Shown in pieces: positions 1 through 64,000 of a stretch of 64,000 nucleotides of DNA. Position 1 is the first letter of the stretch. Every line of letters begins with the position of its first letter. Position numbers and translations under genes: made by a program. Where the stretch lies: the NCBI RefSeq assembly GCF_000150275.1, contig NW_002060944.1, forward strand, positions 8,952,159-9,016,158, read 5' to 3'. Below the pieces are notes generated by a model that was given only the letters and a program-made list of their open reading frames with translations, searched no databases and was not told the origin of the DNA. This DNA comes from Trichoplax adhaerens. Its lineage: Eukaryota; Animalia; Placozoa.

Positions 1-849
1 ATTGTTTCATGCCAAATAAGTTATTAACAAATTAAAAATTTTACAAATTCAAAACATCATACTACTCTTTTCGCAAATTATATGATAACGACTCACCCAC
101 AAGCTCATAAGTGACGAAGTTAATTTATCATTGGTTAAATATTCAAATTTCTGTTAAAAAGCAAAATAGACATTTATTAATGATAGCTAAGTTAATGCAT
201 AGGATCTTGTCACGACTCACTTTACGAAATGATTAACTTAAATAAATTTTAAGCAGTGGATGATACTTAAGCAATGAATTAAATAAAAATTTGACAGTAT
301 ATTATATCTCATAGTTATATTTGAAATTGGATAATTTCGTAAATTGAATTCATAATTCATATTTCGTTAATCCCTATAGAGGGAATATAAATAAAGCACT
401 AAACCTGATCGATAGTGTTTTTCATCGAATCAATTTCTTGTACGACGACAACAGTTAACCAGTACTTGATTATAGCCAGACTGCAAGTATTATTCACTGT
501 TATTCCTTCATTACTACATTAAAAGCAAGAATATAGACTATTAGGCTGGCTCTTCAATATTATCTAACTCCTATAATAGTAATCAGATGCTGTTTAAAAT
601 CACTTCTGCTAAGAGTAGGATATATCATGTGTATGAGGATGGTAGCATCTTTATACTTATAAATATTAATGAAAATTTCAAAGGTTATTAAGCTTTTAGT
701 GTTTAGACAATAACTAGCGAAAAAGTGATGTCTCAATGACATTTTAGAAGCGATTGTAACGATATTATATTACTGTAGCATGAAATGCTGCTATAATGAT
801 ACATACTGATGGTTAGGATATTAAATATCGTTAAAGTATTTAATCGATA

Positions 850-1423
850 ATCAAGCATAGACGATCTATTTAAACGACTTATTACAAGAATTCCAAAGAT
901 GTTATATTACTGTAGCATAGCATATAGTTTTACTAAAATGATCTATAGTGATCTTTCTGAAGTAAGAAATAAATAAAATATTGTAATGTTAAGCAATGAT
1001 CACAAGTAAGACTCCAATTTATATATTCAACGTATTTCTATGTATCAATAATAATATAATTATGAATAGAGAGAGTATTTAAAAATAGCTGATGGCAATC
1101 TCTTTTGAGAATTAAATTGATCAGACTTCTTAATGATCAAATAGATGATATATCTAGACAAACTGTAAGGAGTAATTCTAAAGATGTTATATATCTGAGT
1201 ATAAGTGTTGCTATAATGATCTTCTGTATGCTGATTCTTCTGAAGTAAAGAATATATAAGATAAATTTTATAATGCTAAGCGATAATTATAGGTCAGACT
1301 TCAATTTATATATTTAACGTACTTCTGTATATCAATAACAGTATAAGAATAAATGGAGTACTTAAAAATAGCTGATGACAATCTTTAAGGGGAATAAAAC
1401 TGATCAAAATTCTTAGTAATCAA
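850..1423. repeat. Old diverged tandem duplication, ~285-bp period
   Basis: AATTCCAAAGATGTTATAT (889) vs AATTCTAAAGATGTTATAT (1174). Shared blocks TTCTGAAGTAA, CAATTTATATATT.AACGTA.TTCT, TAAAAATAGCTGATG.CAATCT and TGATCA.A.TTCTTA.T.ATCAA occur in the same order in both copies. Confidence 0.85.
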
Positions 1424-4400
1424 TTTTTTATTGTCGTAATAATTCTACGGGTTACTGGGCCGCTGTAGTGATTTCAGCTAATTACAGCAGTTTTGCGTAT
1501 GCAATATAGTGATAGCATGTAGTATAGAACTGTATGTCTTAATAAAGTATATGCTATATAAGGCCGTAGCTGATAGCCATATTAAGTAATGTTATTAAGC
1601 AATGTACTAATGTGATCGATGACTCCTATGTAGAGGAGCAATTGATGATAATTTGTATAAGTTGTATAGAATTGTTACCGTGGAGGCTAAGTCGATTATC
1701 CGATTTATCTTAGCCACTTTCGACTATTATTATGAGGGGAAGAAATTGGAATTCTTCTCTGACTGACGACACACGTACGTTAATAAACTGGACTGTTATA
1801 AATCAATTATACGGTGTTGACTATTTAGTGTCACGTTAGGGATTTGCTCGATTTTAACAACTCAGAATTTTGAGTTGACGGATTACTAACCTAGGGCTAA
1901 TAAGCTGTACACTACAGCCACCTTGATTAATTATAATATTTATGCTAAAGTTTGATCTCAAACAGCATGTACTTTCTATCCTTACATATAGCTATAACGA
2001 GAGTCGAAAATGGATGCTGAACTACATTTTACACGCTATATTATCTTTTGTGTGCATCTATTTAAACTTGTTTCTTCGTTCCGTGTATAGCGTGACAGTT
2101 ATCATAAGTGGCGCATATTTTTATGTTCTATCATACACTTTCTAGCCATTGAATTCTAATTAGAAAGTAGAACAAACTCTTGATGCCACATAGATGAGAT
2201 TGCTGTCATATGATTCATGTATAACAAAGACCAAAAAAATAGTATTTTAGCCACTAAGGGTAAACTCAAAATTATGTTTACGGGTACACATTTAATAAAT
2301 AGCTCAATCTATTTACGCGTATACCATGAAGTGTGGATAAATGGTAGCGACTAACACTAGTAAGGTCAACTTTGTTTACCTAAAAAATTTGATACCTCCG
2401 CAATTCAAACTACCATCTAGTCTAATATCACAATCGAAGAATTGACACCCTCTGGTATGATATGATAAGAGTATGAGATGAATGCCGAAGTTTATAAGAA
2501 AAGCAAATAAATAAAGTATAAATTCACTTCTCACAAAGTGTTGAAGAAATTATCAATGAACAAGATTGGATTGTTATCATCTCAAGCTAAAGAATCGGTG
2601 CGTAGCTGTTATGGAAGAAAAATTAAGTACGTAAACTATATAGAAGAGAATTTATAGGCAAAAAGTGAAACTTTAACTGTCTGGCTAGTTATGCAACATT
2701 GATGACTTACAAAGAGGAATGAAAGTCTTGTTGTTGTAGCCAGTTAAGAAATGCAAGATTCTCATGGATGCACGTGTTTTGTAAACCAGAATAATTGATG
2801 ATTCCATGAAACATATTTTCTATGTTTTTCAGATAAAAGCTAGCTTCGATAGTTGAGGACATGATTAATTTCTGATCAATCTATCACCAGTCAACAATTA
2901 GTAGAAATGATTCGTTTTCTTGATTGACTCTCAATATTATAGCCACAGGTGGAACTGCTGAGTAGAGTTTTATAATGACGTAGATGTGCGATCTCCCACT
3001 GATTGATAAATAACTTGTCCAATTAACCACTTGATTATCGGGTCATTTCTCCGTGAATTATATGAATTATTGTTCATAATAATCTTTTATCTTTATGATA
3101 CAATACAAGAAAGAAAATAGAAAAATGTAAGTCTTTTAAATCAAACAATTGAAGGCATGGCAATTGTTATTACAATATCATCAACAGCCAAGATGGCATG
3201 TTACTTATCCTAAACTACAGTCCTGAAACTAGACATTAACATGCCGAAAACGAAGGTAACGAATATGTCTTCCTCGCAGCTCCGTATTCGTAGGTAATTT
3301 CCTGTTGTTATCTCATCCTAATGAAATAAAATAAGCTATCCATAACTTGCCTGCAGACTAACTGGCGGTTCCATTAGTTTAGATATCAGTACTAATTGTA
3401 ACAAATTCAATAATATAGAAATGGATTGCCGACAACAAAACAAAACCAGTTTTATTACTGCTAGCAATTAAGACTTGATTGTTGTTATCGACATGCCCTA
3501 CCTATTGATATTTATAAAGCTTGATATTTGGTTTAAAAACTACGAAATAATTGAGTCTGTACCCTTCCGATAACAAAAATAAAATCAGTCTTATTGCTGC
3601 ACGCGTTTAATACTTGATTTTAATTAACGATGTGCCCCCACCGTACCTTTTGGTATCAAAATACTTCATGTTAGACCTAAAAACTGGGATACGGAATGGT
3701 AGAAAACTTAAACAGTAATATCGTAACCGTGCCTCGAATTATATTATCTTTAGCTAATATTATTTTCTTTCAATTCAATCTCTATTAAATTAAGCCAACA
3801 ATTGATGATGAATGATACGGGAAGTAAAATCTTATTTTTCATCCTCCATCATCTCATTAACTGAAGCTGATTTAACCTTCACCTAATCAACATAGATGAT
3901 CATATCGTTGGTCATGCAGCTTTGCGTGGGACCATTAATCTCTGAAATACTGATACATTGCGGTATTAGACTATTTGATTATGTTCTATTAATTTTGTGG
4001 TACGGTTGTCCGTTTTCCACCGTAACGACTACAATTTTAAGATGATTTAACCCGTTAACTAGATAAATCGAAAATCAGCCTGACCAAAACACTACTTACG
4101 ATGGTCAAAGCATTTATATATTACAAAATAATGATAGAACTGACCAATAAAATCAATATAGTGTTGCTGTGAACTAAAGCAATCCATTGTAGTCATGCGA
4201 TAATATCCCGATGAATAGCAAGTGAAACCTTTTAAATTTATTTCGAGAAGAAAAATAGATATTATGGTGATTCAATGTGACTTGTAACAATAACTTCATA
4301 ACTAATTTAATTGACTCTACTGGAAATGACTTATCATTTTTTTTTTGGTAACAGTGAAATAGTTAAGATTAATTCAATTTCTAGCCTATCTTCTACCGAG

Positions 4401-7400
4401 CGTTAAATGTATTGTAGACTTAAAAATAAGAAATACTCTACCCTCTATAACACATTTTTTGACTATGATTCGTTAAAAGAAGTAAAACCTCCAGATAATA
4501 ACCTTCACCGTACCATTCTAGAATTGCAGGAAATTTTGTACAAGTACAGTTAGAGCTATAGAGTTGGATGTTATGACTGATGGGTGGAGTAAAATCATTT
4601 CATAGAGAAATTAACAGTAGCGTGGGAATAACATAGTAGAAGAAATTGGATACTTGGTTGCTATTGGAAAGTTGTTGAGTAAATACAGCTGGTTATTGAG
4701 TGCACAGCCTCTAATGTTAGATTTTACTGTAAATATACTACTCCTGGATTGACGAGAATATGCAAAGTCACCGATTTCGTATAAATACTATAACAGATCG
4801 ATGGAGGGATCTATCACCTGTAGCAGTTTATACTGAAATAAATAATTGATATTGTTCAATCATCCATGAAATACTTAACCGCTTGGGTTATTGAATAAGC
4901 CAATTGGTAGTTGATCAAAATAAAGTAGTTCGCTAAAGACCATCACAGTAACTTTCAAAGATTTTTATGATTATAAATAAAATAGCGATATCGAGGTAAA
5001 ATTCACAAGTTAGAACATAAGAATAAAGAATTATACGATTTTATTTTCTGAAGAAGTCAATATAAAAATTAGAAATGAAACAACACATGTGTTACTGGAA
5101 TATTCCATATTTAATTTATCTCTTACGTGATACACTAATTAATATTGCGTCGATGATAACGTCTTCTACAATGGCTCATTCCGCATAATTGTTAAGTACA
5201 GTACTTGATAATTATACTGAATTTGCCATAGACACTTTAATCTCGTAATTATGCTGTTCTCATTTTAGAGTCAAAAATACATTAGCGCTAGCTTAAATTA
5301 CTGCCCTAACGTATATGAAATCTATCGTAGTCTAATCTGACTGAACTATCACGGCAGGCTATTATTGGTATCTTACTCTTCTATACGTATCATTACTAAA
5401 ATGACTTATGACGATCAAGTTCTGATTACTTTCTCAAACAATTAAGCGCATCAACCGTAGGCAGTATCCACGCTTTTAACCCAATCTGTAGTTTTGCTGT
5501 TTAAGACAACTTCTAGCAAACATCTAGATCAATATATGATAATGAATGTTTTGTAATGATAACTGAATTGACTTCCGGATTTATTTATATACTTTACCTT
5601 GATTTGAACGAATAGACAATAACCCACTTTGTTTTACAACGATTTAAGATAAATATAAACAGGAGAATACGACAATTAGTAATTGCATTATTAATTGATT
5701 CATATTATGATGCTAACGAAGCTTCAGTAAGAATAGACCATTTATTTTCGACTAGGTAACAAGTTGTTGTCATGCCATATCACAATCGAATTATTATGGT
5801 CATTCCTAAAAATTAGCCATCAACAAGCAGAAATATACGTATAGAAGTGAAAGATCTTCATAGCTTTTTACAGGCATAATGCATATCGCCTAGAGTAACA
5901 CTTTTAGTTCTAATCAAATATTAAAATTTTATCAATTTTATTGATTGTGTGCATAAATTGAAAGCCATCCATTGCTATTAGTCTATTTTAGAACAGTTGA
6001 TGATTATGTTTTATCACTAAACTAAATACGAAGCAGTTAAAAATATACAATTTAAATTTACTATCAGCCCGTAGATTGATAGTAGACGAAAATCTCTCAC
6101 ATAGTATTATATTTAGTGATAGCTATAGTAATCTTCTTCTACGTAACCTTCCATATCAATTAATCTATAAGAACTTATTTCAAAGCCATCGTAAATGGTT
6201 TTATGTTGTTGTTCTACAATATTTCAGCGAATCAACAGTTATTCTATGCCATTGAACATATTCCAATTTAACGTTTTTCTCAAACTCTTCTTTAGAAATA
6301 GCGTCCTTAGTTATTAATTCTTAAAGAAAATTGAATCCATGCAGAAAAAATTTATGGATCATCCGTAACAACCATTTATTGATGGCTTATTATTCATATA
6401 GACCTGAAGTTATTATACTATGCTTTGTTATGTTGTACAGAGTTACATTCTAGCTATGAATTTGTCATCCGATCACAGACTTACTAGCAAAGAAGAATCT
6501 GAAAGGAAGTGATCTTTTCATCTAATGAATCCATTAGCGTCGGTACGACTTCATTTCCACAATAAATTATCATATTCTCTATTTAAATAGAAAGATTTAG
6601 CGTCACGTAAAGTTATATGTAATGGCTTTTTACTAATATTGCTCTCCAATGCTTTAATAGTTGTACAATAAATAATGCTTTGTTAGCTATTGAAACAGCT
6701 GACGACTAGCCTACAAGAAGGCGCCGTGCCTATTATCAATATCATTTTTGCAATCAAGACAACTATTGTTTCCATAATATGTTCGCGGAAGTGCTTCTCA
6801 AATTAGTCGATAAGGTAATGATCGTCAGTGTCTAAAGCAATTAGGACCAGCTTTACGATTATTAAAGTCCAATTATTGAATAGTTAAGAAAAAAGAATAC
6901 GAGCAAAAATGATTGGCTTTGTCATAGAAAAAGGTATCATGTGCTTGTATTACCTGCGGGTTGGCAAGATTTTAATATTGTTCCTAGGCCATTAAAGACT
7001 GAATAACACAAATCAATTCCAAATAAAGCTGAAAAACCAACGAAAGCTTGCAATTGTATCATTGCACAATACAAGATTATGAATGAGTCTGAAGGATTAT
7101 TTCCGTTCGATTACATATTTCTAAGAAATAGTAATTCATCGGATTGAGTCTACAAGCAATGATTCCTTAGCTTTAGATTTCTTTAACGGAAAACATCGGA
7201 AAAGGCTATTTACCTTCAGAAATAAGAAAAAATCTGAGCCAAAGGCTATGGAATTAAGTCTTATAAAGAAAACAATTACCGTATTCCACAATCGAAAGAC
7301 AAAATATGCAATTGCCTATGCTATAGTGAACCTTATGGTTTGCATTTACGTTTTTAAGTAGCTAATGATCAGCTGGATTGTATAGCTACTCGTAATAGAT

Positions 7401-9779
7401 AGTTAAAAAGGGATATGAGTATGAGATACTGTAGCATTGGTCATAAAAAATGCAAACGTGTTATTTGGAAATGTGGGTAGCTAGCTAGTGATTATTGATA
7501 CGTTGGAAATGGAATTTATCTTTAAAATTCAGTTCCAATATTTAAATTTGAACAGTTTGCACGGACAGTTAAATACAATAAGAAAACGAAAACTTTATTT
7601 TTGAGAAGAGCAGAAGAGCATGAAAAGAGTTGAAAAATTATGCTAGTTTGTACGTGCAAAGTATTAGCCAGCTCTGATTCCAGCATGATTATTTCCTGAA
7701 GGATTGAATGCGATACATTAATACTTGAAAAATAGCACATTTCATAAAAGTGACAGCTCTGATATAAATGCAGAACATGATTCCTTTTTGTAGTTTTCCT
7801 CGATTCACATTCAAATCTAAATTTGTCGTTACTACTTCATAAGTTTGAGCTCATCAGAAAATAACTCTGTATATACATATCTTAGCTTGTGACAGTGTTA
7901 TGTACTGTATTAGAGTAGAAATATCTATGTTAGGATAATTCTGTTACCCTATCCTTATTTAGTTAACTTCTAATTTGGATATACTGTGTTTTATTATATA
8001 TAGCACTGACTTTTTATGACAGTGACACATATACACATACTGAAATTAATAGTTATAATAGGGTATGCAAATCATCTACTTACAGTTCGAATCATTGTTA
8101 TTGTAACTTTCTTATGGCAGATTGCAAATTATCATGGAAATGTTCCGTGATAGGACATATCGTAATCTGACTATTCTGCATTAGTCATCAGGTGTCTACG
8201 TTCGTAAATACTGTTGTCTGCATTAAGGGAGCAGTAGCTAAAATTAATATCTAATTCAGTAAATGATTCCTTAGTTAATCGTACTAACTATGACTCATGA
8301 ACTATTGAGGAAGAGTATATAAATGCAGTATATCATGTAATAAAGTGGATTCTTAAACTTAGTGTTTAACGTAAAATACAAGGCATCTAAGTCTTTGTGT
8401 AGTCTGCTAGTAGAGATAAAATGTTTTTTATAGTGCAGATATCGTTCCTTGATACGTGGTTTAAGGAATTGACTTATTGATCGTACATTACGTTATCTTG
8501 TTTTAATGCCGTTTTATGACATAGCTACATTGAAAAAACTTTAAAAGATTATTATCAAAGCAACGCAGAATGGACAGAGTAATGAAATTTCTTTGGAAAG
8601 GAGTGGGAAGTAAATCAGTAAACTTAGAAAAGAAAATCTTAATAAAGCCTTTTAATAATCGAATAAATAGAGCATTTAACATTTTTCGCTAAGATTTACC
8701 TACATAAAATTATTTATAGTTTTTGCACGTGAAAAAAGGAAAATGTAAAATTAATTCCTCTTATTTTAGCAGCGAATAGCAGTAATAAATAGCTTAAATT
8801 ATTTAGTTTGGATCATGATACCTTCATCCTTACACTTACTATATGTTATCAGAATCAGAATTCTAGTTTAAATTGACTATTTGATCTACTTCTAATTCGG
8901 TAATATAAAAATCATCAATATTTTACTCGTAAATCACATCATTTATTAAAAATAAAAACTTCACTACTTAATGTTTTAATTATTGCATTTAAATGAGCAG
9001 AATTTGATAAATTTGCTGTTCCCGTCTTTGATTTATGACGTGATCACAAATAAAGATATGTTATTTTACTTTTCTGATCAACTCTTATCCTTAATTATTT
9101 CAGTGCCCAGGAAGTAACTATCATGTAGCTTCAAATTGTATATTATGATTCATCGCAGTAATTTTAAGGCACAGTTAAAAAATTAAAACTGAATTTATGT
9201 CAAATTTATCCTACTTTAATGATCACATTTGTCTATAAATTGTATATTTTCTTAATATAACTAAATCCTGTTATATTGCTTAAATTCCAGCACACAGTAG
9301 AACTTGGATCCTGGAGTTAATTAAACGAGTCATCTAGATTGTTTTAATTTTGGATTTTTAGCTGCTTTTGATATTTTATAACTTTATAGCAGGCAATATT
9401 TTATCTTCTTTATTATAACTTTCTAAATTATAACTTACTGACATATTTCGAAACTAAACAAAAGGATAATAAGTATGATCAAATGACCCATTAAGCTCTT
9501 ATAGCCATGTTAAATTTCATTTATTTAATTTCTTCTTCATTAGGTTGTTTTCAACGCTGAATATTAATTAATTACTTGCGAAAAAGATATTTTTAATTTT
9601 CTTGCACCGTAATGGTTAAGATGAGTCGATGTCTAATACTTGCAAATTATGTTGCGTTAATTTAGTGATATAGTGCACAGCCGTCGGGAATGATATCCAG
9701 TAACTAAGTTGACGAATCAGATATGAGAGAGGCTTACATAAACGATATTAAAGTTCGTACTTTTTCCATAAAATAGCAT

Positions 9780-10300
9780 TTCTGGGGCATTTGCGATCAT
9801 TTTTACGCGTTGCTACAGCATTAGAATCGGAAATAGTGTAAATACCATAATTTATATAACGAATTTCAACTTCATGGGATGTTTTTCCTATGAAATGTTT
9901 AAATAGGTATTCTCCACATTTAATTCATGTAATACATCGATGGCATGATTTCTTTAACAATTATGAATCGTTTAGCCAATAATGCCAAGGAATTAACTCA
10001 AAAATACTTGTTAAGCGGACCATTGGTGCAGTGCAGTAACACTTGCTACGAATTGGTTGTTATAATGTTGATTTCAGTCATTTGGATCACCGAGATGCCG
10101 ACGACTACGTAGCTAGCAAGAACAAGGACTATTTACATTTCTTGATCTTTATGACAAGTATGGGCGCTTTGACGCGGTACAGTCTTGTAAAATCCCTGTT
10201 TACCTACAAGCTCTGCTCTCATAATGTAAGCTTTATTCGAAGAATGAGGTATATCCCTCTACTGGAACATCGGCATTTGATTCTTCTACTTGAATAAAAA
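9780..10300 (+). pseudogene. Possible heavily decayed Penelope-like reverse transcriptase relic
   Basis: By-eye fragments in RT order across shifting frames: FWGI, SPH, GPL..C...CYE, F....RDADD, TFLDLYDK. Weak; not verified by alignment. Confidence 0.25.
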
Positions 10301-13300
10301 TAGTTCATTATTATATTGCCATCTTACTTGGTTAAGGTTAATAAAACTCTACACCGCAAAAAAAATTCAAGAACGTACTGGTATTGTCTTAACTATCTAC
10401 TATTCCGATTTAAAATACTATCTATGCCTTCATTTTTAATTTTAAAATTTAAAAGCAATAACAATAAATGAAGAAATATATTTTCTATTTTACAATCGCG
10501 ACACATACGGGTACGGTATATAAGAAAAAGGTGTAAACGAATATAATATATAATAATGTCAAATATAACGATGAGAGGAGTATCATACCTGGATTCAAGG
10601 TATCCTTTAGAATATCAATTGTTTGCAGAACCGGATAAAAATACTTTAACTTACTTTTACCACTCTTTAAAATCCTTTATGCGAAACCAAAATTAAAAAA
10701 AATTATTTATTAGCAGGAATTGTAATTCTTATGTTAATAGTTCTATTATTTACTCTAAATTTTACGGGCATGCTTTCATACTACGTGTATATAAACAGTG
10801 ATATCGGAAAATGGAATCCATTAAGGTACAATTTTCTAACCAATCAATCCAAGTAATGATTCTTCTTTCTTTTTGAACTATTCCATGAATGTCAGTATCG
10901 GTAAGGCTATGTTTTAATTCGACTTCTATATGACATTTCATAGGGTAAATTCGACACACTTTTCTATTTTCTAGATGAGTAATATGAATTAAGTTATAAA
11001 ATCGACGTAATAATTTATCTTTAATGTTTTAGTATATGTATAAAAGCCGATATATAATTCATACCATTTACATAGCTAATAGATATTCGGCCGAGTTTTT
11101 GTTCACTAAATCGAATAATAAATGTCCCAGGCGGATAGTATTGAAGTAATTCATCAGCAGCGATCTTAGATATGAATCCTATCATTAAACTTTAAAATTA
11201 AGGTAACATTAACTATATGGGTTACTCCAATACGTGACATTTAAATAATAGATACGCGCCTTTATGATGTTCAATATTAAATCTTGATTAAATATTAACT
11301 CTTACCCATTTTTCCACCACTTTAATAAATTATGCTTTGGCTCGTTTAAAAGTTCAATACAGGTAAAAAACCATCCTCCGAAGGTAATGCTTTGTTGTAT
11401 ATCACGTAATTTTTCCTAATTTATAAAAAAAAGGTTTATTTCTTGCAGTTTCATGAATATAAATAAATGATCTTAATTTATATCTTTGTAATTATAGTAC
11501 ATATGATATGCACTTCTACTCGCACAACCTATTTTATCTCATTCATCACTAACCTTGTAGTATTGATTCCAAGAAATAGGATGAGCGGGATTTTCTATGT
11601 CTGCACCTTTATAAGGCACACATTAGAAATTCAGAATGCAATGTCAGTATCCATTATTTTGAAACGAAATATTTAGTCTACGCTCCATCCAACACTTTGA
11701 TAAACCATAATATGTCTTATGTTCATTTATCAAATAATATTGAGAAAATTTGCCAACAGCTTTTATAGCTAGTTAAACAAATATAGTATAATTAACCTGT
11801 CATTCTTTTGTAGATATACCGCAAATTCTGATCAGTCAAATTTTGTTTTAGTCTGCAGAAACAAAATCTATTTAACATGTTTTTAATTTGACACCATTTT
11901 GCACGTTGCGGAAAATCAACCTGGTGCATTTCCTTATCCTACAAATGAATCATTGAAATTTGATGGTTCGTCGTCAGAAATACCATCTACTTGCAGATTT
12001 TATATTAAATTTGTTCGTTATATTGACTTATTATTGCATAACAGGTGCAAAAACAGTTATTTATTCCGGCCTTGTATTGTCGTCAAGTTTTTCATGACAT
12101 TAAATTTCGTTATTAGGTTTCTTCTAATATCAAATGAAATATTTACCCATGGGCTGATGTAGTAATCCCATACAAGTGAGCATTCTGCGGCAATTGTGTC
12201 TTTCTTTCGATTTATTACGCGAATCGAAGGAGAAGTTACCTGCAACTAAAATAAGGTAAAATCGCTCTATGAAAATTGCTGATACTTTGAAATCATGCAA
12301 TAAGGATTAAACTAATAAAATCTAAAATCTCTTTCCAGTTAACATTGCAGTGCAGAAAAGTCTATTTTTGACCGCAATTTAGCGTAAAATGTGATTAAAA
12401 TTATTATAAATATTACGGTATATATTTTGATTAGTTATCTACACTCGTATGCTTAATAAATTGTATAGAAATAGCTTATTGGTAGGCTATCAAACAGGAT
12501 AAGTCAAGTCTTAAATTTAACATATTTGAACTAGACTTCGTGAAGAAATATTTACCGTCGTATGGATATTCTTATCCAATATAACAACAGCAATTTTAGG
12601 CATTTTCCAATTAAAAAAGAATCTATCATCCGTTGAGCTCTGAAGCAGAATAGATAGAAACAATAATAAGTAAGTTATTACCATCGGCATATACATAATT
12701 TACGTGTAGGAAATGTACTGTATACATTATGTACTCTTACTGTGCGATGTATACCTTTTCGCATATTACCAATAAAGTATCGATATTTATGATACGGATA
12801 TACTTACTTCTCGGCAAACAAAATCAGAGAAGTCGGGAATTAACTGTAAAGAAAGTAAATTCTTATATCACATGATATTTAAATTCTATTAGGCAGTAAT
12901 TATTCAGCTACACTAGCTTAATTTTTCATCCTTCAATTGTGACTTACGATGTCTTTATAAACTATAGATAGGTATCTACTTTCTTCGGAGGAAATAATCT
13001 GTAATTTATGTTAGCCGATTAGTTATTCGCTCAACATTTACGCGAAAAAAATTGTTCCGAGTATCTCCAAAAATGATGCTATTGAAAAAATAATCCCAGT
13101 TACAAACCCCTAGGCCATCGATTTCCAGCTTGCTTTTACCTCTATTTACGAATTTTGCAAAACAGAATATTATGTTAAGTTTAGTATAAGTTTAGTATAA
13201 CTTTGAAAAATGCGAATATGGCTAATTTTTACTAACCCAGTCAATTTCATTTCGATTTTAAAATCTTGAGATATTATTTTATTAATGCCTAAAATACTGC

Positions 13301-16300
13301 GAAGAACATATCCTTAAAAATTGACTTATTACACTATGTACCAATCAAAACCTATTTCTTACCATAGCTTGCAGCTAAAAGGTGTCCCTTTTTGAATGCA
13401 TGGTTTTGACACATTAATAACAACAATAGATCTATGGGATAGTTGGTAAAGTAATATTTATACAAAGCTTTTGCGTATAATATAGTATCGATAAAAACAT
13501 AAAAAAACGAGAGCTGTGGCACTGCAGGTATAAAAATTACCTCTCAAGTAAGCTTAATTGGAGATTAAATAAGGTTTCCTCAGATTTTTTAAGCTGATTT
13601 AATAATTGAGATGGTTCTTCGCTTATATCTTTATAACTCTCTGACAGCTTTCGTTTTTCCTAATCATTGAATAAAAATAGTATATTCGATCACTTTATCT
13701 ATTTACAACCAATTTGGGCAGGCAGTGGCTATAATTACAGAAAAATGTGATATCTGCAGTAAATGCATATCAATTCAACTTACATCCCGAATAAAAATGC
13801 CTAACTTATCTTGCAAGTGAAACAGTTGATCTATCCTATAAATCAAAATTGTTGCATTAGATGTTATACTGCGCTGTGTCACTTTAATTATTTACAATAT
13901 ATTGTAATAAGATATAATCTAGCGAGAGATTTTAAATGAAAGATACATGCTTATTACTCATTTAAATTAAAAAATATTTACCGATTACTGATATAGTACA
14001 ATTTCGTTTGTAATTCTTCATCACTTGAATTTGAATTTAAACTCCTCTCGCGTCCCTCATATTTTAATTTCGCTATCATATCTAGTACAACATTTTGCGC
14101 TTTATCCAAATAATTCAAAGCGTCATCCAAATAATATCTAATAAACTATATATTTCGACAATTAATCTTTTACCGTAATTGACTCATTATTGACTTATAT
14201 TTGGACATCTATTGTTCAAGTCCAAAACCAATTTGTTATACGAGTTATTTGACAGATTTTTTATGTTATCAAATATCCAAGCAGTACCTTTTCAATATCT
14301 CGAATCTTACTTTTCCTTTTAGAAACTTCGTCTTTGTTCGATTTATTTTTGCCCTATAATCAAGAATTAATTGTACTAAATTTTTAGATTTAAATGTGAA
14401 ATACAGAAATTTACTAGCAATAATACTCAGAACAAATATTAGATGTAGGAATGAATGTTAACCTGTTGTAAATCTGCGGCTGTTTCTTGACCATATTTAG
14501 AGTATATAATATCATCGTAAGGAGGCGGATCTATGTCTGCAATAAGAAACGAATAAGGCTATTCACTTATAGATATTGTATGCTATATTTATTCATAACT
14601 ATGCGTAGGCATATTATAATATATACAATTTATTACACTACCATCTGGTGATGCGATATCATCTTCTGTTAATAATGAAACACTTAGTGTGCGCCATTGC
14701 AATTCCATAGATAGTATGTACATAATAAGCATCGATAGAGCAAAATGACTGCATAAACCATCAATATGAACGTGGGCAATTTGATAGTTATTTTCAGATG
14801 GAATTGCTACGTCTTTATAAGCAGTTATTGGAAACTGAAATAGATTAAGCTCAGATTTAGATCGATTTATCAAAATGGCATAGTTTGGAGTTTTATAATT
14901 TTTATGTAGTTCGTTCTATAATAGTAAGATTATCGCTGGATGTAGTATTTTCTACCACTAATCTTACAGATATAAATTATGCACATGTAAACAAAATTAA
15001 AATCAAATGCACACGTGATTTAATGAAAATAAGGTTTTATTACATGTAGATTCCAAGTTTACTACAGGGTTTAAAATTTAGATATATTGCAATCTTTATG
15101 TACCGTGGCCGTGATATTCAACGTTAACTTAAGCATAGAGTTAGGACTTACCATCGACGAGGAATTACTGAATAAGTTTGCTAATGGCTTTAAATATTCA
15201 ATAGCACATACAGAACATGTTACCTTACAATGGGTAAAGAAGGGATAAATTAAAATTTTTACCGAATGTAGAATTATTTTACCATTTTTAAAAGCAAAAT
15301 CTTGATATATTTTACATTATGCTGGTACCTAAGTAGTTATATAACGACATTTAGTAGTACTATACTATGGATGGCGTGGATAGAAGTTATGAAAATAGTG
15401 CTGAATGTTTTTGGAATTATAAGAGCGAAACATTATAATCAATTTATGCACTGCATTAAAATACTCGAATTAAAAGTCTCAATAGTTTCTATTTGTTACA
15501 ATATAAACTTTAACTAGGAAAATGATTAATGTGCGTACTTCAATTCATATTTTCTGCGACTAATTGAAACTATAATTCAGTAGTACATCAATATCCCATA
15601 TAACTGAGACTAGCCTAGAATTGCTAATTAAATCTGCCTTACCCTGAAGCGGTTAATCATTTCAGTAATATATTGGTTATGTACAATTACATTAGGACAT
15701 TGCTTTTCTTTTAGCTAAATGAAGATAAATAAAGGACAAGAAAGTCAGTCTAATATAAAATAAATTCAATGAACAATTATACTTTAAGACGCAAAACTTA
15801 TCTTATTACTTCAAGTTGTTGATCAGATAACCTTATATCAGCTATCATCATCACTCAACTTATTATGCGTTCATATTGAATTTACAACAATTTTTTGCTG
15901 ATGTTAAGTTTCAAAACATATTTATTAAAACTAAGTCATTAAATCATCCTATAAAAATGCCAGTGATCCAATGATTTTGATAATGTCGGTCAGTTTGAGC
16001 TGCCATCTCGACTAATATCATTAATAATATTGCATCACTTCTTAAGTAACGATAACATACAGTAGTATTGTTTATAGAAAATAGAAAAGCTTGATTTTCT
16101 TTCAATTCAATTATTTATATAATATTTATAGGATAGCATGGCAACGGTAAATAAGGACCGTATTATTGAAAAGTTACTTTAATTTCACACTGCTAAGCTG
16201 GAACTATATCTAATCACTGATTTATTATCACAATATGATAATTAATTTCAGCTAGAAATTACGTTCCTGATTCGATATTTAATTTAATTCTCTTCAGGAT

Positions 16301-17270
16301 TTTACGTACGTATAACGATAAATATTGATCATTTCTTTATATATATGACTGTAGCTATCATAGTCTAAGCTTTGAGTTATAGTGACAATTTACTGCTATC
16401 AGTCGATGAACGTAAACAATGAATAGAAGATTTTCAGGGATTTTTCATTATTACGATCACATGCTTTACTGATTACGTTGTTTATGGTAATATGTATAAT
16501 TACTGGATGGGAAGCGTAATTATCACAATCAATACTTGACGCCATGGTTATATTTTCCCGCTATTACATTGTATTTGTTTATGATTTCAAAGATGATTTA
16601 AGTTTTCGTAGTCTTAAAATAATGGTGCTTTGTATTAAGATAAAGAAATAATAATATCTGCATCCAATCTTCGTAAAATAATACTAAAATCAACGAAATA
16701 CTATAAAGCGGAGGGAAGCAGAGCATTATTGCTTTAAAGTATCTATGAATCATTTATTTACGTCAAACAGATTGTTTACAAAACTATTATGTTCGAAGTG
16801 ATAAATTACTACTATCTGTAGAAAGATAAATATAATATTGGATGTCAAGGAATTTTCGAGTTTCATACACGTCTCTGTAATGAATAAACGTTAATTTCAT
16901 AAATTAACTTACGAGATTAAATTGATTGTGGATTAAATGAAATGCTATATCGCAGAAAAAAGCTTTATTATCTCCAATTTTAGTTTCTTGGGATGCATCA
17001 GAAAATTCATCTTCATATCTAATATACAACGGATAAAATAGACAAAAAATAATTAAGGTGTCTTTATCTAACATGGACATTCACAGAATGCAAAATATGC
17101 ATGAATTAGAATAGCCAAACAAGTACGTATTTGTCCATATTCTCTATTAATTTGGATAAGCGAGGTTAATTTAACTCGAAGCCAATTCAGGAAGAATTAA
17201 CAAAAGTTACGTTGTGCTTCCCGTTATTGTAATTTTAGCTAAATTTTCATTCATTCATCTACATTGCTCT

Positions 17271-17400
17271 TAGTTAAAGCTATAAATTGAACAGATAGAA
17301 CCGATAGAACGTATCACGCCTAAAATTATACTAAGTTGAAGCTATAAATTGAACGAACAGAACTGATAGTAGCTTATATATCCAAACTTGATCTAAGTGA
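17271..17400. repeat. Short ~62-bp diverged tandem duplication
   Basis: AAGCTATAAATTGAAC....AGAAC.GATAG occurs at ~17277 and ~17339. Confidence 0.75.
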
Positions 17401-20400
17401 GAGATATCAAAGGAATGATTTAAGTTACTTTTTTGGGTTATTCCGACGTTAAATCCATATAATTACGTTTAATAGCAATAATGTCAATAGTAATCAAAAC
17501 AATAATAGTTATTAAATAACAAAAGAATTCTATAAAATCAATTTTAGGCTTATTCAAGCTTTCTCGTGGAAAACCTTTATTTAAATAAGTACTTTACAAT
17601 AAAAGATGATCGTTGTATTAACTAAATTTGCTTATTTCAAAAATTACTACGAGCCACTTATGAGAACTCCAGTGTAACAAGTAGCACCATGGAAGATAAT
17701 ATGTGGATAGGACATATTCTAATTATGGCATCAACACTAATCTTACTGTATTTTCTATTAAATGGGTAGAACTTGAATGTTGTAAAACGATTGAATAGAG
17801 CAATTGAAGCTGAAGTATCGATAGATGAAACTAAGGTACTTGCAACCTTGGGGTAGTGCACTACAACAGTAAACTCGCTTAATCAAATTCGTTAATTCCG
17901 AATTCAAGAGCAAAAATCAGACATACGAGTCCTTTAGGCATAATATAGTTCCTGTTGATTGCTACTTTATAATATGCGATTTTACAATTAAACTGAAAAT
18001 GATGAATCATAAAGCTAAATCGATTCTGCCAGACAGAACAACGCCATTAAGTTAATGCTTACAGTAACTATTCTTAGTTTTATCATTTTTCCCATTGGTA
18101 TGACTATAATTATAAGATAGTTGTCTACCTTATTCAAACTGTAATAATAGAAGTAAAGACTTTTAGTGTTTGATATCGGACACAGCTAATTACTTAACCC
18201 AAGTATTTAGTAATCCTTTAATAGCTCTTACTAAATGATGTTAGGATTGTTCACCAACTTAATAACATCATTTAATTAGAGCAACAATGATGTCATATCA
18301 TGGTCCATTAAGATATTACAGTATCTATGTGGGAAACTTTTAAGAGGAAACAGATGTTTAAATTCTGTCTATGATGCGGAAGTAAGCGTGCCCAAGTTTT
18401 AAACTTTTTCATCGCAAAATTATAATAAAATATGCTTTTGATAAATGTATGGCCTATACATGTTGTCGATTTTGAAGGAATAATATTTCCATTAAATGAA
18501 CTCAACGAATATAAAATTACTCTAAAAGTTAACGTTTGATACCCCTGAAATAGCTAACACTAAAGGGTTACTTTACGTGCATAATAGAATTGAAAGAATG
18601 GATCCTTTAATTGTATTATTTGAGATAAGTAACAGTTCTTTTACTTCTATATTCAATCTTCCCGCCATAACAGTCAAGAATGTTTAATTTTCGGAGAAAA
18701 AAATTAAGATGCTTTCGTGGACACAACAATTCTAAACTTCGTAGTTCTTTATTTGTTAAACTATAATCGATTAACCGGGCATTATTTAGACTGTACTTTA
18801 ACAGTGAAATAAAAATTGAATCCCCTTTTTTGTTCTCAAATTGGAAATTACAGTAAACGATAATTTTTCAGACTGTAAGTAAACTAAGATACAGTAATGC
18901 CCGGAAGAAAATCACCAAAATAGTTTAATTCCGGATAATCAGAGTAAGGTTTTACGGATGAAAAATTACAGCTACAGGCACTACTAAATGGCAATATTAT
19001 CGTGATCTAGTGGTTTAAGCAGCCTATAACATGTCCATACCGATATCTTTTAATGATTAGGCGATAAATTTAAGAGTTACTTACTTGTAGCTGAAGGATT
19101 TATCCCACTTTAATATTTGGTCTGAACAAGGCAAGGTTAACATTTCATTATCTTGAAAAATTTGATTGAAAAAGGGCCTTATATTACATAACACATGGTA
19201 GAGTTGGGGGAAATGGTCGATCCAGCTGGCCATGTTGAAATCGAATGAAATTGTGCTGTAGCTCACCATGTAGAAATAATTCTATATAACTACGACAATA
19301 GTTAAGAAATAAATTAATGGGTGAGAATCCAATATAAGGTGGTTCTATCTTGTCCTAGCAGCCAATTTCACGTTCAAGAATTCGATGAACAGAATAATAC
19401 TGATATATTCACTACTTTTGGATAGTATCCTATTCCTAATCCAGATATAAAATACTAGCCAATGATAAATTTTTGAATAAGAAACTACTGTGAGCAGGAA
19501 AGTAAATTATGATCAAAACGACTGGAATCAACTAGCAAATAAATTGTTACCGTTATCTACATCGACAATTAATGGTAATCTGATAATCTTTGATGCTCGC
19601 AGCTTATTATATACCCTTATATAGTGCTTTCAGAGTAAACTATATCATTCCATTGTAATATAATATAATATACTAAATAGGAGTAATCGATTGTTTTTTT
19701 CTCCAAAATGAAAGAATACACTCATTGTTGAGGATAAAAATTATTTCATAGTAAATTAGAACTTGTCGCAGCTATGGTTTATGTTGTAGTTCCGTATACT
19801 GGTTGCTTAGTGTTCTAATCGTCTTTACTCTATTTCAATTAAAATGAAGCTCGAAGTGAAATTTCTCTTTCAAGAAGTTATTTGAAGACGCAAGCTGAAA
19901 TATATTTTAATAAAATATTGCGAAATGTGCGGTATTTAATAATAATAGAGATAGTACAGAAATTGGATTTGCACTTAAATAAATTGTTTCTTTCCCTAAA
20001 AATCACTTTGATACATATTTTCCCCAGCAACTATTTACTTCCTATAAATAGTCTCATTAATTGTTTCATCGATAAAAATCAGGCAACGAAGAAAGAACAT
20101 TGAAATATTGACATCTCTGATTCATTCTTATGAAATTTTACTAGAAGTGCTTTAAAAATAAATCAAGATTTAAGAAATTGGGCTTACACACTATCCGAGT
20201 TTTGCGGAAGTTGGTCTGGAGTATCCTAATGCTAATAAAAACTATCTACTTACTATACTTTGCGTATTTTACGTAATATTGATGCTTCAATTTAATTAGA
20301 ATACATCTACTCCAATGCAAGTAGTAACAGGAATAAATCAGGATAATTGTAGCGGTCAATTTTATTATGTATAAGACAATAATATAGCCTAACAGAGTAT

Positions 20401-23400
20401 AGGAATTCTAGGTTACGTAGGCTAGAAAATAATGTATTTACTTCTAGATATTCGAAATTAACCTGCTTTGATTTGATTCTGTGAATACTCGATCACGGTA
20501 CTAATCTCAATCATTACTCCATATTGATACAACTTTTTTCCAATATTATTTTGCCTTAAGGAATTGATTTTATGTAAAGATTTTTTTGGGGGGAAAGAAA
20601 AAATTAAAACACTTGAGGGACAGAAAAAATTACAATACTCGAAAGAGGCTTTTAGCCAAAATTAGCATATGTGACTTTTACTTCCTATTTTAGATTTGAA
20701 ATTTATTTTAGATAAAGAAAGTAATGATCATCGTTAGGATATTTTTTAAATCGCAAATTCTATAAAATATTGAAAGAACCGCTATAATTGTCAATCTAAA
20801 TTTTTATCCAATTTTATTTTAAGACTCAAAATTTGACTAGGTAAACTTAACTTCATTTCTTATGATTTCACCTTCAGCTTTACTAATTACTTCTATGCAT
20901 AGAAACTGTTTTAATAGCGTACTTAGGTCTGATATATGATATTTTACTTTGGCTAGTACAGTAGTATAGAAAGAGATATCAGCTTTTTCTACAATTTAAC
21001 CCTATATATTCGTATTTAACTTAATTAAATGTTGAAATTGCTTCAGTACTCTATTCTAGATTTGTTAAATACAAGAAGTAGTAAATAAGTAAAGATAACT
21101 TTTTTATTTCTACAAAAGCATAAATTTGTTTTAGGGCAAAGATTGAGGAATATTGTTAAGTTTTCTTGGTATATATTTTACTCTGCAATGGTGAAAGAGT
21201 AAGGTTGTATAATGTTATTTATAACAGTAATTCTGTAGACAAAACAACTGGCTAAAGAAGATACATCGTATAATAAGTGATTTTAAAGAGAGTAACTCCT
21301 AGTATTTCCATTTTTTTAGGTGATAAACCTGCTTTAACAGTCTGGATAAAGGGCCTATTCTTGATCCATTTATCGACGTTAATGGAAGATATCTCCGTAA
21401 TATAAAAAAGGCACAGATAGAAACTAAAATAATACAATTATCGATGAATAAAATTAAATTTTATGAGATAATTTAAACGCTGTACTATACAATCTTATCT
21501 AGGCGTAATCGAATAATCAACTATTAATCTAACAGGTAGATAATATGTATGAATATAAAAGATAATGGAAATAATCATATATCTTAGAATTATATTACAA
21601 TCTCTGGTAAAATATAAAGGGTAAAGCCAGTTAATGAGCTAAAGTAAATTCAAGTGAGCATTCAGCCTTTTACAATAATGATGTCTATCATGTATTTTTT
21701 CACTTGAATGATCGCAATTTAAATTCTGTTCCAAAAAAATAAACAATAGACGCTATAGGTTTAAGCTTGTCAAATTTATTCCAACAGAACTAAATAAGAA
21801 GAAATAACAAATCATCTACGACTTTCTATCGCAGACTTTTAACTATATAATTTTTTTAAACTGCTTGTGATTTTATTTATCTTTATTCTATTTTTAATAT
21901 ACTTAGTGTAAATCAATTTTTCAAAGGTTAGCTACACAACTCTAACATCTCACTTACAAAGTATCAAAAAATAAATTAGGATGCTGATCATCATTAAATG
22001 CAGTCAGTACTGTACAAATTATAAAATTTAGATGATAACACGATGATAAAGAAATACATGTAGAGGGATTTCAATTTAGGAAAATAGATAGTGCTAATTT
22101 GTGGGCACAAAAAACGTATGTATTTTCTACAGCTTTGAATAATTGCAGTATCGGTACTATTCTGCTTATCCACTCGAATGATGAAATATTCAGACTACAT
22201 CTGCCTAACTTTCCAAGCTTCTTTTAGTAAAAATGTAGTAAATTGAACTTATCTTTATAAGACTAATTTCGGCAGTAGGCTATTCCAGGAAACGGAAATA
22301 ATTTAAAATATTGAATATAAATTTCAACAACTCTAAAATGGAAAGGAAAAAATACTATACTGGTGCATAATACAATCAAATAATCTAAAATAGTAAGCAA
22401 TTTGATAGTTGATAAAAAGAATTATGTCTATCGTGCAGCATTAAAACAAATAAATTTAGTTTTTAGTCTATTGTTCAATTAATAATTTACTAAATTATTT
22501 AATGATTTTTAACAGGTTTTTATTATTAAATCATTTACTACCCGGTAATCAAGCAAGATCAACTAGATATCAATTCTACTTGGATAAAATCAGGAATTAA
22601 GAATTCATCACGCTAATACAAACGAAAGAATTAATAGGAAGTGCAGAATAGTAGTATTCACTCTTGTTTGAAGATTTGCTATTTCCCTGTAAAAGAGAAA
22701 ATGCTTGCACTAGGAACTACATGTGTGGTAGTGTTTCCATATGCATAAATTACTCACTATGTGTGGCAGTTATCACATTCCCCAAAAAGCATTAAACAAA
22801 CATTGACCTATATATAAACCTCCAGGTTTCTAACCCTAACAATTTTCACTTTAAGGCTTTATTTATGATGCCTACCTTCCCTGAAGAGCAACGAAAGCGA
22901 AATTTTAAATCATAGAAACTGCCAATATAATTTTATATGCTATATAAGGAAACTATGTACTTTAGAGTTATACAAGAGTAAGAATGTACCTTATTTTACT
23001 AGGAATAGATCTAAAGCAATTAACTAATATTTACTATCGCCAGATGTATCTGCATGTAGTATCGAATAATAGAGCAACTTTATGTTTTCACTATTTTAAA
23101 ACTTGAATGAATAGTTTACTAACCGAATCTTTCTCACAAAGATATCTATTTTAAATATCTATAAAAATGAAATGCTCAAGGCAGCTAAGTGTATGAATAG
23201 ACGTCATATTACAATAATCCTTACAACGATGGACTTACTTTATGTTATGAACGTTTTGATTTCACTATTATTTCTATTTTAGTATTAGTTGCACAATGGT
23301 ATAGCCAATGTACTCCCGCAAAAGCAATCTTTTAGCCCAAATAAGCATTTTCTCAATTATATAAATCCAATGGCATTAAAATGGAAAAGGTGATATGAAA

Positions 23401-26400
23401 ACATTCATTTAAACAATTACGCAATTTATACGGTCTAATTTTTTCTATTACTTGATATTGTCTAATTATTGGACTTAATTTTTGAATCCTTCTTTGACTT
23501 ATTAAGACAATGGCTAAAGCAATTTCGATGACTAAGAATAGCAAGCAGTCACCTATCGAGTTTTACTTATAAAAGAGAATCGGTAACATCTTATTCCATT
23601 ATAATCATGCCTAATATTATCTCTTAACCACTATCCATATCATAACTATAGGCTAAAGTAGTTCGTATCAGATTGATTATAGATTTAAATAACTTTGAAA
23701 CTAAACATTCCTACTAAGTTAGAATGAATAACGAGTAATGATTATCTTAAATGTAATTACTGATGGCTCAAGAAGGATTCTTACCGAGTACTGTCATACA
23801 ATAAGATCTGTAATTAATATATTATAAAAATTCAAACACACAACCGAGACATTAGCAATAAGTTCTTAACCTTTCTTTTTGTATATATAGAATATCGAAT
23901 AATCTGCACTTGCTATACGTTGCGATTAATGTATTTAGGTTTTAAATATCATTTTTATTTTAAGCTGTCAATAACTTGAAAGATATGGCTGCTATGAAGC
24001 TGTTCACTATCTCTTAATGTTCGAGTTGCAATGCTAATATAATTACGGGTGCATAGGTATCAACATAAAGTATCAAAATTTTCTTATCGGTGATAAATAA
24101 TATCTAAAACATTTTAGGTCACTAATTTGATAAGGCTAGGAGTAGATGAAATCTAAACCGTCAATCACATAACAATTGAAGGTAACAGATAACATCGCCT
24201 ACGGGCTACGGTACTGAGAGCTATTTTATATATAACAGTATTATGGAATATCACGGGACAAGATGGCATTTATAAACAGTTATTTAAACGATAGCACCGC
24301 TATATGATTTCGATATTAAATCTATACAAAATAAAATAGAATCATGTAAGAATATCAAATTTATAGTAAATTATAATGCCTAGCCATTAACTTCATTTTA
24401 CGAGTATAGTATCAAGATTATTTAAGTAAAAGGAACGAAAATAACGAACGAAATCTCCTCTTCTGTCATTATTCAATAGCAAGACTGAGTTGTTTTTTTC
24501 TCCGATGATATTACTAAAGTCATTAGCGACCACTACGACTAAAGTGTTAGCACAGTACTTTCTATCTAACTAACTTTACTGCACACTTGAAAGATAAAGC
24601 GACGATCTTCTACGTAGACTAATAAAAATAATTATTTTTTATGAAGTACCGCTATTTAAGACCTTCTATAATAGCCATGGCCTGATGCAGGCTATCCGTA
24701 CGGTGGCCTATCATAACCTTGTGTCTTAAATTCATTAACGATCCTAGCTAATTATAGCTATCTGAAAAATGATTTTAATATCGATGGCATTTATTACCGA
24801 TGGGCAGATACACTATTTTTACCAAGCAGGAATGACTGTTTTCGTATACGACTTTATTACTAGTATATTTATAAACTCGATAATGCTTTTAAAAGTAGAA
24901 TGACCTTTTTTTACAGTTGTATATTCAGTTAAGACAGTAATCCATAATGCTACCTTCGCCCGCTTTATCCTAAACGAACCTAATGCGGTAGAATACTATT
25001 TTTTTTCCAGTCTATCAATTTTCTCCAGAAAAGTTGAGTGAATAGCGCGTGCTTTAGGCTATTTATTTACCATTCATTCACCGTAAGTTTATTGTAATAT
25101 TAAGATTACGACATTATCAATTAATTAATCAATGATCACATAAAACAATATCAAAGGTTTCTACCTATTAAGCCTGTTCTAAACAAAACCTGTTGAGTAC
25201 CAGTGCTGTGCTTCTCAGCATATTGTTTATTCCTTGAGTATATCGCTTGGCGGATACAAAAACAGATAAAATGAAATCAATTTATAGTTACTTTCAAGCA
25301 ATTGCAATAGCCAGTATATTCCATTATATTATGTATATATGAAAGGTGAATATCGTATACGTGTAAGGGTAAATGATTTAATCAGAATATTTAGTTTATT
25401 TACAGCAATTCTTGCTCGTAGTTGACTGTAAGCGAAATACGTATGATCCTTAACCTTGGCTAACGATATCAAAGATAATACATACGGTATATTAATAAGT
25501 AAGTTATACCTAATTCGCGTGTCATATCCTTACCCGACATGAGCAGTCAACTAAGATAATTATATACAAATCTCTTGTATATTACCTAGACTTGGATATG
25601 ATGTAGAGGATAAATGAATAAAAAGTTTAATTGGCTACCAGGAAAAGATATGATACTTTCAATATTATTGTAATACTGTACGTCTATGTCTTCGTTTCTG
25701 TATATCTTTAACAAATAGATTTAGCTTGGACAATACTACTCACGCTGACAAATAGTGCAGCCAAAGCGGCTTGGGCAAACTCTTACGGATACCTCATGTG
25801 TGTTTACCCTGCCTGGCTACATTACTGACAGTCCATTACTGTAGATATACATTCAATACACAGCATTCAATTCTTATTTTCTCCTTCAACAAGATAATCA
25901 GTAGTAAATAGCTCAAAACAAGTATCTTGGTAACTGATGCTGTTTATTAAAATTGCACTACTACCGGGTCTATTTGGATTCTTATTATGATTCCTTTTCA
26001 ACTGATGAGTGCTATATGGGGCATGTTGGATTGCTTTGCTATTTCATCACACATTTCAATTATCAATTAACCCTTTAGGCTTTCAATTCGCTTTCCTCGA
26101 TTGGCTTTGACTATCTACAAGGCAAATTATTTCCTACACTATGGCAATAATGGGGTATACCTTTTGCCCTAGGGTTAATCTCCTGAATAGTTGACTGTAT
26201 GATATTGTCATAGCGGTCCATAATAAAGTCAATCATCGTTGAAATACATCCTATACACGTGATATTAATCAGTATAGTTTAATGCTCATGATAGTCGACA
26301 CTATCAGCCTAGTTTAATTCATAATTTGATATTGGTTGCTTTGGTCGACGCTGAGCTTGCCCACAATACAGTACGCAAACGCTCGCATTATTCTATAGTA

Positions 26401-26470
26401 GAGTATAAGAGCTTTTGCAAGACCTCAATCTTCATCAGATCTCGTCTTGTTGTTGCAAGAAAGCAGGAAC

Positions 26471-29400
26471 ATGGAGTCGAATATTTTCCAAGCAGCAGAA
26501 GAATTGATCCATTTCGTTAATCGTGGGCCTTCCCCATTTCACGGTAATTCTATCGACAGAAGATGACCAAAAATAGACGCTTAGCAAGAGGCAATTGAAA
26601 CTCTTTTGACGCACTCACTATAACTTACGGAGTCTTTGTTCGGTCTAATTTTGTTGTTGTTGTGAATGTTGTCGTAAGTGAGAAAATGGCAATAGTTTTC
26701 TTGTTAGTTGATTCAAGACGTGAAAAAGTAATCTATGAAAAGTCCATTTCAATAGTGTGAGGTTAATATGATGTTATAGGCTCATGTATGCCTTCCATTT
26801 CTAATGAGAGACGACTATTACTCTTGTACAATCTTCGCTATGACGTTTCTGCAAACGAGTTTGCCTTCTTGTTTTCGTTACTATGGTACTCAATGTGAGC
26901 CAATCTGGCTTTCCTGAGATAAATAGGTGTTTCAATCCCTAAGCAAACTGTAGTCAGAGAATAATTCATGGATAGTCAATGAGATGTTAGTTAAAATGAA
27001 ATACGAGCGATCACTGTTATACTTACTCGAACATGCTTAATCAATCAGCCCGAATTATTTTCTAATTATCTTGCAGTGGTTGAAGAAGTCAAGCGACGCC
27101 TTGGGCCTGCTGGCTTTCGACAACTGGATGAGCGACAACCATGGTCGATAGTGCCCAATGGACTGTACTTTACGCAGAAAAATCGATCGACCATTATTGC
27201 ATTTGCTGTTGGTGGCAAATACAAGCCTGGTAATGGCTTTAGTATAGTTGGAGCGCATACCGATAGCCCATGCTTAAAGGTCTGTAAACTTAATCTCCTA
27301 CTATATCAAGTCGATTAATATATCCAACACCTTCATCATATTGTCAATAACGGATACATTGTAACCGTCTAGTATTCAAGTCAACAACATTAAAGCAGAG
27401 GCATGGAAATGACAGTGGTGTAGCCATGTTATAATGACTAGCTGCTGCTACAAGTTATAAGCCACCTATTTTATTATTATAATAATAGTCCTTCATCGTA
27501 GTCATGATGACACAACTACTAACTCTTCATTTAGTAATCAGGAAGAATACCCATCATATGACGTAACACTGCTTAATATGTTTATAATGTTACCCCTAAG
27601 CCAAGGTTCCCCTTCGTTATTTATAATCCATTTCTGTTCCTTTCAGGTTAAGCCAATCTCCAAAAAAATTAAAAGGGATTACTTATGTGTCGGAGTTCAA
27701 TGCTATGGCGGCGGTATTTGGAATACGTGGTTTGATCGTGATTTAACTGTCGCTGGCAGAGTTTTAACAAAGGTAAGTAAAATTCTCTGTTAATGTTCGT
27801 GTATGGTAGGCAATCATGGAATTGAGGTTAGGTTTCATGTTGGTCGTTTATCATGGTTAAAGTGGCTATGATAGTCACATTACCTTTTCATAGTATTAGC
27901 AAATGGTTTCCATTTCATGCACTTGTTCTTGGTAGTTGTGTATGACCACTGGTCATATCATGTTCAGGCTATAATGGCGTACTTACTGTTAAATATCCGA
28001 CAGATTATCTCATCTACCACTTTTACAGTAATATCATCTTGAAGGTATCATAATTAGAATTATAAAGAAACACATGCGTTTGTAATGTTATCTCCACGAA
28101 TGGGTTGCTGTACTTCCAATATTACTGTAAACTGTAGATGCTTAATTGCGATATCTTTTGCTATCTTTAATTGTGGTGCTATAACATTCTTATGACAGGA
28201 TGAAAACGGTATTGGAGACCAGTTAATACATATCAAGCGTCCGATATTGCGAGTTCCGCATTTATGTATACATCTAGATCGTAGTAAAAATGATAATTTT
28301 GGAGCTAACAAAGAAACCGAGATGTAAGAATTATATCATGATGTGTTTCTGATAACAAATAATTTGTAACATTGTAAATGGAAAGTGATTTACGCTATCT
28401 GTTATGGGGTAAAATGAATTGAAAAATAATTACTATTGACTATACGAATCAAATACAACTGCAATCCATTAATCATTCATCAACAACTGATACTGTACAG
28501 TGTGCCTGTTCTTGCGACATGTATCCAGCAAGAATTACAAAAGTCTACTAATCATATTGGTCAGCAGGTACGTAAAAATTACGTTAGTTTGATATTGTTA
28601 ATTGGTCCATGTGCAAGCCAACCGTTAATGGCCTGTATCAATAATTAATTTATTTCAGGCATCAAAGCATCATTCAGCTCTTATAAAATTGATTTGCGAC
28701 GAGATTTCATGCAAGCCAGAACATATTTTAGATTTTGAATTATGCCTGGCTGATACGCAGCCTGCCGTAAGTCTTCTTCCTCCACTTGTAGTTTAAATGT
28801 GATTAACACGAAACAAACGCATTGTCGGCCCTCTGCACATCTAGTCATTTCAGAATATGTAAACGTTAAAATTTAACGCGCTACCTATCCCATATCGAAT
28901 TCGCTATGTTATTACTTAATTTTGAGCCAGAAAATTCCATGTTAAAGCGAATGTACGATACTTGCTAATCATCTGATTTGTGTTTAACAACTATATATAC
29001 TTTAGGCTATTGGTGGCGCTCTAAACGAATTCATTTTCTCACCTAGATTGGACAACTTGATGAATTGTTTCTGTGCTTTACAGGTTCGTCTTATGATAGC
29101 ATAAATCAGTAGATTAAATATGCCTGTAACACTTATTATAAAATTTGTCTTAAATGTACTGCATATGATAGGGACTATTAGATTCACTTCAGAATGAGAA
29201 CTCGCTGAAAGATGATCCAAATATTCGAATGATCTGCCTATATGATAACGAAGAGGTTAGCTATAGTTATTCTTAATGATATCAGACTTCGAGTGTAACG
29301 TAAGCGTACTTGCAAACATATATAGGTTGGATCGCAGAGTGCCCAAGGAGCCGGATCATCGGCTACAGAATATACTTTGCGAAGACTTTCTGCAGGTTAT

Positions 29401-30676
29401 TTAACTATTAAAGGAAGCCAATTTAAAACCTTCATTTTGAAAAACTGCTTTCGCATTGCAATAATTTAGGTGGCTCTACAACCGCTTTTGAAGAAAGTAT
29501 TGCAAAGTCCTTCCTTATAAGTGCTGATCAAGCCCATGCTGTGCATCCAAATTATGGGTATGGGCCACTTACAGTTTATGTATTTAGCGATGTACCCTTT
29601 TACTATGTTCGTAGTCTCTAGTGAATGAATAGCTGTTATTATTGCAGCCTGTGTAGAAAGTAATGAAATAATCTCATGTAGTTAAATCGGTTGTACATGT
29701 TATCTATGCAGACACAAGCACGAAGACGATCATCAGCCGGCATTACATAAGGTAAATTTCACACGTTATGGACTTATAACGTTGTATGTCTTGGATTTGA
29801 TTACTATAACTATAGAATAATTTTTAGAAATCACTCCTTCTAAAAGTTCTAACCAATGACGAATAAATTCAGGGTCCTGTAATAAAGTTTAACGCAAACC
29901 AACGGTATGCGACTACGGCCGTCACCTCAGCAATATTAAGGGAAGTAGCGCATAAATGCAACGTACCTTTACAGGTGAATATGATCCTAATTTTTCTGAC
30001 ATTTAGTAAAAATTTTGCCTGCATTTTAATTCAAACGTCAGTATTTTGTTAACAAATAAAATATTTCAGATTTGTAGTATATTATAAAGGCAGTCAGTAC
30101 AGTAGTACAGCCTCATTCTGGGATAATAAATTTTCAGTCTTGTATGAATTCATATATTTTTAGGACTTTGTAGTAAGAAATGACGTCGCTTGTGGTAGTA
30201 CCATTGGACCTATCCTGTCTGCCAAACTGGGTTTGCGTACTATTGGTATGCGGCTTACTCTATGACAGCACTCTACTGATACAATCTTAGTGTAAATTCT
30301 GAATTTTTATGGTTATCCTACCATAGATTGCATTAAGTTTTATTTTGGGTTTGACACCTTAGATATTGGAAATCCTCAACTGGCAATGCATTCAATTCGA
30401 GAGATGTGTTGCACTACTGGTGTCTATCAGGCGACCGAGTTATATAAGGTAATAATAGTTTGTAGTGGAATAAATTCGGTCAGTCTGCGGTTAATTTCAT
30501 AACGTATGTTAGAATCATAGAGCTTTTCATGGTTAGAATAGCACTCATATCATAAGAGCAGTTGCTTGCAAATTTATTTCTTTATAGTACTGATAATACG
30601 GTTTACATATCCTATTACGCAATAGACCTTTTTTGAAGAGTATCCGGGAATCAACGAAAACTTTCACGAAAATTAA
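26471..30676 (+). CDS. DNPEP: Aspartyl aminopeptidase (M18 metallopeptidase), 15 coding exons, ~460 aa
   Basis: Manually spliced GT-AG exons with consistent phase: 26471-26543, 27077-27279, 27647-27772, 28199-28323, 28501-28567, 28659-28766, 29006-29083, 29172-29255, 29326-29395, 29470-29557, 29712-29751, 29873-29974, 30164-30245, 30363-30448, 30626-30676 (1383 nt). M18 motifs present: [73 protein letters not shown]. Confidence 0.97.
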
Positions 30677-32017
30677 AATTCTGTATTTGTGATATTTCTC
30701 AATCTTGCAGATAATCAAGTCCATTTTGTAATTTTAAAAATTTGCTGCTCAAGGCCTTATGAATTTAGTTTGAAAAATATTGCGTTACTTTGTTTAGTTA
30801 TAGTATAGAACTGTACTTTACAGTCATTGTAATAAGCTCGTCAATTATTTTGATTTTGCTGATCTTTAGTTCTCTGTAATTAATATGTAACCTTATCCTG
30901 ACGAGTCATTTAATGTTACATTGGTAATAAATTGTTGTAAGAAAAATGTTAACATTGAAAATATATCATCTAACAGTAAAATAAATTCAAATTTTATCTT
31001 GATATGCGATGTAATGGTATAGACCGTAGATTAGGCTTGAAAGGGTGGTGTAGTTTTAAAATATGCAGCTAACGTCAGTAATTCAGAACCAATTAGTTGT
31101 TAATATCTTTACCGTATGTTACATACGGCCTAGAAAAGTAAGAGTGGGTAATAGTCTGTACACCAAGCTGGTGCGATCTTGATTGCGTCATGGCGCGTAA
31201 ATAGATAATTAGCGAAACAATGGACAGGCTCACTAAAGATACTCAAGGTGTATGTGGCTAAACTGAGTATTTACAAATTTCAGATGAACTAGAGATATAG
31301 CTGATAAGTTTGGTACACACAAGTGATACTCTCGATATAAGCACAATCTTATTCTATAGTTAATTGTAATGGTTATTAATTGATAGATCAAACATTAGCT
31401 GCAATGGCTCTGCTTCTTTGCATTAAAATAATGTGGTTTAGGTACACGACAGCACACTGCATTACTTTTCAGTAAATCAAATGGACTTCTGTAATAAGTC
31501 AAATTCCGTGATTTTATTGTAATGGTTACATTTGATTGATTATTTACGGCACATTGAAAAAAATTTTTAAAATTGATCAATTCGCTTAATTCGGACCATA
31601 CTCGTATTGCATTCGAAGAATCCGTTAGCGTATTGCAGAAGTAAATCATGGATGCACTCGTATGAGAATAGACAGAAGCATACATTATGCCAAAAATATC
31701 ATTTCACTTCTGCTATAATACATTAATTTTGTCTACGTTGATTACGTTTCCAACATTTACCATTTTACGGCGATTAAACTTTGAAGATTTAAAACAAGGG
31801 CCACTTCTAATCCAAAATATATTTAAGATACGAATGTACACGTTTACGAAATTATACTATTATTTTAAACCTAGTGAAAACTATTATTTTAATTATTTAG
31901 TATATTCGTAAACTAAAGCTAAAAGTATTTTCAAAATTTCGATATCTGCAAGTTTAGGATTTTAACTTAAATTTCAAAGAGATAGATAGCCTAACAAATG
32001 TATGAAATCTATACATT

Positions 32018-35000
32018 TTATATACTCGCATTATCGTGCTCTTTTTGTTTGACTCTAATTCTGCCACTTTGCATAGTTACTTCAAGTCCTAGCTCATTTA
32101 ATGCAGTACTGTTAACTACACCCTTAATATTCAACTCAGCAATAACATTTTGATTTTCTATGTTTTCATCACAAAGATTCCTAATTGCTAATATGCACCA
32201 TTGTGTGACAAATGGGTTGCAAACGTCAAACCTGCATTGATTTAGCAGCAACGGTATGCCACCTAAAATACGAATCTAGAAAATATCGTACAAACATCAG
32301 TATGACAAAGGCATACCGAAGGAGAAACGTTTAATATTTTTCCAACTATCAGTATGCATATACCTCATCTTGAATGATGCGATTTCGGTATGACATATTG
32401 CCTATCAACCGTATCAAATTCTTTTTTAAATTGTCAGTATGACTACCCGGATTGTTTAATTCGGTTGGAGTGTCTTGGATTTTGCTAAAAATACCACCAT
32501 CCGATTGTTGATCAACTTCGTAAATAGACCTGAGTAATTCCAAAGCAGCTCTAACTAAAAGCAGCTGATTATGAAGATTCGGATACAGAGTATTGAGGCT
32601 CGTTGCATAGCCTAAAATATCCAATAATTTCATTGCAAGTTGCATCTAATCAAAATAAATGCAATTGAATTGTAAGAATAGATCCAAGGATAACAAAAGT
32701 ATATGAAATAAGCTATCACTACCACGGCTGGTAGTAAGATATAAGTGTACTATTCGGTAAAAGGTAATATTTACAACCTCTTCGGTAAATTGGCGAGTAT
32801 TTGCGTATTGTGCAATTACACCACAAATGGACAGAAATTTATCTGATATATAGAGACAGGTATTTTCCGGTATAATTGGTTGACGGAGATAAATACTTCC
32901 ATTTACATATGGATTACTGATATCGCCTGTGATTTAGTTTAAGGGAAATTTAAATTTGTAAATAAGCAAATACTTTCAATATCATTTCCTTTTTCAATAT
33001 GAAGCACAGTGGGTAAGGCGATTCTTACGTTTAAGTAAGACTTCTACGTGTTTAAGTAACGTCAAATGGCATTGATTTTCTAAACAGTCAAATAAATCAG
33101 GTAAAAAGTTTTCCTGTAAAAGCCTCTCAATTACAAATTCCCTAGAATGTAGTCAACAAGATCCTGGTTATTTCCAGACGAATTTGATACCTCGATAGTT
33201 GAATAAATGCCAAAAGATTACTATTCGTTAAATATAATAAAGTATGGAATGAGCTCTAAGATGATATAATGTGATTAAATCAGTTACATTGTAGTTACCT
33301 CCATTCACATGTTTGCAATTCTAAAACTGCCATCACTATAGGTCGGCCACGAAGCGGATCGCAGAGAGATCTGCAAAGGATAAATATTTATCATTAAACT
33401 TTGTAAATTAGAAAATAGAACACAGTTTATTTCAATAGCTGGATATATAGCATTTAAGCTAACACATCCAAGTTTATGAATCTTTATCCTACCTTTCCTG
33501 CCCTGAAAGCGTATTATACAGTGTAGCGCAAGTATAGGCTCTGACAACTTCATCACTACAGTTTAATCCAACACTACCCGTACAAATAAATTAGTGTCAA
33601 TTTACATATAGCAACCTTATTTTTATGCTCAATTTTTTTTACCAAGTTTTTGTTGTATATTATTCAAAGGTAAAACAATTATAATGATAGCAACAACTAA
33701 ATAATTTATTGATACTTACTAGAATATTCTATCATAGCACATAGACCAAATTTCATTTTGAATAAAGGTTTGTTGAACTGACATATTGCATAGAATTTGC
33801 ATGCATATTCGTGGTATAGAAATTACTGCAAGATCGCAAAGAGATTACAAAAATCAGTTTAAAATATTAGATAACTAACAAATCGCAATTTAAATATCTA
33901 CTTTATCCAGTTTAACTTTGAAAAGGTGGCTTAATTAGGAGTAATGAAATTATACTGAGTATACAATAATGCAGTAGGTAGCATGAGAATTGTGTATATG
34001 TTATCGTATCGATTATAGATTATAGAGAAGAGTAGACGTCTAGGCGCTCCGCTAATCCGATCAATTAAAAATTACAGCAGCAGAAACAGCAAAAATCATT
34101 ACTCTTTTAAATCGAATTTTATAAAGATGCTTAGCATTGGCACCTACCCGATTTATTCTGTAAAGTTATACGGCTTTGAAGGGTTTGTAAGATCAATTCG
34201 CCAGTGAGAAGGTGAACTTGCACATGGCTAGAATGAATGAAAGTTATACAAGGTGTATCTATTCAGATAAGATGTACGAATACACGATAATTTAAACTTT
34301 AATCTATAGACTGGCAATTATCGCTTAGCTATTCTCTAAACAGTTCATATTTCCAGTAAAACACCAATCTATTAGTAATCAAGCTAGATAAGCTACCATC
34401 TATTTAAATCGTATCAATCGGATATACTAAAAATCACATAAATGGAGTAGACTCTAGTGTAGCCGGTAAAAAATTTTCCAGTGTTGATCATAATACCCTA
34501 AGATTAGGATTCATTTGGGGGATTTTATTTGGTTACTTACAATAAATATTCCTGACCATGCGGAGCTTCGACACAAACATTACGTAAATATCTTAGTCCA
34601 TATAATATTGCCGATTCTAAATCATCATTCACACTGTCTTGACGTATCAGTTGCGCAAAATATGTCACGATTAGGTCTTTCGCAAAATTGATATCTCGTT
34701 GATGTGATTCAGCTCTGCAATTAGTGCAGTATATTGCATACATATCAGTTTGGTTCAATGGCATACAGTTAAAAAATCAAAGCCTATTCCATTATTAAAG
34801 TGAAGATAATATTGGCCATTACTGATTCCAATCAATGTAAACAACTGATTGCTTACTAAACGGTAGAAAGTTTGGAGGCATTTATCATCGCTATGTCTAC
34901 AATAGCCATGCAGTAATCAATATCTTCTATTCCAAGTATTGGGCATATTGTTCTGCATATTTAACTACAGCTGCAGGTTGTAAGAACATGATATAAAGCT

Positions 35001-35571
35001 CACATGCAAAATGTTAGACTCAAATGTTATCTCTTTCAATCAGAGTAGATCTATATTAGGTGTACAGTAGATGACCAGGTTATTTTAGAAAAAGTGAAAT
35101 CTAACATCCTACAGTTTACAATACTGAACTGGCAACAAAGCAACACTGCATGAGCGTCGATCTCTGCTAAGTCATGGTTCGGTATACTACCGTATAAAAA
35201 CTGAATTACTGTACGCTATACTATTGTATTTCAAAGTGCCTAACCATCATCAAGTCTACTTTAATCAATTAAGCTCATCTCCACTGCTACATCAAACAAT
35301 ATTGCTTACACGTAAAGAGTAAACTACTTTAATCCATTGAGGTGATTTCCTATTGCTGCACAAAACAACATTGCATTCATGTACACAGTATCGATGATAC
35401 AGTATACTCTTTGGTCTATCTATACAGTCTATCTTACCTATAGGTAGGAGATTTACTTAATTGAACTAATGTTTCCAATTCATGAACGTGGCGTTGAATA
35501 TTTGCAATAGAAGCATCTGGATTTGGAGATATCATGCAATCGGAGAAGACATCGCATAGCTCTTCCTCCAT
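32018..35571 (-). CDS. ATXN10: Ataxin-10 (armadillo-repeat protein), 10 coding exons, ~483 aa
   Basis: Exons in transcript order: 35571-35438, 34714-34541, 34227-34148, 33825-33720, 33573-33493, 33370-33299, 33141-33029, 32926-32775, 32645-32364, 32275-32018 (1452 nt, phases consistent). The C-terminal LIRLIGNMSYRNRIIQDEIRILGGIPLLLNQC..D..NPFVTQWCILAIRNLCDENIENQ matches the Ataxin-10 domain; the N-terminal region has LRYLRNVCV. Confidence 0.93.
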
Positions 35572-35591
35572 ACTTTGGCTTGCAACGCCTC

Positions 35592-36529
35592 CTACGAGAA
35601 CTACGATGACTGTTTGGTTATCGGCGTAGGTCTAGGTTACCATACACTAGTATGCTAAACTACAGTACACTAGAGATCGAGAAATTCGTAATCTCTCTTA
35701 TACCATTATACCAGTATGGCGTAAGAGACAATCTTCAGCCATACTAGTACGGACGGAAGCGAAGACGAAATGATGGATAAGTACGGACGGAAGCAAAGAC
35801 GAAATGATGGATAAGTACGGACGGAAGCAAAGACGAATTGATGGATAAGTACGGACGGAAGCGAAGACGAAATGATGGATAAGTACGGACGGAAGCGAAG
35901 ACGAAGTGATGGATAAGTACGGACGGAAGCGAAGACGAAATGATGGATAAGTACGGACGGAAGCGAAGACGAAATGATGGATAAGTACAAACGGACGTAA
36001 AGACGAAATGATGGATAAGTACGGACGGATGCAAAGACGAAATGATGGATAAGTACGGACGGAAGCGAAGACGAAATGATGGATAAGTACGGACGGAAGT
36101 GAAGACGAAATGATGGATAAGTACGGACGGATAAGTACAGACGGAAGCGAAGACGAAATGATGGATAAGTACGGACGGAAGCGAAGACGAAATGACGGAT
36201 AAGTACGGACGGATGCAAAGACGAAATGATGGATAAGTACGGACGGAGGCGAAGACGAAATGATGGATAAGTACGGACGGAAGCGAAGACGAAATGACGG
36301 ATAAGTACGGACGGATGCAAAGACGAAATGATGGATTAGTACGGACGGAGGCGAAGACGAAATGACGGATAAGTACGGACGGAAGCGAAGACGAAATGAT
36401 GAATATAGTAAGTAGGGCAGACTCTAGTCTACACCATGACGGAACTCAAGATTACCTTTCAACTGCAAATTTTGACTTATCAACTCAGCAGATTACACTG
36501 ATCATTGGCAATTTGGAGTCTTTACTTAC
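35592..36529 (-). other. Predicted 5'-UTR intron of ATXN10 containing the 34-bp minisatellite; the upstream exon ends in a 7-codon uORF (MSIGMA*, 36550-36530)
   Basis: Consensus donor AG|GTAAGT at 36530/36529 (minus strand) and acceptor TTCTCGTAG ending at 35592, 20 nt before the ATXN10 ATG. No transcript data. Confidence 0.55.
35746..36405. repeat. 34-bp minisatellite, 19 full units plus one 14-bp truncated unit; consensus AGTACGGACGGAAGCGAAGACGAAATGATGGATA
   Basis: Direct reading: units start at 35746, 35780, 35814 and so on. The truncated unit AGTACGGACGGATA is at ~36120. Few substitutions between units; strongly purine-rich on the + strand. Confidence 0.98.
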
Positions 36530-36550
36530 CTATGCCATGCCAATGCTCAT

Positions 36551-37130
36551 TTTTGATTCTATCGATTGATATCGAAAATGTATCCTAAATTAAAACGCTC
36601 GCAATCAAACCTCTGTAGTGAATGGAATAACAATCAGGGCCGTAAACTCTTAGTAAGCATTCCAACTTGCAAAAAAACCTACTACTCCAGATCGTTGCAA
36701 CAGCTTTATCGATTCTCTTGTCTCTACTCTACCTAATATCAAAGTTTGATACAATTTTATTAAGATTAGACATAGCTGGTATTAGGTTTAGTTGGGACAA
36801 GAGAACGGATCGAGCTGTTTTAGCGATGTGTAGTACTCGGTTTTTGCAAGCTGAGGTGACGTAATGGTCAGAGTTTACTAGGCCTTAATACCGCTCTTGA
36901 ACTGGAAAGCATCGATGTCTACCGGTACTAACAGTCTAGCAGAGACTGCTAAAAATGCAGAAATATCCTGCCGGAGTATATTTCTAGAAGTCTAGCAGTA
37001 GTTGATGGCTGCAGTTAACTTAAAGTTACAGTAATCGACGACTAGACTACTTGTAGAGTACAGTAGGCATGGTGATACTGTATGTGTCGTATTTATTTCC
37101 CTAACAAACCCTTACGAATGACAGTCGTCC
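36551..37130. promoter_or_regulatory. Putative bidirectional promoter region shared by ATXN10 (-) and the HAD gene (+)
   Basis: Lies between the predicted first exons of two divergently oriented genes. Contains a CRE-like TGACGTAA at ~36857. Position-based inference. Confidence 0.4.
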
Positions 37131-37294
37131 AGTATGGGTAATTCAGTATGTGTTGGTGTAGTATCTTAAATAGTCATTACTGGGGAAATCAGTTTGCACA
37201 GAGTTGCTAGGGCTTAACAGAGACCAGATACTGCTGGAGAGACGAATCGCCATTGGAAGATTAACAATTTCGATTTCAGTTATTATTAAGGGTG

Positions 37295-38017
37295 ATGATG
37301 GAACTATCTGATTTCGATGTTTTAACTTTTGATTGCTACGGCACCTTAATCGATTGGGAGAGTGGTATTCTTCAAGCGCTCAAGCCTTGGTTAAACCAGC
37401 ACAAGATTGAGCTGACGGATGCCACCATCTTGGAAATGTATGCACGCCATGAATCGAAGATTGAGCACGATTTTCCTGGTATAGTCTATACGGATATCTT
37501 ATATCGTGTTCATAAAGCTTTAGCAAAAGAGTGGAATATCATCCATTCGACGGATGATGAAGCAACCCGCTTTAGCTTGTCGGTTAAAGATTGGCCAACT
37601 TTTTCCGACTCTCATGATGCTTTAAAAACACTAAAGCGTTACTATAAATTAGCCATACTTTCCAATATAGACAACCAATCCATACAACATAGCATTAACA
37701 AATTAGGCGTTGAATTTGATTACGTCTTTTCGGCTCAGGACATTGGATCGTATAAACCCAATCAGCGAAATTTTCAGTATTTACTGGATAACTTGGCAAC
37801 TTGTGATATACAAGCCAGTAAAGTCTTACATACAGCCCAGAGTTTATTTCATGATCATGTACCGGCTAAAGCGATAGGAATGGCAACATGTTGGATTAAT
37901 CGACGCTATAATAAGTCAGGTTGGGGAGCGACGCCGGAACCTTCCCATCCAGTCAAACCTGACTTCCAGTTTAATAGTCTGGCAGACATGGCAGCTGCCA
38001 GACAACAACTAAATTAA
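37295..38017 (+). CDS. Haloacid dehalogenase type II-like HAD-superfamily hydrolase, intronless CDS, ~240 aa, bacterial/fungal type
   Basis: Single uninterrupted ORF (ATG at 37295 or 37298). HAD motif I LTFDCYGTLIDWESG, motif II LSN, motif III GSYKP and motif IV HTAQSLFHDH are present, plus the C-terminal WINRR..GWGATP typical of the bacterial/fungal 2-haloacid dehalogenase-like family. Confidence 0.93.
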   Translation: MMELSDFDVLTFDCYGTLIDWESGILQALKPWLNQHKIELTDATILEMYARHESKIEHDFPGIVYTDILYRVHKALAKEWNIIHSTDDEATRFSLSVKDWPTFSDSHDALKTLKRYYKLAILSNIDNQSIQHSINKLGVEFDYVFSAQDIGSYKPNQRNFQYLLDNLATCDIQASKVLHTAQSLFHDHVPAKAIGMATCWINRRYNKSGWGATPEPSHPVKPDFQFNSLADMAAARQQLN

Positions 38018-40124
38018 CGAGTACAGATCCAAACAATCAATTACTGTGGAGAATACAACTTACAATCAATACCTGGCAATCAAGTTATTGCCGGAAATAA
38101 CTACTGAAAATTACATGTTAATTGACAGCTAATATCATATAGTACTATGTCGAGTATACTGTACTAGAGTTACCGGAAATTGACGTAATCAGGCATTTTG
38201 TGAAATGGCTATGCCTAGTAATGATATCCCTCTGTACAATGTATGGTCTAAAATGAAATAACTACTATTTTATCTTTACTATAAGTGGTTTTAAGTTATT
38301 ATGTTGTAGTACATGCGTCGCCTTGATTTAGCCTATTACAGACTGGGACACGATCTGTATGATAAAATTATTTGAATGAGAGGCATCGATTGTGTTGCAA
38401 TGAGAAGGTTAGAACCTACCCTGTATTTACCTATATAATAATTTTATCGCTGATGTCTTATTGATTGCTAATTTTTATCTATGACGAATAAAGCCCATGT
38501 GGACATTGCACCATCGGCTTTAAAGTAGATTGATCATTCACTATTAGAAAAAGTTTTACTTCTAGTCGACTGCCCTTATAATTATTGTAGTTCTTTACTA
38601 AAATAATACCTGACATCCAATATCGAACCTATCTCAAGAAATAGTTGATAAAGCAAGAAAGCAACCGATCTATCAAAGCTGCTTCGTTTTAATGATGCTC
38701 TACAAGCTAATAAACTTCATTCCATTTACAAACTGAAATAGGTTACTAAAAATGGGATATCGTTCTTCATCATTAGTAGAGACTATATTTTGTCTTTAAC
38801 AATACAGATATCTTCATTCAAAAAGTATGCGTGCAATTACTTATTGCCTTATTTAGTTATTTACATGTAGAAATTAATTTTGCGATTCTTTGATTATCTC
38901 TTTTTCACATCGCATTGATACTATAGTAAATATGATAGCTTGGTAACTTAGCGATACTATCAATTTTGTTAGAATATTTGCTTGAGCTTTACTTTTAACA
39001 ATTAGGTATGCTACATTTTAGTATCTGAAATAGCTACAGATGACTGTGTGGCATACTTATTCCTTATGCATGTTAATCAAGCTGTAAAGTGTACATTAGC
39101 TCTCGGTATTAAGAAGCCTATTGCCAGTGTATACCGCTGAAATGTAAAGCAGTTTCTACGGTATTACGTGCATCCCTACACTGACTGGATATAAACATGC
39201 ACTGTGCCCACATTCACTTGAGTTCTAAACAACCTGATACTCAGCATATTTAATAAACCATGCACTGTACATAAAAGAATATTTCTAGTTTATATGACAG
39301 TAAGTCATAATTGGTGATATCTTGGGTAATTTGCTCTAATGTTTTCAATCATTTGTAAAATGGAGACGGAAATTCCATCAAGGCGACATTTAGCGACTTT
39401 GATAATTATTTAATACCTTATACGCAACAATTGATTGTATTATATTGGGTACACCTTACAAATAAATCAGAGCGCATCAACAAATGAAACTCGTATATCA
39501 TCCTAGTTATACTGCATACGAGAACGTATGCTGTTAATACTAAACAAAACAGTGAAAAAGACGGTGTCGGCAAGAAATTATTATTATGATTACAGCTTAA
39601 GGTCGATACTATCCTTATTAAAGTACTATACGTGCACACTGCAGTTAGCCTACGAATGAGGCTACAATTAAGCTATGCAATGACTGTATCTAACAATTAC
39701 TATTTACGGCACAGAGCACTGCATACAGATCATAAATACACACTTAAAGTCTATCCCAGTTGAAACCTTAGTACAGATATGATGTTACAGGCGAGAGAGT
39801 ACAGTAAAAGATACTTAGTCAATAATAGTAGATTATCGCATATACTTACTTAATAAGAAGTTGCATAGATGGAAATGAAAGCAAGTAACTTTACATCAAT
39901 ACATCACATCAATTATATATGCAGAAAATGTGCCGACATTCAGGCATCATCAGGCTAAGAGATAAAATACAATGTATGGTTTCACATAGTTAGCTGTAAA
40001 ATTCGGGAAAAATTGGCTAATACTATTGCATGATTACCAGTGACCATCGGCTAATATGCACAGGTAAAAATAGCTATAGCTACTCTTATTTTTTAAAACT
40101 GATTGTTTGCGGTCCTATAAATTA

Positions 40125-43100
40125 TCACATTACACTATTATCATATGACGAGTGACCTAAAAAGCTCGCTTGATCTGGAAATTCCGCTTGCAAATTCTCA
40201 CGAATATTGATTTCGTCAGCAATGCTATCATGTGGCTCCATATAGTTTCCGCTCAGGTCAGGCATTTCGCATTCTGTCTCAACTGTTGTTGTCATTGATT
40301 GAGGCTATTACAAAAAAAGTCAGGGTAAGAAATCTGAAATCTACACTTTATAAATTGTATACAGTAAAATGTTACCGTCTCTGGAGCTGGAGTTGTACAT
40401 GTAGACATCGAACCAGAATTGGTGCTAAACACAACATTCGTATAGCCAGAATGAAAAATGCAATAAGCAATTTTGGCATGACAATTGGCAAATAAAGACA
40501 ATTTACAACTATTCTATAAAATGATATAATGAAAAACCTACTTTCCATTTAGGATTAACTTCCACGTTAACAAAGGAACGTAGATACTATTACCATTTTC
40601 CTTTGATGTTGCATCATTCACTAACCAAAATTATTAAAAAAGTTATCTAGGTCACCAACAGTCCGCGACAAATGCGGTTAAATTTTGGAGGCTTCAAATT
40701 TACCTTGTTTTGGTAGCTTCGGTGCTTTGTTAGTATGACTACGGAAGGCTTCCTCTTTGGAGATCCCTCTCGGGTAAACATATACGAACTGAGGAATGTC
40801 AATTAAACTATAGCAGAGAGAAACGTATACCTCGTAAACGCAGTTCATTACATGTTATAACAAAACATTTCTAACATAGCGAATCTTAGAACAGTAAGTA
40901 ATATCGCCAATATACCATTCTGATAATGTCTTTAATGCAGTAAAGTTCTTTTCATCAAGAGGTTGGGGAAACTCCACAACTTTTTGACCTGAAAGTCAAG
41001 TAAAAAATTTGTTATAACTGCATCACACCCGCATAAATAGACAATATGCATGTACTCAAATACCCATATCTCCAATCCCTGTGTAGCAAATACTAATGGC
41101 CTTAGGTTTTCTGGAACTAAATCTTAGTAGAAAAGTTCCCGGATCACAACCCAATAAAATTTCTTTCGCTCGTTCTTTAGTGATAAATCCAACAAATGAC
41201 CTACATAAAAAAGAAAAAATTTTAACAATATAGATATAATATGATATGAAAAATATTTTTTTTAAGCATAGTCATCCGAGTACTCGACCTACCCTTCACA
41301 CCAAATTGCTTTAAGCTCTGTGTTACTTTGCATTAAATCCATAATGGTGTAAAACCATTTCCAGAACGGTTGGTTAAATTCTGAATTGGGTATCTGAAGG
41401 TAAAAGTAGTATTTTGGATTAAATGGCTAGATTAGAAAACCTGCCTTATTGTGATGCATACAGTACTGCAATCATGCCATGTGCAACATAAAGTTACCTT
41501 AATAAATTTCTGCCAACTAACAGCAGCACAAGATAAATCCACCTTCATCGGATTCATATCACCTATCATATCAGCCAGTGAGTAAATTCAGAGTAAACCT
41601 TAAGGAAAAATTGCAATTCCTTAACAGCTCTATAAAGATTGCCAACCTAATAACTTTGACGCTAAAAATTGCAAATTTTCCTCAGTTAAACCACTACCAA
41701 CTCTATTTTGAAATTCTGTATTTAACATATGCGCAACACTTGGCCATTTTGCTTCTTTTGGTACTTCAAAACCTTCGCGATTCTATAATAGAAATGGAAT
41801 GTAATCACATCCCTTTCATCTTCGAAAAATATATTCAATTCACAAAAAGTGAAATATTATCAGTACCGGAGAAGAAAAATAATTGTCCCAAACGATCGTG
41901 CCCATTGCATTGGCGGTCTGATTGGTATTTACTATAACTACCGTTGGTAAAGATAGATCCTGTATAACATAACAATAATTCAACTGATTACTAGATATTA
42001 TACACTATATCACTATATAATACCAAACATCAGGTATTCATCTCGTCCAGTAAGGCAAATACAGTATTCAATTTATGAACGTTAATAGTAGAATTAGATA
42101 ATTTTAATTATAACTAAAATACCCGAACTACAATCTTTTTATTCTGAATAGCAAATTCCGACGTGAATAATATAGCAAATTTCAGTTCTGTAACCATCTA
42201 TGGCACAAAAGAAATTCAAGTTCAGTAACTTTTATGCAATTTTTATATAAAATTTTGAAAGATCTACCTCTTCACCCTTTGTTGAGGCTCTCCTTCCAAT
42301 TTTCTAACAAAATAAACAAGCACAAATGTTAAATTAATAAATTTTCAAAAGTTTTCACTACCTTGAATGCAGTTTATGATTATAATTGAAGTGAACGGCC
42401 CCATACCATATTTGTTAAATCAACTTTCCACATCCTGGTTTGACTATCAAACTGCATAGGCTGCAATACGTAATCAGTGATATAAGTATTCTCTTTAACG
42501 TGTGTAATCAAACGTTTTAAATCTAGGTCGTAATAGCGCATACCTTGCAACTATTCAAAATTTTACCACTAGCTTCTAGGCTGAAAATAAAGTAATATGA
42601 GTTATATTAACGCAAACTTTCCAACTGTCACATCATACACTATCAAGCAAACAACAGTTCTATTCTCTCAAGCACTCACTCAGGCGGAAAGTTACCGCTT
42701 TGTATACTACGAACTTGTGATTCGCTATCAAAAAAATAAAATAAAATTTAGTCAATTTATACCTTAAATTGCTTTTTAACAACATTTAGACACGATAAAA
42801 GTTACATCAAACCTTAATATATGAGCTTTAACGTCCGTTAAACCAGATAGTGCATTTAACTTAGTACCAATTAAGGAGCTAAGCATGATATACAGTCATA
42901 AGTAAGAATTACAGATAGGTCTCATGATATATAAGTTATAACAGACATAGCCCCTGCATAGAAGCAGTTTTTCTGTATACTCTTCAAAAGCATGATCTTA
43001 CCAAACCGAGGCTGCAAACTTAGTTTCAACTTTGATAATTTGAGGAGGTTGTTTCATAATGATAAAGGTTCTGTAGAATTTAATAAACGAGATTTCCATT

Positions 43101-46100
43101 ACAAAAATGAATAAGGCAATAAGCGAATGTTGAATCAGTTGAAATAGTATAATTACTCTTTAACAAGTTCACAAAGAAGACTTTCAAGCTCTTGAAAAAT
43201 GATGTCTAGCCTAGGTTTCACAGGCTCATTATTAGGCATAAGATTTTTATCGCATACAGCATGAACCTTAACAGGGAAGCCAATTGAATCATTAAGTGAA
43301 AGAAAATATTTTTAAATGTTGAATTATATCATTTTAGCTAAGGCTGAAATACAAACCTGTTCCACCAAAATTTTAGTTCTCCATATGGCATCTAAGCTGC
43401 TTTCACACCATAACTGAATTTGTTTTAATTCCTCACAATGCTTGACAGTTAAATTTTCTATGCCACATAATGTTTTTTGCCTCTGTTTCCATTCAAACAA
43501 CTGACCGGCTAAAACTTTCGTGTGCAATAGCTTGACACCATCAACAATCTTAGTAAAATTTTCTGTAATAGTCTATATAATAATCAATTATAGCAAGCCA
43601 TCATCAGTGGTACGTCCACTAAATTGCGATAGTGTTTATTATATGATCATAACCTACCAATTCAGCTTCTCTACGGCATTTTATAATCTCAAGCATATCA
43701 TTCCATAAACCTTGGCGTTGCTTAAATGCTTGAACCTATACAAGTGATTATTTAGAAAAGTAAATTATTAATGAAGGCTAAGAATAGAGTTTCTAGAACC
43801 GAAGTGTTGCTTAAACTAATAATAAGAATTAGAATTATGCTCCTTTATAATACCTGATTTGGAGGATATTTAGCACCAGCTGTAGGAGGATATCTGCATT
43901 CAGGGTGTTCTATAAGCAGGTAATTATCAGTTTTTACTTTGAAATTAAAATTAAAGAACACTGGAGTGATAATGATGACATTAGTAATTAAAACTGCTAC
44001 AACACCATCCCGAAATAACTTACGTACCAGAAAGAAATTTATTCCAATGATATGACAGAATATTGAGATTTTCTCCAAGTTGTTGAATATTCTTCCAGCC
44101 ATTTTCAGCTTCAATAGTTACTAACTGTAGTTGACTACATACTCTTCTAATATCTTCAGCAGTCGAACAGATGTTCGTATTATTACTATTATTATTCCAT
44201 TCCGAAGAGTTTCCCGTCCTCTGCAATGTCATCATGGCCTTATAAGACATTATTTACAGTTTCAGTAATATTTTTGCTCATATATATATGTACATATTTA
44301 TAGATATATAGTGAGGAATAATGAAACACCAAATTAAATTTTTAACTCTTTGGTTACCAATTCAAATACGAAAATGTTTATACCGCACATTCTTCTTATT
44401 GATCTAGTTTGTTAAGTACAATCTGTAACCACTACTGTTTGTATCAATATCCATTAATATAGCGTTATCGGCTACTTTATAATTTCTTTACCTCTTGACA
44501 TAATCTAGTTTCTGTTTCGAGACATTCAACAACAATCTCCAATAAATTGACTGGATTATTCTGGAACCGATTCTATTAGCATTTTAATAAAATTTGAGAC
44601 ATAAATAAATAATTATAAACCATACTTCATATCATTCAGAATTGGAAAGCAGTAATATATATTATATAACCAATGATCAATTTATACATCTGTTATATTA
44701 GAATTTACTCCAGCTACATATTAGCAATTACAATAGTAAGTTAGCGCACATACGGAGAAATCATCGATATATTTTGTCATACGAGACCATTGAAGCAAAG
44801 AATCTTGTGTCATTATTGATTCCAACTGTTATTAAAATGCAAGAAATACAATTTAGTACATCATACTCCAGATTCTTGTACTGTTACACGCCAGCACTAT
44901 CTATTTATAACATGTGACATCCAGTATGATTGCTGTATGTTAGCAGCCAACCGTTACTAAACATGCAAGAAATACAATTTAGTATATCATACTCAAGATT
45001 TTCGTACTGTTACACGCTTATACTATCTATCTATAGCATATGACATCCAGTATGATAGCTGTATCTTAACTGATGGACAATCTCAGTTAATTCGATCCAG
45101 TATCAAAGCATATTCAAATTAACTATATAGATACAGTATCTCAGCGAAAGGTCAAGATTGTGATAATTTATTTATTAAATCAAAATGTTGTCTAGCAATA
45201 TGATGCATTGTAATAGAAGTAAAATAGGCAGTCATTTAACAAATACCCAACGATGCGCAGTTATCGCCATGAATATACTTGGTATTCACGGTAAGTAACA
45301 ATAATATAAAAAGGTATCTATTGCTATTCAAGGCTGATATATTGATCAGAGAAATAATACTGGGATGTATTGCAATAAGTCTAGACTTAATTGCAGATAA
45401 TTATGTACAGTACATAAAACTATTTCCCTTTAGTATCTATATAAATAATCCAAAAGTTGTTTTTTCTTATACAAGCTGTTGTACACATTTAATTATTAAT
45501 TATATGTCTAGATTCACAGTACAATTAAGGTTAAATAGTATACAATGAAGTTTTCAAAACTAGACATAAAATAAAAATTACGTTGGATTAATAAAGATGA
45601 TAAATTGGTACCAAGGATAAAAATAATAAAAATTGTAAAACTTTGTCAATTTCATCAATAAAGTAAACTCACCTGCTGAGCTTGTTGCCTCATAAGATTC
45701 AGAATTTCATCGCGGAAGCAAATTGCGGTCATTTCATCGCGATTTTGCCTTAAATTCCTATTGAAAATAAAAAAGAACTATTTATATTAAGCTTTGGTTT
45801 ACTAGATTCATCCATTCTATTCCTCTATCTCCTATTCTTAACATCAACCTTTTTGCGTATCTATAGATAGCTTCGATCTGTATACGCGTATTTTTCTTTA
45901 CGTTTTAGGCAAACTTTCTACTACTATTCCACTATGAATTTCTACTAATAATAAAATTGAGCTACCAACAGTAAGGTTTATCATAATAGTTATTTTAGAC
46001 GATCAATGTTAAACAACAGAATCATTTTTCTTGAGTTGGACATCCACTTTAGTCGAGATGAATAGAAATGACTAGCAAACAATAGGTAAAGTTATATAAT

Positions 46101-48591
46101 ATTGCGAGCTAGTATTCATTTCAGAACCCGTTAGTCGATTCGTTAATTTAGTTCAAGTTGTTATTGTCAGTTATTATGAATTCGAATAATAGCACTTTCA
46201 ATAAACTACGTCTTTACTCTACAGATAAATAAATATTCACTTTTTTTGCCAGCCATGATAGAGGTTTTCAAAGAAAACAAATGTGTGAATGACAATTTAC
46301 AGTATCCACGCAATATGGAACCATTTAACATCGGAAAAAGTTGAATAAAAAAATTGTACGCAAGCTGTAAAGCCACAAAAAAAAGTCGTGAAGGATATCA
46401 TTGTTAGAAATTGGAACGAACTCTAAAGTTATGATGATTTAAGCGTGTAATAATAGCGAATTTTTGGCTGCATTGATATAAGCATAGAAGATGATCATCA
46501 AATATAACACTTACCATATTTTCTTGACACTGCCATCAAATACGGCTAAATGCCGTTATTAATGCTAAAACGTGATAATATAGTCTACGTAATAATCATC
46601 CTTAGGGACTACTCGCCACTTTCTCCCTTTCCCCCCCCCCCAAAAAAAAATACTTGCGAATTTTTACTTTAAAGTTAAGGGCAAAAATTAGCGAGTAGTC
46701 ACTATCATCATTAATTGATTGCTCTCTGTTTGGACATTAAATGTAACTACATCAATCTAGATTCAATAACGATGAAAACTAGCATCGGTATAGTGTAGTA
46801 TTTGGTACTACAACACTATATTAGTGTACTAATAAAATTAATATTCGGCAGTAATTCGTGCTATCGATGGACGTGATCTTTCTTTTCAATAACGGTAAAA
46901 AGAAATAAAAATTAGTACAGTCGATAGAGAACATTGACTTCGTTCTCCGCTACTACACAATAAATCTTCCTCGAATTTTTAATATGGGCGATAGCATCAT
47001 TAACGTAGCATGATAGAATATTGTCAAAGAAGGAAAAAAAATTGAAATTGAAATAGTATTTAATCTATTTCCATAAGAAACTGAGAAAGCCTTAGAAATA
47101 CAGTAAGACTACAATTTTGGGGCTGATATCGGTCTCGTAGACACGCTAGTGATCTATCGTTCCTATTGACCATTTCTTAAGGTGTTGCAACGTAAACTAC
47201 TCTTAACAAAGGAAAACATCAATCCAATGGCTCGATATTAATTTTATTTAAAATGATTACGCTAGCCCATGATTTTGCCGATTCAGCCGGGTATTTAAAG
47301 GTAGTAACCATCATGTACAGGAAATTTTATCATTAGAATGTCCTATCGAATCGCTTACAACATGATACATTTAGTCAGTCACGCCTGAAAATTATTACAC
47401 CAATTTCATGTGCAAAACTTGGAATCTGCATCGACTTTATCATAGACCCGATTTTTAAAAATCGCTCTTGATTGTAAGCTGTAAGATGTATCTAATTTGA
47501 CTAACAAGCTGATCAAGGACACAGTTGCTCGTTCAATAACGTCGTTATTTCTATGCAATTGATCCGCGTGTACATGGCAGGTTCATTGAATATTACCACA
47601 AACCAGGCTGTGCTGCAATAGACTGCGACTACTTTGCCATCTTGCGCTTCTTGAATTTTAGAGGTCCAAAAATCTGTCTATTGTCAGAAATTCATTGCAG
47701 ATCGTTTCAAGTTGGCTTCTTACTCTACATGATGGTTTCATTGGCGTTAATTTGACTTGAACAATGACATCCGTTGCATATTACTGTGGGAGAGTGGAAA
47801 TGTCTATAAAACTCGCTATTGATTTCCTCCCCCGCCAAAAAAAAAAAATTATTCATATAATATACGTCTAATCCAGTGGAATCAGATCGTAAGCTGTCTT
47901 AGACCATCATTAGCCTTGGTGTTGTTATTTAAAAGTGGCGATCAGTTTAAAATGTCCCTTACTCAACTCTTGACGAATGTTTATTTAATTACAATCTCGG
48001 GCAGTATCCCAATCCCCTTTCAACTGCAACGTAATAACAAGAAGTACCATATCAAAGTAAATTCATAGTCAAGCATATGAAAAAAGAACAAAAAGGAATA
48101 AAGAAAGAGAAAATGATAATAATAATCATTATTTATGTAGATCCAAATTTCCAATTTGGAAATTGGATAGGATAAAAAAAAATTTGAATACAACTGTGGA
48201 ATAGTTGAAAGGGAAAGAGAGAGAGAGAGAAAAAAAAGGAGAATGCGATGATGAATGATGGAGGAAAACATGTCTTCCGATACGCTATGCCATACCGTAT
48301 CAACGCATGGAGAAAAGGACGATCGGTGTTGGCGATCAATGCAATTGATTCTCTCGTCTAGGATATTTTTACTAGGTGATTGATTGCCTTTAGGTAAAGT
48401 ATGATAGACTGGGTCCAATACTATTTGATTACTCTACGCTAGGATAGATAGAAAGCTTACCAAAACTGGTTCTCAATCCAATTGGCAAAAGTACATCTGA
48501 TTTCAATATGAAATTGATGCTTTTCATAAGTGCGAAGCATTTCTTGTAATGCAGGACCGCGAAGACTTTGAGATGCTGCCCAAAGAGCCAT
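40125..48591 (-). CDS. STAT: Signal transducer and activator of transcription (STAT5-like), 26 coding exons, ~806 aa
   Basis: Exons: 48591-48461, 45757-45673, 44825-44754, 44572-44492, 44220-44028, 43909-43854, 43735-43658, 43572-43357, 43266-43157, 43070-43002, 42878-42813, 42724-42680, 42580-42544, 42460-42407, 42303-42268, 42197-42123, 41959-41867, 41782-41647, 41562-41498, 41393-41293, 41200-41064, 40988-40916, 40807-40704, 40620-40542, 40424-40376, 40304-40125 (2421 nt). Domains: N-domain MALWAASQSL..FHIEIRCTFANWIENQFW; coiled coil EWKQRQK; DBD TFIIMKQPPQIIK, SLPTVVIV, WDNYF; linker FWKWF; SH2 GFITKERA..PGTFLLRFS; candidate phospho-Tyr in NSIYVPL. Confidence 0.95.
44822..45070. repeat. 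Diverged ~125-bp tandem duplication (two copies) in STAT intron 2, including the exon-3 acceptor
   Basis: CCAACTGTTATTAAAATGCAAGAAATACAATTTAGTACATCATAC... at 44822 recurs as CCAACCGTTACTAAACATGCAAGAAATACAATTTAGTATATCATAC... at 44947. The copies align through GACATCCAGTATGAT.GCTGTAT. Confidence 0.93.
46603..46704. mobile_element. MITE-like ~100-bp element with terminal inverted repeats and TA flanks, in STAT intron 1
   Basis: Left arm TAGGGACTACTCGC.. versus the reverse complement of the right arm TAGTGACTACTCGC.. (10-bp perfect core GACTACTCGC, extending imperfectly inward to ..CCCTT). TA at both ends; internal C11A9 tract. Confidence 0.5.
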
Positions 48592-49058
48592 TTTTCAATC
48601 CTTGCAACGATGGACCAATGCTATGGTAGTGTTATATCAATCTCCTTGTCAATCAACCGATCCAATACTGTAGAATCAAGGTAATGCCTAATTGCTTTGG
48701 ATTTCTTCTCACTCTTCAAGCACACTATCCGATGCCTTCTCGTCCAATCGATGTAATTGAGTCAGGAATATTGAGTGCAATCAAATAAACTTGCAAGAAG
48801 TGAAAATAACTCACTAGCTTCTGATTCTACCGCAGGCAATACCCCGGTTGCGCCTGGTGGGTTAGCGATCCTGGTACGCCAGGACTACAGTATACTGTAC
48901 TGTATTGTGGTAGGTGCTACGATGGACCAAGATACTGTACACTGTAGATTAGGGTACAGGACACTGTAGCAGGATACTCTCCCGGTTGGGTCCACTGTAC
49001 CTCCATGAAAATTTTGGATTGTCTTTTTTTTTTTGTTGGAATTCATTTTTAATTTTCT

Positions 49059-49322
49059 TATTCCATTCAATTCCTTGCCCTATACCATTCAATCCCTTGC
49101 CCTATACCATTCAATCCCTTGCCCTATTCCATTCAATTCCTTGCCCTATTCCATTCAATTCCTTGCCCTATTCCATTCAATTCCTTGCCCTATTCCATTC
49201 AATTCCTTGCCCTATTCCATTCAATCCCTTGCCGTATTCCATTCAATTCCTAGCCCTATTCCATTCAATTCCTTGACCTATTCCATTCAATTCCTTGCTC
49301 TATTCCATTCAATCCCTTTACC
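49059..49322. repeat. 22-bp minisatellite, 12 units, consensus TATTCCATTCAATTCCTTGCCC
   Basis: Direct reading: units start at 49059, 49081, 49103 through 49301. About 470 bp upstream of the STAT ATG. Confidence 0.98.
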
Positions 49323-52300
49323 TATATACCAACGCCATGACAGCGTTGGTGTTGAAAACGAGACAGCCAGTTCCGTTTCCTTTTTCTCTCCAGAGTTACC
49401 ATGAGTTGATCGAGACACTTTTCTTCTTTACTCACAGCTTTCTTTTCTCTTTTCAAAGTTGCTTACGCCAGACTCGATTACAGTACAACAACAATAAAAC
49501 CAAAGCACAGTATGCAGTCTCTACTGCATTGGCCATTGTGTCTGCGAGAGAAGGGAGAGGATAAAAGACGGCGATTACAAGGTTTTTGTTTTTCTTTCAC
49601 TTTCTGATCTTCCAAGTCCAAATTATCCTCTCAAACAGGTCTAAACCAAGGCACAACAGTAGCCACCATTGGCCAATATGGACTCCCATATTGATCTTGC
49701 ACCGGTGTCTACCCACAGCGTGACGTCCATCTGACCGTTCGTCCCAGTACTTTTCGACACGAACAGACAACCAGCTAGGCACTACTTAACCCGTCTACCC
49801 GCACTGGAAAGAAATGGTTGCTGCTTATCGAGAAGATGGATATCGAGTTTACCAACTACTTTAAACTAATCTGGTTGGGGTACAACTAATTTATTGCTGC
49901 TATAATATGGACTTGTAAATTCGAATCAAAAATGAAAAATTGGCTAATAATTGGATATTTCTATCGTGTCTCCTCTGCGATGGACTATACTGTACTGGAT
50001 AGTGGATAGTAGCGCCTTTGTTGTAATAACTTTGCTTTCCAGCGATGCTCCACCATACTTGTTCAATCGAGATGGCCACTAAATTGCGCCCTTGATCTCG
50101 ACATAAGTACATATATAACAACGCCTAATCACAGACATGATAAGAGGGCTTTAGCTTGGTACTCAAAACAGAACGTGCACAGCTAGAATAGGATATACTT
50201 TGGATTCATGTACGTTGCTTCATTTTTTTGACGTACTTAGACAACACTCACTCGACACAAACTTAGCCCTAAAACAGTTATGATCACCCTATGAGTATTT
50301 CATATTGTCAGGATAAGCTACGAACAGTAGAATGATAAAAAAAAATGGAGTGAAGAACAACACACTTTATTCTTTGACTCGATGTCACAAATTCTTCACC
50401 GATTTTTTATACGGTAGAGTGAAAAACAGCGATCGACGAAGAAGAAACAATGTAGAGTTTATCGTAGCGGCCGTTCTCTCAAATAACATATTCCACTAGA
50501 TATTTCTTCCAGCAGTGAAAACCGGAATGGATGCTTTTAGCCTATCAACTCGAGAGTATATACCCTATGTATATATATAAACCTCAATCTTGGAATCGAG
50601 CTAAAATGAAATGTCATCCTAAGACGTATTAAGCTTGCTTTCCAAATTTGAATGTTGCAATTATTATTGATTGTGTAGCTATCTGAAACATATTTAGCTT
50701 GGTTATACTAGAAGAAATACAAAACAATTTGAGGATGATGAATCATTGGAATGTCCTAAGCAACGCATGCAAAGTTGGCTAGTACAATAACAAAATGTGC
50801 GTGAGACCATGCATCAGAAAATAGAAGATAATGAGACTGGATGCGTACGGCACTACCTTGGATATTCCCATTAATTAAGTTAATGCAAGACGAAGATTGC
50901 GGTTATTCACAATCAATAAGCATTTTCAAGAACGTCTAGAATAACACAAGATATTGGCTTGGCAGAACCGCTCTTCAGTCCTATTGCAACACAATGAAAA
51001 GCAGTCATTGCAGTTGGAATAGACTGAGAGAGAAGTTACCCTTAACCAAATTACCAGTATAATAAGAGCTATCGTAACAATAGAAAGTAGAATATGCTTA
51101 AAACATTATACAGTTCATTCTCCTATCCACTAAAATGATTAAAAGACAATGCTTACAACTCCATGTGACGCAATAAGCCATAGCCAAAAAAATACTTCTA
51201 TAATGCATTTAAATGTCATGTGGAACAGTATGTTACCCATGTGGAACTAGATGAAAACAATTGTATTTATTAAAAGGAAATTGCAAGATTGTTAATTTTT
51301 AGATGAAAACAAATAAATTACTCTTGATCATTCTATAGTAACAAAAATACGGCCTAATTTGATGACTAAGATGATTTAAAATTTGCATAACAACACCCTA
51401 CAAGTCACAAAATCATTCTGTCTTATCTGTTACCCTCAAAATGGAAAAGCCTAATTGATCCGCATAACAGCATTGATGAATAAAAATGAGTATTGATATC
51501 GTATCTTACCATCGATGCACGCGTCGAACTATATAAAATACTCTGTAAACAACAACAAAAAAAAGCAAGTACGAGTAGTATCACACTGCTGCAAAGAAAC
51601 AACACCAAAATGTAAGAATATTTGATTGCTAGAAAGAGGAAAAGAAACCTAAAATACTACTATAAAATAGCTAATCAAAGAGTGTATAAATATCATACAC
51701 TACGATTATTATACATTCACGAAAGAATGAAGAAAGTCAAGGAAACATACTGTCAGTGCATCTTACTTTGACAGGGAAAAAATTAAAGCTGCAAGCCAGC
51801 TAAAGCCCTCATGCTTATATTTGGAAATAAATACTACTGTATTTTTAATGCGACATATCAAGATCAATTTATGGATCTTAGGAATGACCGCAACGTAACA
51901 GTATACTCGTATATATATAAAATATGTATGCTGGAATATGTTGGCCAGTAGAAGATTTTAAAGAGTATTATAAACGATGAAATGTACCCCAAGGTTGAAT
52001 ACTAATTTTGCGTTTACTGGGCAACTGTAGCTAAATCATAAACCAAACACCATATCATCGTAAAACAAACGTACTATTTAAAATCGGCCCAATAATTTCT
52101 GAAAAATGCAGTCTACATTCTGCCAACATCGCTGTGTCATACAGTACCACATGAGAGCGAATTTTCGCATGGGTTATAGTTTCAATCTAGTTTGCAAAAT
52201 GGACAGAATTAATATGAAAATATCATAAAGTCCCTAGAGATCAACAAGGTAACATTCGCGTAAGTACAATTATATACCAAAACTTCAGTCACAAATTTCA

Positions 52301-53021
52301 TTAATATAGACCCTCCGTCTTCCGTAGCCAAGAGCAAATTAGGCAGTCTAATGTACTGTAATAATAATATTTATACAGTAACAAAAAATAAAAAATCGCT
52401 AGTGTTATGGTAAAAAAAGGATGAAACGGGAATCTTATCAGATATCGCTAACTTCAGTTAGAAAAGTCTAACGTTTTAGTTTTAAAATTCAGCAATGTAA
52501 ACGTATATATCGGTACCTCCCTCGAAAATTAGCTTATCATGACTAGATAGATATGAGCTAACCCCTAATACTCAAGAATTTTAAATCATTGCATCCATAC
52601 AAGTGAAAAATTGACTAGATATACATTGCTAACTTAGATTTTACGTATTTTATTGCTCCATCCTTGCTATATTTAGCTAAGGACTAGTAGATTCTCTTCT
52701 ACGAATCCTTGATTTAGCAAATACTTTTATTCTCATCATTACTACGATATAATTTCAGCCGATATCTAATTAACCGCATAATAGATAGAAATAGCCTTTA
52801 GCAATAAAGGCTTTATCAATCATAATCGATCATGATCTCTTGATCTATATTCCATGAGGATTAGCATAAAAATATTGATTACATACACAATACGCAATAA
52901 ATGCACAAATGTAAAGACACCTTGATTAATTAATTTAAAATCTAATTTAGTCTAGTATTTAAAATGCAAGTAGATAAATCAAGCAGTATTGATTTCACGG
53001 AGGAATATTCGGCACTTTGAA

Positions 53022-56000
53022 TCAGATACAACGACTTTTACTTCCTGATAGAACCAAAAGTTCTCTTATCATATCTTTAGCGCAACCGATATCCGATTTG
53101 ACGTCTTCGAGATTGTCTCTAATCTTGTTTATCCTGCGTTATTACGGATAAGTGATTGTTTTACCGCAGAATTAGTTTTATGACAATATTTAATCTTTTA
53201 AAATTTGAATATCAAAGTCTATAATTTTATACGATGTAAATAGTTGCTCACTGCTATTTTAAAATATTGCAAATTCCTCTTTTTAATAATTCATGCTAAT
53301 GATTAAATTAATTCATGATTGTCGTCGCTTAACTTACTCATTTTCCTGTCTTTTAATTTGCCATGCCAAGTCACATTTCTGAACAATTTGCGATTTTTCT
53401 TTATGTATACTTGCTAATGAAGATGTCTTTATCCAAATAAACTAACAAATTGTACGTTAGAGACAAATTAAAGTGACAACGATCTTAAAAGTCTAGAAAA
53501 ACATAAAATTATAGAGTGGTTGTTCTCACTTTCTTAAATTTATTTCTAGGCCCATTTACGAAGATTGTAATGCTTGGTTTGTAAAGTCGCCGACGAATAT
53601 ATAATGGTAACGTTCTATTAAATTCATTTATCATGCATATGTCCATGGTAATGCCAGTAATATGAGCATTGCGTTGAACTTTATTAATATCACCCACTGC
53701 TAGACCAATCTTAAAAATTGAGAGAAAAGTTAATTTTATTTTTAACATACTAAATTACTAGCAATAAAACGAAGATTACAATAAATGAGACTGGATGATC
53801 AGTTTAGAATCATGCAACAAGTTAAATGAGATTATCTTTAGTCATTATCCTGTATAATAAGCCCTGACTATATAGAAATATACGTTACGCAACTTCCAAG
53901 CGCATTAAGGATTTTCGAGGGGATAATTTATAATAGAGATCATAAGCTAGAGCTTTACATAAAATTTCAACTACAAAGGTTAGCATACCAATAAATTAAC
54001 TAATCCAAGATTAACCAGAACAATAAGCATAATAAAGAAGGCAAATCCAAGACCAGTATTTGACAAATTACCAGAGAAATGCAATTCTCTAACCATCTCA
54101 GCAAAGTTAATATCTCCAACCATCATCATCATAGTTCTAACGAAAGCAATGTGGAACCAATAAAACTCGAGCTGTAACAGAAATTATTTTATCAATAATT
54201 TAAATTACTGATATGGTATCTGATTCCAAAAAGCAACTCATGCTTAATCTAATATAAAGGTATCCTTCTTGAAAAAATATTAATACTGTGCATCATCCTG
54301 AAATAATGAAATGCAAAGTTAACGCTATCGTGATAGAAAGGTGCTGTTGATTTTCAACTCCTTAAGAATATTATTTATCAATTACCGTACCTGAGAAGGA
54401 AAGGTTAAGCTGAATGCAAGGGTAAAAGCAACAATAATGAGTATGACGATAAATATCACTTTCATAATAGTCATGATAACTTTATGAAACATAATGATGT
54501 AAATTCCAACTTGTCTTGCTCGTTGAAAATAAACCAAAACATTAATGTAAGCTAAGAAGACAGCAACCGCCCCAATCTGACATCTAAAGTAGGTCAAAGG
54601 TTCATATATTGGTAGTGAAAATAATGTTGAGGTGATGATTAGCAAGATATCCAATATATTGAACAAAATAGAACTGAAGTAATGGCATTTCTAGGTAAAA
54701 AATTGAACAAATGAATTTTAGAACGCGAATACCATCAAGTCTTCACATGATAAAGTAAGAATAATATACAGATGTTCGTAATGCTTGTACTGGGTCAAAA
54801 TTTGAATATCAGCAAAAATGATGTACCATAAAATACGCAACCAATAAAATTCGGCTTAAAGCAAGGCATGATAAGATCAAAATAGCAATTCGGCCGCGTA
54901 TGTCAGCTTCCTGTAGAGGTAACAATAAAATCCGATATAATAAATTGCGGCACTAATTATATCACATAATATTAAAATATAATTAGATGTAAATCTACCA
55001 TACAAATATTAAATTAGTTAAATTAACTTATCAAAGATTACATCAGTAAATAAATTTATTTTAAGTACGCAATTCAAATATTTTAAAGTATAATAAATTC
55101 TACTGACTAGAATCAAGGCCTGTAGTCATGCTTACTATTAAAAATAGAATCACACTAGTAACTGATTTCGGAACATTTACCGTTGGTGGCCGACTAGGTG
55201 TTAAAGCCACTGGCCCTTTCATTACATTGGAATAATTATTTGATATTCCAAGAAATCCATATATTTCAATAGTAATGTTTGTTGAAGTTCCAATTAAGTA
55301 GATAATGAAGTATAATGCTTGAATATAATATAGAAAATTTAGCCCAGATTGCCTAATTGTAAAAATAGAGTAATGCCTATCAATAACTTACTCTTAGACA
55401 TTTAACACACTGCGTGGTATGATGAGTATCTCTTAAGCAAGGAGCGAATATTTTCTAGCGCCAAAGCAATTATGAATTTAAACTGAATCGTGCTTAGACA
55501 ATTAACTTACCATTTCTGACAACGATATGCACTAATTAATGGATGTGTTAGCAATTTTTTCTTTCCTAATTCTGCCATTGTCTAATAAAATCATTTTATT
55601 TAGATAATTAAATTTACGAAATAGTTTAATTTTTAATAAAGATGGAAAATTTTATAGATTTTCAACTGCAATCGAGATAACTTACTACTATGGCAAGATA
55701 TCTATTTTGTATATCTTTTAATTGACAATCATCTGGCCTTGATTCAAGGAATTGGAAATTATACGTAATCTTGGATTTACATACATGGTAAAAAGTTCGT
55801 AAAATCAAATGCAAATTAAATTATGCAAAATACATTGTATGAATCGTTTTACAATAAATTACCAATCATCGTAAACAATCTACAATTTTAGCTAAGATCC
55901 TACTTAAAGGTTAATCAGGTTACTACCGCATCTTACAGTTCTATCCGGATCATCATAGCTGTGATTTGAATGATAAATGCAGCGATCCATAACAGCCTGT

Positions 56001-59000
56001 TTAAGATTAAATTGATGCTCTTACTTCAAAGTATTACCTATTTAAGTTCTATAATTAGATATACGTATTACTTTGATAATTACCTCAGCTGCAATAGGCA
56101 TCTTTTCAATTAATCTCTTCATAGGCGTATAGCCATCAAGTGATCTAGACATCATAACCCTCTCCCATCTGAAGGGCATTTAGTAAGTAGAATTAATCAT
56201 ATACAAACTGACTGTTAATATAATATTCAAACTTATGTAATTTGATAGCAATTTAACTTCCTTTCCACCTCAGCAAGTCAGTAATTATTTCAGACAAAGA
56301 CCCACTATACTAACCCTTTGCTCTTTATTATAGCTACAGCTACTTCTATTTGATTGTATTCAATTGCGACATCTAAACATGTCTGGTTCTTGTCATTAAG
56401 AGCAGTAATTGGAGCACCTTCAAGTAATAAGTGCTCGATGACGTCTACATGACCATTTATGCTGGCAATATGTAGCGGTGTATTCTAAATGAAGTTAAAT
56501 TGCGATTAAATAATTGCATAAATTTATCCTATTGATTGTATAATTATTACATACGGATAATGTTTTATGACAGACTTATCATCCTAGTATCAGTACGAAA
56601 CTATAATGGTCTATTTGCAAATGCTAACATCGTTTTTATTACGACAATCAATTTTTGCGCTGTGATCCAAAAGTACGGATATAACATCCCTAAATCCAGA
56701 TTTGGCAGCGACATGAATTGGTGCACCAAAACAATTATCCCTAAAAATGTCAAATATGAATTAGATATTTATTTACAAATTCAAACATTTTAAAATTCAG
56801 TGCCATTGGAATGTAAGATTTTAAATTTCATTTATGTTACCGATAAGCAAAAAGTCAAAATTTGAAGTTCACATCAATGAATCATAAAAATAAGTGAACA
56901 CTAGAATGGAAGAAATTTACGGCATTAAAAGTATAACAGGAAGGTAATGTACCTCGCCTCAGGATCAGCACCATATTTTAATAGTAATTTGACAAGTCTT
57001 TTGCTACCGTTAATGGACGCAAAATGCAGTGGCCGTTGACCAACTTTGTTCCTAGCGTTAACATCAACTTCACTTCTCATGTTACAGATCATTTCAACCA
57101 TATCGTAATGATCATTTTTGGTTGCTAAATGGATGGCAGAATTCTCTTCATTATCTGTGCTAGTAACTTTAGATCCCTTCTGCAAAAGGTACTCAACAAT
57201 CTATTGTTATAGAAGAAATTACAGTTTAAAAAAATTCTGATACACGGGTATCTAGTTTTTAGATAGAAGTGTATTTTAAATTTCATGCAAATTAATGCCC
57301 ATTAAGGCTTAGTACCTGAGAACATTTAATACTAACTGCAGAATATTGATACCTAATTATACGCTTAGTAGCCTTAGTCATAGCGTTTAAGTCACGAAAA
57401 TACTTCAGAATCGAATGAATGGAAGAAAATATGATGGTGATAATTGGCTACGTAAATCAGATGTAATACTACTAGCAAATGAAAGTTTGAGCGCTTCCAG
57501 AATATGTCAGTTATCATAATTACCGTAGCAGGTCCTCAAGTAGTAAACTCTATATGTGTAATACTTAGCAGAGCATAATGAAAACTATAAGATTTGTCAA
57601 AATTTAATCTAAATTTTTTGAAGAGCGCGAGTCTTAGTGTTTCCACTTGAAGGAGCAATTCATCTTTAAATTTGTTAATTTAGGTATACAATAGAAATAT
57701 TACAAGTAGTTGTTTACATAACAATCTGAAAACTTTCACTGACAAGCTCCTCAGTTCACAGTAAAATTTGCTTGGGCTATTAAAATTATGGGAGATATAT
57801 AAACAATCATCCAACATCGATGTCTCAAACATTGACCACACCTGGCAATCTCCTTCTCGAGCAGCAATTAAAAATGGTGTGAATCCTCCACTATCCTTCT
57901 TCCCTGACATGCAGTTGCAACATTCCTGAAATAATACCGATAGTCCGTTCCAAATATAAAATACACGGCAATTGTAGAAATATTATTGAGCTTAGCTTTC
58001 AAATCAATCTGTATATTACCAAGATTAATATAACGCATGGATTTACTGCTGGACAATATTATATCACAATTAAAGTATATATATATTCGAATTGGTTCCA
58101 GTCTGTCTTACATCTAATAAAAATTTCAAGATTTTGAAGCTACGCTGCTGAGCAGCAAGATGCATTACTGTCTTGCCAGTTTTGAGACAGCAGGATTTTT
58201 CAGCTCCTAATTCTAGTAAAAGACGACAAGCTTCGAAGTATCCTTTCCATACGGTGTACATCCAAGGGGTAAAATCGTCAACATCTTCTATATCAATATT
58301 TGCCCCCTACGAGTTGATAGTGCCACAAATTTTTTAGAACTAATTTAAAGCAGCTAATGGTTATAATTAATCAAAATTGCCAAATGTAAATTCATCAAAA
58401 TTTGCATTCAAACAGACTGTAATCTATTACTGACTTGACTAATTAAATATTTCATCATCTCAGGGTGATCAGCACAGGCAGCCTTGTGTAAGCTAGTCAT
58501 TTCAAAGTTGTCTCTAGTATCAATCAATGCACCATTATCAACAAGCAATTTAGCGATATCAACATTGCCAGATGTAGCAGCGTAATGCAGTGGCGTTAAT
58601 AATTCATTCTGAAATTTGAATGGTTATAGAGATGATATTGAGATTATTTCCTTTAAACTAGTGAATTTTATTTGAATATTTCATATTATATGCCATTACA
58701 GTCATGGCATTCACGTCGGCCCCTTCATCAATACAACGCTGTACAATCTAGATCAACGGAATAGAAACAGTTAGCGATGCTACTTTGATCATTCAAATAC
58801 GTCTTCTTATCCGTTCATTTATAAGGTTACATCTATTACTTTATGTAAAATGCTAAGTATAAATAAGAATTCTAATAATATACCTCTAGACAGCTGCCAT
58901 CTACAGCAATATGAAGAGTAGAGACATTTTCTTTATCGCAATGTTCAATAACATTAATTCCTAACTGTTTAGCTAAATAAGCACAATTTATAGGTTATTC

Positions 59001-61095
59001 CATTTAAAGGTGAAATGTAATTTTTCATAAAATTTTCAATATTTAGACTACATGCAATCAACTGTACCTCGATTTAAAATCAACATAAATCCTTCATAGT
59101 TCTTCCTTGTAGCGGCATAGTGTAAAGGTGTACGACCGCGAACGGCTGGATTGGTAATATCCGCATTAGCTAACAACTGAAAGTACGAAAAAATACTTCA
59201 GTTTAATATAACAATATAAAAATTCTGCTAATATCAATCTGTTTCAATTCAGAATGAAAAAATGTTTTTACCAGAGCTGAAACAATTTCATTACAACAAC
59301 GAAAGGTGGCCAAATGCAACGGTGTTCGGGAATCTTGACATACGCTATTAATCAGCTCTGGACGCTTTGCACATCGGTTAATAAGGTACTATACGATAGC
59401 ATGATCAAAGCAGTCTAAATTAAAATCATAAACATCAACTTTCTAATGTTCCAGTTCGAAAACTAGGCTGTATAACAAAAATCAGCTTATCTTCATAGTA
59501 TTACGTGATTATATATATATTAGGACACCTACTGTGGCAATATTAGTATGGCCTTTCGAGCTTGCATAATGTAATGGCTGAAGACCAAACTTATCATTTT
59601 TGTCTAGAGCAGCTCCTCTCTCAACTAAAACCTTGACAGTTTCATAGCTATTCTCCTTTATTGCTATATGTAGTGGACCAATAAAATCTTCTCCTCCCGA
59701 TATATTAATGTCTAATGCAGACAAGTTATTCAAGTTTAATTTAATTTCGAAAATATCAATTTGCTATTATGAAATTTATAAGTTAAGAAAAAAGATTAGT
59801 CTGTACTAGTTATAATAATACACATAGCATACAAATATTGTATCACTACCTGCCCCATTATCCAACAGAAAATATACAACATCAACATGATTATTAGCTG
59901 CAGCGTAATGTAGCGGAGTGTATAGATTTTCATCAGCGACATTAATTGCTTTTTTGTAGTTAGAGTTACGAAACAATGTCTTAACAACATGAAGTAAACC
60001 CATCCGGCATGCCTATTAAGATAGCAGGATGTAAAAAATTTAAGGCTGGTCGCTCATTATTTGCTTATTCTATAGTAATACCTTTCGATTATAGTTATAG
60101 AATTACATCAATAAATATGATAATCTCGAATATCAATAGTTCAAAATTTAAGGACAAAAAATTATAAAAATGAAACAAATGAAAGATTTTCTGTGCAATT
60201 ATTTATTATGGAGCATATTTTTCAATCTTAGAAATAATCAGAATTAATATTAAACATTGTATTAGTGCAGGCTTTCAAGCATGAATTTCTGATAGGAAAA
60301 TTATAATTCAGTGAAGGAGGACGAGCCTAGCCAGATACTACATCGATAATTATATCGATGTAGTTGTAACACTTTATATTACGATTAATTTAGTCGATAG
60401 TGCATAAGATGATTTTTTAATGAAAAAACTGTAGTATGATAGTTATTTATGGTTATGATCATATTTCTTGTAATTTCTATAGCGTCCAATTATTTATCAA
60501 TAATTAAAACAGGGAAAACTCTATCAATTGGAAATATAAATGTTGGCAATTTTCATATTTTTGCATTAGATTAGCCTTAGGTAACTATTATCGACGTTGT
60601 ATGCTGTTTTAATAAAATGGCCGGCATATTATGTTAAACTAAAATTTAAATCTTTCACATTTATCAAATAATAATAAATTTGCATATTAAAGTACTGCTA
60701 GTTTAACAAAACTTAATACTCATATTCGCAAGCAATTACGAGTATTAAGTTGAGTTGAACTAGTCCAAGGTCGATAGAATATTATATATAGATTATAAGT
60801 TATCACTTTATCGCNNNNNNNNNNNNNNNNNNNNNNNNNNNNNNNNNNNNNNNNNNNNNNNNNNAGATAATTTTACAAGTGTACTTTGCCTTCGAATTTG
60901 AAACGGCTGTCTTATAGCAACATCGACCGTTGTAATGCCTGACGGTTGATCCTCAGCGCTAATTGGAGAGGGCAAAATTTGCGGAAAAGCCGTTATATTG
61001 GCTGCTAATGATGATAATGCCGACCCATAAGAACCTCTATCACTTTTGATAGAGGTTCGCGAATTCATACGAATTGTTTTACCAATCTTGCTCAT
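53022..61095 (-). CDS. TRPA1: TRPA1-like ankyrin-repeat transient receptor potential cation channel (>=1040 aa; 5' junction hidden by assembly gap)
   Basis: 23 phase-consistent exons: 60012-59850, 59711-59533, 59388-59272, 59176-59068, 58972-58884, 58747-58700, 58608-58435, 58306-58112, 57925-57842, 57200-56953, 56740-56629, 56484-56315, 56168-56084, 55996-55937, 55769-55686, 55581-55511, 55352-55181, 54910-54827, 54690-54391, 54171-53989, 53709-53530, 53441-53338, 53133-53022. About 16-17 ankyrin repeats, linker ITYNFQFL and LLTHP..KW, six TM segments, pore MMMVGDINF, S6/TRP-like VNLLIGLAVGDINKVQRNA. The first exon (ATG 61095, running into the N gap) is tentative. The symbol denotes the family; orthology is not tested. 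Confidence 0.92.
60815..60864. other. Assembly gap (50 N)
   Basis: Run of 50 n in the sequence, interrupting the putative first TRPA exon. Confidence 1.
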
Positions 61096-62979
61096 GATAG
61101 TTTGAAGTAAAGAATCTAAACGTATATTTACTGTCGAATAATACTACAGTAAAAAGCTACTGAAAATACCGTGATTGAACTGAAATGCTTACATACGCTA
61201 TGCAGAATCGTATAAATATCTGCCGATTGCTGTCGCTTTAAATTAGTCAATATTAATGACCCTCACAGATTGTCAACAAAGAAAAGCATTAAATATCTAA
61301 TGATTTCATTTCGTCCAAAACAATTAGGCTCTCAATATCTCATTAAAATTCTTTAGCAGTAAAATGTAAACCGGTACTTTTGTCGTCTGGTACAGATTCA
61401 ATCTGTTAAAGTTGTTTGATAATTAAAAACTAATAATTTCGTGCTATATATATATAGATCTGTTTGTTAATATTATTAATCCAAAATGCTGAATCGTCAC
61501 GATTTTTAACTAGATCGAAATATTGACAGCCACTATGTCAGTACAGTCATTTTAAATAGTTATTTATACTAATTAACCTTTGTTTAACTTACAAAAACTT
61601 TTTTCCTACATAATAGCGAATTTAATACATTATTAATTTCATTGAAATTAATAATGCGTTTACAGCAGTACATATATTAATCAACATGTATTCAAGTTGT
61701 GTAACCTACTATTGTACAGATGAAAGCGCAAATATCAATTGTAAAGTTACCTTAATTTCACCGATTGCTGGGTTAGAAGCCATTTAATTTATTGCATGAA
61801 TAGACCATCAATACGGTCATTTTCATATTGCAATATCATCTGATATTAATCATTAATACTAAATATATTAATATCTATAGCAGAAAGTACTGCTTTATCG
61901 CGATAGCGATATGTCGATGAAACATTTGCTATTATAAACTGAAAATTAAACAGGTACAAGGAAATGACTATCAATATTAAAAGAATGCTAAGAGCTAGCA
62001 TTCAGCAAGGAAGAGTTTTCCAAACTAATATTCAAGTGCACCAGTATTTTTCATTAATCCAGAAATTTTTTTCAAACATGATCTAGAAGCTGTACTCGAG
62101 TATGTATTCTTTTAAGATTTTCATTCAATAAAAAGTAATACGAAATTTATTAAATCAGAAGATTGATTAAAAAATATTTTAAGAAACTAATTTATTGATA
62201 TTACTCTATATCGATTAGTTATATTTCCATCGAAGAAAATAACTATTGAATGGATTTGGATCTCCTATGTTACCGATTCGTATACAAATATGAGCACACG
62301 TGAAATTATTGAGCAATTATCGATGATCGGAGTGTGATATCCACCTATAGATGCCTAGTAATCATCTGATAACACCAGTATAATTTTAAAATTTATACGG
62401 AATTTAATTTTTCAATTTTATCTAAATGTCATGATTAATTGTTTTCCAGATCTCAAATTACCGACGTACACGTAGTTATGTTAGTTATACCAAAATATTT
62501 CAAATTGTATATGTATCTATCTAATTTGTCTCTCTTCTAACCAATCTGTCTAATAAAACAGTTTTCAAAAATAAGATATCGATTATTAATTTATCTTATT
62601 AGCATTCTCATTATATTGATCGAATTTACGTGATTGTCATATTGTATTGCATTGCACTGAATAAAATGATCACTATAAGATAACAGCACATTCGGGTAAG
62701 TTTCTACATAAAATATTTTGCATGGTATTGTCACGGTACGCCGTTACTAATTAAGTAACTGTTAATTAATGAATGCTTATGAATAGATAAGATAAGGTTA
62801 TGTGTTATGTTTAATGCGCTTGTAGCTGATAATAGGATGGTAGAAATGAGACAGAAATAGAAGTTGTTAACAATTAATTTACTGTAGGTTTATAAGGTGT
62901 GTTAATCTCTAAAAATTGAGCCGTATATTTAAGCGCGTGTGTTTTTAGAATAAAGTTAGTAATTACTCAAGAAACGGCA

Positions 62980-63420
62980 AGACTCATATCCTGAAGAATA
63001 GAGTAATAATTAGTCAGTTGTCTGTGGAGATCAGCCGAGAAATCGAGTTCTTAAATACTTCTTTCAAAGAAACTGAAAGTACTGGGAGAAATAACCCAAG
63101 TTTTAAGTAACTACACTAGAGTTCTTTACTTTCCTTTGCCACAAGTGAGGGTTGTGACAGGTATCTCTTACTATTTCGCATGAGGTGATGTCTGCATTTA
63201 TCGCCTTGATTATACCTACGTTAATAACGTCATAATTTTTATCTAATTTTGGAAGTATTTCACAGTAGCTCGTAATGATAAGTTTACTTCCATTCTCATC
63301 TGAATTGTAATTATCTATCAATCAGCATAAGTAGTGCACTTATCATTGTAGTCCTTAACTAATTTTGGAAGTAATTCTAGTAATTATAGTATAAGCGATG
63401 CACTTATCTTCTATTCTGTT
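62980..63420 (-). pseudogene. Possible decayed Polinton/Maverick-type retroviral-like integrase fragment, partly duplicated
   Basis: EILPKLDKNYDVINVGIIKAINADIT (ORF 63321-63103) and a second copy LELLPKLVKDYND ~117 bp upstream resemble the integrase segment D.LPKLV..YN...H..IKM.P.DV. Weak. Confidence 0.25.
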
Positions 63421-64000
63421 ACCGTAGTTGGTCTCATTAGTTACAAAAATAAGCTTACGCCCTTGGCCGAGGAATACTAAATCTTCTTCTAGTAGTCATA
63501 GACTTGGACTATCTAATCTTCATTTTTTACCATAGTTATTCTACAGCATGCATCGTGCGTGCGATCATTTTAGAGAACAATAAGCGAACTTCATTATAAT
63601 CATTTGTTTCTAGTTTTTCACCGACATTTCAATTCTATCTCGAATTCTATGATATCATCATTACAATTCCATTACAGTAATTAATCATGAGTTCATGAAC
63701 TTCGTAAGTATAATTAGCAAGGTAAATTATAAAAGTAGCAGTTCACACAGATGCCCAAGAGATTGTATTCTATTCAAATAATCGCAACATTTTGGCTTGA
63801 AACTGTTATTCTCGCATATCTGCCAAGGCTTTTCAGTAACCTAATGATTCAAAGGTGGCTGATATAATAAAAAGCTGATCAAATTAAATGATCGGTCATC
63901 ATAACCCTAGATATCTCTTTAAACTAGAGTTATAGCAATTAGACTCTAACCCATAGCTTTCAATCTAGAATCTTTTTGTTCAATAAGTATAATTGATGAA

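Follow-up and report, generated by a model that had tools for sequence, protein, structure and literature searches.

The window, as we call the whole stretch of 64,000 nucleotides of Trichoplax adhaerens DNA that was analysed, carries at 37295..38017 on the plus strand a single-exon coding sequence for a hydrolase of the HAD superfamily (240 amino acids and a stop codon), which, judged by its closest characterised relatives, appears best filed with an L-azetidine-2-carboxylate-hydrolase-like subfamily within the proteins called 'HAD type II' (TIGR01428). Head-to-head with it lies an intron-rich homologue of ATXN10 on the minus strand (32018..35600; the 5′ limit is approximate and was projected from the gene model of Trichoplax sp. 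H2), identified by an exon at 32018-32251 (-) that matched Atx10homo_assoc with 80 bits. Tail-to-tail with the hydrolase gene is STAT, also intron-rich and on the minus strand (39448..48600, 5′ limit approximate). Its last exon, including the 3′ UTR, occupies 39448-40304, and it was recognized from an SH2 exon at 41059-41271, a STAT_alpha exon at 43327-43572, and the H2 gene model; a profile search of the genome with PF02864 (STAT_bind) gave no match because the STAT exons are too short. The neighboring genes contain one intron per ~50-140 coding nucleotides. At 27076-27318 (+) lies an M18 aspartyl aminopeptidase exon (DNPEP-like, 84 bits), and the same order is found in the H2 assembly.

The spacer between the 5′ end of ATXN10 and the hydrolase gene contains a minisatellite (35746..36410; a 34-bp unit in ~19 copies with an 88% match), whose H2 counterpart is ~85 bp shorter. 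From there an upstream spacer, 36411..37221, extends to the hydrolase transcript and presumably contains the promoter of the hydrolase gene. A further tandem-repeat block at ~48950-49400, close to the 5′ side of STAT, has repeated open-frame peptides in several frames, with local GC up to ~40% and a strong negative GC skew. The single run of N in the whole window is at 60815-60864; none lies between the hydrolase gene and either neighbor, which agrees with the statement in the initial annotation that no assembly gap separates the three genes.

Reading frame and HAD motifs

The hydrolase frame is intact at 37292/37295..38017 (+), the 240 amino acids being counted from the first of two ATG codons that stand side by side at 37295 and 37298. 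An in-frame TAA at 37262-37264 blocks upstream extension; no longer frame is possible and, therefore, no targeting peptide has been added to the protein. Residues 2-238 align over the full length with residues 1-236 of bacterial enzymes of 240 amino acids, and this end-to-end alignment means that the coding sequence is without an intron. In profile searches the protein gave 45.4 bits with PF13419 (HAD_2) and 39.9 bits with PF00702 (Hydrolase), for which the Pfam cutoffs are 23.8 and 26.4, respectively, and 142.3 bits with the NCBIfam model TIGR01428, 'haloacid dehalogenase type II', for which the curated equivalog cutoff is 125.4. The HAD motifs are complete and invariant among relatives, with the nucleophile D13 in motif I, S123 in motif II, K154 in motif III, and S183..D187 in motif IV. 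All of the residues that are invariant in the subfamily are kept (D13, Y15, G16, T17, W21, Y65, S123, N124, K154, S183, H186, and D187). The initial annotation had described an intact single-exon frame of 240 amino acids, with four intact HAD motifs, belonging to a HAD type II-like family; on each of these points our frame check, alignments, and profile scores gave the same answer.

Motif I reads D-C-Y-G-T and is without the second Asp that HAD phosphatases require, a feature that fits carbon-centred rather than phosphoryl chemistry for the putative hydrolase. The gene is present in a single copy in the assembly (105.6 Mb, 1414 contigs). The sole further match in the genome was a 30%-identical HAD segment at G000:C1390:300666-301034 (-), locus L004, which presumably belongs to an ordinary animal HAD-family gene.

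Enzyme subfamily and predicted substrate

The closest solved structures were those of the L-azetidine-2-carboxylate (AZC) hydrolase of Pseudomonas sp. A2C (3smv/8ywo/9v14; E 3e-75), with ~49% identity as counted on the alignment, and a second set, 8hp5-7, matched with E 6e-75. The Pseudomonas enzyme, AC hydrolase/HAS, resembles the placozoan protein in its length of 240 amino acids and end-to-end alignment, in the nucleophile Asp and pocket, in a motif I that lacks the second Asp and so is not of the phosphatase type, and in having no N-terminal extension; in contrast, the placozoan gene is nuclear, has eukaryotic UTRs, and lies outside a catabolic operon with transporter and transaminase. In the L-AZC-soaked structure 8YWO the pocket comprises Asp12, Tyr14, Trp20, Tyr64, and Asn122; the enzyme takes L-AZC but neither D-AZC nor proline, and its activity is abolished by the D12A substitution according to earlier work cited in the same report (preprint 10.64898/2026.09.25.754441). 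All five pocket residues are kept in the window protein, as D13, Y15, W21, Y65, and N124. They are invariant throughout the large subfamily, including its distant 50%-cluster representatives, and therefore mark an intact enzyme and not which substrate it uses.

Two members of the subfamily have been characterised, the Pseudomonas enzyme and AzhA of Aspergillus nidulans (AN12472), and both hydrolyse L-azetidine-2-carboxylate. A kcat/Km of ~1e5 /M/s has been reported for AZC turnover. AzhA and the Pseudomonas enzyme are 44.5% identical (PMC8016842); thus, with its ~49%, the window protein is at least as close to the Pseudomonas enzyme as is the second proven AZC hydrolase. From these comparisons AZC ring opening would be the most likely activity of the hydrolase, a prediction to which we give about an even chance. 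AZC synthases are present in bacterial natural-product pathways (PMC11794875), making a microbial dietary source of AZC conceivable for placozoans. A literature search on AZC in marine algae returned nothing relevant, nor did we find AZC described from the habitats of placozoans. Bacterial homologues of the hydrolase number in the thousands in soils and seas.

The same transferred gene might instead encode a true L-2-haloacid dehalogenase acting on small 2-haloalkanoic acids from algae, a reading close to the initial annotation, which had suggested detoxification of algal organohalogens. The TIGR01428 score, above the cutoff of a model named for such enzymes, speaks for it, and several of the closest PDB entries were named '(S)-2-haloacid dehalogenase' by their depositors. 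The chemistry would also be the same, since both reactions proceed by attack of an Asp on C2 of a carboxylate, with displacement of a leaving group; L-DEX YL (1jud/1zrm) and DehIVa (2no4) have in common with the placozoan protein the HAD fold, the Asp nucleophile and ester intermediate, the Ser and Lys motifs, and the 'HAD type II' name. The match to these two enzymes, however, is remote and partial (E 1e-10 to 1e-7, residues ~102-214). The classic L-2-haloacid dehalogenases 1jud/1zrm gave E 1e-10 over residues 102-214 only, and the canonical set of 1jud, 1zrm, 2no4, and 3um9 ranged from E 1e-7 to 1e-10 over only part of the hydrolase. Halide binding in L-DEX involves Arg41, Asn119, and Trp179 (L-DEX numbering). 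Moreover, the demonstrated function within the subfamily is AZC hydrolysis only. With E values of 3e-75 for the AZC-hydrolase structures against 1e-10 for the classic dehalogenases, detoxification of organohalogens becomes the less likely reading, and we consider a dehalogenase unlikely, at perhaps one chance in several.

Phylogenetic position and source of the gene

The best 120 database hits to the hydrolase were 53-61% identical to it, with one exception at 70%. All of those bearing an organism name were bacterial (Rhodospirillales, Acetobacteraceae, Chelatococcus, and Chloroflexota), and no eukaryote-labelled relative was present among these 120 beyond the window's own cluster. The initial annotation had named a vertically inherited clade of animal and choanoflagellate orthologues as the observation that would speak against transfer, and no such clade appeared among these hits. 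The nearest Atlas clusters were 84-100% Bacteria, and the listings of cluster members contained almost no organism names, none of them eukaryotic. A pattern scan of genome contigs yielded only 12 named loci, with at most 51% identity and none in the sister clade.

In a careful maximum-likelihood tree (76 rows, LG+C20+F+G4; fungal AzhA sequences not included) the window protein paired with P0002, the 70%-identical sequence, with support of 100/98, and this pair was nested in a clade, also with support of 100/98, together with P0003, P0004, P0005, P0006, and P0008. A quick tree of 150 rows gave the same placement. The nearest relatives found in a bacterial context are 57-61% identical to the hydrolase. 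P0003, P0004, P0005, and P0008 sit in dense bacterial gene contexts, which for P0003 consist of birA and an nnrD-tsaE-amidase run; for P0004, of rdgC, a carbonic anhydrase, and a thioesterase; for P0005, of a cold-shock protein, a peroxiredoxin, and a PLP enzyme; and for P0008, of EamA and a B3_4-domain gene. The contigs bearing sister-clade sequences have a GC content of 33-38%, and the named relatives of the RdgC encoded beside P0004 are Gammaproteobacteria MAGs, with 62-70% identity. The AT-rich, bacterial contigs of the sister clade and the kinship of this RdgC point to an AT-rich gammaproteobacterium-like lineage as the probable donor.

P0002 was found in two runs, on contigs of 1.9 kb. 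Its flanks have 32-36% GC and contain no open frame longer than 54 amino acids, unlike the tightly packed bacterial contigs, and when these contigs were compared with the present genome the coding sequence alone matched, at 72%; the flanks did not. Three of the five sister sequences came from runs of adjacent accession numbers (SRR2136xxxx). A small ankyrin-repeat protein is encoded at 1585-1902 of L005, the low-GC gammaproteobacterial contig with the closest bacterial homologue; proteins of this kind are frequent in host-associated bacteria.

A fungus or other eukaryote of the AzhA lineage could have been the donor in place of a bacterium directly. Ascomycota and Basidiomycota commonly have AzhA homologues, azhA is also intronless, and in the published tree fungi and Trichoplax fall into one large cluster, so that the T. 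adhaerens hit and AzhA are found together (PMC8016842). The single T. adhaerens hit surprised the authors of that tree, in which hits from eukaryotes other than fungi cluster with proteobacteria and fungi (PMC8016842). However, AzhA is fungal and widespread in Dikarya, whereas the placozoan gene is nearer to bacterial sequences in our tree, which was built without AzhA; the nearest relatives there (57-61% identity, 100/98 clade) lie on dense bacterial contigs, the best 120 hits hold no eukaryote-labelled sequence, and AzhA is just 44.5% identical to the Pseudomonas enzyme. We therefore regard a fungal donor as very unlikely.

Vertical descent of an ancient eukaryotic gene, with loss of its introns in placozoans and loss of the gene itself in nearly all other animals, would be in keeping with a gene common to at least two divergent AT-rich lineages and with a composition near that of the host. 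It is nevertheless highly improbable in view of the strongly supported nesting within bacterial sequences, a BLASTp survey of NCBI that returned only isolated non-fungal eukaryote hits (PMC8016842), the distant, 30%-identical HAD segment as sole other match in the genome, and the contrast between an intronless coding sequence and neighbors with an intron per ~50-140 coding nucleotides. We hold horizontal transfer of the hydrolase gene from bacteria to a placozoan to be very probable.

Linkage to animal genes

The Trichoplax sp. H2 assembly GCA_003344405.1 (NOWV01000072.1) encodes an identical 240-aa protein (P0271) in one exon between the ATXN10 and STAT models; NOWV00000000 is the genome of Trichoplax sp. 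H2 (PMC6057997). The gene order DNPEP-ATXN10-HAD-STAT is common to the window and the H2 assembly, and the H2 locus (20.7 kb, no N) is colinear with window positions 27213-48000 at 99.2% identity, straight through the shorter minisatellite. Contigs from seven studies contain the hydrolase stretch. Those of four runs, both DNA and RNA, were aligned to window positions 36420-41400, a region chosen to avoid the minisatellite; all of this material was assembled contigs, as opposed to raw reads. The DNA of another sample of the same organism gave a 12.7-kb contig that covered 36420-41400 in one piece, and an 8.9-kb DNA contig from the sister organism ran from 37102 through the ORF and the STAT exons to beyond 41400. 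All short-read contigs end at the minisatellite, and linkage on the ATXN10 side comes from the two assemblies. The chimeric join with symbiont DNA that the initial annotation had raised as a possible objection was found neither on the STAT side, in the contigs of other runs, nor in the H2 assembly. These observations support the location of the hydrolase gene inside animal chromatin. A bacterial or symbiont contaminant misassembled onto animal DNA, to be thought of because the Trichoplax assembly is known to include bacterial contigs (PMC3641634, PMC6057997), has next to no probability, since two independent assemblies concur, contigs of seven studies contain the stretch, the flanks are AT-rich and non-coding, and alleles in the sister lineage vary in the pattern of the host. 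Single contigs also connect the ORF to spliced exons of STAT, which refutes misassembly on the STAT side.

In the DNA run of the sister organism, paired contigs were present upstream of the hydrolase gene at 36435-36621 (0 vs. 9 differences from the window) and at 37006-37131 (0 vs. 3), and they look like two haplotypes. The DNA and RNA contigs of this organism also carry a 7-nt insertion, GTGATGT, at 38392 in the hydrolase 3′ UTR.

Transcription

The hydrolase gene gives rise to an mRNA that is not spliced and has a long 3′ UTR. One RNA contig of 1477 nt, colinear with the genome, defines the smallest transcribed extent of the gene on the plus strand, 37222..38698, and comprises, without a splice, the coding sequence preceded by 5′ UTR of at least 73 nt and followed by ~680 nt of 3′ UTR; assembled contigs cannot give transcript ends, strand, or polyadenylation. 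A second RNA contig of 1360 nt, from a run of the sister organism labelled RNA-Seq, covered 37293-38629. Depth was zero at 38758-39258, in the spacer between the hydrolase gene and STAT, in both RNA runs. STAT contigs from these same two runs were spliced at seven GT..AG introns of 71-202 nt between 39954 and 41291; therefore, the libraries are RNA, and coverage of the hydrolase gene does not come from carried-over DNA.

An AATAAA hexamer lies in the hydrolase 3′ UTR at 38487..38492 (+), and a second is located downstream of the first at 38709-38714 (+). No splice joint indicative of a 5′-UTR intron was found upstream in the RNA contigs, which are colinear from 37222, although contigs can drop rare forms. 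Low-depth RNA pieces were present farther upstream at 36471-36758 (depth 4.7) and 36977-37156 (depth 8.4), compared with a depth of 62.8 for the gene itself; these pieces could derive from pre-mRNA, from divergent transcription at the promoter, or from a 5′ UTR that extends farther upstream.

Selection and base composition

Comparison of the window gene with P0002 gave a dN of 0.17-0.18 with dS saturated, and an LWL85 dN/dS of 0.087. Contigs from the Trichoplax lineage showed five differences within the ORF, of which four were synonymous, and the H1 and H2 hydrolase proteins are identical. This pattern indicates that the hydrolase has been under purifying selection since its split from the lineage of the 70%-identical copy. 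The sole non-synonymous variant, 37413 T>G, which would change Leu40 to Arg, occurred in an RNA contig of run X19 and was absent from the DNA contigs compared.

The GC3 of the placozoan hydrolase gene is 0.39, relative to ~0.31 for host exon pieces and 0.24-0.30 for the nearest bacterial homologues, whose overall GC content is 36-38%. In RSCU the hydrolase gene correlated at 0.52 with host exons and at 0.43-0.48 with its bacterial homologues. As the nearest bacterial homologues are equally AT-rich, composition cannot show amelioration, and the earlier proposal that the AT-rich codons had become ameliorated to the host is left unsupported. Other parts of that proposal fared better. Lateral acquisition was borne out by the linkage to animal genes, the unspliced RNA contigs, the nesting among sequences from bacterial contigs, and a dN far below dS, and a gene still under selection is what a dN of ~0.17 against a saturated dS indicates.

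Discussion

We think it rather likely that, taken as a whole, the locus is explained by a bacterial HAD hydrolase that was captured, was kept, and acts as an AZC hydrolase. The bacterial gene, for a small cytosolic hydrolase of the HAD fold, would have been inserted between the promoter side of ATXN10 and the 3′ end of STAT, earlier than the split of Trichoplax from the lineage carrying the 70%-identical copy, and the placozoan gene has retained the uninterrupted frame of bacterial type. In the proposed reaction D13 would attack a carbon of the substrate to form an ester intermediate, which would then be hydrolysed by water; with AZC as substrate the four-membered ring would be opened to yield 2-hydroxy-4-aminobutyrate. 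The proline mimic AZC might in this way be removed before it is loaded onto tRNA-Pro and misincorporated into protein, and such an activity could have a role in dietary detoxification in an animal that digests microbial biofilms externally. A more specific proposal, which we offer tentatively and hold to be somewhat less probable than not, is that the protein is the first known animal AZC hydrolase, was acquired from an AT-rich gammaproteobacterium before the lineages of placozoans diverged, and is retained because it shields proline decoding (ProRS) from AZC, or from similar strained-ring amino acids, set free as bacterial and algal biofilms are digested externally.

Bacterial transfers have been proposed before for genes on Trichoplax host scaffolds, namely dapF, murA, BPL_N, rsmE, phrB, GNAT, and mhpC (Driscoll et al. 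2013; PMC3641634). The screen behind that list was aimed at sequences resembling those of symbionts, and for this reason the hydrolase is absent from it; the hydrolase differs from the listed genes in that its nearest relatives are of gammaproteobacterial type and not rickettsial. The main text of a compendium of metazoan horizontal gene transfer (PMC13342648) contains no dehalogenase and mentions Trichoplax only in a reference. The only prior mention of the T. adhaerens gene that we found is the one-line remark in the AzhA study (PMC8016842).

Well-documented bacterial genes that are expressed and under selection are few in early-branching animals, and the support for transfer of the hydrolase gene is unusually clean, consisting of two assemblies, contigs shared with spliced neighbors, a second, divergent copy, and a supported bacterial sister group. 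Anyone inferring the metabolism of organohalogens in placozoans would be misled by 'haloacid dehalogenase type II', a database name that our result corrects. If the assignment of AZC as substrate is true, protection of the proteome from a non-protein amino acid would be a further animal trait gained by gene transfer, comparable with the detoxifiers of cyanide and plant toxins in mites and whiteflies, and it would suggest that metabolites of the AZC type matter in marine biofilms.
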